A stretch of DNA of 63,783 bases, filler included, from Licmophora abbreviata (Eukaryota), in assembly GCA_900291995.1 (NCBI GenBank). It is 11 parts of 11 records of this genome, joined end to end, with 100 filler letters (N's around TTAATTAATTAA, not from the genome) between each part and the next. Parts side by side here need not be neighbours in the genome. Positions count along the whole stretch, not along the records: positions 1 to 12,722 come from OLMU01002968.1; positions 12,823 to 17,775 come from OLMU01002969.1; 9 more parts are not named here. One strand, written 5' to 3'. The position numbers and the translations under genes are program-made. Each line of letters begins with the position of its first letter. Position 1 is the first letter of the stretch. Shown piece by piece: positions 1 through 63,783 of the stretch. The notes below the pieces were generated by a model. It did not search any database and was not told where the DNA came from. It was given only the letters and a program-made list of their open reading frames with translations.

Positions 1-23
1 TCCCGGGCAAAACATTCGTCCGC

Positions 24-1151
24 ATGCGGCGACAAAAAACTGGCGCCAATATAGAGTCTGCGAGGTTTCCTGAAAAATCTGCAGTAGTCCTTGAGCACGC
101 ACAAGAAGGAAACGTTTCCAGACGTAAGTTCCTTTCGACTGCGGTCGCTGCGACAGTCGCGACGACATCGTTATTGGCAGTGTCGACTCCCGAAGTCAAC
201 GCGGCTCCTCTTAGCTCCACAAATCTAAAAGACTACCCGAATAGCAACCTGATCGCGTCGACCGCCGCTCCTGCTGTCGACTGGCAAGCAATCGTGCAAA
301 AAGCCACCAAGAAGGCGCTTGGAGGTGGCAAAGCTGGGGCATCCGCCGCTGTCGTGCAAGTCTCCAGTCTTATGTGGCTTCGTACCGCGATGAATTACCA
401 GTATCGATACGGGGGTGACCTTGGAACATCGCTAAAGAAACTCTGGAAAGATGGTGGTATCCCCCGTTTATATCAGGGACTGCCATTTGCCATTGTTCAG
501 GGCCCGCTCACACGCTTTGGTGATACGGCCGCCAACGTGGGCATCCTAGCTTTGCTCGAAAGCTTTGAGAGTACGGCATCGCTTCCGCTCCCCGTCAAGA
601 CAGCATGCGGGAGTGCCGCTGCTGGGCTTTGGAGAATTGTGTGTATGCCGATTGACAGCTCCAAAACAGTCATGCAGGTAGAGGGGAATGACGGGCTGAA
701 GCGTCTTTGGGACAAGGTTGGTGAACAGGGCCCATCGCCACTCTACCAGGGAGCCTTGGCTTCGGCGGCAGCGACTGCTGTTGGACACTTTCCTTGGTTC
801 CTGACCTATAATTTTCTCAATGATAACCTTCCGACCGTTTCAGCGAATGACGATCTGTTGCTCGCGCTTGCTCGGGCCGCTTTTGCTGGTCTCTGCGCCT
901 CGTGCGTTTCCGACTGCACCTCGAATAGCTTGCGAGTCATTAAGACTACGAAACAGACTGGCGCTTTGAGCGGTGACCAAGACGGAGAAGTTAAGTCGGA
1001 GCTGACGTACAAAGAGACGCTTGACTTGATTTTGAAAGAGGACGGTGTAGCCGGGCTCTTCGGACGAGGCCTCCAGACACGACTTCTCTCCAATATGATT
1101 CAAGGAGCAGCCTTCAGCGTACTTTGGAAATACTTTCAGCAAGTTGGTTAG
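24..1151 (+). CDS. Divergent mitochondrial-carrier-family (SLC25-like) transporter with N-terminal targeting-like extension; may be 5'-incomplete
   Basis: Carrier-like repeats MWLRTAMNYQ..., MPIDSSKT, NSLRVIKT followed by LYQG/LFGRG and hydrophobic helices. The frame is open to the window edge upstream of ATG 24. Contains SRRKFL+hydrophobic+VNA segment. Confidence 0.8.
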   Translation: MRRQKTGANIESARFPEKSAVVLEHAQEGNVSRRKFLSTAVAATVATTSLLAVSTPEVNAAPLSSTNLKDYPNSNLIASTAAPAVDWQAIVQKATKKALGGGKAGASAAVVQVSSLMWLRTAMNYQYRYGGDLGTSLKKLWKDGGIPRLYQGLPFAIVQGPLTRFGDTAANVGILALLESFESTASLPLPVKTACGSAAAGLWRIVCMPIDSSKTVMQVEGNDGLKRLWDKVGEQGPSPLYQGALASAAATAVGHFPWFLTYNFLNDNLPTVSANDDLLLALARAAFAGLCASCVSDCTSNSLRVIKTTKQTGALSGDQDGEVKSELTYKETLDLILKEDGVAGLFGRGLQTRLLSNMIQGAAFSVLWKYFQQVG

Positions 1152-1193
1152 GGTACAAAAATAATCGTATCTATGATTTAGCGACCATGTATT

Positions 1194-3667
1194 CTACTTT
1201 CCTTCTATCAGTCCCGGTGGGACACTGATCAAGCCTAGTTTTTTGATTGCCCAGCGATCGAGCAGCTCTTGAGGCGGCGTTATGTGAACGGCGCGGTGTG
1301 CCCAGAGTGCATTTGCAATGGCCTGCGCACTTGCATCATCGAGTTGCGCCATCATCGCATCACTCAACTTCGCAAAGACTTTGTCGTCACGGAACTCCAT
1401 CCTTCCGAGCCCATACAAAATGTTGGCGGATTCTTGAGGATTCGGTACTATCGATGGATGTAGGATACGAGTCACCAAAGCTGTCATGACTTCAGGGCCT
1501 TCGTACCCTAGCCTAGATAAGCCCCAAAGAATGTTAGCCAGCTCTTGAGAGTTGCAGTCTTCCGCCAACTGCGACGCTCGAAAAGCGAAGGCATACACCG
1601 CCGTCAAATCATCAGTGCCGAGACATGCAAGAGCCCATAGACACTGCGATACATCTTTTGCATTGAGCTGTTTGCTCGAGCAGACAAGTAAGACGCATAT
1701 TGCCGAGCACTTGACAAGTACGGAAGCGCACTATCATCATCGATCTCACTGTGCTGGTCTGACTCCCAGACTACCATTTTCCCGCACGCCCAGAGACTCT
1801 GAGCTATCTGGCGATTGGTACATTCGTCAAGCCTTGCTTCCAAAGATTTGGTCAAGTGATCAAAGATGCCCATATCTTGAATATATGAGGCCCTGGCGTA
1901 CGCAACAAGCGCGCTCGACGTCTCGGACGCGGTCAACTGTGTCGAAAGTAGATGCGTGCCGAGGGCATGAAAGAGCTCCGAAAGAAGGGTCCGTGGTGCC
2001 GAGTTCTCCGATTCAACAGAATTTCTCATAATGAGCGAAGTAAGAGCGACAATGGTTCGACAGGCCAACTTCGGCGAACACGCCTCAACGAAATCTGCTT
2101 CAAGCAATTTCTGAACCAGCGAATTCAGCGCATCAACATCGTACTGCCGAGCTCTTGAAAGGAACCAAGCGAAGTTGGCCAGTTCAGCAGAGTCGCATCG
2201 AGCCAGAAACTTCTTGTCACAGAACAAAAGATGAGCGGCCTGCGAGAAAGGCACCAAGACATCTCTGTCGCCCGAGTGTAGCAATACGGAGGACCTGAGT
2301 ATTGTGTTGGCGGTACGTGGCGGGACGGCTGTGGGGTTTCGATCCACAAGGTCGAGAAATCGTTCTCCCAGGAGCCGGGAAGCATTAGGATAATGAGTTG
2401 CTCCAAGGCTTTGTAACGAGGCCAAAATCCGTGTAATGTCAGCTAAGGTAGCTCGTTGCCATGTTTTGTCGTTGCGAATATCGGCGCAAACTACATTCAG
2501 CGTCGGATGCGTTGAATTCACATCGAACGATGCACAGGCCGACAAGACCTCGGCAGTCTGTGCAACCGAAAGAGATCTGCAGTTCGGTTCTGCGCCAGTG
2601 AAGGCAGTGTGGCGACAAGATATTTCACGGAGCAACGTGTGCACTAGTGTTTCAGCCTCGCCGTAGAGATCGTCGACTGCTCCGTCATCTCTGGCCTCGT
2701 TCAAGTTGGAAAGACGCCGAGCAACAGATATCATCTGACACACGTCTCGAATGTCCGCCTTTTCTCGTACAACCTTCTTTCTCCAACGTCTCATGAATGC
2801 TTTCATTCCACTTTCATGGAGACAGTCCAGTACAGTCATCGCACGTAGCGCTGTTGTCAAGTCCCGTGACGAAAGAACTGATAGAGCATCTCCTTTTTCA
2901 AGTCGGTCGTAACTGAGCGCCAGAAGGAAAGGCCGTCGTAGCCGCAGAGCAGATAACGAGTCAAGCATGTCGATCAACCGTTTGGGGCCAAGCGTTTTCG
3001 TCAGCTGGTCAGGCTGCTTCTCTAAGAGAAGGCAGACTTTGGTCGCCAGCGGCACCATCTTGCCCTCACCCGCCGATAGAGCGCCAAGTGCAACGAGAAT
3101 GTCGGACAAAGAGTACAAGCTGATGAGATGCTTTTCAGACGACTCATTCGGAGTCAATGCCATTGCTACTCGTCCACCAACGTTCTTCAGTAGGGCAACA
3201 AGATACTGTGCAGCAACTTCGCGATCGGCATCGTCTATCGATGCTTCGTCCCTCGCTGCTCTGCTTCTGCACGATACATCGACAAGCTTCCGGAGTGCAA
3301 GCGCGGCTACATTCGGCGAAACACCCTTCACAATTGAGCTAGTCGACGAGTCTGGATCGTCGTAGCTCAAATTTGCGGCGGCCCCCCGCAAAACCTCGAC
3401 TACTTCACTGGTTGTTCGACTCTGTTTGAGTAGCTCCCGAAACCGTGCTTCGGCTTGGGCGGTATCACCAGGCTGCAGCTCGGAGCTGCCGCTGTGACCC
3501 CCTAAGGCATGATAGACCCCGTTCGACGCAACGGACTTTAAGTTCGGTTTGGGGAGTGGCACAGGCACGAATGCTGCCACCGCCCGTGCTTGAACGATCA
3601 TCGTCCAACATACGGCCGCCGCTACCCCCGAGAGGACAGCGCAAACTCGCCGGTGGTGTCGCCGCAT
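1194..3667 (-). CDS. Plastid-targeted helical-repeat (OPR/HPR/FAST-like) putative RNA-binding protein; one frameshift at ~1672
   Basis: Signal peptide ending AVAA-FVP. Repeats SAELANFAW, NRQIAQSLWA, AKDVSQCLWA, SQELANILWG, PQESANILYG, AQAIANALWA. ORFs 1604-3667 and 1194-1607 join if the T3 run at 1671-1673 is T4. Confidence 0.75.
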
Positions 3668-4162
3668 TCTCCAGAATTGATACCGACTGTCAATCTTTCT
3701 ATACTTTCCATGAAGTCAACACGAAATCATTCGTCTTTGTCCATCAGAGACGGCAGCGATCCAGGATCCAGAGGTGCGCAGTGTCGCCAACGATAGTGAT
3801 GAGTGTTGATGGGTTGAGAGCTGCCTTATTTCATATTGTCTTTCAATAGCGCGCGTTGATGCGCCTGCCTGCCAATGATATTTTCCAGCGCTCAGTCCTG
3901 AAAGATACGAACAAACGATAACAAGGTAATACACTAATAACGATGGGGTATTGCGGCAAGAACGACGTAGGAAACGAAGAATCAATCAATTCAACTCGTT
4001 TCGGAAGACGTCTAAGAATTTGTTTGAAGAAGAACTAGCTAGCAGGTTCATCCTAAGTCCTGGGCTCTGTTGGTAGTAATATTCACGAAACTTGGTTGGG
4101 ATATTCTGTGTCAGGGCGAAGTATCCCCACGGAACCTGTGGGAACGGTACTCATCACACTCC

Positions 4163-5008
4163 TCAGCCCTTTATCAAACTTGTCTTTGGAGATGCCGTGA
4201 CTTGAAAACTTTCGGCGACTTGTCGGAGTTGTTCTTCTTTTTTGTTGAATCGAGGAGCCGTCGATCCTGTGACGAGCATTACAATCGAATCTCCCATCCG
4301 CCTTGTTGCGATGTAGACTCGGCGCTCGCTCTCTCGCATGGCAGGCGTCAGTGACGTGAATGATACCTTGTAGAGCTGGTCGGAAACAATAGGAGTGATC
4401 GCAATGTCGTAGGGTGCCCCGTAAGCGCCATACTTGCCCTGCGATGAAAAGACAGTGGTCGAGAAAAATTCCTTGGAGAGTTTGTTGTTCTTGTTGCCCA
4501 CACTGCTACCGTCTACCACCTGAACGAAAGCCGATTCTGGTTCTTGTAAGTTTCTAGTTTCCATCCCACCCGAGGTTTCAAGCAGAGGCCACGGCGAATT
4601 GTAGGACACGAGGACCGGTGTTTTGCCCGCGTCGACCACGAGCTCCGCAAAGACGTCTCCATTTCGCTGCTGCGTTGGCTTGCTCGCTTCGTTGAAAAAG
4701 ACCACTCCCGTCTCTGGTTTGGTCTTGCCCAGCCCTCCCGCACCGGTACCACCTCGAAACGCGTGTGCCACGGGTGGGAAGTAAACCGTCACTGCAGCCA
4801 CGGTCGTGAGAAACGCCGAACGTGACACCCCTCCGGCGCAGCATGTGTTGATGTCCTCTCGTCGTGTACTTGATGTTGCAGCCAGTGCATTTCTTTCAGC
4901 CAAAGCTCCTCTGTTTCTTCCACTCAATGAAGTTACCGGGCTAAGCGCTTCTACTGTGTAAGCCAAACAGAGCAGGGCGGGGAAGAAGCTCGTCGTCAAG
5001 CCTACCAT
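4163..5008 (-). CDS. Putative thylakoid-lumen PsbP-like domain protein
   Basis: ATG 5008 signal peptide (…TVEA-LSP), then RSAFL+hydrophobic+AHA lumen-signal-like segment. C-terminus YKVSFTSLTP…ERRVYIAT…MLVTGS…LRQVAESFQV resembles the PsbP/Mog1 fold. Confidence 0.6.
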   Translation of the reverse strand: MVGLTTSFFPALLCLAYTVEALSPVTSLSGRNRGALAERNALAATSSTRREDINTCCAGGVSRSAFLTTVAAVTVYFPPVAHAFRGGTGAGGLGKTKPETGVVFFNEASKPTQQRNGDVFAELVVDAGKTPVLVSYNSPWPLLETSGGMETRNLQEPESAFVQVVDGSSVGNKNNKLSKEFFSTTVFSSQGKYGAYGAPYDIAITPIVSDQLYKVSFTSLTPAMRESERRVYIATRRMGDSIVMLVTGSTAPRFNKKEEQLRQVAESFQVTASPKTSLIKG

Positions 5009-5305
5009 GGTCGTCGGTTCTATGTTGAATGTATGATACCAAAAATGCATGCTCGAACGGCGAGCTTTCCTGACGTCATGTGCGAGCTCGCCCTACTCAT
5101 CTTTTTGGCGCTTCATGCGCGATCATGAAGACGACACGCGCGACGAGAGACGACGGCTGCCACAGAATCAAAGAAACCAAAAAAGACAAAAAACACACCA
5201 TGCTCGTCAACCTCATCAACGAGAGATCCATAAGCTACAGTACTTACTACCTTTCGAATACATCTCTTTGCAGGGAAAAGACGGTCGTTTTACGAAGAAG
5301 AAAGC

Positions 5306-6956
5306 ATGTTCTCTGCGATAGCTCGTTCGAGTCGCTTCGCGGTCGTCGCTGATGCCAGGATCCTTAGCGCAGTATCGTCCTTCTCTGCTCCGATGCCAAT
5401 ACATGCTTTCTCCCAGCAGAGCACGCGATGGGTCAGCAACGCCCGAACAGAATTCGAAGACAAGTATCACCTAGGCCGCTCTTTATCGAAATTCGACATT
5501 TCACCCGCCCAACAGACACGGTGGGAAAAGAAAATGTCGAAAAAGCCTGAGCCCTGGACGCTCGAACCCCTTGAACATAACTTCGTGGCAGGCTACGAAG
5601 CAGAGGCGCTCCAGAAGATTCACAAGCTTTCGTTCGACGTGAATGTATTGCTCGAGATACGAGACGTCCGTCTACCAGCCTCTACTCACAATCCCTCCTT
5701 TACGCGTCTCGCGAAGCACCGCTTGCACTTGATTTGCTACACGCATGCGGACATGATTGACTCTGCGACGCGTGACAAGGTCGAGGCCTGGACTCTCAAG
5801 AGCTGGCCTAAATCCCGCAGCATCTTTGTCGATACGCGAGAAAACCGGACTGCTGCCGAGGAACCTTTTGATTTGCTTTATGACAGTCTCGTGAAACATT
5901 TGGAGTCGAAAGGGGGGATGAACGTTGCGCTCACCGTCGGTGTAGCAAACACTGGCAAATCTAGCCTGCTCCTGTGTTTGATTCGCAACGCCCGAAAGCG
6001 CGGGCTTCTCCCAAAAAAACTCAAAGCGTCTATGAACGTGATTCGAAAGAGGGGGAAGAAGCGACAAATGAAAAAGGCTGGAACTCCGGGAATTCAGGAT
6101 AAGCCTGGAAAGACGAAAGAAATCACGGAATACATGCTTCGAGAAAAACCCCGAGTCTTCTTTATGGATGTACCGGGTATGACACCTCCGAGCTTTTTCT
6201 TCAAGGAACGTCCAGAGGCATGGTTTGGTATGGCCGCAGCGAACCTGATTCCTTTGTCAAAGGACACGGAGAAGGATCCAAACTCGCAGATTGCTATCTG
6301 CGACTATGTACTCACCTCTCTCAATGCGAATGGCAACTTTGGGTACGTTTCCAAGTTAGGCATGAACGCACCATCCGACGACATCATACATGTCTTATCG
6401 CACCTTGCCAAGGCAAAGAAAAACGAGGACTCCAGCAAGCTGCGCCTACGGCAAAGCCGAATTTTTCTTAAGTTCCTGAATACTGGAAATCTTGGGTCCG
6501 CGATTCTGGATGACATCAGAAAGCCGTACCGGCCCTTTGTATTTAAGGATTCTCATTTTCAAAAGAAAGATGACAGAAAGGATGATTACAGGTCGCAGAG
6601 AAGGAAAGAACAGAAACGCATCGATGATTTTGACAAGCAAAGCTTCAAGAGAAACGACTTTCAAATGGACGATGACGATATGGAAGACTACGACATGGAT
6701 GATGAAGACATGGAAGACTATGGCGATTATGACATGGATGATTCCGACATGGATGATGATGAACCTGGAAGACTTTGACGAGGAGGACGACAACGAAGAC
6801 TACGACGATGAAGATTATGACGACGGAGAAGACGATGAAGATTATGACGACGGAGAGGACGATGAAGACTACGACGATGAAGATTATGACGACGGAGAAG
6901 ACGATGAAGACTACGACGATGAAGATGACGATGATGAAAGTGGTCCGAAGCATTAG
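5306..6956 (+). CDS. RbgA/YlqF/MTG1-type circularly permuted ribosome-biogenesis GTPase with acidic tail; frameshift at ~6764
   Basis: LEIRDVRLPASTHNP, G1 GVANTGKSS, G2 PGKTK, G3 DVPG. Arg/Ser-rich mitochondrial-like presequence. The D/E/Y tail continues in the +1 frame to TAG 6956. Confidence 0.85.
6795..6920 (+). repeat. Coding minisatellite of 15-nt and 27-nt units (EDYDD / EDYDDGEDD)
   Basis: Units gaagactacgacgat and gaagattatgacgacggaga(a/g)gacgat in the order 15,27,27,15,27,15. Confidence 0.9.
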
Positions 6957-7144
6957 CCGCTCGGAGACCGTGAGGTGGGATTCAAAGTCCGCGCCACTCC
7001 ATGTTTTGGCGGGGCTCTCAAAATCGAACAAAACATTACCAAACGAGTTAGTAGGTTGTATTGGTCTTATACGTGTACCCGAAGGGAAGCCGGCAGAGAC
7101 ATCGCGCAGTCCGCCAGAAAAGGCTTTCCTCACTGCGACATACG

Positions 7145-8043
7145 CTAACCATCACCCGCCATCATCTCAATTGTCTCTTCGATAGTCATGGTACCATCCA
7201 TATTGACTGTCGTCTTGACTGTCTTTTTGGTTCCGTCGGGGAGCATCGTCTCTTCAATCGTAACCTGTCCTGGTTCTGGCATCGAGTCTCGATCAGCCGC
7301 CATTTCCTCCTGTTCTCCTGGATCTTCGACGTCACGAGGACCTTGTTTCTTCGATGGACGCGTTGGATCCGTGTTGTTGCTTTCATGGACAGTCACCATG
7401 AACGTGGGATGAGGCGGGGGCGGTACCAAGAAACTGAGAACGGCCATTGCAATGAGCAAGGCAATGTTGAATGTCGCAATGATGCCTGCCGCGCCCATGG
7501 TACACTGATCGACATCTTTGCAGGATTCCGTAGCAAAGATCGTGTAGGTAAGGATAGTGCAGAAGGTTGCAATGAGAAAGAGGATGCGAAGTGTCAACCA
7601 GAGCGTTTTCGACCATATGCGGAGAAAAAGCTGCATCGAAACCACGATGACACAGGCGACTCCAGCACAGAGAGCCGCGATCACTCCAAAGGCCTTTGCC
7701 GTTTTGGCAGGAGCATCAAAGGCTTCGTCTTCGTATGCGACGCAGCGAGTTTTGTCGTCTCCTACGTCATATCGAAAGAGACCGAAGCCCGAAAGGTCGC
7801 TTCGATCCGTGTCCTCGAAACCAATCAAGACGTAACGGCAGTTGGAAATGACCACAACGGCAAAGATGAAAGCTAGAATTGACATTCCAAAGATAGTCCA
7901 CCTGTAAGATCGAATTCGATGGGAGACGAGGTGTCAGTATGTGAGCGAGGAACTGCAGTCGCACATCGTCACGCAAGACCGGCGCGGGAACAATTTTGGA
8001 CGTACCTGACACGCTTTCGCGAAACTATTGAATCAAAAACCAT
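7145..8043 (-). CDS. Four-TM membrane protein of unknown function (claudin-like topology); 2 exons
   Basis: ATG 8043, GT-AG intron 8005-7902 joins MVFDSIVSRKRVR-WTIFGMSILA. Four hydrophobic helices, GFGLFRY…C loop, C-terminal ETMLPDGTKKTVKT motif. Confidence 0.7.
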
Positions 8044-8573
8044 GTTTTCAAGTATGTGAGAGAGCAGAGTAGATCGAAGGAACGGTAGAAGGCGTTTGGG
8101 CGATCACAGTTGCGCTGCCTGGACCGGGGTCGAAATTAGAAATTATGAGGCAATATTTATCAATCTTTCCATGTTTCCATCTTGCCATCCAAGATCAAAG
8201 TTAGTCTTGTCGGGAAAACTTTATCGCTCGTGCTTCCTATACTCAAGTAGGATTGTTTATATTTGCTACGGACAGAGATCAGTCTCCACGCTTCAGAGTA
8301 GAGTGACGTGGACCACATTGAATATGAAAGATATTTTCATGTATATAAATGAATCAGAAGAGGCAACCGCGCGCCAGCACGCCGGCGACGCTCGAAAGAT
8401 CCAAAGATCCATCGTCGCGATCCATCATTCCGACCGTGATGATGAAGCGTGCCTCCGACCGTGGACTACACCTTCGACAGCAGTATTGCCGCAGGCACAC
8501 TGCTGTTAGATCATCTCTATATACATTCTTCAATTTGCTCACCATCTTTGTCGACGTGACGGCTGCTGCTGCA

Positions 8574-9404
8574 ATGACGACGACGACGACGACGACATCA
8601 ACAAGTACTCAGCAACGGCTGTCGGGTCAACGAATCTTGGTAACGGGCGGTGGCCGAGGAATCGGACGAGCCATTGCGCTCCTCTGCCATCGCCAAGGAG
8701 CCCAAGTCGCTATTACTTCCCGTACCCGAGCGGAACTGGAAGAAACTGCATCTCTGGCAACACTATCAGACGATACTTGTTCTCGCCCCGTCGCAATGAT
8801 GGAGATCTACACTGCCGACGTGACGAAGCAAGAGGAGGTCGAGACGTTCGTTTCCGATCTGACTCACAAATGGGGTGGCATCGATGTACTGGTTAATAAC
8901 GCTGGGGCATCGCAGCCCACAAAGGGTCCATCAGAAACGTTAGACTCGGACGATCTCAGTCGACTGTTGGATATCAACCTTGTTGCTGTGCACAGGGTAA
9001 CGTCCGCCGTGCTCCGACACTGCATGCTGCCGGCAGGAGCTGGAAGGATTGTCAATATATCCTCACGGGCGGGCAAGGTGGGCCTGCCCAACGTTTCCTT
9101 TTACGTTGCAAGTAAGTTTGCACTGGAGGGTCTCACAGCATCGCTTGCCGAGGAACTCAAGGATAGAAATGTTCAAGTCAATACACTGTCACCAGGCATG
9201 GTCGACACAACATCCTTTCCAAAAGCACCGGGTCGACCGGGAGTTCGAAGTGCAGAGTCGGTGGAGGATGGCTTCTTTGCGGTATTGGAAAGTGACGTCA
9301 CTGGGCATTATCTTCATGTCGATGAGTTGGACGAAGCGAGGGCCAAAGGTCTAGCTGACAATGTTGCTCTCAAGCCGATTCGCGAGCCTCTCTTTAAACC
9401 ATGA
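8574..9404 (+). CDS. Short-chain dehydrogenase/reductase (classical SDR)
   Basis: TGGGRGIG, NNAG, NISS, YVASK, PGMVDT motifs. The start could be further upstream (ORF open from 8349). Confidence 0.9.
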   Translation: MTTTTTTTSTSTQQRLSGQRILVTGGGRGIGRAIALLCHRQGAQVAITSRTRAELEETASLATLSDDTCSRPVAMMEIYTADVTKQEEVETFVSDLTHKWGGIDVLVNNAGASQPTKGPSETLDSDDLSRLLDINLVAVHRVTSAVLRHCMLPAGAGRIVNISSRAGKVGLPNVSFYVASKFALEGLTASLAEELKDRNVQVNTLSPGMVDTTSFPKAPGRPGVRSAESVEDGFFAVLESDVTGHYLHVDELDEARAKGLADNVALKPIREPLFKP

Positions 9405-9726
9405 TGATTGACGATGCTTATTTTAGCGAAGTAAATACTGCCCAAATATGTCCTATGGATACTCAGAGAAGCAGCGGCTGTTGGTGAATCGCGAGAAAGC
9501 TTAAGCATGTATATTCCTATACCCACTCGATTGCTTGCTACAGGTGTTTGGTACGGCAAATCAGACGTCTACTAGTTCGATTGCATCATACTGCAGCTAG
9601 ATACCACAGACCACTCTCCAGTCTTCGCTGCCAGTATGGCCATCGCTAGTTTGGTTTGAACCCTATGTACATATGAAAAAATGGTTCTTGCGTCGCAGCA
9701 CTTCATGCCCTCCGAGCCCTTGGTCG

Positions 9727-12700
9727 TCAAACGTCCGAGATGCCCTCGAGGCGTGTTTGTGACAACATGCTTGGTTCGCCTTCGCCTGATCTTGATGACA
9801 TATGTCGCCGTTGTGTCGTCGTCGGACTCTTGATGCTATTGCGGAATGAAAGTTTCATCTCACTAGTCTTCCTCTTCTCATATCTTAGCCAGGCCGTTGA
9901 AATGGTGCGGACAGCATTGCGCACCTTGTTGGTTATCCGCAGCCGTTCCATTCGATCGCGCACATCGGCTCCGCTCACAGGGGATGCAGTTGTCGTGACT
10001 CGCAAGATGCTATGTGTTTGGTCCATTTGATACCCGAGCAAGCCAAAGGAAACGGTGCGAAAAAACTTCTCGACCCTAGAGCCAACCTCGTGGAACATGA
10101 CACACATGGCACAAAATCGCTGCAGCGAAGCGATGCGCGACTCGTAGAGCTCCATAGCATTGTGTTGCGTTTTTGATAGAATGTAAGCGTCTTTGATTGA
10201 ATGGGCAACCTGGCGGAGACTCTTTCCAAAGTATTCTTCGTCGTTTGGTTTCACTTGAACTAGGCCACGCTGGTCGCGGTCCAAGCTGGTCAGAGTTCGC
10301 TCAACCTGATGGAGTGGCAACAGGTAGTCAGATAATCGCATGCAGTAGTAGTTAGATTCTCAATTTTGTACTTACCTCAACGTCAGCCATACGCGCAACG
10401 CGGAAGAACTGATCGAAATCGATCGTTCCAGTTCCATTGGAGTCGATTTCGTGAAAGAGTCGCAGCGCCCTTTCCTTCTTATTGCTCTTCCTTACGTCAT
10501 TGTACACAGTTACAAACTCGTCTGCGCAAATTCTGCCATCGTTGTCCCTGTCGACTTCTTCAAAGAGGATACGGAGAAAGGCAAGTTCTTCGCGACTCTT
10601 TGTCAAATCAGCAACAATGGATTTGACATCTGCTCGTTCTCGGCGCTCTTTCTCTACAGGAGAAGAAAAAGACCCGAGGAGCGACTTCCTGGAAGTACGC
10701 CGTGACCCCCTTTTCATGGTCATGTATCGTCCCTTGATCGTGTGGGAGCTGGGGCCCGATCCGCTCGTGAGTTCCGAACTATGACTCAGATCACTCGTTG
10801 ACGTTCCTCTGCTATCTCTTGCCCATTTCAAGGAAGATCCCCCACGAGTAGCCCGTCGCCTTCTACCGTTGCTGATGTGGTAGGCACACCCGGAGCTTCC
10901 TCGCGACGCGTCAACCTCAGGATTCATCTCCTCTAGTAACTGCTCGCAGAGAAACTTCGAGCGATGATCATCGAGGAAGATATCCCCTGCTGACAATGCT
11001 ATCGAAGAGGCATTGTGCCCGATTGTAATCGACTCACAAGTACTCCCCAAACTCTGAATGCTGCTGGTCTGGCTCATCGCAAGAACGACAGCCATCTCTG
11101 CAGACGTAAGTGCCGACAAGCGACCATCAGGTCTCCCATAGACAAGAAGAGACCCTCGTACAACTCGGTGTGTGTGACGGTGAAGTAGGTGATCTGTTGG
11201 ATTCCCGCTCAACATGGTCAAGCTTGCGATCGAGTAGGATCGAGCAAATAGTTTCGAAACATATGCTTCTATCGACTGAGCCACCCAAGGGCAGTCCCCG
11301 ACGATGACAGTACGAGCTACCATCCGGTGAAGAAGGCTACGACCTTCCAGCAATCGGAGAAGAATAACACCAATCTGTGGCAAGAATAAGTATATCAAGG
11401 AGTCAAAGAAGCGAGCTGCGGAAGATAAATGGAACCAGCTCATGTGAGAGGGGAGGCTGGAAAACAAGAACGAAATACTGACTTCTTCGCATCACAGCTT
11501 CGCAGCTCGTCGAGTTCTCCTACCAATGTAATATCCTGTCCCAGACTCATTGATGCCCGCGGCGACTGCGACCCCTGTGACAAGCGGATACCCACTAGTA
11601 ACTGTGACAACAATATACGCGATGACGAGCATGTACGACTTTGCAATTTCGAGAACATGTCTACTCCAGTGCCTCCCACTTTCCCGAAGCTCCCATTCTG
11701 TTCTGGTATCGAGCGGCGAGCCAATTCGAGAGGCACCGACGATCTCTTCTAAGGCGGTGATATTATCTTGGTTGCACTTTTCAAGAATTCCCAGGTCATG
11801 GTCCGTCACAATCGCTCCACTCAGATCACGAAAGCGTGGTTCACCCACGACCATGCAAATATGCATGAATAGGTTAGTGAGAAGCTGGTGCGTCGCAGCG
11901 ACGGTGAGCGAGCAAGGCTCGGCAGGGCGTATGCCAATGTCCGTTGAGAAAATTCGACTAGAAAATATCTCATCATCATCACCAAACATGGTGCGTAGCT
12001 GCTTGCCAATTTGAGTATCCCATTCGCTTGTCACGACGAATATGTTTTTCGTGACCGACTGCAGAAGGCTTGAGCAAGCGAGGGGTGAGAAATTACCGCC
12101 ACTGTGACTGACGATAATGACAATTGTGTCGTGAAGGTCCGGGATATCCTTCGACACAGGGTGACCAGTGGCAGGAGTGGGTAGCTCCTGCTGACCAAAC
12201 ACACCAAGGATTTTGTTCGCGGACAAAGATCTCACAAATAAACCAGGAAATGCCTTCTGTAGATCCGAGGCAAACTGTTCGGCGACCCACAAGGAGACCT
12301 CTGTTCCTGTTACAAGAATGTCAACCGTAGCGCCGCGGGAAGGGATTTTTCCGTCAACACGAGCCTGTAGCCTACTTCGCAACCTTCGAGATAAGTTCCA
12401 TGCCGTCAAACGGTTCAGACCGGCCTTTCTCCAGCTCGCTTGGATCGATCTACAAAATTTTGGAATATCTTTGATGTCCTTTAAGACAGGATCTCTTTCC
12501 GCCCCTATCGGATAAGGCAGTATAAGATCTTTATCTTCCAGCGAAATCAGCCGATGAAACAGCGACGGGTCGCTTGACACACGATTCGGCTGGTACAGAG
12601 TAACTTCCACGTTTCCGTCCATAGCCTCGTATACTCGGCACCGAGTATCTCGGATGGCTATGCCACGCATGACGCCCCAGTCGAGAAGGCACACTTCTCC

Positions 12701-14527
12701 GCTCAGATCATTGAGATCAAGTNNNNNNNNNNNNNNNNNNNNNNNNNNNNNNNNNNNNNNNNNNNNTTAATTAATTAANNNNNNNNNNNNNNNNNNNNNN
12801 NNNNNNNNNNNNNNNNNNNNNNACGCATGACGCCCCAGTCGAGAAGGCACACTTCTCCGCTCAGATCATTGAGATCAAGTCGAAAACTCCCGAGATCTAT
12901 CAGTTCAGAAGCCAGGCTGTGCTAGAGTATCGCCTACCGGCGATGAGAAGCTAAGTCCAGCTTTTACGGCAGCTTGTTCGGATCCAAAGCATATCACCCC
13001 TTTCCGAGGAAAGAAACCTACACTCATTGATTGGCCTTTCGCCGCAATGCACACTTGACGGTCGGCGTCCAATGAGCACGTCACCATGAGCCCGAACGAT
13101 CCGGAAGCTCTTCTGAAGAAAATGCGGAGGCTCTCAAACAAGTCATGGTCGAAGAAGGCCTTGACTACCGTTTGCATCAGCTGAAATGACGTAGTTCCAG
13201 CTGCCTCTTCAATTGGCCGACCAGAAATGTGACTCGCAAGCGCGGTCCCTTTGAAGGCTTTTTCTGACTGAGCTGACCATGTCTCAACCAGCTCACTGCG
13301 CAGAGTTGCGTCGGATCGAACCTCGTCAAGCGCCACATCATTTTGTTTACAAAATTCCAGCAGACTCGCCTCCAGCTTTTCCCCCACAATCGCAAATTCG
13401 CTCCAAGTGGGTACTGGAAACGCAGACTTGAATTCAACTGCACTGTGCGGACTGTCAAGCAAGAGAGCATATCTCAGACTGAGTGCTATCGACCCCGCGC
13501 TTCTCAGGATGTCCATCAGCCCCGCAATCGCTGCACTGTCTACGAGACAAGGCATGGGAGCTCCGGTGGCTTGTCCCAGCCACTGCTGAATCGCTTCCAG
13601 ACTGGCATGCACGGAGCCAATTTTGTAGAAGTCAAGATCACCATTGTGCGTTACGAATGTTTCTACCCGTCGGACGCGTGCGCACGGGGACCGATCGGTC
13701 GAGTACAAGTCAAACACTCGTATACTCCGTGGTGGAGTCCATCGGTGAGGATGCGTCCCATCAAAGGTCGCCTTGGATGACGTTGCAAATCTAGTATGAC
13801 CAAGGAAGGCCCGGATACCGGGCTTGAGGCGTCGCGTAAATGTCGTCAGTGCGTCCTTGTCAATCCGACGGCGCAACCGTACGGACAAATCACTTCTCTT
13901 GCCATTTACTACCCGGCTTCGAATCCCACGTAGTTCACCATCTGTCCCAGTTGTGGACCATGCCACGACACCCCCAGACTGTGCACCCCGCATCATGGTA
14001 ATGCGTATCATTTCTTGGAGCAGATCTAGAGCTGTTTTTCCCTGATCGACGCTGGTCCAAGCGGACGAATTGAGCAGAATGACACCGAAATTTCCACAAA
14101 AGAGTGTCGAAGGCCCCACACCTCGAATGACTCCGATCGAGAATAAATCGGTTGCGAGAGCATCCACTACTGTGACAACCGATGAGAAAACAGCTTCACG
14201 AGACAATCGATGTCGATAGAACAAGCAACAGGCGGCTACCAGAACACTAGTCGACCATCCTGCATGTCGCACGACGAAGATGTGTCCAAGCTCTGAATCG
14301 TCGTTGTAGTGTGATGGTATAGAACACGATCTTCCCAAGAGCGCCCTCAGCAAAATGATCGGAAGCAAGTTAATTTCAAAGGGAAGTCTCCCGTGAACGA
14401 CCGTCGCTGCGACCAAGTGCGAGATTTCGTGAAGGCATCCCCACAGCAGGTAGAATGCAAGCGCCTGCGGGGTGGACCAAGAGCGACTTCTCTTCGTACA
14501 ACCAAAGATTGACTTTCTCGTCCTCAT
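9727..14527 (-). CDS. ~1,490-aa GlmS/GFAT-like multidomain membrane protein: HExxH TM domain + class-II glutamine amidotransferase + SIS + TM + SIS-like with EF-hand pair
   Basis: CGNFG, RGAQSGG, GHTRFAT, HPH, THNGD, DSAAI match GlmS glutaminase motifs; IVSHSGG and AEPCSLTVAATHQ match SIS1; DRDNDG and DSNGTG are EF loops. Pieces join via a +1 indel at ~12915, a 58-bp overlap across the N gap, and introns 11523-11416 and 10375-10306. Confidence 0.8.
12723..12822. other. Artificial scaffold spacer
   Basis: 44 N + TTAATTAATTAA + 44 N. The flanks overlap by 58 bp. Confidence 0.98.
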
Positions 14528-14826
14528 CCTTCTGTGCAGAGACAAAGTTGTGTCCGATAGAACACTTGCATCATCGAACAGTTTAGCCGTCTTCCTTCAT
14601 CATCGCCAATGTAATTTTCAATTGTCAACCTACCGCGACGCCGCGGTGTCCGGGCCGGAACTCCGAAGTTTGCGCGCCCTTTTATGCTAATCCAAGTTCC
14701 AAATTGGAGCTGGAAGTTTGACGCTCCTTTCGGGTTTCGAATATCGTGTGACGTGGTGCAAGCGCGCCTTCCGATTTGGCGCGAACGATGCGATGACGAC
14801 GGCGGCAATCCCGACGATGCATGTTC

Positions 14827-14844
14827 CGACTCGACTCGACTCAC
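14827..14844 (+). promoter_or_regulatory. (CGACT)3 array in divergent promoter
   Basis: cgactcgactcgactcac between divergent starts 14527 and 14923. Similar arrays at 26505 and 38234. Confidence 0.35.
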
Positions 14845-14922
14845 GTGCACACTTGCACACTCAGCTCTCACATTCCTCGTCCTTGTCTTGTGTCTTGCCG
14901 CGCTCAGCTGTGAGTGTCCATC

Positions 14923-15315
14923 ATGCTCTCATCATGTGTCCGCACGATTCGGTTTCTTGTACTGGCGTTAGCAGCCGGCGTGTCAGCCTTCACGCCGATG
15001 ACGACGTCGTGTTCTCCTCGTCGTCGTCTCTTAGCTCCCATGACGACGAGGATGGTGGCCAAAAAAGTCGAGGTGTGTGGGTTCAAGGACTGCAAGGCGC
15101 GTGGCGGCGGTCCCCGTCTCGAGAAACTAGTCAACTACATATTGGAAGAGCGTGGTATCCAAAAAGAAGGTATCGTGTCTGTGGAAATGTGCGAATGTCA
15201 AGGAGAGTGTGGCTACGGCCCGAATCTGGTCGTCGACGGCAAGATTGTCAATCAAGTCAAGGGCGAAGCGGCAGTTTTGAAAGCACTTGGTCTCGAAGAG
15301 GAGGAAGAAGAGTAG
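14923..15315 (+). CDS. Plastid-targeted thioredoxin-like [2Fe-2S] ferredoxin
   Basis: Signal peptide VSA-FTP. Cys motifs VCGFKDC and CQGECGYGPN. Confidence 0.85.
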   Translation: MLSSCVRTIRFLVLALAAGVSAFTPMTTSCSPRRRLLAPMTTRMVAKKVEVCGFKDCKARGGGPRLEKLVNYILEERGIQKEGIVSVEMCECQGECGYGPNLVVDGKIVNQVKGEAAVLKALGLEEEEEE

Positions 15316-15329
15316 GTCCTAAATGTAAC

Positions 15330-15948
15330 ATGGCCGTGCTTGTTCTTGGAATACTGCTCGTCTTGTGCTCTAAGAACATACGTCAGGATCTGGGTGTCGA
15401 GGGCTTCGGTGTGGAGCTGCTCAGTCGGAGGACAATGACGAGACAAGTTGGAAGAATACAAGCAGTCAGGATGACAAAGGAATGTTCTAATGATGCATCA
15501 GAAGAGGGTGATGATGGTATTGGGGATGGCGATCAAGACGCTCCGAGTGTCATGATTGACGATCTCTCGTGGAGAGTGGCAAAGTTGCGCTTGGAGGAGG
15601 CGAACACTCGTCGATTCTTAAAATCGAGGCCTCGATACTTGCCATATGAGGAGTGTTGCAAATGGGTACAAGCATGGGATCGATGGGATAATGAGCAAGA
15701 CTGGTAAGTAAAGCAATTGACAACCTTGTTCCCCGATGGAACTCTGTGCTCACCGCAATGATACCATTTTGCGCGACAGGAAAGACTGGATTGACATGGG
15801 CGAAAAGCGAAATTCGTACGTTCCGGCTCGACCAGACGAGTATTACGGGCGATTGGGTAAGTGGAGATCATGGGAACATTTTCTAGGCAAAGTCAGCGGC
15901 GACGAAGAGGAGGACGAGACGGACCGTGACACTGCTCACTTTGATTAG
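15330..15948 (+). CDS. Putative plastid protein with Trp-rich integrase-repeat/helicase-associated-like unit; 2 exons
   Basis: Signal peptide …VEG-F. Intron 15704-15779 (GTAAGT…CAG) gives LPYEECCKWVQAW…DWKDWIDMGEKRNSYVPARPDEYY…WRSWEHFLG. Confidence 0.7.
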
Positions 15949-16028
15949 TAGTATCGTCTTGAGTAGACTGTTCTCATGATGTATGTTCTACACTGTATTA
16001 CTGTACGTTCTCCCATGTGTGCGGTATG

Positions 16029-16556
16029 CTACGACCCCTGCTGATCCTTCCCCGCATTGATGGCGGCCTTCTTGGCCTTGACTTGCCGCCTCAGTTCCTC
16101 TAGTTCCTTTTGCTTTTGTTCCGCCTCGGCTCGCTTTTCAAATTTCGCTGGCTGATAGTACAAGACAACGAGATATCGCCCTCCCACATTGAAGCCCGAC
16201 AAATGATCCACGGCTGATTTGGCGTCCCAAATGTCTTCGTAGACTACAAAACAAGTACCGCGTGTGTCTTTGGACTTGTCCCCCAATCGGATTTGGTAGA
16301 CGGCGCCGTACTTGCCAAAGATGGCGTAGAGCTCTTCTGCTGTAATGGTGAATGGTAAGTTGCGAACATAGAGGATCCGATTCACCTCTGGGGGGAGTCG
16401 AGACTAGAAAAGAAGAAATAGGATGACGATGAATCGGAACGATAACGAGTGAGCGATACCGGAGGCAGGACAAGCGAACAAGCAGTCGTGATAAGAAGCT
16501 CCAAAAACAATCAAGAAACTCACGTTTGACCCTCTGCGTGATCCATAGTCACCCAT
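16029..16556 (-). CDS. SF3B6: U2 snRNP branch-site protein p14 (SF3b14a); 2 exons
   Basis: Intron 16523-16404 yields …[17 protein letters not shown]…FGKYG…[27 protein letters not shown]. Confidence 0.95.
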
Positions 16557-16863
16557 TTCGAAAGATTGACGACTGGTATTACGAGTTAACGGTCCTTGCG
16601 AACAACAATCAAGGCAAAGAGACAAAGAGATGCGATGGCAGGCGATGATAGCGACGCGACAAGGACACAGCAAACAGCGACGGCAAATGGGTGGCCATTG
16701 TGAGAGAGGCCCGTGTTGATGACTCTGTCAAAACTTTTGAGATTCTCAATTCCAGGTCAGACGCGATCACAAAAAATGCGACCATCGAGCCGACCATGAC
16801 ACCGGATGACGCGTCAATCATCTCACTTCGTGCTGTCAAAGGGCGCCTGACGTTGCGTTGACC

Positions 16864-18244
16864 ATGAGACTACATCATTGTGTACTCACCTTTCTTGCGT
16901 ACTGGATACGACTGGAGAATGCTTCGGTGAAAGGATTTGGTCCGTCTGCCTCCTGCCGACCATCGCGACGCAGCACCGCGATAACATCGCCCAAGACTAC
17001 GACGACGATGAGTCTTCATCCTCCACGACAATCGTCGTCTGGTGATCCATGCTCTGCGTCAAGCAGACGGCGGGCCTTTCTCTTCTGGGTGGCATGCGGG
17101 AGTGCCACTGCGCTGCTGCCAGCGTCACCTTCGCATGCGGGAGAAGTCGGTGCTCGTATCAACCAGGCCGTCACCAAGTCCGATGTAGGAGTTAGTGTAC
17201 GGCGATCGGTCGTAAGGGGGGCTCAAGTGATGGACCAAGTCGATGGGCAGTGGGAACACTTTTCCGATCGATTTGGTTTGGGCAGTGCTCGCAGCAAGCA
17301 AGATGCCAAACCAAAACCAAAAGTTATACCCGATCCCTTGCCACTCGATGCCGATGTTGCAATGGCAATGTTAAGCATTGTCGATGAGGTGCGATGACAA
17401 AGGCGAGGAAGACTCAGTCTACATAGATCGCACCTGTCTCTAACGAATTCACTTGTGTGCCATTATGTTTTATCAACAGGCATTTGTATCTGCTAGCGGG
17501 ATCTCCGCAACGACCTTGTCGGAGAAACAACAGAAAGTTGCTGACTTGGTCCGACCATCTTTCGAGAGGTCTGGCATATCACTGGACGGGCCTCTCACGA
17601 CGGCAGAACAATTCAACTTTCTTTCCTATATCCGATTCAAAGCTTATAGTGACCTGACGGTGGAGAAGAAAGTAAACTTTCCTCGCTTTCGATCCAACTT
17701 TGAACGCCAAGCAGGACAGAAACTGGTATCCTTGCTACTACCGGGCTATCGGCTTCCTACCACGAGCGTCAAGAANNNNNNNNNNNNNNNNNNNNNNNNN
17801 NNNNNNNNNNNNNNNNNNNTTAATTAATTAANNNNNNNNNNNNNNNNNNNNNNNNNNNNNNNNNNNNNNNNNNNNGCATTTCAGCTGAGAATGCTAGCAG
17901 TGAACGAGGCTTGTCGAAGACTGCGTGACACAGGACTGGTCGCAGCAACTGAGGCCAGCGTTGTCGAATCTGATCGGTTGGAAGACTGGGCCGAAGATCT
18001 GTCGGACTTGCAGTTTAGCTTGGCACTCGACGGTGATATAACAATGCAAAGTCAGATTTTACTACAGGAACAGGGCTTTCGATTCTACCCGGACTATGCA
18101 AAGTACATATTTGCAACGCTTCTGCAGATGGAGGGGCAGGAAGTCACGATCGACGCCTACTACCTCGATACCGACTACAATTCTGACCCGAAGCGCTTCG
18201 AGGTCAAGGAAGTTTTGCTTAACGTGCAAATAGAGTCGCAATAG
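16864..18244 (+). CDS. Uncharacterised thylakoid-lumen-targeted protein; intron and assembly gap
   Basis: Signal peptide (VKG-F), Ser/Thr/Arg-rich transit peptide, SRRRAFL…SHA twin-Arg signal. Intron 17389-17479. Coding continues after the gap to TAG 18244. Confidence 0.7.
17776..17875. other. Artificial scaffold spacer
   Basis: 44 N + TTAATTAATTAA + 44 N. Confidence 0.98.
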
Positions 18245-18255
18245 TATTAGTTCGG

Positions 18256-20040
18256 CTACTCTGTCTCATGTTTTGCGGGCATCGACACGCCTTCCATTTC
18301 ATCTGTCTCGAGATCCAACAATTTCACAATGTCCTTGACCTTCTTCTCCATCCCGTCCGCCAGTTGATCGACAAAGTCAGTGCATTTCTCTTTTCGTTTC
18401 TTCCATTCGCCACGCATGGCGTTGATTCGCATCTTCATACGGCGAGGGCAACGCTCACGAGCCAGCAATGCAGCACTCTTGTTATTGGCTGGACCCTTAT
18501 TGGCCACGGCAGCGACACGACCATGCACCTTGATCCGATCGTGCATCCCTTGTAGCCTGTGTTTCAATCCTGCGACACTCTCTTCGCTCTCCTTCAATTG
18601 CGATCGTATTTCCTCGTTGCTTAACTCTTGATTCATGGTTGCGAGACCCTTGGTCAGCTCCGCGTCCTGTCGTTCCAACATACGTAGTTCCTCTGTCGCG
18701 CCCTTTATGTCGTCGGCCGACGTTTGCAGAGCCTTGATTTCCTTGGCAGTACTGTCTTGGTTCGCCCAGTAAAGTTCCTTGGTGGTCTTCTTGGTTGAAA
18801 ACTCCTTCTTGATGACCAAATTCTTGTCTACGAGCGAAAGCATGACAAAGTTCAGCGCCGTCTCGGCTGTGTTGAGAGACTTGGCGAGAGTCTTGAGCGT
18901 GAAAGGTTTGCACTCAAGTAGCATGTGCAAGAGAACCTGATCCTGGAAAGAGCGCTTCTTGCGACGCGGTGCTTGCGGAGCCGCTGTCTCGTTCTTGGAC
19001 TCGCCATCACGTCGTGCGACACCATCTGGCGGGGCTCTGCTCGACGACACTGGTTTCGCTTCCGTACTAGAGTCTCCTTGCTTTCGCTTTTTGCCTTTGC
19101 TAATCACTTCCGACTTTTGCTTGTCAGGCTTTTCAAGGCTGCGCTTTGTCGTTTCAACCTTGTCTCCTGATGACTTTGCTGTGCCAGCGTGTTTGGGTGT
19201 CGTTCCGGTGGCTAGTTCTTCGTCCTTCCGTGTAGTGCCACCTGACCCGCTAGTGCTTTTTTTCTTCGACGTCCCCTTTTCCTTTGTAGACGATGACTTG
19301 GAAGTTTGACTCGTTTTCTTGGTTTTAGATGCTTTTGACTCTCCAGTCGATTTAAGTTTCGTTGCGGTCGCAGTCCCGAGTGCTTCCAAGGACATAACTC
19401 TGGAGCCGGGAGGTGGCACCTTCGCCATGCGAGGTGACAACGAGACCTTCGCAGGTTTCGGTATGGCAGCAACGGAGTCTGTGGACTTTGGAGGGTTCTT
19501 TGTAGGAGGCGATTCGCTGTGTACTCTTTTGGTTGAATCCACATGCGGAGATGTCGAATTCTTGGATACACGATGCATCCACTGGTGAGCATCTGCATCA
19601 GTGATGGCACTTGCACGCAGCGACGTCGGCTGGGTCGAGCTCGACATTGCCAAAGATTCAGGTGTTTGAGCTAGTCCCTTGATCGGGACGACAACTTTGG
19701 GTACTCCACCAGGCGTTCGTCGAACGTTCTGGATCGAGGCCGCCGCTGCGGCTATGGGTGCCGCAGATGGCTGGGTACACATGCCGTCCTTGGGCGTCTC
19801 CGACGATTGGGACTGATCAATGTATGTGGCAACCTCAGTCTCAACTTCATCCTCCCAAAGTTCCTTGAAAATCGACGACTCGTCGCTGCATGAATCATCA
19901 TCGTCGTCGTGGACAGAGTATGCCTCGACACTATTGCCACCGTCGCTGCTGAATATATCCATGACGGCGACTTGCCGCTTTTTCCTCTTGGGGCGTGATG
20001 CCGCGTCCATCTCGTACGACAGATCGTCGTCGTCGGCCAT
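18256..20040 (-). CDS. HOP2: HOP2/TBPIP homologous-pairing protein with long disordered N-terminal extension
   Basis: Winged helix QVLLHMLLECKPFT…LVIKKEF…LYWANQ, coiled coil, and EWKKRKEKC…LDLETDE matching the HOP2 C-terminal EWRKRKR…IETDE pattern. Confidence 0.75.
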   Translation of the reverse strand: MADDDDLSYEMDAASRPKRKKRQVAVMDIFSSDGGNSVEAYSVHDDDDDSCSDESSIFKELWEDEVETEVATYIDQSQSSETPKDGMCTQPSAAPIAAAAASIQNVRRTPGGVPKVVVPIKGLAQTPESLAMSSSTQPTSLRASAITDADAHQWMHRVSKNSTSPHVDSTKRVHSESPPTKNPPKSTDSVAAIPKPAKVSLSPRMAKVPPPGSRVMSLEALGTATATKLKSTGESKASKTKKTSQTSKSSSTKEKGTSKKKSTSGSGGTTRKDEELATGTTPKHAGTAKSSGDKVETTKRSLEKPDKQKSEVISKGKKRKQGDSSTEAKPVSSSRAPPDGVARRDGESKNETAAPQAPRRKKRSFQDQVLLHMLLECKPFTLKTLAKSLNTAETALNFVMLSLVDKNLVIKKEFSTKKTTKELYWANQDSTAKEIKALQTSADDIKGATEELRMLERQDAELTKGLATMNQELSNEEIRSQLKESEESVAGLKHRLQGMHDRIKVHGRVAAVANKGPANNKSAALLARERCPRRMKMRINAMRGEWKKRKEKCTDFVDQLADGMEKKVKDIVKLLDLETDEMEGVSMPAKHETE

Positions 20041-20165
20041 CGGTGAGGGAAACAGAGTCGATACGGCAGCAATGATGATGATGCCGCCGTGTACCGTAAC
20101 CCTGTTGCGGCGAGTGTTGGGATGTGATGACGAGAGTGCGGTTGATTTTTTGGGAAGTTAGACGA

Positions 20166-20182
20166 TTTTTTTGGCGCGCCAA
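20166..20182. promoter_or_regulatory. Palindromic E2F-like site upstream of HOP2
   Basis: tttttttggcgcgccaa matches TTTSSCGC, ~130 nt upstream of ATG 20040. Confidence 0.45.
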
Positions 20183-20348
20183 TCTGAGATCCTACAGAGG
20201 AACTGGTACAGACTATGGCAGCATAAGTTTGGCACTTCCATGCCGAGCCCTTTTGTTTCCGTAAAAGGCAGAAGTCTCCGACCGAAAGTTCGAGTGGTTC
20301 TAGTCTATATCGCACGACGCAAGTTTTGCAGAAGAGTACAGCATATGC

Positions 20349-21677
20349 TCACGACTTAGCGATACCTGCCCCAAAGTAGTCAGTCAGCGGCTTGGACGCT
20401 GCAGCAGGAGTCGACGTTTCCGCCGGCTTCTTAGCAGCGCCAGTATTCGTCCCAGTCACCAGCAATTGCTCACGAGTCAAGTCCTTCAAGTCTTCTCGGA
20501 GAAAGAGGAACTGCTCTCGCGAAGAACAGACTTGCGCAACATCGGTGGCAATCAACTTGCGTCGGTTTTGTAGACGCGCCACAGTAACGACTTCCTTTCC
20601 TAGCTTGATGGCGGCTAGTTCTGCACATTTCGTAATCAAGGCAGTGGCTTCCTTGGACACACCCTTGACCTCTGGGTCCAATCGGATTATCTTACGGATG
20701 CGGGCAACCGGAAAGACAGTCGCATGTGGACTGAGAGCCACCGCACCAGACTCGACGGGAGGAAGTTCGTCGAGGCCCGTGGTGGCTTTCCAGTCTTCCA
20801 AATCCTTAGCCACCCGTTCGCGTTCTTCCGCAGCCTTGACATGGTACGCACGTCGTTCTTCCTCGCTCATGTTGTTCCACTGATGCCCAATCTTCTTGGA
20901 AATATTCCCCATCGTCTCCCCGGGGTTCTGTTTATAATGGGATGCAGGCATCATACAAAGTTGCGAGGTGAGAGAGATTGACGAGAGGCGTTCGCAACGG
21001 CAACGACGAAGACAGGAGTGACACACGCGTACCGCTGCTTGGATTCCAGGTCTCTTGTCGGAAGAAAAGATGAGATATGCGCTTCGAGCTTTCTTGATGG
21101 GACGAGGGAGGATTGGAGCATCGGTCTTCTGTTCCGACGAGTGAGTTGCTGCCTCCGACTCATCGGATTGACGCTTGTCGTCCACATTCTCCTTTTCCGC
21201 GTCGACGGGGGGTGCTTCACCGTCGTCATCTGCCTTGCGCTTCTTGGAGTCAGTCGAGGAGGCGCCTTGAGCTGTTTCTTCTTTTTCCTTTTCTTCCGGG
21301 TGAGAGTGGGGTTGCCCCTCGGCCTGTTCCGAATCATCGTCGTCGTCGTCGTCGTCGTTGGCATCGTCCTTGGTCGATTCTTCTGTACTGCCGGTCTGCA
21401 CATCCGTCGACTCGTCGCCATCGGCATATTTCATGGTAGAGTCTTCTACAATACTGGGCTGCACGTCCGTTGCATCGTCGCCGTCCACGGCATTTCCCTT
21501 TCCCTCGGCTTGTTGTTCGTCCTTGTTTTCGTTCGTCGATGTCTCTTGCGTTGTTTTTGAAGTCTCTTCAGGGGCGTTACCATCCTGATCGTTCTTTAAA
21601 ACTTCAGGATGGGTCGGTCCCTTCTCCTTGTCATTCTCATCAACGCCAGCGACGCCGTCGTTCGGGACTTCCGCCAT
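20349..21677 (-). CDS. HMG-box + H2A-like histone-fold (POLE4/DPB3/CHRAC1/NF-YC-like) fusion protein; 2 exons
   Basis: IKKARSAYLIF…NPGETMGNISKKIGHQW…ERRAY after removing intron 21032-20928. FPVARIRKIIRLDPEV…AEL…RRKL…DV…FLFL histone fold. Acidic N-terminus. Confidence 0.85.
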   Translation of the reverse strand: MAEVPNDGVAGVDENDKEKGPTHPEVLKNDQDGNAPEETSKTTQETSTNENKDEQQAEGKGNAVDGDDATDVQPSIVEDSTMKYADGDESTDVQTGSTEESTKDDANDDDDDDDDSEQAEGQPHSHPEEKEKEETAQGASSTDSKKRKADDDGEAPPVDAEKENVDDKRQSDESEAATHSSEQKTDAPILPRPIKKARSAYLIFSSDKRPGIQAAVRVCHSCLRRCRCERLSSISLTSQLCMMPASHYKQNPGETMGNISKKIGHQWNNMSEEERRAYHVKAAEERERVAKDLEDWKATTGLDELPPVESGAVALSPHATVFPVARIRKIIRLDPEVKGVSKEATALITKCAELAAIKLGKEVVTVARLQNRRKLIATDVAQVCSSREQFLFLREDLKDLTREQLLVTGTNTGAAKKPAETSTPAAASKPLTDYFGAGIAKS

Positions 21678-21913
21678 GGTACTTTGCGCGCTGCCACTCT
21701 TGTGAGTGCAAAAATCTACTGCAAAAAGATTAACCTTTTGTCAAAACTCTGGATTCCTCTAAAAGTCAGAGTGTCCGCGGGTCTCCTATCTCTCTCTCTC
21801 ACCATGACTGTCACAAAACACAACACAAGAGACGATGGCGATCGACAGAGCTCTCATCTTCTTTCGCCGTCCTTCGCCATCATCCTTGTCATCCCCCAAG
21901 AAGTAGTTTGACC

Positions 21914-23125
21914 ATGCCTAAGCGGGGAAGCGAGCGCCAGCTCACGAAGGACGACTACGAAGATCAAGGCGACGACCGAGACAGTGGTCGTATCCGCCAT
22001 GGAATTGTTCGAGCTTCCACCGACCAACTCCGCACCCGAAAAATCGTCAAGACGTGAGTGTCTTCTTTTGTCGTGCAGGGAAGAATCTAAGTTCTCGTTT
22101 CGATTTGAATGACTGACGTGTTCCCCTGCCTTGCCTTCCTCATTTACAGAAACTTTACTCCCCCTCCAGCGACGCTTCCGTCGGAGCCAAGCAAGAATCC
22201 CTTCGCCTCGCTCTCCCTGCCCACACCAAATGTCACCAAGATTAGCTTTGCCTCCACGACATTCGCTTCGCAACCATCCGCCACGACTTTCTCTCTCTCC
22301 AAGCCTTCCACCGCAGAGAGTCGAGACCTGAACAGCGTCTTCATTGACTACATTCTGAAAGCCCTGCAATCAGATCCTGCGCGGGACGTGAGCAATGCAG
22401 CGATCGACTACGATCGCTACGCACTTGCCATTCAGCGCAAGCACACTGAAAGCCCTCTTGTGAAAGAGAAGAGCGCCACAAAGAAGATCTCATTTGGTGC
22501 TGCAGCGATGCCGCCCTCCACGAATAAGACGGACGATGCATCGACATCGAAAGCATCACCTGCCTTTAGCTTTGGAGCACCAAAGGCGGCGGCACCGGCA
22601 ACTCCCGCAGCACCTGCTCCTGCGTTTACATTCGGAAAGGCATCTTCTAATTCTGGTACACCGGCGCCTATTGCAGCGGTTCCAGCTACCGACGACAACA
22701 CTCCTTCTGCCGGCGATCAGGAGGAGAGCAGCAGTACCACTCCCATGCTGTCAAGTCACGACAGTGACTACGATAGCATCTACAGAGTCGAACCTGTTGT
22801 TCAATATACACTGGTGGACGATGCTTTGGAAAAATTCAAGGGACGCTTGTCCTTCAACATTGAAAAGTCCAAGACCGGCGTGTCGTACATTGGCACCTTC
22901 CGGACGGGCTTCAACCCCTCCCTCACGTTTGGTATATCCAAGGGCATGGAGTTTACCGTCATCGCACGTGAAGGCAAGAAGGGTGTGGTCAAGACGCTGC
23001 GGTTCATGACCATGCCCGCCGAAACGAATGAAAGTACCACGCTCGAACTAAAAGTCGGAGACGACAAGTGGCAAGGCTTATTTGAGAATCTTGGTAAGTG
23101 TGGTGCGGTCATCAAGGGAGAATGA
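21914..23125 (+). CDS. NUP50: Nup50/Nup2-like nucleoporin; 2 exons
   Basis: MPKRGSERQLTKDD…RASTDQLRTRKIVK importin-alpha-binding N-terminus. Intron 22054-22149. NPFASL, FSFG and FTFG repeats. Possible divergent Ran-binding C-terminal domain. Confidence 0.75.
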
Positions 23126-23646
23126 ACGTCTTCTCGCTTATTAATAATGCTGGAGAACCGGAGGACATTGTGATGCCTCGCGGCGGTAAACTTAGATGGG
23201 AGCTAATACTAATAGTATGATGGAGAAAGCCGGGTGTGCGATTGCTCCTATTGTCATGGTCCGATCTACTTCATATTGGAGAGGTCTTCAAATTTTGACT
23301 TTGATTAGAGTATAATTGCACTTTTCTCAGCACCCGTTTCATAATCTGGGCTAGTTCTCCTCACTAAGAATTGATCGCCTGTTGTATCGTTATGTATCTC
23401 GTCGAGTGGGGAAGTGTAATAGGTCTGACATACATGTACCGCCCACGCTCTCGCGCCGGTGATGCGTGATGGCGAGCACGCGGACGGCGGAATGACAAGT
23501 CGCGGGGCTCTCTTCATCATCCACGATGACGACGCCGCCGACCATCACCACAACACATCACAATCGGTTGGCAGCGACACAGTCTTCGTCAGAGCGCCTT
23601 CACAACATCTCTCTGTTCTCAAAATTGAAGGTATAAGCTTGAAACG

Positions 23647-24366
23647 ATGAGCGCGCTGGACCTTCTTGACGCTGCGATTGCCGATTTAGAAGGGAAATTG
23701 AACCTGCCTCCCGGTGGGAGCCTTCGTGATGTGGATGGTGCCGGCGCCGAAGACAACAAGCGTCCGCCAGCGAGTAAGCAGCCGTCCAAGCCCAAGAAGG
23801 AAAAGAACAAAAAACAACAGAATGCTCCCAAGGCAGCAGCAAAGAATGAGAATCAACCAGATATCTGTAAACTCGAGTTTAAGGTTGGCAAAATCACCAA
23901 GGTCTGGGTTCATCCTGACGCCGATAAGTTGTACTGCGAGGAGATTGATTGTGGAGAAGACGAACCACGACAGATTGCGTCGGGACTTCGACCGCATTAC
24001 GACGAGGCGGGCATGTTGGGAAGGCGACTTTTGGTGGTGAGCAACCTCAAGGCCAAGAATCTTGTTGGTTTCAAGTCGCATGGTATGGTGCTGTGTGCAG
24101 CGGAGACGCGGGCCGACGGCTCGGAACTAGTCCAGTTCGTCGAGCCGCCAGAGGGTGCGCCCCTCGGTGAGGTCATCACATTTGAGGGACTGCCGACCCC
24201 AGAACCCTGGAGTCCTTCACAAGTGGAAAAGAAGAAGGTGTTTGCTTCCTGCATGGAGGGAATGAAGACGACGGACGACTGCTGTGCCGCTTGGAACGGA
24301 CACATTTTCATGACGACAGCGGGTCCATGCAAGTGTCCCACTATCAAAGGAGGTGCGATGCGCTAA
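23647..24366 (+). CDS. Arc1p/EMAP-II-like OB-fold tRNA-binding protein
   Basis: VGKITKVWVHPDADKLYCEEID…RQIASGL…NLKAKNLVGFKSHGMVLCA…VEPPEGA, preceded by a Lys-rich linker. Confidence 0.9.
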   Translation: MSALDLLDAAIADLEGKLNLPPGGSLRDVDGAGAEDNKRPPASKQPSKPKKEKNKKQQNAPKAAAKNENQPDICKLEFKVGKITKVWVHPDADKLYCEEIDCGEDEPRQIASGLRPHYDEAGMLGRRLLVVSNLKAKNLVGFKSHGMVLCAAETRADGSELVQFVEPPEGAPLGEVITFEGLPTPEPWSPSQVEKKKVFASCMEGMKTTDDCCAAWNGHIFMTTAGPCKCPTIKGGAMR

Positions 24367-24476
24367 TGAGTCTTCCAATGATCCAGACGCGGTAGTGTCC
24401 GTAAGGAATGCACGAAGTTTTCCATATTTTCTCGTTCGTTGAGTATAGTATTGTGCGACTATTAGCTTTTCGACCT

Positions 24477-26279
24477 TCAGACGTTCCCATTTGCTCTTGC
24501 ATCTTGAGCAATGCCTGCATTGGATTGCAGTTCTGCTAAAAGAGAATCAAACAAGTCAATCGGGGGCGAGTCGCTCTCGTGGTTTCGTTCGACCCGTTCA
24601 GAATCCTCGTCCGACGCCTCCGACAATTGGCGAAATCGCCCCGTAATGACGTAATCGACATGGTGACATAGGCCCTCAAGGTTTGATGCCATCGTCCGCT
24701 TCTTCTTCTTCTTGTTTGCATCCACAAAACTCTGGTCCATCGCAAGCTGCATTGCCTTTCTTAGCGTCACGGCTGCGGCATCCCATGCAGCGCGCAGCAT
24801 AGCACGAGTGTCTGCATCGAGTCGTCCCGACGAATGATTTTCGCCGCCGTTCAAACCATTGGAAGCAAGAGAATCAAACAACTTCCGAGGGGTCGGGGCT
24901 GTGGGGTTTGTTCCGTCTGCTACCACAACGGGTTTGATATTGGGCATGCGCGCTAGAATGTGACGACAACGTTCCCGGTAGTCTGCCACATCAAGTCCCC
25001 ATCGCAGTACAGCAACTATTGCGGATTCCTCTGAATAGTCCGTTGCTGTCTTATACTGCTCCATTATTGGCTTCACAGCAACATTCCGTATTCGTCGATT
25101 CCTCGCAAGTGCCTCGTCTTCGACAATAAGTTCAGCGTGTTCCAATCCACTGTTTTCATGATTCTGAAGTATTCTTTCTCCCAAACATTGGATCCATCGC
25201 AGTTGCAGTCTCCGGTTCGACGCTCGAAACACATGCGACACACCTGAGCCTGACACAAGCTCAAATGAAAAGAGAAGTCGTTGCAACGGCGTGTAGTCTG
25301 GAGTCGACTCCAATAGCAGGGCTCGTTTCAGACTGACGCGTTGGTGATTCGCCACTCGGTGATGTTGCGCCCCAATTGTGTACAGTCGACTGACACACCA
25401 CAAATGATCGTCCGTGAGTATGCAAAAGACTCGCCGCCATAACTGGTGGTCTTTTGGTGATCGTTTCAATAGATACCCCGAGATGTATTGACGATGTACC
25501 ACCGAGTGGCTACCAGAAAGAAGCTGGTATCGGCGACGCTCCCGAGATAGAATTCGATATACCATATCCTCAGAATCATCCTCTTGAGGATGTATGCTTC
25601 TTTGTCCGTCGCCGCTTCGTTCTTTATCAGCGGTACCTTCTTCTTTCATCCATGGGTATGAAATTGAGTCTTCTAGCTCGATTGCCAGTACACCATCATC
25701 CCCATCGATGCCTGTATCACGCTCGTCATCCGACTCCTCGTCTGGGTCGGCAAACGCAGGTTCCATATCGGTACAATAACCATCCAATTCAATACAGCCG
25801 GGTGCCTGTAATGAAAAAGGTACAAAGAACCATTGGAGTCGCGGCGCAATGACTGTTCTCTGAGTCGGCGTTCCCAGTCGCTCACGCAAATGTTCCAACA
25901 CAGCATCTCTCACAACGAGCGGGTTCTCGTCAGGCTGTAAGGTTCGAACAACATGCAAGGCCTCAGATTCACGCGGACGAGAAGCTTCAAGCTGATCGTG
26001 CTCGAAACGAAGATAGGTTTTGGGCAAAGAGTGCAGCGTTCCTACCAAGACGAGCACATCTTTCGCCGTAGGCGCGGTGTCGGCAGTGCCGGGCAAGTTG
26101 AGAGTCTGTCGCAGCAAGGCCGTCACATCGGCGCTTCTGGCCTCATCAGAGATGCGAATAGCAGCAGACCCCGTCACCAGTTCGCTTTTCTGCCCTTCGT
26201 CTTGGGACGGATCAGGTGTCGCACTCCATTGCTGCCAGTAGATTCGATGAGATTCTTGCCGCGGACTGGGGGTGGTCAT
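24477..26279 (-). CDS. PH-domain protein with possible N-terminal ubiquitin/RA-like domain
   Basis: ISGYLLKRS…WRRVFCILT…FELV…HVFRAS…RWIQCL PH signature in a 600-aa ORF. Confidence 0.75.
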   Translation of the reverse strand: MTTPSPRQESHRIYWQQWSATPDPSQDEGQKSELVTGSAAIRISDEARSADVTALLRQTLNLPGTADTAPTAKDVLVLVGTLHSLPKTYLRFEHDQLEASRPRESEALHVVRTLQPDENPLVVRDAVLEHLRERLGTPTQRTVIAPRLQWFFVPFSLQAPGCIELDGYCTDMEPAFADPDEESDDERDTGIDGDDGVLAIELEDSISYPWMKEEGTADKERSGDGQRSIHPQEDDSEDMVYRILSRERRRYQLLSGSHSVVHRQYISGYLLKRSPKDHQLWRRVFCILTDDHLWCVSRLYTIGAQHHRVANHQRVSLKRALLLESTPDYTPLQRLLFSFELVSGSGVSHVFRASNRRLQLRWIQCLGERILQNHENSGLEHAELIVEDEALARNRRIRNVAVKPIMEQYKTATDYSEESAIVAVLRWGLDVADYRERCRHILARMPNIKPVVVADGTNPTAPTPRKLFDSLASNGLNGGENHSSGRLDADTRAMLRAAWDAAAVTLRKAMQLAMDQSFVDANKKKKKRTMASNLEGLCHHVDYVITGRFRQLSEASDEDSERVERNHESDSPPIDLFDSLLAELQSNAGIAQDARANGNV

Positions 26280-26504
26280 GGCGCGACAAAAACGGGGTAT
26301 TCGTCAGCAGTCGAGAAATGATTCAAAGACCACCAATTCTCATTGTTTCATCAAAATTAGGAAACCAGATAGAAGAGAAGCCCATTCAACTTGTCTTGCG
26401 ATAGAACAAGTAGGTAGAAACGCCGTTGAAGCTTCAACAACAAAGCCGGTCACCGCGCCGCCATCTTAAAGCCACTTCTGTCTTTTTCGCGGTCGTCTCG
26501 AAGA

Positions 26505-26530
26505 GACTCGACTCACTCGACTTGACTCAA
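26505..26530 (+). promoter_or_regulatory. Degenerate GACTC array in divergent promoter
   Basis: gactcgactcactcgacttgactcaa between divergent starts 26279 and 26638. A 14-bp palindrome gccatcatgatggc follows at 26558-26571. Confidence 0.35.
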
Positions 26531-26637
26531 ATTTTTTAGCGCGCGATGGTAGCGCGAGCCATCATGATGGCGCGCAACCATACAATCTTCCGTCACTTTT
26601 TCAATTTTATTCTTTGCAAAAAGCACACACACAGAGG

Positions 26638-27960
26638 ATGGCGACAATGTCGGAACAGCTTTCGCAGATCGATCCAGATCAGCCGCAAACCGTCGACATC
26701 ATGCTGCAGGCATGTCGCGAGGGAAATCTGGAGAAGGTTCGAAATATTCTCTCTGAAAACCCCGATTCTGCAAGTCAGCAAGCCGACTCGACGGGTCGGT
26801 CGCCACTTATGGAGGCTGCCGAGAAAGGCAATTTGGAACTCTGTCAGGTGCTCTTGGATCATGGCGCACCGTGGAACGCCATAGATCGATATGGTCAGTG
26901 TGCTGGAAACTATGCGACGAATGCCGAGTTCTGGGAAGTCGTCGATCTGCTGGTCGACGCTGGGACGCGCGCCGAACTCATACTGGGAGCATCCATTCGA
27001 CTGCAACGGAAGCAGCAAACAGAAGACAAGAGGGGGTTCGATGACTGTGAGACAAAAACAGTATCTACAGGAGAGTCATCAGAAGGCCGCCCTGTGGAGC
27101 ACGAGCCTTGCTCGAAACCCGATTACCTGCGGCAGCGACTGGAATATAGTGCCGATGGAAATTCACTACTTGATTCGGACAAGGATGCCGTCATGATGGA
27201 ATGGGAACGTCCTCTGATGGAAGCGCATGCCTCCATTCTGATGGAAGGACCGCGAAAACGTGTATTAAATGTCGGCTTTGGCATGGGAATCATCGATTCG
27301 GCCTTGCAAGAACTCGATCCAGCTCTTCACATAATCATTGAAGCGCACCCCGATGTCTACAAACGAATACTACGAGATGAATGGAACCAAAAGCCGAACG
27401 TGCGTGTTTGTTTCGGAACATGGCAAGAGATCGTTCCGATGCTTATCCAGGAAGGAGTCGTGGTGGATGCTATTTTTTATGATACTTACGGTGAACACTT
27501 TCTGGATTTAGAGGACTTTCATATGTCCATGGTCAACCTCTTGAGCAAACCACATGGCGTCTACTCGTTCTTCAATGGCCTGGCTCCCGACAATATATTC
27601 TTTCATGGAGTTGGTATGTGTGAATAAATACTCAAGGTCTATTGTGATTTAGCTGTGGCGTCTTACTCACGCTGTGTCTTCTCTGCAGCTTGTCAGTGCG
27701 TGAAGTTACAGCTCGGTCAACTCGGTCTCGACACGGAGTTTATTCCATGTAAAATACAAGTACCAAGCGATCGGGATTGGGAAGGGGTACGGCGAAAGTA
27801 TTGGCATGGGAGGGACACTTATTATTTACCAAGAGCCAGTTGGAATGCCGAGTTTCTTTCAAAGACGAGCAGAAGCCCTGTGCCCGCCGAGAATTCACTT
27901 AAACAGAGTGCGGACACCGATGTTGCACCAAAAGATGTGAAACGACCTAAAATAATATAG
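26638..27960 (+). CDS. RMT2: Ankyrin + GAMT-like protein arginine N-methyltransferase 2 (type IV); 2 exons
   Basis: Ankyrin repeats, GAPWNAID, VMMEWERPLMEAHA, VLNVGFGMGIID, IIEAHPDV, FYDTYGE, SFFNGL. Intron 27614-27688, then WEGVRRKYW…YYLP. Confidence 0.92.
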
Positions 27961-28039
27961 AATCGACTTCAAGGTGCTAATTACTCTACTAGGCTAAATA
28001 AAATAGAATCACTTCAAGGTGCTAATTACTCTACTAGGC
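27957..28039 (+). repeat. ~38-bp direct repeat spanning a convergent intergenic region
   Basis: atagaatc(g)acttcaaggtgctaattactctactaggc at 27957-27994 and 28003-28039. Confidence 0.9.
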
Positions 28040-29670
28040 ATGTCTTGCCATAGCTGGACACGCCTGAATCATCTCTTGTTGCATAGCGAGCATGGCACTC
28101 ATCATGGCCTGCATCTGCCTCATCATCCAGACCTGGAAGATAAGAACGATGACAAGGAGAAGAATCGTTACATGCGTGGTAGAAGCAAGCAGCGGCGACA
28201 CAACCCCTTGTGGCGGCGCTGTTGGTGCTTCGAATTTGACTTTCTTCTCCGGCGGCTTCCCCTCGATTATCTCCGACATGAACTCAAACATGCCAGTAAA
28301 GTACTTGATGAACTCAGACCTCGTTGTATTCGCAATGACGGAGCGGAACATGGTGGACTTGACGAATCGAATATCAAACTCAGCCAAAACCAACACCTTT
28401 CCATCTCGCGGCTCCACTAAGACACGGTCTGTGACGTAGAAGCAGTCCGTCATAGGCACATCTTGCACGTATGTGTCTGTCTCAATCGAGATTCCATGAT
28501 CTCCATAGCGACGAAAACGTTGTTCCTTCTTGGCACNNNNNNNNNNNNNNNNNNNNNNNNNNNNNNNNNNNNNNNNNNNNTTAATTAATTAANNNNNNNN
28601 NNNNNNNNNNNNNNNNNNNNNNNNNNNNNNNNNNNNCGCTAGTGGAGCATTCACTGGGTGACTGTACTCAATAGTGCGTACTAGGAGCGGGCTGCCTTCC
28701 TCCTGGGCCTCCCAAGTCGAGGTGACAAGGTCCTCATCGCCATTCGATTCGAGAAACGTAGGTAGCCCATGCTTAGCCTCATCGGCGATGAACAAATCAA
28801 AGAACGTTTGTAGATTGCACGCCAGCTCATGATCCTAATGAAAAGTTTGGTCCACAAGCGTTGTTAAAAACAAGCAAGGATTGAAAAAGAAGAACACGCG
28901 CACGCGACCATGTGCTACAACAAAGTTCAATGACCTACGCATACCTTCAAAGCGCAGTCAGAGTACCCCTCATCAGCGGGTTCCTGCAGCTGCATCCATG
29001 CGTCTTCAATATCTTCCACGATGTCGTCTCCTTCGATTTCCGGATGCGGCGTCATCGCGCTCGGTGGCATGCGAATCGATTTGTAGGCTGGTAATTTCCG
29101 GGTCGAGAAGTGTTCGCGAGCCTCTTTGAGATTCGCGAGACTTGCTGCCGCCACGTAGGACGCTTCTTCACTGACCGGGGCTTCATCTTCGGCGTGTCGC
29201 ACTTCGGCTAGTGGATCGCTGGTGGTGCGTCGCAGAGTGTTCCGCAGCGGTGGCACTTTTCGGGGATCCGTATAAGATCTGTAACTCACGCCTCCTCCAT
29301 GTAAAGCCTCGCTGTGCAAAGATACGAGCGTCGCCCAACAGCGATCCAGATGAGTAACTTCTCGAAATTCATGGTTAGAATCCTGTGTCACCAGCATGAA
29401 ACCCTTATTTCCCTTGATGACCTTGATCACATCGATCCATCGAAGCTTGAGTTGGCGCTCAAAGAAGAACATCATACCACGAAAATAGATCCCCTCTGAT
29501 CCGGCTTGCAACACTCCCTTTGCATTCTGGTAGCAACAGGAAAACTCGGACGCAGCCTTTTCAATACCACTATCTTCTGATTTCTTAATTTCCGCGTCTC
29601 GAGGCATCACTTCGCCAGGCATCGAAGCGACCGAATCTCTTGCTCCTGTTGTGGCAGCCGTCATGGTCAT
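28034..29670 (-). CDS. GRAM + VASt (LAM/GRAMD1-like) sterol-transfer membrane protein; intron and gap; 5' end uncertain
   Basis: EFSCCY…G…IYF…FFE…LRWIDVIKV (GRAM). Intron 28944-28835. RTIEYSHPVNAPLA and DVPMTDCFYVTDR (VASt). C-terminal TM plus coiled coil. Confidence 0.8.
28537..28636. other. Artificial scaffold spacer
   Basis: 44 N + TTAATTAATTAA + 44 N. Confidence 0.98.
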
Positions 29671-30242
29671 TCCTGAGCTATAGTTTTAGTTTTGGGTCAA
29701 TTTTAGCCAGGAAAGATCACCAGCGATTCTTTAATCTCCCGATGGACCTACAGATGGCTCAGGCTGAAGAGATAAGTGCGTCAGAGGCTCACCGTCGCAT
29801 CAACATTGCCCAAATCGGTGACTCGAAGGCGCCGACACCCAACTTGAAACTGAGAATCGCACAGACTTCGTGAGACCCGTCGTTCTTGGCGCTGTATGGG
29901 TCTGTGTGCATGGCTGAAAGTAGCTTTTGGGGTGTGAATTGTACAAGCTCCGTCGTAGCCAACGACGACGGATGCTGCCTGTGCCTTTATTCCTTTTGGA
30001 GTCTGTCATCTGGCCTGTTTTCGCAAAGATTTATGGCCACTCAAATAATTGCCACACCATGACACACGAATGTTCTCAGTGCGTGTCGTGCTCGATGGTC
30101 CCAATTGGTGCAGTATCAAGTCAGATCTTTTGAGTTTCGAGGGTTGAATTATCTTCCTAGGAGACTGCAAGACTTAATTCTGCAAAGAAAAACTAATTTG
30201 AGGCTAGAACGATTGAACAAGAAGACTTGAAGCGGCGCCACT

Positions 30243-33128
30243 ATGCGACCCCGGCGTCCTAGTTTCCTCCGAAAAGGCAGGACCAAGAGCTTGAGTTCCG
30301 ATCCAAGGGAAGAAGGCGATTCCAAGCAAATAAAAATGGCAAATACCACGAAGAAAGAGGACCTTGTGACTAGGGCAAGATCCAAGAGCTTGAACTCGGA
30401 CCCAATAGGAACTCAACGATACCGACGGAGGCAAGAAGACAGAAGTAGCGAATGAACCTGTCGGGGTTCTGAACCAACCACCAATACCAGACAATTATAA
30501 TGAGCACATTGATGAGAAGGGATCTGAGAAACCGAACGAGTCGGTGCCTCTGACGTCTCTTCCGGCGTATCCAGTATCGCCGCGCAATTTGATTGCTCCC
30601 CCACCTGCGCTTCGTGCTGCTACCGTGAAAGAAGCTTGTGAGGAAATTTGNNNNNNNNNNNNNNNNNNNNNNNNNNNNNNNNNNNNNNNNNNNNTTAATT
30701 AATTAANNNNNNNNNNNNNNNNNNNNNNNNNNNNNNNNNNNNNNNNNNNNACCTGCGCTTCGTGTTGCTACCGTGAAAGAAGCTTGTGAGGAAATTTGGC
30801 AATGCGAGGATCCCGAGCAGGCCTCTATGTGGCTGAAACGTCTTCACCAGGCATTTCTGTGCACAAGATTAGACGCATATGACCCATCGGAGGCCTTTGT
30901 GTCCCTGTCGGGAGCTGCACTTCGGTTTCACGGTAGTCTTCCATCATTGAAAGACGAAAGTAAGGCTTCCGCCGATAGCTACGACCTTGATAGTCTCTGG
31001 TGCGTCTGGGAAGAGGCTTTATGGGCAGCGGCTGCACTTGCGAGGGTTTGCGTTGGAGCTGCATGGAGAAGCCAGCTGCGGAGGCGGCGAGCGTTCATTC
31101 TAGGACGGGGAGGTCTTGACGAGTTGAGTGGCGCGTCGCCCGTCGAGGCCGCCATGTCTCCTTCACCCGTAGCTACTGAAATGAAAAACAGTGTGAACGG
31201 AAGCAATCAAACGGCAGACGCTTCCCCGCTGGATATTGTGGCGGCCGATATCTCAGCGTCTCAGCGATCTTTCTCGCCGATGACTGCTTCATCCTATGCC
31301 GCTTCGCGCATGGACTCCCTCTTTCCGCCGATTCAGGAGAGATTGCCGGCAGCCATGCTGAGATTCGCGTCGTCTGCAATAGAAACTGCAATTGCACCAC
31401 CTTCGAGGATTTGCGGGGAGGAGGATCGGCGGAAATGGCAAGATCGCAGCAAGTCCCTGGCTGAGGCACAACGAGAACTCGTTCTGGCGTTATGCTATGC
31501 GACGGCGGAAGAAGAACCTTTGGATGACACAAACGAAGAAGGTGAGCCCCAATGGACAATTCTGGAGGCGCATGGACCTGTCGGAGTTATGGTTCGGTTC
31601 TGGTTCCAGTCGTGCTTCCTGGATTCGGATGCAGACAAGCTATTGAAAGACAAAGGCGCTTCAAGCATTGACTACGAAAGTTATAGGTTCATGGACTGGG
31701 GGTGCGTGCTACAGGTCACAAGAGCCGCTGCTGATCTAGTGTCGGCTGGGTGGCGTCCTACTTGGACTGGAGGTGTTGCGGAAGATTTGGTTTCTTTCTT
31801 GTTGGCAGTTAGCAAGGAAGGGCTGGCGCTGATCCGAAGCGATTCGTTGCTGGAAACGGCGTCGGATACTGAGTATGGAGAGAGAATATTAGCATCATCG
31901 CTTAGTGTGGTCGAAGCAGTTTCGGTTCTCGCCTCGATTGGCTCTACCGGACTGATTCCGATTGAAAGTCAAGCGAGAGTCGTTCAGGTGCTTTGTGAGC
32001 TGCAGTTTGAGACCATGCCTGGCAACATGCATTACGACTCTTGCAATGACAAAGGTCGCAGCATCGATTACGATGATCATGTACTGAAAGCCCTACGCTC
32101 AAATAGACAAACTTGCCATGCGGACATCGTCGACCTGCTGTGGATGATGTTGGCCCATGAAACCTCGGCCGCCACCGCGTTGGCGAAGCTGCTTGATATG
32201 ACAACCCCGTGAGCAGCTCAGGAATTGCGAGCGATGACGCGACAGAGAGCTCTATACTTTTGCGGAGAACTTCTGTCGCCGTGAGCACTCTAGGCGGTGC
32301 GCTATGGGGGCTGCCACCCAACAATCCCGGGATATCAGGGCTGCGCATTAGCTGGAACTCTTTTCTCGCATCGCTCGCTGACATTGCCGACTTCATCCGA
32401 TACAATGCACAAAAGAAGGTCTCTTTCGTGGCAACTCAAGGTGACAACTCTTCAAAAGGCGACGACATTTATTTGTCACTGCTCCTGGAAGTAATTACAG
32501 CTCTCCGGAAGTTCGCTGACTCAGAGCTCTTGTGCCCTGATGCCTTGATACTCGTCGATGAATGGAAGCCTTTTGTTCGGGCCGTGTGCGAGGGTATTGC
32601 CTTTTGGTTAGACATTTGTCATTCCCAAGATGCGCTCTCTCACGCTTACAAGGCTACCTCTATTCGCGGAAAGATTCGGAACGAAGCCGTGTCTCTCGTC
32701 TCAAGGATCAGCTCCTTTCTCAGTACGTGCTCGAGAATGGAGGATAGCTCTTTTCATCTGATTGTCAATAACAACGACCTACACGATCTCTACGTGTGTC
32801 TATTGAGGCAGGCAGTGCCTCGATTGGAATCTCGTATAGGTACATCCTTGGCGCTATCGACTATTCGATCGTGGGCAAGTATTGGATTCTTGCCTCATCG
32901 AAGTGAGGAGTGGATTCAGACCGTGACGTCTATCATATCAGAATCGTTTGCAGTATACGATGACGCTTCTGCGGGTGGTAAAGGTGCTTACGTGCACTCG
33001 CCCTCGGTGCGGCTTGAAGCCCTGGTTTCCATAACGTATGACGATGAAGATGGACGATCAGGTTTACCTGAAAATACCTGGGTGCCGGCAGTCTCTCCAT
33101 TGGTCCTTTCGAGATTTGTGCGAGAGCA
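30243..33128 (+). CDS. Large helical protein resembling the tuberin (TSC2) N-terminal region; 3'-truncated by gap; frameshifts at ~30408 and ~32207
   Basis: LIPIESQARVVQVLC, AVSTLGGALWG, LLLEVITALRKF, FLPHRSEEWIQTV…SVRLEAL occur in the same order as TSC2 N-terminal blocks recalled from memory. Pieces join across a 48-bp overlap at the gap. Confidence 0.55.
30651..30750. other. Artificial scaffold spacer
   Basis: 44 N + TTAATTAATTAA + 44 N. The flanks overlap by 48 bp with one mismatch. Confidence 0.98.
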
Positions 33129-33228
33129 NNNNNNNNNNNNNNNNNNNNNNNNNNNNNNNNNNNNNNNNNNNNTTAATTAATTAANNNNNNNNNNNNNNNN
33201 NNNNNNNNNNNNNNNNNNNNNNNNNNNN
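33129..33228. other. Artificial scaffold spacer
   Basis: 44 N + TTAATTAATTAA + 44 N. Confidence 0.98.
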
Positions 33229-33565
33229 TTGCTTGTTTACTTGCTTGCTCAGCTCACAGGAATGTCACTGCGACATCATTCCGAGATCGCTGCAAACCGA
33301 AAAATGGCGCGAAAGATCCGCGGGCGATGGCAACACAAAAACACAACTCAGTATCTTCGATGCTCTCTACCGATAGATAATGTTTGCAGATGATACATAA
33401 GATAAAGGCCAAATGCCTTACGGGATTGTGTAGCAGCATTGCGCCACCGTACTGGTTTCATACTGTTCGTCGATGCTGAAACAAAGGCAGGAACCGTATG
33501 CAGTTTCGAATACGCGCGTCTCGGGATCGATATACTTTGTTGTGACCCTAAGTTAGTTTTCTTCG

Positions 33566-34831
33566 CTATGAGAACAACAACGCCGCGATCGAAATAGCGC
33601 ACATTGCAATTGACGCGTTGCCTCTCACCAGCGAAGTTGAATCAGATGTGGAGTCCATCATCAAACTTGGCGCAATGCTCATAGGTCCACCATCGGACTT
33701 TCGGTCCACCGTCGACGAGGGTGCCCCCGTCGACTCAAACGCTGCATTGCCACTTAGAAATGTCGGCGACTCAGATGGTGATATCAAAGTTGGACCCTCC
33801 GATGGGATGGGAGAAGGTGCAAAGGTTGGATCTGGGACGGTTGCAACCGTAGGTATTGGAGTCGGCACAGCCGTAACAGCAACGGTCGGTCGTAACGATG
33901 GCTGAGGTGTCAGTGGCGCCCTCGTCGGTACAGGTGCTGTTGGCACGGGGGTGGGTTGCCGTGTCGGTTGTGGCGTCGGTACAGGCGTACTAGCAGCACA
34001 TTCAAAATATGCTGGGGGATCCGACGAAAGCTCACATATAGTCGACTCCAACCATTCGTACGAGTAGCTCACCCGAGCGTATACACCGGGATAGACCGCA
34101 CACAGTATCCCCCAGCTGACGGTACCAACCAGCAAATCATTGGCTGAGGTATCTCCTTTGACAATAAGGGGACCTCCAGAGTCTCCAGCGCATGCGTCCT
34201 TGCCGTCACCCAAGGCACACAACATGTCATCATACAACCAAGGCTCGTACCAACTCGCAGGATCTCCAGCTCCTGCACTCTTGCAGACATTGTTTGGTAC
34301 ATACTGAACGACCGTCTCACGAAGAATATCGGGATAAAGTCCAGTCCCATCACTTCCCCATCCCATCACGGTCATGTCGTCAGTGTCATGACGCGGCACC
34401 AACGGATCGGAGTTCATTTGCACTGGTCGAATAGTCGAAGACTTGTGCAGCTTCAACAGTGCGATATCGTACGAGTCGGAGCTTGGACTATAGCCTGGAT
34501 GTGGCACCTTTGTAACAACAGCAAACTTTTCTAAATCTGGATCTGACAAAGAACGTCGCCCAAGACGAACTTCAAAGATGCCATTGTCAATGCAGTGTGC
34601 AGCGGAGACAACGATATCTGGAGCAACAAGGACTCCACCGCACTCGTGTCGAGTGGCACTTTGCAGCGTCGCAACATACGGATAGCGCCCCACAGGAGCA
34701 GTGTCTCCATTGACAATGTAATTTTGCTCCTCTTTTACATCTGTCGTGTTTCCCGCCACGCCCTGGTCGTGACACGCCGCTAGGGCAACCACAGCGACGA
34801 TGACACAAGAAGAAGAGAATCGTCGTCGCAT
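33566..34831 (-). CDS. Secreted trypsin-like serine protease with Pro/Thr-rich stalk and GPI-like C-terminus
   Basis: Signal peptide, IVNG, SAAHC, DIALL, KDACAGDSGGP, YPGVYARV. PTxxP repeats. Hydrophobic C-terminal end. Confidence 0.93.
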   Translation of the reverse strand: MRRRFSSSCVIVAVVALAACHDQGVAGNTTDVKEEQNYIVNGDTAPVGRYPYVATLQSATRHECGGVLVAPDIVVSAAHCIDNGIFEVRLGRRSLSDPDLEKFAVVTKVPHPGYSPSSDSYDIALLKLHKSSTIRPVQMNSDPLVPRHDTDDMTVMGWGSDGTGLYPDILRETVVQYVPNNVCKSAGAGDPASWYEPWLYDDMLCALGDGKDACAGDSGGPLIVKGDTSANDLLVGTVSWGILCAVYPGVYARVSYSYEWLESTICELSSDPPAYFECAASTPVPTPQPTRQPTPVPTAPVPTRAPLTPQPSLRPTVAVTAVPTPIPTVATVPDPTFAPSPIPSEGPTLISPSESPTFLSGNAAFESTGAPSSTVDRKSDGGPMSIAPSLMMDSTSDSTSLVRGNASIAMCAISIAALLFS

Positions 34832-35276
34832 GTTGGGATTGTGAGCGCAACTCAGTAGTGTTAGCAAAAGATGAGTCAAATTGGTATGAAAGGCGGAACT
34901 CCACGCAAGTCGGGTCGCTCTTTGTCACGGCAAAGAGGCGACCAACGCACCATGTGCCGGTCGATTGTCATCAAAGGTGAAGGTGTGTGAGCGGTCCTTG
35001 TGCGTTATCGATGGAGTCTGTCATGACAGTTTGGATCAATTCGTTTACATACCTTTGTGAATATGACATATCTCGATGTGTTTAGTATTCTGAGCATAGT
35101 GTGTGTCTGAACGGATGATGAGCATCTCATATGGGCGTGATTCGTGATTCGAATGATTCGACTGGTGGACAGGTCTTCGCGCGAAGAGAGGTGCACGGTG
35201 AATGGCGACGATGACCTCCGAATTGGCACTGTCCGACCCATGAAAGCGACAATGGGAGCTGCAAGTTGAAAGTACC

Positions 35277-36917
35277 ATGAAGGGAAGCTCGTTTTGTCGG
35301 AGATGGTTGAATCCGATGCTGCTGCTGCTGCTGCTGGTATCGGTACAGAGAACTGAATCATGGAATAGCTTTCTTTGCTCCACATCGTCCCGATTCGCCT
35401 CGCCGGTCACCATGAGGCACATCACGGTCGTCGCCGCTACGAAGTCCGTAGGAACGCCTTCCATTGAAGCCGAGCTCTGTAAGAAACGCGGGTTTCGTCA
35501 TGTGATTGGAGCAGATGAAGCGGGAAGGGGCTGCATTGCAGGGCCTGTCGTCGTGGCAAGCTGTTGTCTACTACTGCCACTGCCACAAGACAGCATCCGT
35601 GGCGTGGACGATAGCAAGAATCTGAGTGAACAAGAAAGAAATCGAATCTACGAGGAACTTACTAGCCGGCCCGATCTATACGCTTGGAATGTGTCATTGG
35701 TGGATGCACAGGAGGTTGATAGATCCAACATCTTGCTGGCAACCATGGATGGCTTTGCCAAGTCCATCGAGTCGCTTGTGCAGACACACGGACTACCCTG
35801 TAGTACAACGTACGGCATCGTGGATGGCAATAAGAGCCCCAAACTATCTATTCCAGTATCGTGTCGACCATGGGTAAAGGCAGATTCGCAAGTCTATACC
35901 GTGGCATTGGCTTCTGTCGTTGCAAAGGTTACACGAGATGCGATCATGAAGGAATACGATGCGCAGTATCCAGAGTATGGCTTTGCTGACAACAAGGGAT
36001 ACCCGACACGAGACCACGTGCAAGCCATTCATATGCATGGTGCTTGTCCGTTGCATCGTATGTCTTTCAAACCTCTTCGAGGTCGGTCTGTAACAACGAG
36101 ACGATCACTTCTTGGTACAGTACTGCTAGCTACAATTGGTTCTCATCTTTCTCAAGCTCCTGCTTCGGCCATGACGACAGATACCAGGACGGGCATTTCA
36201 TTCCCCGATGAGGGAGAAATTGAGGAGGCGGTTCCAACGGACTGGAAAGATGTAGAGAATCCTTTTCAGGGGTCCCCTCGACAGTTTGCTCGGCTGGATT
36301 CGTCGCCCGACGCGCTATTCTATACGGAACCCCGCTTTGTCGAGCACGTCGACGACAATGCAGTTCAACTCTTGACGAATTACCTTTCCGAGACGGTGGT
36401 ACGTGACAACGATTTGGTACTGGATCTTTGTTCCAGTTGGACGAGTCACGTGGACAGCATATCGGTACGAAGGACGAAGCGAATAGCAGGGCTTGGCATG
36501 AACGAAAAGGAACTCGCATCGAATCCGACTTTATCGGACTGGATGGTACAAGATCTGAACAAGAATCCGATACTACCATACGATGATCATTCATTTTCTG
36601 TGGTCTTGTGTCAACTGAGTATAGATTATCTGACACGGCCAATGGATGTCTTGAAGGAAGTAGGGCGGGTCTTGCAACCTGGTGGAACAGTGCATATTTT
36701 GTTTTCCAACCGTTTATTCTTGAGCAAGGCCGTGGCCCTGTGGACCGGTGCCGATGACATCGACCACGCTTACACCGTTGCGTGCTACTTGCACTTTTCC
36801 AATGGAAACTTTGATAGAATTCAAGCGCGAGATTTATCGACTCGACAAGGACGATCCAAACGAATCGTTGGCGACCCATTGTATGTCGTGACGGCGACGA
36901 AATCGAAGTCTTCATAG
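35277..36917 (+). CDS. rnhB: Fusion of bacterial-type RNase HII and class-I SAM methyltransferase, with a plastid-type presequence
   Basis: GADEAGRG…GPVV, DDSK, DGN, ASVVAKVTRD, NKGYPT…H…HRMSF, then RLDSSPDALFY…PRFVEHVD, VLDLCSSWTSH, SIDYLTRP, RVLQPGG, FSNR. One uninterrupted 546-aa ORF. Confidence 0.88.
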   Translation: MKGSSFCRRWLNPMLLLLLLVSVQRTESWNSFLCSTSSRFASPVTMRHITVVAATKSVGTPSIEAELCKKRGFRHVIGADEAGRGCIAGPVVVASCCLLLPLPQDSIRGVDDSKNLSEQERNRIYEELTSRPDLYAWNVSLVDAQEVDRSNILLATMDGFAKSIESLVQTHGLPCSTTYGIVDGNKSPKLSIPVSCRPWVKADSQVYTVALASVVAKVTRDAIMKEYDAQYPEYGFADNKGYPTRDHVQAIHMHGACPLHRMSFKPLRGRSVTTRRSLLGTVLLATIGSHLSQAPASAMTTDTRTGISFPDEGEIEEAVPTDWKDVENPFQGSPRQFARLDSSPDALFYTEPRFVEHVDDNAVQLLTNYLSETVVRDNDLVLDLCSSWTSHVDSISVRRTKRIAGLGMNEKELASNPTLSDWMVQDLNKNPILPYDDHSFSVVLCQLSIDYLTRPMDVLKEVGRVLQPGGTVHILFSNRLFLSKAVALWTGADDIDHAYTVACYLHFSNGNFDRIQARDLSTRQGRSKRIVGDPLYVVTATKSKSS

Positions 36918-36940
36918 TGTGCTTTACTATAAGATTGTTA

Positions 36941-38035
36941 CTAGTCCTTATCTATCGTTTTGAGTTTAGCAACATGGTTTCGTATTCGATGCGGTTGGCC
37001 CAAGCTTGAGACCAACTCCCACACGCGAAAGTTCCACCAAATCGAGTCTGGCCATAACAAGACTGCTCGATCTTTTGCAGCTATGAATCTAGGTGGTCCA
37101 CTGCTGACCAGCCACAGCTTATTTCCAACGGGAGACCCAAACGGGGGAAGCAGGGGAACTGGGTCTCGATCATCTTCAATGCACAAGGTATCCTCTGGCA
37201 GGAGTGGTAGCAAACGGCCGACAGCCTCGGCAGCGCAGTACCGGGGCGCCGCAACACTGGTGACTGAGACGACCTCGAATCCTCGTCTCCGTAGCTTGAT
37301 GGCCAATATCTGTGCAACGGCACCTCCTAAGGAATGGCCTGCAATCTCTATTGTAGCTCGTTTGGCCGTCGGCGGTGCGAGCAACGGAAGAATATCGTGC
37401 AGCATGCGATCGGCGTGGTTGCGAAATCCAGAGTGCACATTACACTGCAAGTCTTCGTCAAAGACCCACCAAGTTTGCAGACAGGTCAGGATATCCACAG
37501 AGAGCGTCGTCCCTCGACAGAAGATCTGTTGACGCAACCTGCCTGTATCGGTTAGTTCATAGTACAAGTAGTAACACTCTCGTCGCGCCAGACGCATTGG
37601 ATCCGTAATGTCAAAGGCCGGCGGCTCTTCGGCATCTTTTTCTGCCGTCATATCTTCTTCGCTTTGATTGTACAGACGAAAAAGCGGTTTTGTCAGCTCA
37701 CGCAGAACGATTCCTCCCTTGTAGCCGTGGTGATGATGCCACGATCGAATGACGTCGAGCTCGTCCTTGACACTCTTGGCACCAGGCAGTGATGTTCCTT
37801 GGAGGCTGGTGCGCGTCAATGTGCAAATGACATCTTCGACCGTTCGAAGACTCGAGTTCTGCGCGAACAGCGTGTCTTGCGCCAGTTTAAGTTTCCCAAT
37901 CCGCCTTTGGCGTTCCTTTCGAACTTTCATCGATACCACCGTGATGGCGACGGTGGCACCGGCGACGACTCCGCCTCGAACAAGAAGACGACGACGATGA
38001 CGACTTTGCCCGATTTGATTGATCCAATTATTCAT
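36941..38035 (-). CDS. Class 3 lipase with N-terminal TM anchor
   Basis: CRGT, VHSGF, GHSLGGAVA, AAPR, DPVPLLP, C-terminal His. Confidence 0.9.
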   Translation of the reverse strand: MNNWINQIGQSRHRRRLLVRGGVVAGATVAITVVSMKVRKERQRRIGKLKLAQDTLFAQNSSLRTVEDVICTLTRTSLQGTSLPGAKSVKDELDVIRSWHHHHGYKGGIVLRELTKPLFRLYNQSEEDMTAEKDAEEPPAFDITDPMRLARRECYYLYYELTDTGRLRQQIFCRGTTLSVDILTCLQTWWVFDEDLQCNVHSGFRNHADRMLHDILPLLAPPTAKRATIEIAGHSLGGAVAQILAIKLRRRGFEVVSVTSVAAPRYCAAEAVGRLLPLLPEDTLCIEDDRDPVPLLPPFGSPVGNKLWLVSSGPPRFIAAKDRAVLLWPDSIWWNFRVWELVSSLGQPHRIRNHVAKLKTIDKD

Positions 38036-38233
38036 CGTTGTTATTTATAGAAATGTCAGTGGGTAAGGAAAGATCCATGGGCAAGAATGAGACAGCCGGA
38101 GTCGAGTAGTCTCGCATGGAACATGGCCGCGTCGCCGGCGTCGTTCATCCCGCCGCACCGCCATTGTGTGAGAGTCCAAATTGACCAAAAAATCAGAACA
38201 TCGGCCCTTTCACATGACAGAACATGAACCATT

Positions 38234-38270
38234 CGACTCAATCGACTCGACTGACTCGACTCACTCAAAT
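38234..38270 (+). promoter_or_regulatory. Degenerate GACTC array in divergent promoter
   Basis: cgactcaatcgactcgactgactcgactcactcaaat between divergent starts 38035 and 38624. Confidence 0.35.
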
Positions 38271-38623
38271 CATCCTTTGGAGGTGCGTCTTTTAGTCTTT
38301 TTGGAGTCGGAAACCAAGCCACCTCTGCCGCCATCCTCACAGCCATTCTATCCCACAGAAAACAACGTCAACTGAAAAGGTGACACGTGGATGTGTTTTG
38401 CGCGCCAAACTTCGATGCCACGCACGGCACGGACGCGCGAGCCACACATCCCCTTTCGGAACGCAACACACACACACGCTCGTCTAAAAACTGAGGCGAC
38501 GAGAGCAAGAAACGCGAAGAAAGACTTGTGTCGCCTGTCAATACTCCCTGACGCAGTCTCCAATAACTTCTACAGATCGAAGTGCAAGTCGCTTGTGTAG
38601 AACCTTCAACAAAGGTGACGATC

Positions 38624-40049
38624 ATGAGAGGACTAGCAGTGGCCTTGCTGCTGGTGAGCAGCGCTACAGCCTTCACTGCGGTGCCATCAGTGGCAGGGAC
38701 AGTTCGATCGGCGAGTCAGAATGTCAGAGAAAAGACGTCTTCGTTTGGCGCAGTCTCGGGTCGGCCGACGACCCGACTCTCCATGTCGACACGAAGCGGA
38801 ACGAATCGAGACTTTTATCAGATTCTGGGAATCTCGCGCAGTGCCGACGTCAAGGAAATCAAATCGGCCTACCGAAAACTCGCCAAGCAGTACCATCCAG
38901 GTGAGTTGTGCGGCTCCCCTGCTGGCACTTTCGTCTAATGGCGTCTGTATCAGCGACTGATACTCAACCTTCTCAACCCCATTGCACTATCTTCTTATCC
39001 TTAGACGCCAACCCTGGAGAAGACACGACGGAAAAGTTCCAGGAAATTAACCGTGCCTACGAAGTGCTGACGGACCCCGATCTCAAGAAAAAGTACGACA
39101 TGTTCGGCGAGCAGGGAATTGGAACCTCGGCTGCCTCAGATAGTAGTGCAGGATCGCCCTTTGGAGGTGGTGCTGGCTTTGGACAAGAAGTTGATTTGGG
39201 AGATATTTTCGATTCATTCTTTGGCGGCGGCATGGGTGGCGGAGGAGCGCGTTCCCGAGGAGGCGCGGGCACCGCGAGACCACGTGGACCCATGGTGGGA
39301 GATGACTTGCGATTTGACTTGGAGATTAATTTCAAGACTGGATGTTTCGGAGGAGAAGAGAAAGTCCGCATCCGTCATCGTGAGACGTGTGACACGTGTT
39401 CTGGCAGTGGCGTCAAGCCAGGAAGCAAGGTCTCAACCTGTAGTACCTGCGGCGGCTCTGGTGTGACAGTTCAGGTGACTCGGACTCCCCTGGGAAACTT
39501 TCAAACACAGCAGACTTGTCCATCGTGTCGCGGAACGGGGCAAAAGATTGAAGAGTACTGTGGTACATGCGGAGGGCAAGGAGTCAATCAGAAGACCAAG
39601 CAGATCAAGGTGACTGTCCCGCCGGGTGTCGAAAACGGAAACAAGCTGCGTGTCCGCGGCGAGGGAGACGCGGGTCCGAACGGGGGGCCTCCCGGCGACC
39701 TTTACATTTTCTTAAAGGTCAAGGGCGATCCCAAGTTCACTCGACAGGGTCCTGAAATCTACTCGGAGGAGTCCATTAGCTACGTCGATGCAATTCTAGG
39801 TGCATCCATCAAGACCCCTGTTGTGGACGGCGACGTTACGATCAAAGTGCCACCTGGAACGCACCTGGACAAGTTATGCGTCTCAAGGGCAACGGCGCCC
39901 CTCGACTGGGCAATCCTGACTCGCGAGGAGACCATTATGTCACCATGAGTGTTGAAATTCCAAAGGATCTATCCAAGGAAGAAGAGGAACTCATGAAGAA
40001 GCTAAAAGAACTGAGGGACAAGAAGAAAAACAAGAAGGGGCTCTTTTAG
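38624..40049 (+). CDS. dnaJ: Plastid type-I DnaJ/Hsp40 chaperone; 2 exons; frameshift at ~39863
   Basis: Signal ATA-F. HPD is restored by intron 38901-39004. G/F region, four CxxCxGxG motifs. The conserved [14 protein letters not shown]…RGDHYV…IPKDLS tail lies in the shifted frame to TAG 40049. Confidence 0.95.
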
Positions 40050-40152
40050 CAAAGAAAAGTAATACTAGTCATACATAGCAACAATGAAAGTCCCTTGCGC
40101 ACGTGCGTTCTCTTATAATTTATTTCGAGTGAGAAGAGGCATGATTTAATTA

Positions 40153-41256
40153 CTAACGAACGAGGAGAAATTTCGAGCCCTCAGGACCTGAATGAACCTT
40201 GATGAGACTTCCCGAGTGTGGTCGAAGCACAGGGGTATCGACCCAGGAGCCAATTTCCTTCGCGATGTCCATCGGTTTCGTCCAACTGACGAAATCCGCC
40301 TTTGGGTTCCCTGCGCGGTTCGAGGGAGTGTCAATGGTCGTCGGTAGAATTCCGACAACTGTGAGGGTGTCCAAATACTTGTCGTCCCGTCGTAGCTGGC
40401 GACTATCTTTGCGCTGCGACTTGGGCGTGACACCCAAGCCGCTCGTGGCTCCGAGGGTCTGCACGAATTGATGAGCTGCCGTTTTTGAAAGCCCGTAGCC
40501 CATCATACCAGGCGTCGGTCCAAGTGCGGCGGTCGCCCCAATAGTCACAAAGAGACCTAGTTCGCAAAAGAGTTGAAGGAACGGAAACAAGATGTTAAGA
40601 AGCAGTGCTTCGCCCTGCTCAGTCAGAGTGCAAGACTTCCATCACGTACCATTGTCTGCCATGTGTCGTTTCGCGACGTATCCGGCAGCTACGACAGGAT
40701 AGAGATTCATTCTCATCATCTTTTCGATATTCTCTCCATAGAGGGCGGCTCCCTCTTCGATCTCTTCCTGTGTCGCATCCTGTCCAGGAAGTTCAGGGTC
40801 CCCGTTCCAACCACCTGCCGCAACGACGATAACCTCAATCTCGTCGTGTCCCAGCGCCAGCCCGACTCCATTGGTGAGACGAGCCGTCAGTTCAGCAAGC
40901 GAAGAGTGCTTGGAGAAATGAGGCATGCTGACAAAATCATCGAGATCCCAATCGCTTTCGTTGGGCAGTTGAAGCACGTCGGCACCCACGACGAACATGT
41001 CATGATCCCTTGACAAGTGGCGAGACACAGCGGTCCCCAGAGCCCCTGATGATCCCAAAACGAGTGCTTTCTTTTGCTTATGGATTTTAGCAGTAGCATG
41101 CAGTGTGCGATTAGGAGGAGGGGTCCCCAATGCCGGAGTCCCTCGGAAGCTTTCAAGACGGTAGCCATGGGATGAGCAACGACTCGAAGCATTCTGAAAT
41201 CTTGATCCTTCCATTGGACTGTATCCTCTCGTCACGCGAGCGCATCTTCCGATCAT
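40153..41256 (-). CDS. QDPR: Dihydropteridine reductase-like SDR; 2 exons; start uncertain
   Basis: VLGSSGALG, AAGGW, GATAALGPTPGMMGYGLSKTAAHQ, LPTTIDTPSNR…ADFVSWT. Intron 40649-40557. Confidence 0.88.
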
Positions 41257-41553
41257 GTTTACTTTGCTTTGCGACAACAAGCCAGTCAAGGGCATCAAAG
41301 CTGATTGGGATGGGTGATTTCTTGCTCTGGCAGCTCGGCGCTGTGTGTGCAAGGTCAAGTACTTGTATCATCGCGACCATCATCGCGACGCGCGGTCGCC
41401 GAACGAAATTGTCGAATTGCGATGCTGCGCGATGTCACCACGCGAGGTTTTTGAAGCCGCCTCCTTTTAGAAACCAATGTTCAATGTGGTGCATGGCTAA
41501 TAAAGGTCTATCTATGATACGGTTTACAAGCAATGTGCTGGTATATAGCTAAG

Positions 41554-44027
41554 TTAGCTCTCATCGTCGGATGACGATACCCCAAGGACCAGTGGGTCGT
41601 TAACTTTCTTCAGATAGCCATCGATAGACGTAACAAAGTCTGGAACCCAGTCGCCCCGATCTACATCCCAAACCTCACCCTTTCGAGGACGACCAAGAGG
41701 TCTCGGGTGAACGCCACTCTCGGGAAGCTTCGACATGTCCCCGCGGATCAACGTCTTTTCCATCGGCAGGCGACCTTTGGGTTTCCGGTGGGAGCCAACA
41801 TAGTCGCTGCCCCTGGGGTTCGAGCGGGGTAGTGTTCCAGCAGCAAATCTTATTGTCTCATCGCGATGCGCAGCCTTTGCCTGGGGGATAGTCGGAACAG
41901 TGGCACGGCTCCTAAAAGGCTCACCGACAAGCTTTCGCGGACTACCTGATGGCGCCGGCTGAAGGTCGTTCGCAAGAACCTTTGAGACGCCGATTGAAAC
42001 AGCGATCTGCTGGCCTCGCGCGGGGCCCGTCATGTCTTTCTTATCATTCGTCGACAGCTTCTCTGGGCCCCTAGGGTCGAATCGTCGAACCCTTCCGGAA
42101 AATAAGTCTTGGACTGGCGCTTGCTCCTGAGATATCACACGGCTTCCGGAACGCCCGACTTCTCCGGTCGACGGGTAGACAATCCAACCTGTGTACCGTC
42201 TTGATAGCATAGCTTGCAGACGNNNNNNNNNNNNNNNNNNNNNNNNNNNNNNNNNNNNNNNNNNNNTTAATTAATTAANNNNNNNNNNNNNNNNNNNNNN
42301 NNNNNNNNNNNNNNNNNNNNNNTCTCCTTGTCGGATAGGCCCTCGAAGGATCCGTCTGCGCGTGCCGCAAGAAACCGACCACTGCGTTGATGCACATGAC
42401 GAATGATAGACTTCACAACCTGCTTGCCTTCTCCGTGGCTGGCTAGCGCGTACTTTGAGCGACGCAATGCGACTAGTCGTCGAAGCCTCCGGTTCCCGGT
42501 GAGTTTCCATGGGCGTTCGTAACCAAACACCACGTCATTTTCATTGGAGAACGCTTCTGCAGGATTTCGTACTGAGTGATCCCCAAAAGATTCCTTATCT
42601 GCTGATGGGTCATTTGGCAAAGACTTTCCGAGGTATTTACCAGAGCACGGCACCGTGAACTCGATATGCCTTGCGGGTGGAACCATTTCGACCACATCTT
42701 GGGCTACCAGTTGTGGTTTCAACCAAGCAAGCCATTCGCTGCATCGTGCTGCTGCGGCAGCGACGAGCTCGTTAGACTGGAAGATATGTAGCGCGTTTGC
42801 TCGTTCTAGCTGTCGTCTCAGCTTTGACGGACACTTGTCACAGGCGACCCAGTGACGCACCGTTGCCACAAGAGCACGGCCCAATCTGTCAGGTTGTATC
42901 CACATCGAGTTGTCCACAACAATATACGGTGACGTGGTCTTGTGATTAGAGGATTTATCACAATTTCCATGACACAATCGACACTGGAACAAAAGCAGGT
43001 TTGTGGCATGAGCGTAGAGAACATCACCAAAAATGTGTCGGCGAGACGGCGGTGGATGTGCTCGGTGGATCATGACAACCTCGAAATTTTCCATTAGATG
43101 CAGCAAAGTCCGCGGCTCGAAGATCAACTTTTGAACGGGAATGCAAGTTAGGTTGGAAGCTATGACTGTGAAATCTGGTCCATTGGAAAGCCGACGACGG
43201 GCCTGTACCATCACACTCTCCAGGTCGTCGTATATTTCGTCGGCCACAGCCACTAGCGCAGGTGAATCTTCAACTGGAGCAACGAGACGCAATTGAATCG
43301 GGGATTGTTTCACAAGGGGGCGTGGTAAGAGTGATCCAGCAGGCTTCTCTGTAGGTATTATGGGCCCTGGCATTGGTTTTTGGAGTGAGGGCGCAGGCTG
43401 CGGCTGCGGTGGAACAGGAAGGTATTGTCTTTGATTGGTATAGTGTGCATTCGGTAGAGCCTCCAATGGCATTGCAGGTCCCCGGGGAGGGAACATGCCC
43501 CCGCCTGCAGTTAACGAATGGTTTGGTTTAGGCAATGGTTTCCGGTGTGTGGGGTTTGGAGGCTGCTCCTGTGGTAGACTAGGAGGGTATTGTCTTCGAT
43601 TGGGGTCGGATATATTCCGATCAGGCGGCACCGGCATTGCACTCACTCGGGGAGGAAGTTTCCCGGCGCCGCCTGTATTATCAGCGTGCGTCGAAAGCTG
43701 AGGACCAGGAGTGTTCATGGGGAACGGGGCATGTGCCGAGAATCGTGGGTTTCTGTGCAGGAGCGGCTTTCGTGACTGTTCAAGGGGTGTCGGCGTGGAC
43801 ACGCCCTGTGGCGCGGCGGGAAGAGGACCGTTCCATCTTTGGCCATTATACCCTGTCCACGGAGAACCATACCGATATCGATTTTCCCAGCCTGGATATG
43901 GAGCAAAGAAGGCAGGGGGATAATTTCTATGGGGAAGATCCGGATTCGGGCGAGGAGCGTGGACAAGAGGGCGGGGGTCCACGCCGTTGGGTGCTGGTGC
44001 GTCGGGAGGTCGGCTCCCCTTTTCCAT
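41554..44027 (-). CDS. Pro-rich protein with putative Cys/His module, DUF6824-like domain and AT-hook-like C-terminus (joined across gap)
   Basis: NENDVVFG…GNRRLRRLV…Y…KQVVKSII…GRFL. QCRLC…HWVAC. The post-gap ORF on the same strand ends RPLGRPRKGEVWD…GDW. Confidence 0.6.
42223..42322. other. Artificial scaffold spacer
   Basis: 44 N + TTAATTAATTAA + 44 N. Confidence 0.98.
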
Positions 44028-44469
44028 ATTTTCCCCCTTTCCCTCGACTCTTCGGAACTAAGCGACTTCAAATATTCATTTGACTACAAGAAGGAGCGTA
44101 GAAAGGGGAGACAGACAATCCATTCGCTAGCTAATGGAACAGCTTCAAGCTGCATCTCATCGCCATTTCGGTGGCGTCGTCACAAACTTTCGTCGCACTT
44201 TCAACTTTGGATTTTGCATCTCAATCCCATCCTGAGTCGAAGAAGTCGTTCAAGCATCCGATGGAGCGTCTGTCCGTTGGATTTTTGGCGCGCCGCGATG
44301 ATTTCAAGATTGGCCCGCAATGACCTCAATCTCTCACCGCTTAAGACTCCCAAAAACAAAGAACCAGATTGGCGATTGAAGGTCTACCTGTCACCAGAAT
44401 TGAAATTCGATTGCCAAATTAGGTGTCAAGGAGCTGATTCGATACGTTGAAAAGAGAGAACGAGCGAAA

Positions 44470-47400
44470 ATGGAGCTCATCTCGTCGAGCTATTCATTAT
44501 GGGTGTGCGTAGTCGTGCTCCCTTTGCTGCTGCACGCGAACCCTCACTCGATTCCGTACGTGCCCTACCGCACGAACCCCTTCGAGCAACACACACTTCT
44601 TCATCACAATTTGACGCTAGATAGTGGTAGTGTCAAGAGCGAGATACACTACTACAGTCAAAAGGAGTCGCAGAGTAAGCAGTGCCCATTGCAGTTCAGT
44701 TTGGGCTTGTCCCGCCGCTCTCACATGCAACACACGGGAGCACTCGCCATTGTCAGTTCTCCCATCATTTATCCCATCCATCCCTCCCGCGGTCCTGGTC
44801 GTCAAGTTTTACATACCACGCAGTATGAACACTTGGATCTTCTGTCGCCTTCCCGCATTCCTCTCGACTCTGTCGTTCAAGAAGGGCTCGTGCAGCAAGA
44901 GGACTTTCCACTCCTCTTTGAATCTTCGTCCTTTCTCGCGTCTCCCATTGTGCACGATGTCAATGCTGATGGTATTCCCGATGCGATTCTTGCGGACTAT
45001 GACGGCGGTCTGTATTTTGTCGGCCTAAGCGTCAAAGAAGGATCGAAACGATTTCTCCAACGCGCTCAAGTCCCGCGCTTGTACTTGCGGCGTGATTGGT
45101 TGCTTACTCGCTTGAATGAAACGATTCATGGGCCTCGAGAGGTCGTCGATCATGAAAACGACATCTATGACCCGTACCACTCGCACTTTGAGTACGGTTA
45201 TAACAAGCATGTCGAAGATTCCGTTCTTCAGGGAGTGCCAGCCGATGTTCTTCGACACGATAGTCAGGATCTGAGCGGGCTGGACAAGCGACGCAGTCGA
45301 CTTGCGAAACGACGTAGAAACGTCGCATCGAGCTGGCAAGAGCGTATGAAAGAAAACGAATTGAACGGCGAAGAGGAAGATGATGAAGAGCGACGCCGCT
45401 TGACTGAAACAGTTGACATGGATGGCGACGTGGAAGCCGAGGCCAATAATCAAGAGGGTGGTCCAGTCGACGCGAACGATCGGGTCAACGATTTCAACGA
45501 GGACGGCGGTCCACAAGAGGATAGCGGAAAAGAAATCAAGGACAAGCTTAGTGCCTTGCGAGACCCTAATGGTGATGGCTTGAACGGTGATGAGAGTGCC
45601 GCTCAAGATTCGGCTCGAGAAGCACTCCAACAGGCGGGAGATTCTGCTGAAAACGTCGATGCGAGCGTCGAAGAAGAAATGCGGGAAGATGACTGGGACG
45701 GCGTTCGCGGAGGCGAAGAGAGGATCCCCACAGACGACGATTATCACTGGGACGAGAGCATGCACGATGAGTACTACGGCGCCGACGATTACTACTACGG
45801 CCAGTACAGGCGGAATGAAGTGCATGACAAGTACTACGACGACGCAAACTATATTCGCATACCGCCGCATTTGTTGTGTGCTCCAGTGTTGATGGAACTT
45901 CCGAAACTTTATTCACCTCACGACCACGAAACCGAAGATATGTTATTTGTCGCTGTCTCATATTACATGGATGAAGATGAATACGAAGGCTTCTCCTCGT
46001 ACAAGCGATTTGAGAATGTTGACTTGGGCGACGAGACTGAGGTACAACGCGGCCTCTATGTTTCGAGCGCCCTGATGATATACCATCTAGGAAAGTCTTC
46101 TCGCTGGGGGAGACAGGAGCATTTAGATTTGAGTGCAGACCCATCGGCACCACAGAACAGGACGCTACTGGGTTCGTATCCGATAGTTACACACGAGGAG
46201 ACAATGGGGGCCTTTGCCCTCAGTACTCCGACGGTTGCCGACATCGATGGTGACAACAACTTTGAGGTTTTTATTGGAACGAGCATGGGCATTGTCTACT
46301 GCTTCGACGCGAGGCATATGTACAAGAAAGATGGATGGCCTATCCAGATGAAAGGAGCGGTCGAATCCAGAGTTCTTGTTGAGGATGTAATCGGCGATAC
46401 GAATCTTGAAGTATTTGTTGCAGATGTTCGAGGCAATGTTGTATGTTTCAGCAAGGAAGGAAACATTTTGTGGCACAGAGATTTGCTGGGAGGCGCGCTC
46501 AAGAATGGGAGCGTTGTTGCATCGACGCCCATGTCACTTGGGGATGTGAACGGAGATGGAGTATTGGACATTGTTCTCGCCCTGCAAGTCAGAGTCGAGC
46601 AGGAGAGTACCATTGTCTTCGCTTTGGATGCCACTAGTGGAACAGACTTATCCCACTTTCCTATCTCTCTGGGGGAACTGGATGACGACGATACTTCCGA
46701 CTCATCATTGGACGACGACGTTCACACTATGCTGCCTCAACCCTTGCTCGTCGACCTTCATAGCGACCAGTCCCAATGGGATTCCTATTTGATACGCAAC
46801 GGAACCAAATCAAGTTATCGGCCGATCCCGAAACCCCGTCCTCCCCACGGGGGCAACGCAGCTGGACTACACATTGTGCAGCCCGTCAAGTCTCATCTCA
46901 TGATCATTGAAGCGGGCTCTGGTTGTGTACAGAAGATTGATGTTGGGGACGAGATCACGGCAATGGTGCAAGCGGACGATGTTCATGGCTCGAATCGCCT
47001 AGACCTTGTTGTATCGACTACCGCGGGCAATATCGTGACATTCGAGTCCCCAGCAGTACCGTATCATCCGCTGAATGTCTGGAACAATGGAAACAGTCGT
47101 GGACGAATGAACAGCTTCGCACAAGGATTCAGTGCATCGCAAGGTATTTTTGTCCACGACGTAAGTCGTCAGTATCGGGACATCTTCGGTGTTTATGTCC
47201 CTGTTACCTTTGAGATTTTCGACAACCGACCCAACATTCGGAATGAGCCCGAGAAGCGCGTTTACAAAGTGGAAATCCGCGACGGGACATCAAGCGAGCG
47301 AGCTTTATTTCGCGGCAGCTACAACACCACGGGAATTTTCACCGAGCGTATGTATGTAGCGTACGGCCCAGGATATTACACGCTTTCGATTCTGATGCGA

Positions 47401-47616
47401 ACATCCCATGGCTTGGTGTACGAAGACACCTTCCACGTTGGCTATAATGTGCATTACATGGATGGTTTTGGACTACTGTTATGGCTGCCACTACTCATCG
47501 CCGCCGTTCCGATCATTCTATGTGGTAAGAAAAAACGCAGCTGGGATGATGAAGATGCAGATTCAGATGAACGAGGAGGGCACGGCTTGGGAATTCTCGG
47601 CCGTGCTGTTATATAG
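44470..47616 (+). CDS. DEX1: DEX1-like FG-GAP beta-propeller type-I membrane protein
   Basis: Signal peptide. DVNADG, DIDGD and DVNGDG Ca-binding loops. PHLLCAPV, VAVSYY.D, HLDLS, PTVADIDGD…IGTSMG. C-terminal TM. Confidence 0.85.
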   Translation: MELISSSYSLWVCVVVLPLLLHANPHSIPYVPYRTNPFEQHTLLHHNLTLDSGSVKSEIHYYSQKESQSKQCPLQFSLGLSRRSHMQHTGALAIVSSPIIYPIHPSRGPGRQVLHTTQYEHLDLLSPSRIPLDSVVQEGLVQQEDFPLLFESSSFLASPIVHDVNADGIPDAILADYDGGLYFVGLSVKEGSKRFLQRAQVPRLYLRRDWLLTRLNETIHGPREVVDHENDIYDPYHSHFEYGYNKHVEDSVLQGVPADVLRHDSQDLSGLDKRRSRLAKRRRNVASSWQERMKENELNGEEEDDEERRRLTETVDMDGDVEAEANNQEGGPVDANDRVNDFNEDGGPQEDSGKEIKDKLSALRDPNGDGLNGDESAAQDSAREALQQAGDSAENVDASVEEEMREDDWDGVRGGEERIPTDDDYHWDESMHDEYYGADDYYYGQYRRNEVHDKYYDDANYIRIPPHLLCAPVLMELPKLYSPHDHETEDMLFVAVSYYMDEDEYEGFSSYKRFENVDLGDETEVQRGLYVSSALMIYHLGKSSRWGRQEHLDLSADPSAPQNRTLLGSYPIVTHEETMGAFALSTPTVADIDGDNNFEVFIGTSMGIVYCFDARHMYKKDGWPIQMKGAVESRVLVEDVIGDTNLEVFVADVRGNVVCFSKEGNILWHRDLLGGALKNGSVVASTPMSLGDVNGDGVLDIVLALQVRVEQESTIVFALDATSGTDLSHFPISLGELDDDDTSDSSLDDDVHTMLPQPLLVDLHSDQSQWDSYLIRNGTKSSYRPIPKPRPPHGGNAAGLHIVQPVKSHLMIIEAGSGCVQKIDVGDEITAMVQADDVHGSNRLDLVVSTTAGNIVTFESPAVPYHPLNVWNNGNSRGRMNSFAQGFSASQGIFVHDVSRQYRDIFGVYVPVTFEIFDNRPNIRNEPEKRVYKVEIRDGTSSERALFRGSYNTTGIFTERMYVAYGPGYYTLSILMRTSHGLVYEDTFHVGYNVHYMDGFGLLLWLPLLIAAVPIILCGKKKRSWDDEDADSDERGGHGLGILGRAVI

Positions 47617-47703
47617 AGGCATCCATGCTGTAAGTAGAGGTATATACCCCCAATTGCACAACTCTGGTTGATCTCTATTTTGAAAACCCACACGTGCAAC
47701 AAT

Positions 47704-49154
47704 CTAGTGCCAAATAGATGATCGCCACGTATCGATCATGGTCGTAAATGCAGGCTTGTCAAGGGCGAACCCGACCACGTGACTTCCCTTGGCCACAACC
47801 GTCGTGACGTTAGCACCACACGCCTCCAGTTTTTGGGCGAGCTCCAGTCCTTCGTCGTGCAGCGGGTCTGCACGGTTCAAAGCGACAATATACTTTGCCG
47901 CGCATCCTGAATTGATATCGGATGGAATTCCAATGATCGGCTCCACAAGTTTCCGCCAGTCGTCAGCACTTCTCCACTTGCTCTTGTTCTCCCAAGCCCA
48001 ACGATTGTAGGAAGCGTCCAGCACCAAAGGCGCATCCATGTCAGGTATGGCATCCTTGTCCTGCTCAAGGGACAATTCGGCCCGCCAACACCAACGAAGG
48101 AAGTCAACAGGACAAAGAGTAGAGGATGTCGCATTGAGATGAAAACTGTTGGAGTCGCAGACGGGCGAGAGCATCGGGCACTGCATGAAGGCGCTGGAGA
48201 ACGAAAGATACGATTATGCATCGGTGAGTCATCTCGAACGTGCATACACGACGTCATCTTGTCTACAAATAATGACGTCAAAGTATACCTTTTGACTCTT
48301 CCAGGGTGGGCCTTGTGACAAGCAAAGGCACCGACAGCAGTAAGGTATGCACCTGCGGAAGTTCCTCCAAGATGAATGGTGCGAACGGGGTTGGACTCGA
48401 GGAAGAAGGCAGCGACGGACAAGACATCGATATGCGCTGCTGGGAAAGGATACTGAGGAGCAAGTCGGTATCCAATTGACACGACTATGAGCGCAGATTG
48501 ATCGCCGAGCAGAAGAGCGTCGACACTGCGAGGTGCTTGTCCGTCGTCGGCCTGGCCCAGCACAAGTCCACCGCCGTGGCACCATAGAAGAATGGGGATA
48601 TCAGTGGCGATTTTATCCCAGTCGACAGAGGAAAGATTAACGCAGCTCGAGTCATCGCTTCCAATGCGTTCGCTCCTTCCGTCTTTACAAAACAGAGACA
48701 CCGGTCCTCTCACCAACACGTCGACGGATTGATGCGCTCCGACCGCCACCTCCTCCACAGTCGCTGTGTGTAGCGAGTCATCGTTTTTCACAAGGCCCCA
48801 TTCAGAAAGAATCTTGTTTCGGCGAGACACCTTCGTACGGCATTCTGCCAAGCCATCAACTTTCATCGCCCATTTCTTACAGCCTTCCTTATCTTCACGC
48901 TTTTCCAGGGCACGATGCTTGTCGCGTAGCTTGTGAAGCGTTTGTTCTGCTCCTTCGTCGCCATCAGTGGCAGGATGGTCGGCCAGCGAAGCAACTGGAA
49001 GAAGATAGTAAAAGACAATACACAAGATGATATCTATCCATGTCTTTTCAGGGTGAAACAGACTGCTGTAGGGCTGAGGTGGGCCTGCGTCGGCAGTAGC
49101 TAGCTCCTCGACTGGGGCTACCGGCACCCGCCTCTTGCCATCGCTGCAGTTCAT
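47704..49154 (-). CDS. Hormone-sensitive-lipase-family alpha/beta hydrolase; 2 exons
   Basis: HGGG, YRLAPQYPFPAA, GTSAGA. Intron 48288-48194. DPLHDEG and GSHV complete the triad. Confidence 0.88.
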
Positions 49155-49799
49155 TGCACTTGCAGCAGCGGCTTCCTATTAATGTTTCGATTCGTCTCCC
49201 AGTATCGACGAGCATTATACTATGATACCAGTAGAGCAGCATTTACTGCTGCTCTACGATCTCACGGAGCATTCAACAGTTAGCATTCGCCCTTTGTTTC
49301 CGGAGGAAGACTATCACGATGACATACGTCAGAGACCCGGAGCTTTTTAGCGAGCCGGGAAGGAAGAAAGTTTATAATGCTAAGTGAAGAACGTCCTTAT
49401 CGACAGCCCAGTACAGATGACAGGTGGACATCGTCTTCGCATGCGCGATGGTGTCTTCCTTCTCCGCGATGCAGTCTGCGCGCGCCGAATGCTGTCGCAT
49501 GCCGCTCTTGTGTCGGAAGTTGAAAGAGCTTTTGAACATGTAAGCCTTTCAAATTCAGCGGCCTCTTTCGTCTCGTTGCTCTCTGCTGCGTTTCCTTTCC
49601 TCCCTGAGGCATCTGCTTGAGTCCCACCAATTCAAATTCAAACTTTGGGAGCGGGGTTCCAAAACAAGCCTCAAACGCAACCTCGTTTTCTCGATGAGTG
49701 ATCAAGCGCCATGAAGCTCACAAATTCAAGATTGAGCATATGCCATACCCTGAGTTTGCTGAAATACTTTTACTGTTGGCTACATTCACTGTTGCAACC

Positions 49800-51676
49800 A
49801 TGAGTTTCATCATTGATACGTTCAAGTATCTCGTTGGAGAGATCAAGAGCCGCGGTGCGAAGGTGAGCCCAAACAAGCGTGATGTCGTCGACTGTCGTGT
49901 TCCCGCCATTTTTGAATTTCTTTGGCGCCCTTCTCTCACGTCTCGCACTCTCTTGTCGTGTCTTCTTTCCTCATACCAGGCTTTTGGTTCGCCTACGATT
50001 ACTACCACCACTACTACGCCGTCTGGAATGGCGGANNNNNNNNNNNNNNNNNNNNNNNNNNNNNNNNNNNNNNNNNNNNTTAATTAATTAANNNNNNNNN
50101 NNNNNNNNNNNNNNNNNNNNNNNNNNNNNNNNNNNCGTCATCGACCGTGCTACCGAAAAAGCAAGTGCTGGAGCTCAGATCACGCCACTTTTGCAAGAAC
50201 GTAAGCGTTTCATATGCCAATTCAGGGCCTCTTATGATGGTCAAGGTACGTTGCTACTAGAGACACTTTCAACTTCTCGATTCGATGCTCGATTGATGGT
50301 TGTGGCTTGTTTTTTGGATGACTCACGTTTTGGCGTCATCCACACGCAGGGCCATGGTTCTAGGTTATACGATGAAACAGGGCGCGCCTTTCTCGACACA
50401 CGAAACAATGTAGCACACTGCGGACATGGGCACCCGCACGTTGTAGCGTCGGTGCAGCGGCAGGTTGCCACGCTCAATACCAACACTCGGTACTTGCACC
50501 CAAACGTTTCCGTACTGGCCGCGTCGCTTGGTCAATCTGCTGCCCGCTCCTACCCTGGACATCGTTTTCTTTGTCAACTCGGGAAGCGAGGCGAACGATT
50601 TGGCCTTGCGATTGGCACGTGCGTATACGGGATCAAAAAATACCATTGTCGTCGACGGCGCGTATCACGGCCATACGTTGAATACACTGGAAGTCAGTCC
50701 ATACAAGTACGAACAGAGTGCCGAGTTTCAACTGAGGTCTCCAGATACAATATCAAACAGTTCTATGAAGACACCAGGAAAGCATATTTGGAAAGTGCCG
50801 TGTCCGGATATCTATCGCGGCCAGTATCGAGACGAGTCGACAGCAGGCGAACAGTACTCGCAATACGTTCAACAGGGGTGTGACTTTTATGTGGAGCAAA
50901 TGGGAGAACGAGTGGGTGCGTTCCTTGTAGAGGGCGGCATGAGTGTGGCTGGCGTCATTTTGCCGCCACCGGGATATCTCAAACGGTGTGTCCAGGCGGT
51001 GCAAGCTGCCGGCGGCGTGTACATTGCTGATGAAGTGCAAACTGGGTTTGGTAGACTAGGCAAGTGCTTTTGGGCATTTGAGCACCAGCATGATGTTGAT
51101 CTCAGCGAGAAGGAGGGAGTGGTCGTCCCAGATATTGTTACTGTGGGAAAGCCATTCGGAAATGGAATGCCTCTTGCGGCCGTGGTAACGACGCGAAAGA
51201 TTGCGGAGGCGTTCGAGGCGATGGGAGTGGAGTACTTCAACACGTTCGGTGGAAACCCTGTGTGCGCGGCTGCTGGGCTAGCGGTGTTGGAAGTGATCGA
51301 ACACGAAAAGCTTCAGGAGCGAGCGCTGGAGGTCGGTGAGCACCTAATGGCTGGCTTTCGTGAGCTGCAAGGACGACTAGATATAATCGGAGACGTTCGG
51401 GGGTCAGGGCTGTTCATTGGAGTGGAACTGGTTCGCGATCGGGACAGTCTCGAGCCCGCGACTGAGGAGACTTCTTTTGTTTGCACATGTCTGAAAGAGA
51501 AATATTCCGTGTTGACAAGTATTGATGGTTTGAAAGAAAACGTGTTGGTGATCAAGCCTCCTATGGTGTTCAGCAAGGCCGATGCAGACCTATTCTTGAC
51601 CTCCTTCGAGCAGTCGGTCTGTGACGACTTGGCCGCACTCGAGAATATCCATACTATATGTAAAACACCGACGTAG
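49800..51676 (+). CDS. Class-III PLP aminotransferase-like ethanolamine-phosphate / phosphohydroxylysine phospho-lyase (ETNPPL/PHYKPL family); introns, gap, frameshift at ~50520
   Basis: [79 protein letters not shown]. Introns 49863-49979 and 50246-50349. The link of the first exons across the gap is inferred. Confidence 0.88.
50036..50135. other. Artificial scaffold spacer
   Basis: 44 N + TTAATTAATTAA + 44 N. Confidence 0.98.
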
Positions 51677-51980
51677 TTGTTCTATACTCGCATGCATCGG
51701 TGAACTGCACCGGAAGATCTATCTTCCATAACCTACCGTGATATACATTTGTAACGTCGTAGCAGATCAACATCACGCATTAGGGAAGAAGGTGATGATG
51801 AGGTGGATGAGTGACGCACGAAGACTGATTTTGACCCCTCCGACCGAGCGTAATCGACGCGGCGCCCCATGAAGAAAGCTACGGCAAGTCTCACAACAAA
51901 GCCTCTCGACCAATCGATCAAAGCAACTGTTTGATAGAGAAGCCGTTCGTTTCGCAGCTCTTTACTGTCCAGTAATCATC

Positions 51981-52994
51981 ATGCGTGTCATCCCTGCCGC
52001 TGCTCTAGTTCTCGCGTCGACGGTCTCTGCATTTTCCAGCCCTGCTTTCGTAAGTCAGCGCGCCCAGTTTACACACTCTCGATCGGTCCTCAAGATGGCT
52101 GAAGCTGCGCTCTCCCAGGATGAGCTCAAGAAGCTAGTTGGATACAAGGCTGTTGACGACTACGTCAAGAGCGGTATGGTTGTCGGACTCGGCACTGGCT
52201 CCACGGCCTATTTTGCTGTTGAGCGAGTCGGGGAGAAGCTCAAGTCTGGCGAGCTGAAGGATATCATTGCGATCCCAACGTCGGTGCGCACCAAAGAGCA
52301 GGCAGAATCCCTGGACATTCCACTTGTCACACTGGACACGCATTCTAAGCTCGATGTTGCTATTGATGGAGCTGATGAAGTTGACCCCGATCTCAACCTC
52401 ACCAAGGGAGGCGGCGGCGCCTTGCTTCGTGAGAAGATGGTTGAAATCGTCTCTGATAAGTTCATTGTCATCGGTACGTCATCCAATGATTGCAATCCTG
52501 ATGACATGATAGTAGAGCTTGGTCTTGAAGTGCAACGAAAGTGCCGCATCGCGTGTCTTCGCCCTAAAATTCTCCTATGCCCAACCTGATCCCGCCAAAC
52601 TCATACTCATATACTTCCTCTCGTGCACTCAGTGGATGAATCCAAACTATGCGACGGACTTGGGCCTGGATTTCCGATTCCTGTGGAGATTACGCCTTTC
52701 TGCCACGAGCACACGATGCGAACCGTGGCAAATCTTCCGTCATGTACCGGCTGCAGTCCTGTGCTCCGCATGGGATCGTCGTCGACCAATCAGCCGGATG
52801 GCGATGAGATTGCCGTGACTGACAATGGAAACTACATTGTAGATCTCCACTTCGATGAACCCATCAAGGATGCTCCCAAGATGGCGGAAGAGATCAAGAA
52901 TGTCTGCGGCGTTGTGGACCATGGCCTGTTCTGTGGTATGACGACCGCTGTCATTATTGCTGGAGAGGATGGAATCTCTGTTAAGGAACCGTAG
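51981..52994 (+). CDS. RPIA: Plastid ribose-5-phosphate isomerase A; 2 exons
   Basis: Signal VSA-F. GLGTGST, DGADEVD, KGGGGALLREK. Intron 52474-52632, then DESK…PVE…TDNGNYIVD…GVVDHGLF. Confidence 0.96.
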
Positions 52995-53091
52995 GTGTAG
53001 ATTCATCTTCAGGCACAGCTGTAGGCCTCGAATCGCTATCGTGCATCTAAACTAGATATATTGAGGCAACAGAAACTTGCAGATTAGGATT

Positions 53092-54405
53092 CTACCAGGT
53101 ACGGTTTGGTTTCATGTCTTCCGCCGACGACGTCGATGTGTCGTATCGGCCCTCGACAACGGAAGATGCTAGTCCATCCACAACCTCAAGCCAGTTTTCG
53201 TAGTACATGCACTCATCATGGTCATTTTGTTCGAATCCGAAGATCGACGTCGTCGCATCTGATACTCGTTCTACAATTTGATGAATAGGTTCGATGTCAG
53301 GGTGGAGTGCGGTGCTACCTCGAGATGAGGTTGACACTGCAGACAAAGGGCCGTCTTGCTCGAGCCCAGTAGTCTTGAGTCCTGCTTTCGGCTCGTCACG
53401 TGGTTCTGTTTTCTCTGTTATTGCAAATTCCGATATATCGACTCCACATATGTGTCCGATGATCTGCTCTAGTTTCGTGGCGCATTCCTTGAAATGGGAA
53501 ACACTCGTCGACTGATATTCGGTGAGGCCGAAGGCAGGCTCCGAGGCCGACGGTTCAGAATGAGGAGCGGCTGCACTAGCTGCTGAATATCCATACTCTC
53601 CCCGTGTTCCTCTTAGCATCGAATCTAGCACATTGTAGTTGTGCCCAAGCGCGAAGTGTGCGTCGGCAATCTCCTCGACGTCAGGCGACGCCATCTTTTG
53701 AAGTAGTTCGAGCGTTGACTGGAGCATTGAAATGCTTTCCGCTGGTTGATCATGGATGTCTGCCAGTTGAATCAAACTGTTTTGAGTTCGTATGAGGTTC
53801 TCTCGGAGCGTATCACAGTACTCCTGGGAGCCGCTTGTTTCAGCTGCATGAAGCAGCCGCAGAACGATTCTGCGGGACTGGTCGAGCTTTTCTTGGGCGC
53901 CAAGAAGATTTGTAACTTGCTCCACATTCTCCACTTCGTCCTCTTCGTCGAAATCTGCATGTCCCGCTTTGGACAGCAGTATTGTCCCTAGCAAGTAGTA
54001 AAGGGGTGCCAATGATTCGTGGTCAGGTCCGTCATCCGGTGGCAGCAGCGACATGGTTTTCGCAATCGCATTCTCGATCGTTTCTATCGATTGCTCCAGT
54101 CTGTTGTCGGTGAACTCGAGGGTCGCAATTTGATATGCATCCGATGCTACGGTACTGGAAAGAGTCGGTAACGGAGGCGCTTTTCGATGGCCAATAGTAT
54201 CTTGCTGATGTTGATTTCGGCGCACACGGTCATCATCACCAACTGCAACACCACATGAAATCAGGGTGGATTCGGCTTCGTCACTAGTGGTTTTTGCCTT
54301 TGCGACCGGAGGTGGCTTTCGATTATCCTCTTTCCCAGGTCCGTGAGTGTCTGCAGATATATCTTCATCGCGTGGCCTCTTCATCGTCGGAGCCGACGCG
54401 AACAT
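53092..54405 (-). CDS. Divergent SHNi-TPR (NASP/Sim3-like) TPR protein
   Basis: LAPLYYLLGTILL + short acidic patch + NLLGAQEKLDQSRRI + IADAHFALG resemble NASP TPR2-4. Start is ATG 54405 or 54384. Confidence 0.5.
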   Translation of the reverse strand: MFASAPTMKRPRDEDISADTHGPGKEDNRKPPPVAKAKTTSDEAESTLISCGVAVGDDDRVRRNQHQQDTIGHRKAPPLPTLSSTVASDAYQIATLEFTDNRLEQSIETIENAIAKTMSLLPPDDGPDHESLAPLYYLLGTILLSKAGHADFDEEDEVENVEQVTNLLGAQEKLDQSRRIVLRLLHAAETSGSQEYCDTLRENLIRTQNSLIQLADIHDQPAESISMLQSTLELLQKMASPDVEEIADAHFALGHNYNVLDSMLRGTRGEYGYSAASAAAPHSEPSASEPAFGLTEYQSTSVSHFKECATKLEQIIGHICGVDISEFAITEKTEPRDEPKAGLKTTGLEQDGPLSAVSTSSRGSTALHPDIEPIHQIVERVSDATTSIFGFEQNDHDECMYYENWLEVVDGLASSVVEGRYDTSTSSAEDMKPNRTW

Positions 54406-54728
54406 GCACCGTCTCAATATCTTGTTGCGATGATCTTTTTGGGGGGAACTTATTTTTCGAACTTGGATCTTTGAGACGCGAGCCCGGGCCGTGTGAGAAA
54501 GCACGCCGGGCGAGAACGCGGTATGTTTGAGTCATGAGTGGCGGTTCCCGCGCCCCGTGCGCGCCGAAAGGACCTTTTTGATTTGAAGTCTGACGATGAC
54601 CCCCGTCCCCGCGGTCTCTGCGAATTCTGAGCCGCTGCGTATCTTAGACGTCGCTGGAAAGACACGAAAAGCTCAACTACTGTATCCCTAGCATCAAGAG
54701 AAGGTAGTCTTTTTGATAGACAAGAAGA

Positions 54729-55838
54729 ATGAGGCGAGAAGCTGTCGCCGGTTTCATACTAGCGGGCCTGTCGTTGTTAGTTGCGTATGTCATCCTACTA
54801 ATAATGACCGATCCGTCATCGAGTAGCAGCGATGCGACGAGGCTGAGAGCAAGTGGGTCGCTTCATTCTAAGCGAGAATCCATAGCTGAAGATCAAACTG
54901 TTCCCTCAGCCTTGTCCACGTTGGAACCTCATCGCCCTGCCATTGAACTCTCGTCAGACACCGGTCTCACTTCCTTGTCGAGCGACGATCTCATCGCTTC
55001 GACAGGAGCGATACCACAGGACCAACCAAAGGTCATGTATACCTTCTATTCACCCATTGAGGGCAAGAAGCAGACCGGGATGACTGATCAAGACAATAAA
55101 GCATTACTGAATGCATGGAAGACTGAATGGAGTACGAGAGGATGGGAGCCACGAGTCATTACGCTCGACACTGCGCGACAGCATCCAGACTTCGAGAGAC
55201 TTAACGCCATGATGGACGGGCTTCCGTTTCAAGAGTATGATCGATTCTGTTTTCTCAGATGGCTTGCCATGGCAGTAGTAGGGGGCGGATGGCAGTCGGA
55301 CTATGATACATTTCCTTTACATGCATTTGATGCGTTGCTGCCAAACGCGGGTCGTCTCACGGTACACGAGCCCAGCAAGAATGGTGGCGTCCCAGATTTA
55401 GTGTCTGGCAATGCCAAAGAGTGGTATCGTATGGCTGTAGCGTTGATTGAGAATGCTGTTGAGCACAAGAGTGAGCCGCACTGGAGTGACATGTTCGCAA
55501 TGCAGAGCTTGTTTGTTGAGAGCGGCGGGTCCATCTACACCATGGAAAAGAATGTCGTTCCTGGACAAGTGATACTAAAAGACGGGAAGACAATTGAAGA
55601 CGATCGCGTTTGTCGAAGAGCTAGCGGGAAGTATGCTGTTCACTTTTCGCATTATGCGATTGAAAACGGAAACGTCAAGGAGGGCTCGGGCCCGCAACAC
55701 AGAGCAGAGATTGCAACCGAATGGCTGCGTTCGTGGCGAGATGCGTGCTTCAAAGATTCAGGCGTGGCCCACACTATTGAGGAACGAAAACGAGATATTC
55801 ACTACCTTTCGCGTCTCCGGCGTACACGTACAGTTTAG
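54729..55838 (+). CDS. Type-II membrane DxD glycosyltransferase-like protein (family common in diatoms)
   Basis: N-terminal TM and Ser-rich stem. MYTFY, W…GWEPRV, CFLRWLAMAVVGGGWQSDYDTFPL. Confidence 0.7.
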   Translation: MRREAVAGFILAGLSLLVAYVILLIMTDPSSSSSDATRLRASGSLHSKRESIAEDQTVPSALSTLEPHRPAIELSSDTGLTSLSSDDLIASTGAIPQDQPKVMYTFYSPIEGKKQTGMTDQDNKALLNAWKTEWSTRGWEPRVITLDTARQHPDFERLNAMMDGLPFQEYDRFCFLRWLAMAVVGGGWQSDYDTFPLHAFDALLPNAGRLTVHEPSKNGGVPDLVSGNAKEWYRMAVALIENAVEHKSEPHWSDMFAMQSLFVESGGSIYTMEKNVVPGQVILKDGKTIEDDRVCRRASGKYAVHFSHYAIENGNVKEGSGPQHRAEIATEWLRSWRDACFKDSGVAHTIEERKRDIHYLSRLRRTRTV

Positions 55839-56104
55839 TGACACATCACACCGTTTGAACTACACAATATTGCAACCCTGTGAAAATGGAACGTTACGCT
55901 GGCTTGACATTTGACATTGCGAGCATTCCTCACACTACAACATCGATCTGCTGACTTGTAGATGACTGCTTTACAAAGTGGGAGAGCATGGATAGTTTGC
56001 ACTATCGCAAGGGCATCGACGAGGTACTGGTGGTACGTCATGACTGAACGTGCGGATAAAACTAAACAAGCCTTTTCTATCCTCAATCCTCAGTAGAGTT
56101 CAAT

Positions 56105-56872
56105 CTACTGATCCTTAAACTCAAAGATTCTCTCTTCTTCCGGAATATCATCCCGCAATAGATTCTGTACGACATTCATTAAGGAAGACATGTTGTGCCC
56201 AGAAAACTTGGCTCGGAATCGATCGTCGTGTACTTCAACGCCCCCAATATTCTGAATCCGACGAATGAGCGTTTCGACTTCGGCATCATCGACAATCATG
56301 TCCTTATCGGTGTCACTGGCCATAATAACACTGAGAAGGTTTTGCAGCACATTTGACTTTAGATTGAGTTGCATCTTTTGCAGTATTTCGCGATTCTCTT
56401 GAACTTGACTCGCAAAGGCATCGACATTCTGGCCCTGCGTCTTGGTGATGGTGTCGAGTGCTTGCTCGACGTCTTCGAGTCGATCTACTGTGATCGTGAG
56501 ATCTTGAATGTTTTTAGAGAGACGGTCATTTTCCACCTCCAGTCGATCGACTTCCGCCTGGACTGCAGCATGCGTCTCTTTGAGCGCCTTGATGTCCGTG
56601 AGTCGCGTCTGTTGCCAGTACGCATACGGCCCGACAACGCTGCTGAGGACGCCTGCGATAACAACAATGGCCGATTGCTCAATGATCATGGCTGCGAGCG
56701 ACGTGGCCACTGCCCCCGCTCCCACGACGCCGCAGACTCGTTCCAAGGGCGTCGTCTCGGCGATGGGCTTGAGTGCCCCTCGTTCCGGGGGTTCCGGAGG
56801 AAGATTCGACATTCCAGGAGACACGGCCGCCACGTCGCCACCGGGCTCTACCGACAGAGGCTCTGCACTCAT
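56105..56872 (-). CDS. Two-TM coiled-coil protein with one EF-hand-like loop
   Basis: Hydrophobic hairpin, heptads VDRLEVENDRLSKNIQDL, loop DTDKDMIVDDAE. Confidence 0.7.
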   Translation of the reverse strand: MSAEPLSVEPGGDVAAVSPGMSNLPPEPPERGALKPIAETTPLERVCGVVGAGAVATSLAAMIIEQSAIVVIAGVLSSVVGPYAYWQQTRLTDIKALKETHAAVQAEVDRLEVENDRLSKNIQDLTITVDRLEDVEQALDTITKTQGQNVDAFASQVQENREILQKMQLNLKSNVLQNLLSVIMASDTDKDMIVDDAEVETLIRRIQNIGGVEVHDDRFRAKFSGHNMSSLMNVVQNLLRDDIPEEERIFEFKDQ

Positions 56873-57249
56873 CCTGGGTGCTTGGTAGTGGTGGAAGAGG
56901 AGGAAGACCGGCACACAATGATCGACAGCGTCACAGTCCCGGTTGTGACATGCAATGCCATCGCCACATCCTCGCTCATGAATGAATGTCTGGCTTGTTT
57001 CAAAGAATGTGCGCTTGCCCATCTATTATTGACGTTTATAAGCTAATAATATATATCGTAGGTATAGACTTGAATATGGTATAAAATGTCAACACTGTTC
57101 GAATAGACTTACCCGCCCAAAGTTCCAGATTCCAGTTTCAAATTTGGATCTTTGGATCTTTTTTGGTGGTCGACATCCGTCGATCAGTCACAAAAGTCGA
57201 TACACTTTGTCTTATCGTACACTTGTCGTTGCTGTGTTTCTCATCTACC

Positions 57250-58248
57250 ATGTCCACCGCTACCTTTACTACCTCCATGGGCGTCTTCAAGGCGGAACTT
57301 TTTACGGACAAGATGCCAATCACATGGTGAGACAGTCAAGTCGAACGTAAACCTGTTGGCATTTGAGCCGTTTTGGATCGTCGAATGGTTTTACTTTTGT
57401 TTTCGCATGTCGCTTCTCTCACCTTCTCCTCGCGTTTGTCCTACCTTTCTCTACCGTGTATTCGTGCAGTGGAAACTTTATCGATCTGGCCAATAGTGGA
57501 TTCTACGATGGCATTGTAAGTGAGATGTCGCCTTGCGATCATGCACACGCAAAAACTTACAACAAATCTCAACACACAACCCACGCTCACCCCACCCCAA
57601 ATTTATCGTACGACAGCACTTCCACCGCGTCATTCCCAACTTTATGAATCAGTTCGGCTGTCCCCACGCCAAAGATCCGAACTCCTCTCGCGCCGGAACC
57701 GGCGGTCCCGCACCTAAATCGTCCTTTCAGGGATGTGACGGCAAGACGTACCAGCGCAATTCCGAGGGTGGCATTCCCGACNNNNNNNNNNNNNNNNNNN
57801 NNNNNNNNNNNNNNNNNNNNNNNNNTTAATTAATTAANNNNNNNNNNNNNNNNNNNNNNNNNNNNNNNNNNNNNNNNNNNNGGGACACTCAGTATGGCCA
57901 ACACGGGGCAGCCCGAGTCGGGAGGAAGTCAGTTCTTTATCAATGTCGCGCACAACTCCTTTCTTGATTGGTTTGATCGTTCCAGTCCAAGTGCGCACCC
58001 TGTATTTGGAAAGGTACGTCGTGAATCACGAGCAGACATTTGTGTATTTTTGAGTGGAAAGAGTTGTTCAATGTTTAGAAGGACTCTCTCACGTCGAAGG
58101 GTCCCCATCATGTCCCATGCCTATGCCCTTACTACTCATATAATAGATCACAGATGGGATGGAGCTTGTCGAAAAGATCTCGAAAGTCCGCAGTCAAAGC
58201 GACAACCCTGTCGAGCCCATCAAGATGATCTCGGTTCGTGTTGCGTAG
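57250..58248 (+). CDS. Cyclophilin-type peptidyl-prolyl isomerase; at least 4 exons plus gap
   Basis: Introns 57327-57469, 57516-57616 and 58014-58146 give MPITCGNFIDLA…[19 protein letters not shown]…GTGGP…SMANTG…GSQFFIN…LDW…HPVFGKITDGME. Confidence 0.93.
57782..57881. other. Artificial scaffold spacer
   Basis: 44 N + TTAATTAATTAA + 44 N. Confidence 0.98.
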
Positions 58249-58861
58249 ATCTAGCGATGGCGTTACGCGTAGTTAGCATCAGTTCTATCTTCTTGATTTG
58301 TTTAAGTTTGGTACTTGAACGGAATTACCTTCGCTGTGGCCACACGCATGACTCGTCGGGACCGTATAGGTACGAGGTCCTCTATGAGCGAAAAGTTATA
58401 GTTTCGGTACAAGCACTCTGAACGCCATGGTAGCGCGTTGATGTGAAAGGCTTCTCAAACACACGACCACAGTGGTGATTACGGAGCCGTGCTAGCTACG
58501 CCATACCGGTACGATGGTGCCAACAACAACAGTAGCATTTCAGAGGATCGTCGTCGACGCCCAACACATCCATTACAAACGTTTTGGGCAGAGAGTTTAG
58601 AAGTAAGTGTGATCTGCGCAACCGGCGAAACGCTCAAAACCCATTGAAAAAGAACAGAATTCCACGACGGCGACGAGACCGAACACAGCGCGAAGGATGT
58701 GGATGCTGCAGTGTCGAGGTGCATATTCCTGCTGTTGTTCGGCGTTGGGCAGTGGTCTCATCGGATCCGTTTGATCTCTCACTCTGTGGTGCACTGAAGG
58801 GTACAGCGAAAGGAGATCGATCGACTAGCGAGCAGTATTGAGTATAGACTGCCGCGTAACT

Positions 58862-59641
58862 ATGAACGACAGCATGACATACCAGTCCGTCGACGTCTCG
58901 CCTGCAAGGGAAACGACGCGTATCATGGAAGAGGGAGAAGATAGCGTGGCAAACACCTCGCCGTGTCGTCGCACTGGCCGACTCTGGATGGCTACGATCC
59001 TTTGTATGACTCTTGTAGGAGTGATGTTGCGGAAGATGATATGCACTCAAAGTACTTCTACTTTTGCAGATTCCATGCCCATGATGGGAAAAAGTCTTCG
59101 TCGGAACAAGCAACCCCTGGCGCCCTTTTCCAAGAAGAAGCTCCTCGAAGACTGTATCCACTTCGATGTCAAGGGTGTCACCTGCCACGATGCTTGGCCT
59201 TTCTTTTCTGACTACATTGCGTTCCAGCATGCGATAGGCACGGAAATCATTTCAGAGGTCGGAGAAAATACCTTTGAACTCGAGTTTGCGGGCTCCAATG
59301 TGACTTTATATGTTAGCCATACCAATGAAACTGACAAGGATGGTAACTTTCTCCTATCGGAGGACGTGCAGCTCGTCGGTGGATTTGACTTTTTTGAAAC
59401 ATACCATGAGAACTTTTCGTTTCTGGACCTTCCGATGAAAGCGAATAAGGAGCTCTACACCTGTCGCAGCGTCAAGGGAGATAAACGCGGGGATTTGGAT
59501 GACGGAGGGACAGGTTGTCGCGTCTTCCACTCCTTTCTAGCTGTCTTTGGTGGCGATCCTCCCGTTACCTTGAAAGAATGGAACGAAGCCGCGGATGAAG
59601 AGGCTATGCACATTCGCAAAATTTTGGAGTCCTCCTTCTAA
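58862..59641 (+). CDS. Single-TM protein of unknown function (possible SRPBCC/START-like domain)
   Basis: 259-codon ORF with a TM segment LWMATILCMTLVGVML. The beta-rich domain ends in a long helix. The fold call is tentative. Confidence 0.6.
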   Translation: MNDSMTYQSVDVSPARETTRIMEEGEDSVANTSPCRRTGRLWMATILCMTLVGVMLRKMICTQSTSTFADSMPMMGKSLRRNKQPLAPFSKKKLLEDCIHFDVKGVTCHDAWPFFSDYIAFQHAIGTEIISEVGENTFELEFAGSNVTLYVSHTNETDKDGNFLLSEDVQLVGGFDFFETYHENFSFLDLPMKANKELYTCRSVKGDKRGDLDDGGTGCRVFHSFLAVFGGDPPVTLKEWNEAADEEAMHIRKILESSF

Positions 59642-59998
59642 CTGAATGGGATGAAGCCAGCTCGTGGGGGCTTATTATACAGTACTGGTACGGTCGTTGC
59701 AAGTGATAGGATGCCGCCAGGTGTGCTGATCCATAGTCAGGAGCTCGAGTATGGCTATGGTAAAGCCTGGATACGTGTTGTGTATTTGTCATTGACCAAA
59801 CCCTAAAATTTGCAGCAATCTACGAGTCCACCCGCTCCAAAGCTAAGCTCCCCCGTCCTAGGATGTTTGTTAATCTTACGAGTAGAAATTCGAAAAAGCT
59901 TGAGGATCTCCAACGTCAGAGACGAATAGAAGAGGCGCGCGGCGCGGTGTGAGTGTGATGATGCTGTGACGCGGTATCGTGTTAGTGTTCTGTGCCGC

Positions 59999-60098
59999 NN
60001 NNNNNNNNNNNNNNNNNNNNNNNNNNNNNNNNNNNNNNNNNNTTAATTAATTAANNNNNNNNNNNNNNNNNNNNNNNNNNNNNNNNNNNNNNNNNNNN
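59999..60098. other. Artificial scaffold spacer
   Basis: 44 N + TTAATTAATTAA + 44 N. Confidence 0.98.
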
Positions 60099-60195
60099 GA
60101 TCCGCCGATGAGGACATAAAATAGATCGATTTGTGGTAGAGCATGAAAAGGAAAGTCTCAAAGTATATCCTCTTAGGCTCTCATCACTCGGGAGC

Positions 60196-61682
60196 ATGGA
60201 GGACGGGGATAATTATGTTTCCCTTGTCGAACTTGTCCGATTGGTACGTCGTCATGTCATCAGTCAGTTGCCGAAATCCAGTGTGTTGAAGCCTGGACTT
60301 TGCCACATTGGCTGCATCGCTTTCGACTGCGAGAGAACGCCGAAAGACTAACGCATATCACTTTTTTTTGTGTATTTCGTTGTAGACACGCTGGGACGAG
60401 GCAAAAGAGCTAGTGGAGGTCGGACCCTTCGTCTGTTTACCGTCGAAGCCGCCAGACTGGTCAATTTCCGATTCATATGCTGTGCACTATGGTCGAGTCT
60501 TTCGAAAGTATGGAAGAGGAAGAGTGTTCGGATGCAGAAATGGGCCACCATGCCGCAGCAGGTTTTGAACGGAACAGAGACATCTATGCCTTGGCGAAAC
60601 AGATGGTTCTTGCGTCGCATTGCGATATCGGCGAAGTTCAGGTTGAACAGGATCGACTCGATTCCGATGGAGAAGTTGCCACATCCTTTGTTCGATGTCG
60701 CTCCATTCTTCAAGTGAGAAATCACCTCGGTCACACACCCTTACATGAAGTGTGTATGCACCAAGCGGATACGACCATGATGCAGATCTTCTTTGATTGT
60801 TGTGGCGAATCGGAGATCGATGGATGCACACTAATAGCAGAGCTCATTATGGCAAGGGACCATCAAGGGAGCACCCCGCTCCACTACATTTTCGAATCGC
60901 GAGAGGCACCTCTCTCTGCGCTCAAACTAATGCTAGAAAAGGCATCGTCTTCAGTGGTTGGGTTCCTTGCCTACATGGTACGTGATGTTGACGGCGAACT
61001 GCCTATTCATTGGGCGATGAACGTCGGGGTGTCGCCCCGTAGATTGGAGCTCATTCTACAACACAATCGCGAATGCTTGCTGGAGGAGGATAACTTGGGT
61101 CATCTGCCGTTGTCTCAGTACCATGATTCTTTCTTGAAACAATCAGACGAGGACCTTCAGACGAGAATGAACTGTTTGCTTGCTGTTCTACGCGTTGTAT
61201 GTGGCGTCCATCCCGACGGAGACTGGGAGCCGCTTCATCAGATCTCTTCTATACCATACATTGTTCCTCCTTCAATTTTCTCATTGTTGTTGGATTACAG
61301 CGGTCAAGACGCCTATCGGTACGACAAGAGTGGGAGGACCCCGTTGCATTCGCTCCTTTCGGTACGACCGCAGTCGGGCGCATGTGACAATCATGCCAGG
61401 GTCTTGAAGCTCTTCTTGGAAGATCCTCGTGTCCAGCATGACTTAACCGATTCACAAGCCAGGCTGCCGCTGCATATCGCTTCATTTAGCGGACAACGCC
61501 TTTGGGTGATGGAGGCTTTACACCATCTCATGCCGCAGTCGTTGACAACGGTCGATCCCGTCACGAAGCTGCCGCCATTTGCGCTTGCCGCGGCAGGGAC
61601 AAACCAGAGTTTGAGCGTGGTATATTTTCTTCTTCGATCGGATCCGTCCGTGATTCAGCATCTCATGGGTGCATCGTTATGA
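60196..61682 (+). CDS. Ankyrin-repeat protein (diatom type); 2 exons; frameshift at ~60422
   Basis: GHTPLH, GSTPLH, GELPIH, GRTPLH, RLPLH. C-terminal DPVTKLPPFALAA…LSVVYFLLRSDP. Intron 60244-60385. Confidence 0.85.
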
Positions 61683-61838
61683 AGACTGGGACGGTAAAGA
61701 TGGGACTGCGTGTGGTGCGTTTCCCTACCTCGACGTTGAGCGGTGTAGAAAAGAAGCGACATGTTCGTTTTCAGTGTATACTATCTTAGGCTACTGCTGT
61801 GGCTTGTATTTTGTCTTTTCTCATGGCTCCATACATAA

Positions 61839-62366
61839 TTAAGCAGTCTGAGCTTCCTTCGTATCAGCTGTCTCATCCTCCTTCTTGTCTTCCGCGTGGG
61901 GGTTCTGTGTGATTGGGATCTTGTGGACCTTTTCTTCTGCCAGAGCTTCCGTCTTGGGAGCCGACACGATCAATACTCCATCCTTTAAGTTTGCCGAGAA
62001 CTCTTCCGTCTTGATGGCGGGATCCAATGTGAACGACTGGTAGAACTTGGAAGAGTACTTGTAGTTTTCTTTCGACTCCTCCATTTCGCCACTGAGCGTA
62101 AGGACCTGTCCATCCTTCTCGAGACCGATATTGATATCGTCTACTTTTACTCCTGGGACGTCGACGGCAATCTGCCACTTGTCGCTCGCATCGGTGATCT
62201 CATACTTGGGAGAGTTGTGTTGGAAAAACTCGTCCCGAAACAGTGACGTCGTCGACGGTGTCCACACAACCATCGGACGACTCAGCAACGTCGACAAGCC
62301 GTATCCACTGGCCCTCCGCATGAGCATGGGCGCAAGGGCAGCGGCGGCGGTAATATACTTGGTCAT
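61839..62366 (-). CDS. Small heat-shock protein (HSP20) with N-terminal presequence
   Basis: VDVPGVKVDDI, LTLSGE, FYQSFTL, ANLKDGVLIVSAPK, C-terminal IPI motif. Confidence 0.92.
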   Translation of the reverse strand: MTKYITAAAALAPMLMRRASGYGLSTLLSRPMVVWTPSTTSLFRDEFFQHNSPKYEITDASDKWQIAVDVPGVKVDDINIGLEKDGQVLTLSGEMEESKENYKYSSKFYQSFTLDPAIKTEEFSANLKDGVLIVSAPKTEALAEEKVHKIPITQNPHAEDKKEDETADTKEAQTA

Positions 62367-62400
62367 GGTGGTGGGATCAGATATATGATATCTCAATCGT

Positions 62401-62500
62401 NNNNNNNNNNNNNNNNNNNNNNNNNNNNNNNNNNNNNNNNNNNNTTAATTAATTAANNNNNNNNNNNNNNNNNNNNNNNNNNNNNNNNNNNNNNNNNNNN
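62401..62500. other. Artificial scaffold spacer
   Basis: 44 N + TTAATTAATTAA + 44 N. Confidence 0.98.
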
Positions 62501-63570
62501 TTGAGCGTGACAAAGAGGTAGGTCTGTGTGAACAATGCGAGTCCCAGGTTGTGGGGTGCCAATCCAAGACTCGACACCACCAGCAAAACAAGTTGTGGCA
62601 GCAGCAAGAGTCGCCCTACAGTGCTCATACTAATTGTCTCTGTAGTCAACGACAGTGAAGACTCAGCATGGGCTCGCGCCAAGTAGATGGGATACCAAAA
62701 GATACTGTAGTTGTGACGATGATCGACGCGAGACAAGTGATAGAGTAGACCTTCGTCGAGAGCCGATTGACCGTAGTAGAGCACGGAAACATGCGTAAGT
62801 GTAATGAATGTAAAGATCGACGTGAATGCAAACAGGAGTGGTGCGGGTTTCAGCAATCGACGAATCCATGCAAAGAGAAACGTCGTGGGCCTCGTGGATG
62901 ATGACGATATTTCGCCTTCTTGTCGTCGGCGTCCAGGTCGCACAGAAAAATATGCCATATACGACAAGGTGTATATGATGGGGTAGAGCTTGGAGTGAAT
63001 CGCAATCCCATGAAGTAATCCAGATAGGAGTGCACGTAGGAGTACGACATCGTCGTGCATCATGACGAGCTGCACCGTGAGCAAGACGGGCAATAGTACC
63101 ATGAGCGACTCTGCCGATCCACGTGTGCAAATGTTGATGGCAAGAGGATTGTACATCCACCAGAGCGTGTCTTCTATGAGCGTAGGCGAGTTCCGTGGTG
63201 ATCGATTGCTTCTTCTTATACAGATAATCAGCCACCCACAGATGGCATCGGCGACGCAAAAGAGATATCGCCCTGCTTGTTTCGATGGCAGTCTCGCCAA
63301 GAGTGCCGCCAAGAATGGCGTGTACCGGTACGTGTGTCTATCGTACGGAGATCGTCCATCTTGTACATACTGTGCAGCATCCGTGAATACATGATAATCA
63401 ATGTCCGTGTAAGCGACGCCTGGGATCCAGCGACCGTCGTCAAGCAGCCATGGCAGCAGCCACGCAAGCAGGACGCGGAGAGTCAGGCCGACCCATGGAT
63501 ACTTTGTCAGTATTTCAATCCACCAAGGACCGTTTTTGGTAGCATTGGGTGATATTGAGGCACTAGGCAT
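62501..63570 (-). CDS. PIGM: GPI mannosyltransferase I (PIG-M/GPI14); 3'-truncated by gap
   Basis: YTDIDY.VFTDAA, SPYDRHTYRYTP, NPLAINICTRGSAES, HSKLYPIIY, YHLSRVDHRHNYS. Confidence 0.95.
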
Positions 63571-63783
63571 ATGCGAAAGTCGTGTGGGAGGGAGCTTAGT
63601 TAGAGACAGAAACGTCGTACGGCGCTATGCTTTTATAAGTCGCCAAGAGGTGTCGCTTGTACCCCAAACAGGAGAGAGTATGCGGGGGGTGTGGGAAAAT
63701 TGCGCGCCACCGACGGTAACACAGACACACAGCCACACCCCATCGGGAACTCGAATCAGGCACAGACGCTGACCTCCAAGCAA

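What the first reader, a model, noticed from the sequence alone, without database searches (positions are those of the whole stretch)
9727..14527. Hidden ~1,490-aa membrane protein: protease-like domain + cryptic amidotransferase + split SIS + EF-hands
Seen: four minus-strand ORFs join into one gene via two canonical introns, a 58-bp gap overlap and one +1 indel; the exon lengths sum to 3n+1, consistent with a single indel. The domain order is HExxH TM domain, CGNFG glutaminase domain, SIS1, two or three TM segments (~11350-11640), SIS2-like region, EF-hand pair, C-terminal block (ESRIASLQRF…RVTTTASPVSG). Known: canonical GlmS/GFAT is a soluble ~610-700-aa enzyme with Cys at the mature N-terminus and no TM or EF-hand domains. 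Inference: this is a membrane-embedded, proteolysis- and Ca2+-gated amidotransferase or a glutamine/sugar-phosphate sensor. Automated annotation would fragment it or mislabel it as GFAT.
Basis: partly seen in the sequence, partly recalled or inferred. Interest (0 to 1): 0.85.

Follow-up and report, generated by a model that had tools for sequence, protein, structure and literature searches.

The report
Membrane-anchored GlmS-like amidotransferase with EF-hands
A diatom gene, broken up only by assembly faults, encodes a large membrane protein that joins a protease-like membrane domain to a relative of the sugar-aminating enzyme GlmS carrying calcium-binding EF-hands, and no member of its widespread algal and cyanobacterial family has been studied.

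The parts
9727..14527 (-). Whole coding region, ATG 14527-14525 to stop 9729-9727. It encodes 1,487 aa after removing two introns, the gap cassette with one copy of the 58-nt overlap, and base 12911.
12911..12911 (-). Extra base that causes the +1 frame change. It is absent from an independent run's contig.
   Evidence: one letter left out at 12911; contig 12823-12963 otherwise identical; tblastn frame switch 12911/12909
12665..12880 (.). Unmerged contig junction: 58-nt identical flanks (12665-12722 and 12823-12880) around a 100-nt N/TTAATTAATTAA/N cassette (12723-12822).
11416..11523 (-). Intron A, 108 nt, GT..AG, phase 1, holds an in-frame stop.
   Evidence: junction ...GYYI|ARFFDSLIY matches P0001
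10306..10375 (-). Intron B, 70 nt, GTAAGT..CAG.
   Evidence: junction ...MADVE|VERTL matches P0001
14144..14473 (-). N-terminal four-helix membrane domain (residues 19-128), site-2-protease-like. H33-E34-x-x-H37 lies at 14417-14431 and D127 at 14147-14149.
14099..14143 (-). Low-confidence linker (residues 129-143) that ends just before the nucleophile. Presumed cleavage region.
   Evidence: pLDDT under 50 for 132-145; inference
12947..14098 (-). Class-II (Ntn) glutaminase domain, GlmS/GFAT type (residues 144-527). Cys144 lies at 14096-14098. A helical insert spans about residues 360-472.
11669..12508 (-). First SIS subdomain of the isomerase-like domain (about residues 621-900). The phosphate loop S754-H-S-G-G-N759 lies at 12092-12109.
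   Evidence: on homologue P0027, mapped; hhalign 658-880 vs GlmS 263-452, E 1.2e-4; (S754 184/184, S756 181/183; position 759 is T in 182/183 but N in the window)
11342..11659 (-). Membrane hairpin inserted between SIS1 and SIS2: hydrophobic residues 904-937 (11558-11659) and 950-973 (11342-11413). Intron A lies between them.
   Evidence: hydropathy; long helices 379-415 and 432-461 in P0027; mapping
10946..11329 (-). Second SIS subdomain (residues 978-1105) with the invariant motif N-P-x-D-H-x-V-H-R-x-T-H-R-V-x-R-G ... G-R-P-D-G-R.
   Evidence: fold, on P0027; K1003 153/154, D1023 149/149, H1027 148/148, H1031, R1032 and R1035 147/147
10156..10945 (-). Insert of about 240 aa inside SIS2 that carries the EF-hand pair. 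Loop 1 is DRDNDGRICADE (10517-10552). Loop 2 is DSNGTGTIDFDQ (10409-10444). Intron B lies in this range.
9955..10155 (-). C-terminal block (residues 1346-1412): last helix and tail of the isomerase-like domain, ...RVTTTASPVSG.
   Evidence: P0027 model up to 888-889 pairs with the last residue, 608, of E. coli GlmS; R1352, R1358, R1397, T1401 and P1404 invariant
9730..9954 (-). C-terminal extension (residues 1413-1487), helical then poorly conserved.

Best explanation
SHOWN. This is one intact protein-coding gene of a diatom that looks split only because of the draft assembly. The faults are an unmerged 58-nt contig overlap and one spurious base. The gene encodes a 1,487-aa integral membrane protein that is a distant paralogue of GlmS/GFAT (glutamine:fructose-6-phosphate amidotransferase). 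From the N-terminus it has five parts. (1) A four-helix membrane domain with HExxH and a later Asp, resembling the core of site-2 (M50) intramembrane metalloproteases. (2) A GlmS-type Ntn glutaminase domain whose nucleophile Cys144 is internal. (3) The first SIS subdomain, with the phosphate-binding S-x-S-G-x-T loop. (4) A two-helix membrane hairpin. (5) The second SIS subdomain, interrupted by an insert of about 240 aa with an EF-hand pair, then the last helix and tail that in GlmS close the sugar site. INFERRED mechanism. The protein is made as an inactive precursor. Cleavage between residues 143 and 144 frees the Cys amino group that Ntn amidotransferases need. The cut is made either by the adjoining HExxH domain in cis or by Ntn-type self-processing. 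After the cut the enzyme stays on the membrane through the hairpin. It hydrolyses glutamine and passes ammonia to a phosphorylated sugar-like acceptor held by the SIS pair. Ca2+ binding to the EF-hand insert shifts the last helix and tail and so tunes activity. The acceptor is probably not handled exactly as in GlmS: by eye, the GlmS base Glu488 is Ala/Ser here and Lys603 is Arg.
Confidence: 0.55

Rival explanations
1. It is a receptor or signalling module rather than a biosynthetic enzyme. The glutaminase and SIS domains sense glutamine and a sugar phosphate (carbon/nitrogen status). The membrane and EF-hand parts pass that state on, with little or no net synthesis.
For: In cyanobacteria the gene is the last of a co-directional cluster of phosphorelay genes, with a 4-nt overlap to the gene before it. 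In 8 of the 9 cyanobacterial genome loci the multi-receiver/HisKA/PAS gene lies directly upstream; the ninth (L010) is cut at the contig end. A more distant clade has a Ser/Thr kinase fused to an amino-acid-type periplasmic binding domain upstream (L044, L056, L057). One locus has a CHASE2 cyclase upstream, and a Verrucomicrobiaceae locus has type III glutamine synthetase divergently upstream. One eukaryotic member carries ACT domains. The GlmS base Glu488 seems to be missing (by eye).
Against: Every glutaminase catalytic residue is invariant across more than 200 sequences, which argues for real turnover. Only 22 of 55 metagenome loci examined have any same-strand ORF within 400 nt upstream, and its type varies. 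The phosphorelay loci are close relatives, so they count as about one observation. Neighbourhood says little for the eukaryotic genes.
Confidence: 0.22
2. It is simply this organism's GFAT/GlmS, making glucosamine-6-phosphate for hexosamine or chitin synthesis, tethered to a membrane.
For: GFAT/GlmS are the best structural matches for both halves. The only NCBIfam families touched are glmS models. The phosphate loop is conserved; cyanobacterial members read SQSGQT against GlmS SQSGET.
Against: Scores are 12-26 bits against cut-offs of 381-418. Identity to GlmS is 8-21% in the structural alignments. All 4 cyanobacterial genomes that carry the family also hold a canonical glmS at 799-820 bits, so the family is an extra enzyme. 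Glu488 and Lys603 appear replaced (by eye). This rival could not be tested in the window's organism because its genome is not held.
Confidence: 0.13
3. This copy is a decaying pseudogene or a relaxed allele. The frameshift is real in this genome and the substitutions at invariant sites mark loss of function.
For: One extra base stands in the record. There are 5 deviations at 123 near-invariant columns, against 0 in 66 of 87 homologues.
Against: An independent run's contig lacks the extra base and is otherwise identical over 140 nt, though at depth 3.5 and possibly from another strain. Apart from that base there is no stop in 4,464 nt. The terminal branch is 0.26, against 0.21 for its sister. 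The extra base lies 88 nt from a contig end in a fragmented draft with 10 gap cassettes in 64 kb.
Confidence: 0.08
4. The ORFs are separate neighbouring genes and the long protein is an artefact of joining them.
For: As deposited, the record has stops between all four ORFs.
Against: There are 303 long homologues. All 262 proteins stored at that point map colinearly on P0001, many spanning almost its whole length, and they include complete transcripts. Cyanobacterial homologues are single uninterrupted ORFs of 1,203-1,245 aa. The SIS fold needs pieces from three of the four ORFs.
Confidence: 0.02

Closest known systems
GlmS / GFAT (glutamine:fructose-6-phosphate amidotransferase, isomerising; NCBIfam TIGR01135)
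   Different: Identity is 8-21%, and scores lie far below the family cut-offs. No Pfam GATase or SIS hit at E 0.1 or better. The Cys is internal, behind a 143-aa membrane domain. A helical insert of about 110 aa sits in the glutaminase domain. A membrane hairpin separates the SIS subdomains. An EF-hand insert precedes the last helix. By eye, Glu488 is Ala/Ser and Lys603 is Arg. The family co-exists with canonical glmS.
Site-2 proteases (MEROPS M50: RseP, SpoIVFB, MjS2P; Pfam PF02163 / PF13398)
   Same: HExxH lies in the first long membrane helix and a conserved Asp in a later one. The four best structural matches of the N-terminal domain are all of this family. The ranges model 13..128 to 3b4r 34..149 put H33, H37 and D127 near the zinc ligands that I recall as H54, H58 and D148 of MjS2P. 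That numbering is from memory; a paper search did not confirm it.
Stand-alone double-SIS phosphosugar enzymes (NagB-II GlcN6P deaminase, AgaS tagatose-6-P isomerase, FrlB/FraB deglycases)
   Different: They are soluble proteins of about 320-390 aa, with no glutaminase, membrane or EF-hand parts.
PurF and glutamate synthase (Ntn amidotransferases made with a propeptide)
   Different: The propeptide here would be a 143-aa membrane domain with its own metalloprotease-like motif. The acceptor domain is SIS, not PRTase or FMN/Fe-S.
Calmodulin-type EF-hand pair (Pfam PF13499)
   Different: A single pair inserted into an enzyme domain. Loop 2 of the window has Q at position 12. Present in diatoms and a pelagophyte; absent in the cyanobacterial sequences aligned, and Pfam saw no EF-hand in the green-algal and most other eukaryotic members scanned.

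Membership tests
Class-II (Ntn) glutamine amidotransferase domain | Four-layer alpha/beta/beta/alpha Ntn fold | tested here: met
Class-II (Ntn) glutamine amidotransferase domain | Catalytic Cys, oxyanion Asn-Gly, and substrate-binding Arg and Asp conserved | tested here: met
   C144 208/208, R180 219/220, R246 241/241, N295 243/243, G296 246/246, D330 237/237. C144 aligns with the GlmS Cys. I recalled the GlmS residue roles from memory.
Class-II (Ntn) glutamine amidotransferase domain | Cys is the first residue of the mature protein | not testable with these tools
   The Cys is internal (residue 144) in the window's protein. 40 homologues without the membrane domain start at MCGN[FL]G. Cleavage must be shown by protein chemistry.
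Class-II (Ntn) glutamine amidotransferase domain | Pfam GATase_2/4/6/7 over the gathering score | tested here: not met
   No family at E 0.1 or better for the window's ORF1, and none at E 1 or better for it as first member of A1. None among 45 homologues at E 0.01 or better.
GlmS/GFAT (TIGR01135, NF001484) | Score over the curated cut-off | tested here: not met
   11-26 bits against cut-offs of 381-418, in 5 of 7 proteins scanned; the other 2 had no hit.
GlmS/GFAT (TIGR01135, NF001484) | Double-SIS isomerase domain with C-terminal tail | tested here: met
GlmS/GFAT (TIGR01135, NF001484) | Phosphate loop S-x-S-G-x-T | tested here: inconclusive
   In the family: S 184/184, S 181/183, G 183/183, T 182/183. 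The window reads S-H-S-G-G-N, with Asn in place of Thr.
GlmS/GFAT (TIGR01135, NF001484) | Isomerase catalytic residues (E. coli Lys485, Glu488, His504, Lys603; numbering recalled) | tested here: inconclusive
   I have only a by-eye register on the secondary structure: K1003 (153/154) to Lys485, A1006 (A 120, S 31) to Glu488, H1024 (143/148) to His504, R1397 (115/115) to Lys603. No residue-level structural alignment was available.
Site-2 protease (M50) | HExxH in a membrane helix and a third ligand Asp in a later helix | tested here: met
   H33 157/157, E34 153/157, H37 157/157, D127 184/191. They lie in helices 19-45 and 110-128. Cyanobacterial members read HGxGH.
Site-2 protease (M50) | Pfam PF02163 / PF13398 over the gathering score | tested here: not met
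   The best is P0212, at 25.8 bits against 26 on PF13398. No hit in the window.
Site-2 protease (M50) | Fold of the catalytic membrane core | tested here: inconclusive
EF-hand pair (PF13499, PF00036) | Over the Pfam cut-off; canonical 12-residue loops | tested here: met
   EF-hand_1 scores 42.9 bits (cut-off 25.4) and EF-hand_7 scores 37.8 (cut-off 30). Loop 1 DRDNDGRICADE is canonical. Loop 2 DSNGTGTIDFDQ has Q at position 12.
SIS domain (PF01380) | Pfam hit over the gathering score | tested here: not met
   No hit at E 0.1 or better. SIS1 is seen by hhalign at E 1.2e-4 and by language-model features at 0.90. SIS2 is seen only by fold.

The most novel reading that the evidence does not exclude
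The family is a new class of membrane-bound amidotransferase that is licensed by intramembrane proteolysis. A site-2-protease-like domain fused in front of an Ntn enzyme cuts its own chain at the membrane surface to unmask the catalytic Cys. In diatoms, Ca2+ then sets the activity through EF-hands spliced into the lid of the sugar site. The product would be an aminated phosphosugar (or a related compound) other than glucosamine-6-phosphate, made at a membrane in response to signals. The family is conserved from cyanobacteria to the major groups of algae.
Probability: 0.2. Interest if true: 0.85.

Novelty: new variant of a known kind. Interest (0 to 1): 0.66.

Why it matters

Tried and rejected
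RNA evidence: no RNA holder was listed for 9727-12720, so expression was not tested.

The window's genome is not held, so paralogues and a canonical GFAT could not be sought in this organism.

I then laid only 12823-14700, so 9600-12722 was never laid and the introns have no read support.

A 46-nt GT..AG intron (12967..12922) would also restore the frame. I rejected it because homologues read straight through ...AVKAGLSFSSP.G... and the run's contig differs by a single base.

Sequence-only searches mostly failed.
- Pfam found nothing but EF-hands.
- PDB phmmer found nothing.
- PDB profile searches gave PurF at E 0.26 and GFAT-1 at E 0.29.
- The profile of A2 was swamped by calmodulin.
- The tool's hhalign against one GlmS sequence gave probabilities of 3.5-4.9% and failed internally on A2.
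- Local hhalign found no likeness between the C-terminal module and GlmS SIS2 or the family's own SIS1, although the fold later matched.

The C-terminal module alone finds only fragments of the same family.

The N-terminal profile found no S2P in the PDB by sequence.

Sampling 301 genomes of the cyanobacterial phylum found the family only in the starting genome, so its frequency there is low or the first-look filter missed it.

The tree is unrooted, several rows I labelled 'euk' are unnamed, and a Verrucomicrobiaceae row sits on the eukaryote side. It therefore does not show a cyanobacterial (plastid) origin.

Literature: nine searches returned no paper on this family or architecture. I saw listings only, plus one passage of PMC4343526, whose Asp148 belongs to another protease. 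The library lacks most subscription journals.

Earlier findings of this scan: nothing.
Full report
1. What is in the sequence

Between 9727 and 14596 the minus strand carries four long stop-to-stop ORFs. The record is a chain of small contigs. The window holds ten identical 100-nt cassettes (44 N, TTAATTAATTAA, 44 N). The cassette at 12723-12822 lies inside the gene. It is the only one of the ten whose flanks overlap: 12823-12880 equals 12665-12722 at 58 of 58 nt. Merging the overlap makes ORF1 and ORF2 contiguous apart from a +1 frame change.

tblastn with a homologue places that frame change between 12911 and 12909. One public run held part of the stretch. Its 185-nt contig (depth 3.5) matches 12823-12963 with no other difference, lacks one letter at 12911, and runs on past 12823. 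A 46-nt intron would also mend the frame. Homologues read straight through that segment, so I rejected the intron.

ORF2/ORF3 and ORF3/ORF4 are joined by GT..AG introns of 108 nt (11523..11416, with an in-frame stop) and 70 nt (10375..10306). Spliced by coordinates, the coding sequence is 4,464 nt and encodes 1,487 aa with no internal stop. There is no second copy in the window.

2. One gene, and a large family

A search with ORF2 for longer proteins gave 303 hits. The listed ones are 50-65% identical. Many are 1,400-1,670 aa, among them MMETSP transcripts marked complete and proteins of Thalassiosira, Skeletonema, Seminavis, Epithemia, Pseudo-nitzschia and Mayamaea. A scan of 1.84 billion representatives with ORF1 gave 1,017 hits at E up to 0.001. 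All 262 proteins stored at that point map colinearly on the 1,479-aa P0001. The reconstructed protein is 59.8% identical to P0001 over 1,455 columns.

Named members outside diatoms come from the following:
- Pelagophyceae sp. CCMP2097
- Pycnococcus and Pseudoscourfieldia (two paralogues)
- Cymbomonas
- Klebsormidium
- Closterium
- Symbiodinium

Their names are 'hypothetical', 'EF-hand domain-containing', 'Calmodulin', or 'glutamine amidotransferase type-2 domain-containing'.

Bacterial members are single ORFs of about 1,000-1,250 aa. Named ones are from Leptolyngbya, Phormidesmis, Phormidium, Chamaesiphon, Nostoc, Scytonema, Chroococcidiopsis and Waterburya. There is also one Verrucomicrobiaceae MAG and a 2,582-aa protein of an unnamed NCBI contig. 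The family is sparse in cyanobacteria: only 1 of 301 sampled genomes of that phylum matched, and that was the starting genome itself.

An unrooted quick tree of 42 rows places the window with P0001 (support 100) inside a diatom group (100). The ten named cyanobacterial rows fall on one side of a branch (96). The window's end branch is 0.26, against 0.21 for its sister. Several rows I labelled 'euk' are unnamed, and the Verrucomicrobiaceae row sits among the eukaryotes. The tree therefore shows no donor.

3. What the parts are

Sequence methods see only the EF-hand pair:
- Pfam: EF-hand_1 at 42.9 bits and EF-hand_7 at 37.8 bits.
- PDB profile: calmodulin at E 2e-12.

Pfam, NCBIfam and PDB sequence searches otherwise give nothing significant. 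The only families touched are glmS models, at 11-26 bits against cut-offs of 381-418.

Glutaminase domain. The AlphaFold2 model of the window's own first 540 residues has pLDDT 79.5 and pTM 0.68. Residues 145-528 match these chains:

|---|---|
| human GFAT-1 (rmsd 3.1 Å, 217 aligned, 18% identity) | 16.6 |
| E. coli GlmS | 15.6-16.1 |
| PurF | 13.8 |
| glutamate synthase | 11.1 |
| EgtC | 10.9 |
| asparagine synthetase | 9.3 |

Local profile-profile alignment pairs residues 144-261 with GlmS 2-89, Cys with Cys (E 2.9e-5). I aligned 293 family sequences to a family model. The number covering each position varies, and the glutaminase set is essentially invariant: C144 208/208, N146 208/208, R180 219/220, Q183 220/220, R246 241/241, T249 241/241, N295 243/243, G296 246/246 and D330 237/237.

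N-terminal domain. Residues 19-128 form four long helices. H33 and H37 are kept in 157 of 157 sequences, E34 in 153 of 157, and D127 in 184 of 191. In the scan of 48,161 PDB representatives, the four best matches of this domain are all site-2 proteases:

Isomerase half. The second fold was a natural 944-aa fragment, P0027, which is 50.4% identical to the window over 927 columns. Its model has pLDDT 77.0 and pTM 0.79. It matches as follows:
- Francisella isomerase domain: 344 of 357 residues aligned.
- Human isomerase domain: 354 of 365 residues aligned.
- Other double-SIS enzymes follow: NagB-II 26.5, AgaS 25.4, FrlB 22.5.

Mapped to the window, the layout is:

| Window residues | Part |
|---|---|
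| about 621-900 | SIS1 |
| 904-937 and 950-973 | two-helix membrane hairpin |
| 978-1105 | SIS2 strands and helices |
| 1346-1412 | last helix and tail; they end where GlmS ends |

Cyanobacterial members lack the insert, and their C-terminal block follows SIS2 directly. SIS1 is also visible by profile alignment (residues 658-880 to GlmS 263-452, E 1.2e-4) and by language-model features. SIS2 is visible only by fold.

4. How it most likely works

Ntn amidotransferases use the free amino group of an N-terminal Cys (established knowledge, recalled). Here the Cys is residue 144. Forty stored homologues that lack the membrane domain begin exactly at MCGN[FL]G. In eight loci the ATG-TGT start follows directly on the upstream gene. 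The fused forms must therefore be cut before Cys144 to be active. The linker 132-145 is predicted to be disordered.

The cut could be made by the adjoining HExxH domain or by Ntn-type self-processing. In favour of the first: HExxH and the Asp are kept in nearly all eukaryotic members. Against it as a general rule: cyanobacterial members with this domain read H-G-x-G-H.

After cleavage the enzyme would stay on the membrane through the hairpin. With four plus two membrane helices, all soluble domains lie on one side.

The phosphate loop is conserved (S754 184/184, S756 181/183, G757 183/183, T759 182/183), and cyanobacteria read SQSGQT. This argues for a phosphorylated ligand.

By eye, on the secondary structure, GlmS residues correspond as follows:
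- Lys485 to K1003
- His504 to H1024
- Glu488 to Ala/Ser
- Lys603 to the invariant R1397

These equivalences are inference, and the GlmS numbering is recalled. If they hold, the acceptor chemistry differs from that of GlmS.

The EF-hand insert enters just before the helix and tail that cover the sugar site in GlmS. That makes Ca2+ control of this lid the simplest reading. Loop 1 is canonical, but loop 2 of the window has Q at position 12.

5. Context and rivals

All 4 cyanobacterial genomes with the family also hold a canonical glmS at 799-820 bits. The family is therefore not the housekeeping enzyme there.

In the Leptolyngbya/Phormidesmis group the gene ends a co-directional cluster:
- a hybrid histidine kinase;
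- a HisKA-receiver-ParA-like protein;
- a multi-receiver/PAS protein, with a 4-nt overlap to the family gene.

The multi-receiver gene lies directly upstream in 8 of the 9 cyanobacterial genome loci; the ninth is cut at the contig end. These loci are close relatives.

Among 55 metagenome loci examined, 22 have a same-strand ORF within 400 nt upstream. I scanned 17 of those 22:
- six are multi-receiver/HisKA proteins;
- two are Ser/Thr kinases fused to a periplasmic-binding domain, and a third unscanned locus has the same ORF coordinates;
- one is a binding domain alone;
- two are cupins;
- the rest are unrelated.

One locus has a CHASE2 cyclase upstream. The Verrucomicrobiaceae locus has type III glutamine synthetase divergently upstream. 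One eukaryotic member ends in ACT domains. This keeps a sensor or signalling reading alive, but the invariant catalytic set argues for turnover.

A pseudogene reading rests on two things: the extra base, and 5 deviations at 123 near-invariant columns (N553, N759, T1065, Q1391, T1399). Only 2 of 87 homologues deviate that much. Those columns were defined on the homologues, which flatters them. Against the pseudogene reading stand the contig, the otherwise open frame and the ordinary branch length.

6. Novelty

Nine literature searches found nothing on this family or on a site-2-protease/amidotransferase fusion. I saw listings only, and subscription journals are largely outside the library. Automatic annotation already names some members as type-2 amidotransferase or SIS proteins.

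This is a new variant of a known kind: a GlmS-derived enzyme with three additions (a protease-like pro-domain, a membrane hairpin and EF-hands) and probably altered acceptor chemistry. Expression, cleavage, substrate and Ca2+ response remain open.

Noticed in passing
window 12723-12822, 17776-17875, 28537-28636, 30651-30750, 33129-33228, 42223-42322, 50036-50135, 57782-57881, 59999-60098, 62401-62500: The window is a chain of eleven contig pieces (1.3-12.7 kb) joined by identical 100-nt cassettes (44 N + TTAATTAATTAA + 44 N). Only the first cassette has overlapping flanks. Genes that cross the other nine joins may be broken in the same way.
   Followed up: partly
window 8349-9404 (+): A short-chain dehydrogenase/reductase ORF (adh_short, E 2.4e-51) lies convergent with the 3' end of the gene. 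It has a Thr-rich, low-complexity N-terminal part.
   Followed up: partly
window 14914-15315 (+): A small ORF with a thioredoxin-like [2Fe-2S] ferredoxin domain (PF01257, E 6.2e-7) lies divergent from the gene's 5' end.
   Followed up: partly
L009 14-6204; L007 68-6030 (and L002-L005, L008, L025, L027-L031, L040): A conserved cyanobacterial gene cluster lies upstream of the family gene. It holds a hybrid histidine kinase with two receivers, a HisKA-receiver protein fused to a ParA/MinD-like P-loop domain, and a multi-receiver/PAS/HisKA protein. The last gene overlaps the family gene by 4 nt.
   Followed up: partly
L044 5271-7679; L056 and L057 5536-7926; L076 2205-3842: In a more distant bacterial clade the upstream same-strand gene is a Ser/Thr protein kinase fused to a Peripla_BP_6/ANF-receptor amino-acid-binding domain. 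In L076 it is the binding domain alone.
   Followed up: partly
L011 3410-5758 (-): In the Verrucomicrobiaceae MAG a type III glutamine synthetase (GSIII_N and Gln-synt_C-ter, in two ORFs) lies divergently next to the family gene. No canonical glmS over the cut-off was found in that MAG.
   Followed up: no
protein P0194 (2,068 aa), residues about 1706-2021: A eukaryote-type family member from ENA carries C-terminal ACT domains (amino-acid-binding regulatory modules). Pfam saw no EF-hand in it.
   Followed up: no
protein P0247 (2,582 aa): A bacterial-looking protein from an unnamed NCBI contig carries the whole module (HEWSH membrane domain, CGNAG, SIS, hairpin, tail). The module sits behind about 1,100 residues that have a signal-peptide-like start and no Pfam family.
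   Followed up: no
proteins P0322, P0356, P0405; P0371, P0374; P0384: Leptolyngbya sp. NIES-2104 has three paralogues. Two metagenomic members of about 1,590 aa are fused to WD40/beta-propeller-type repeats. One Oculatella member is named 'restriction endonuclease, SacI family', which looks like a misnomer or a fusion.
   Followed up: no
window residues 553, 759, 1065, 1391, 1399 of the reconstructed protein (for example N759 at about 12092-12094): The window's copy carries unusual residues at five positions that are at least 97% invariant in the family. They include Asn for Thr in the phosphate loop, and Gln for Arg and Thr for Ala in the tail. These may be sequencing errors in a rough draft or real changes.
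   Followed up: partly
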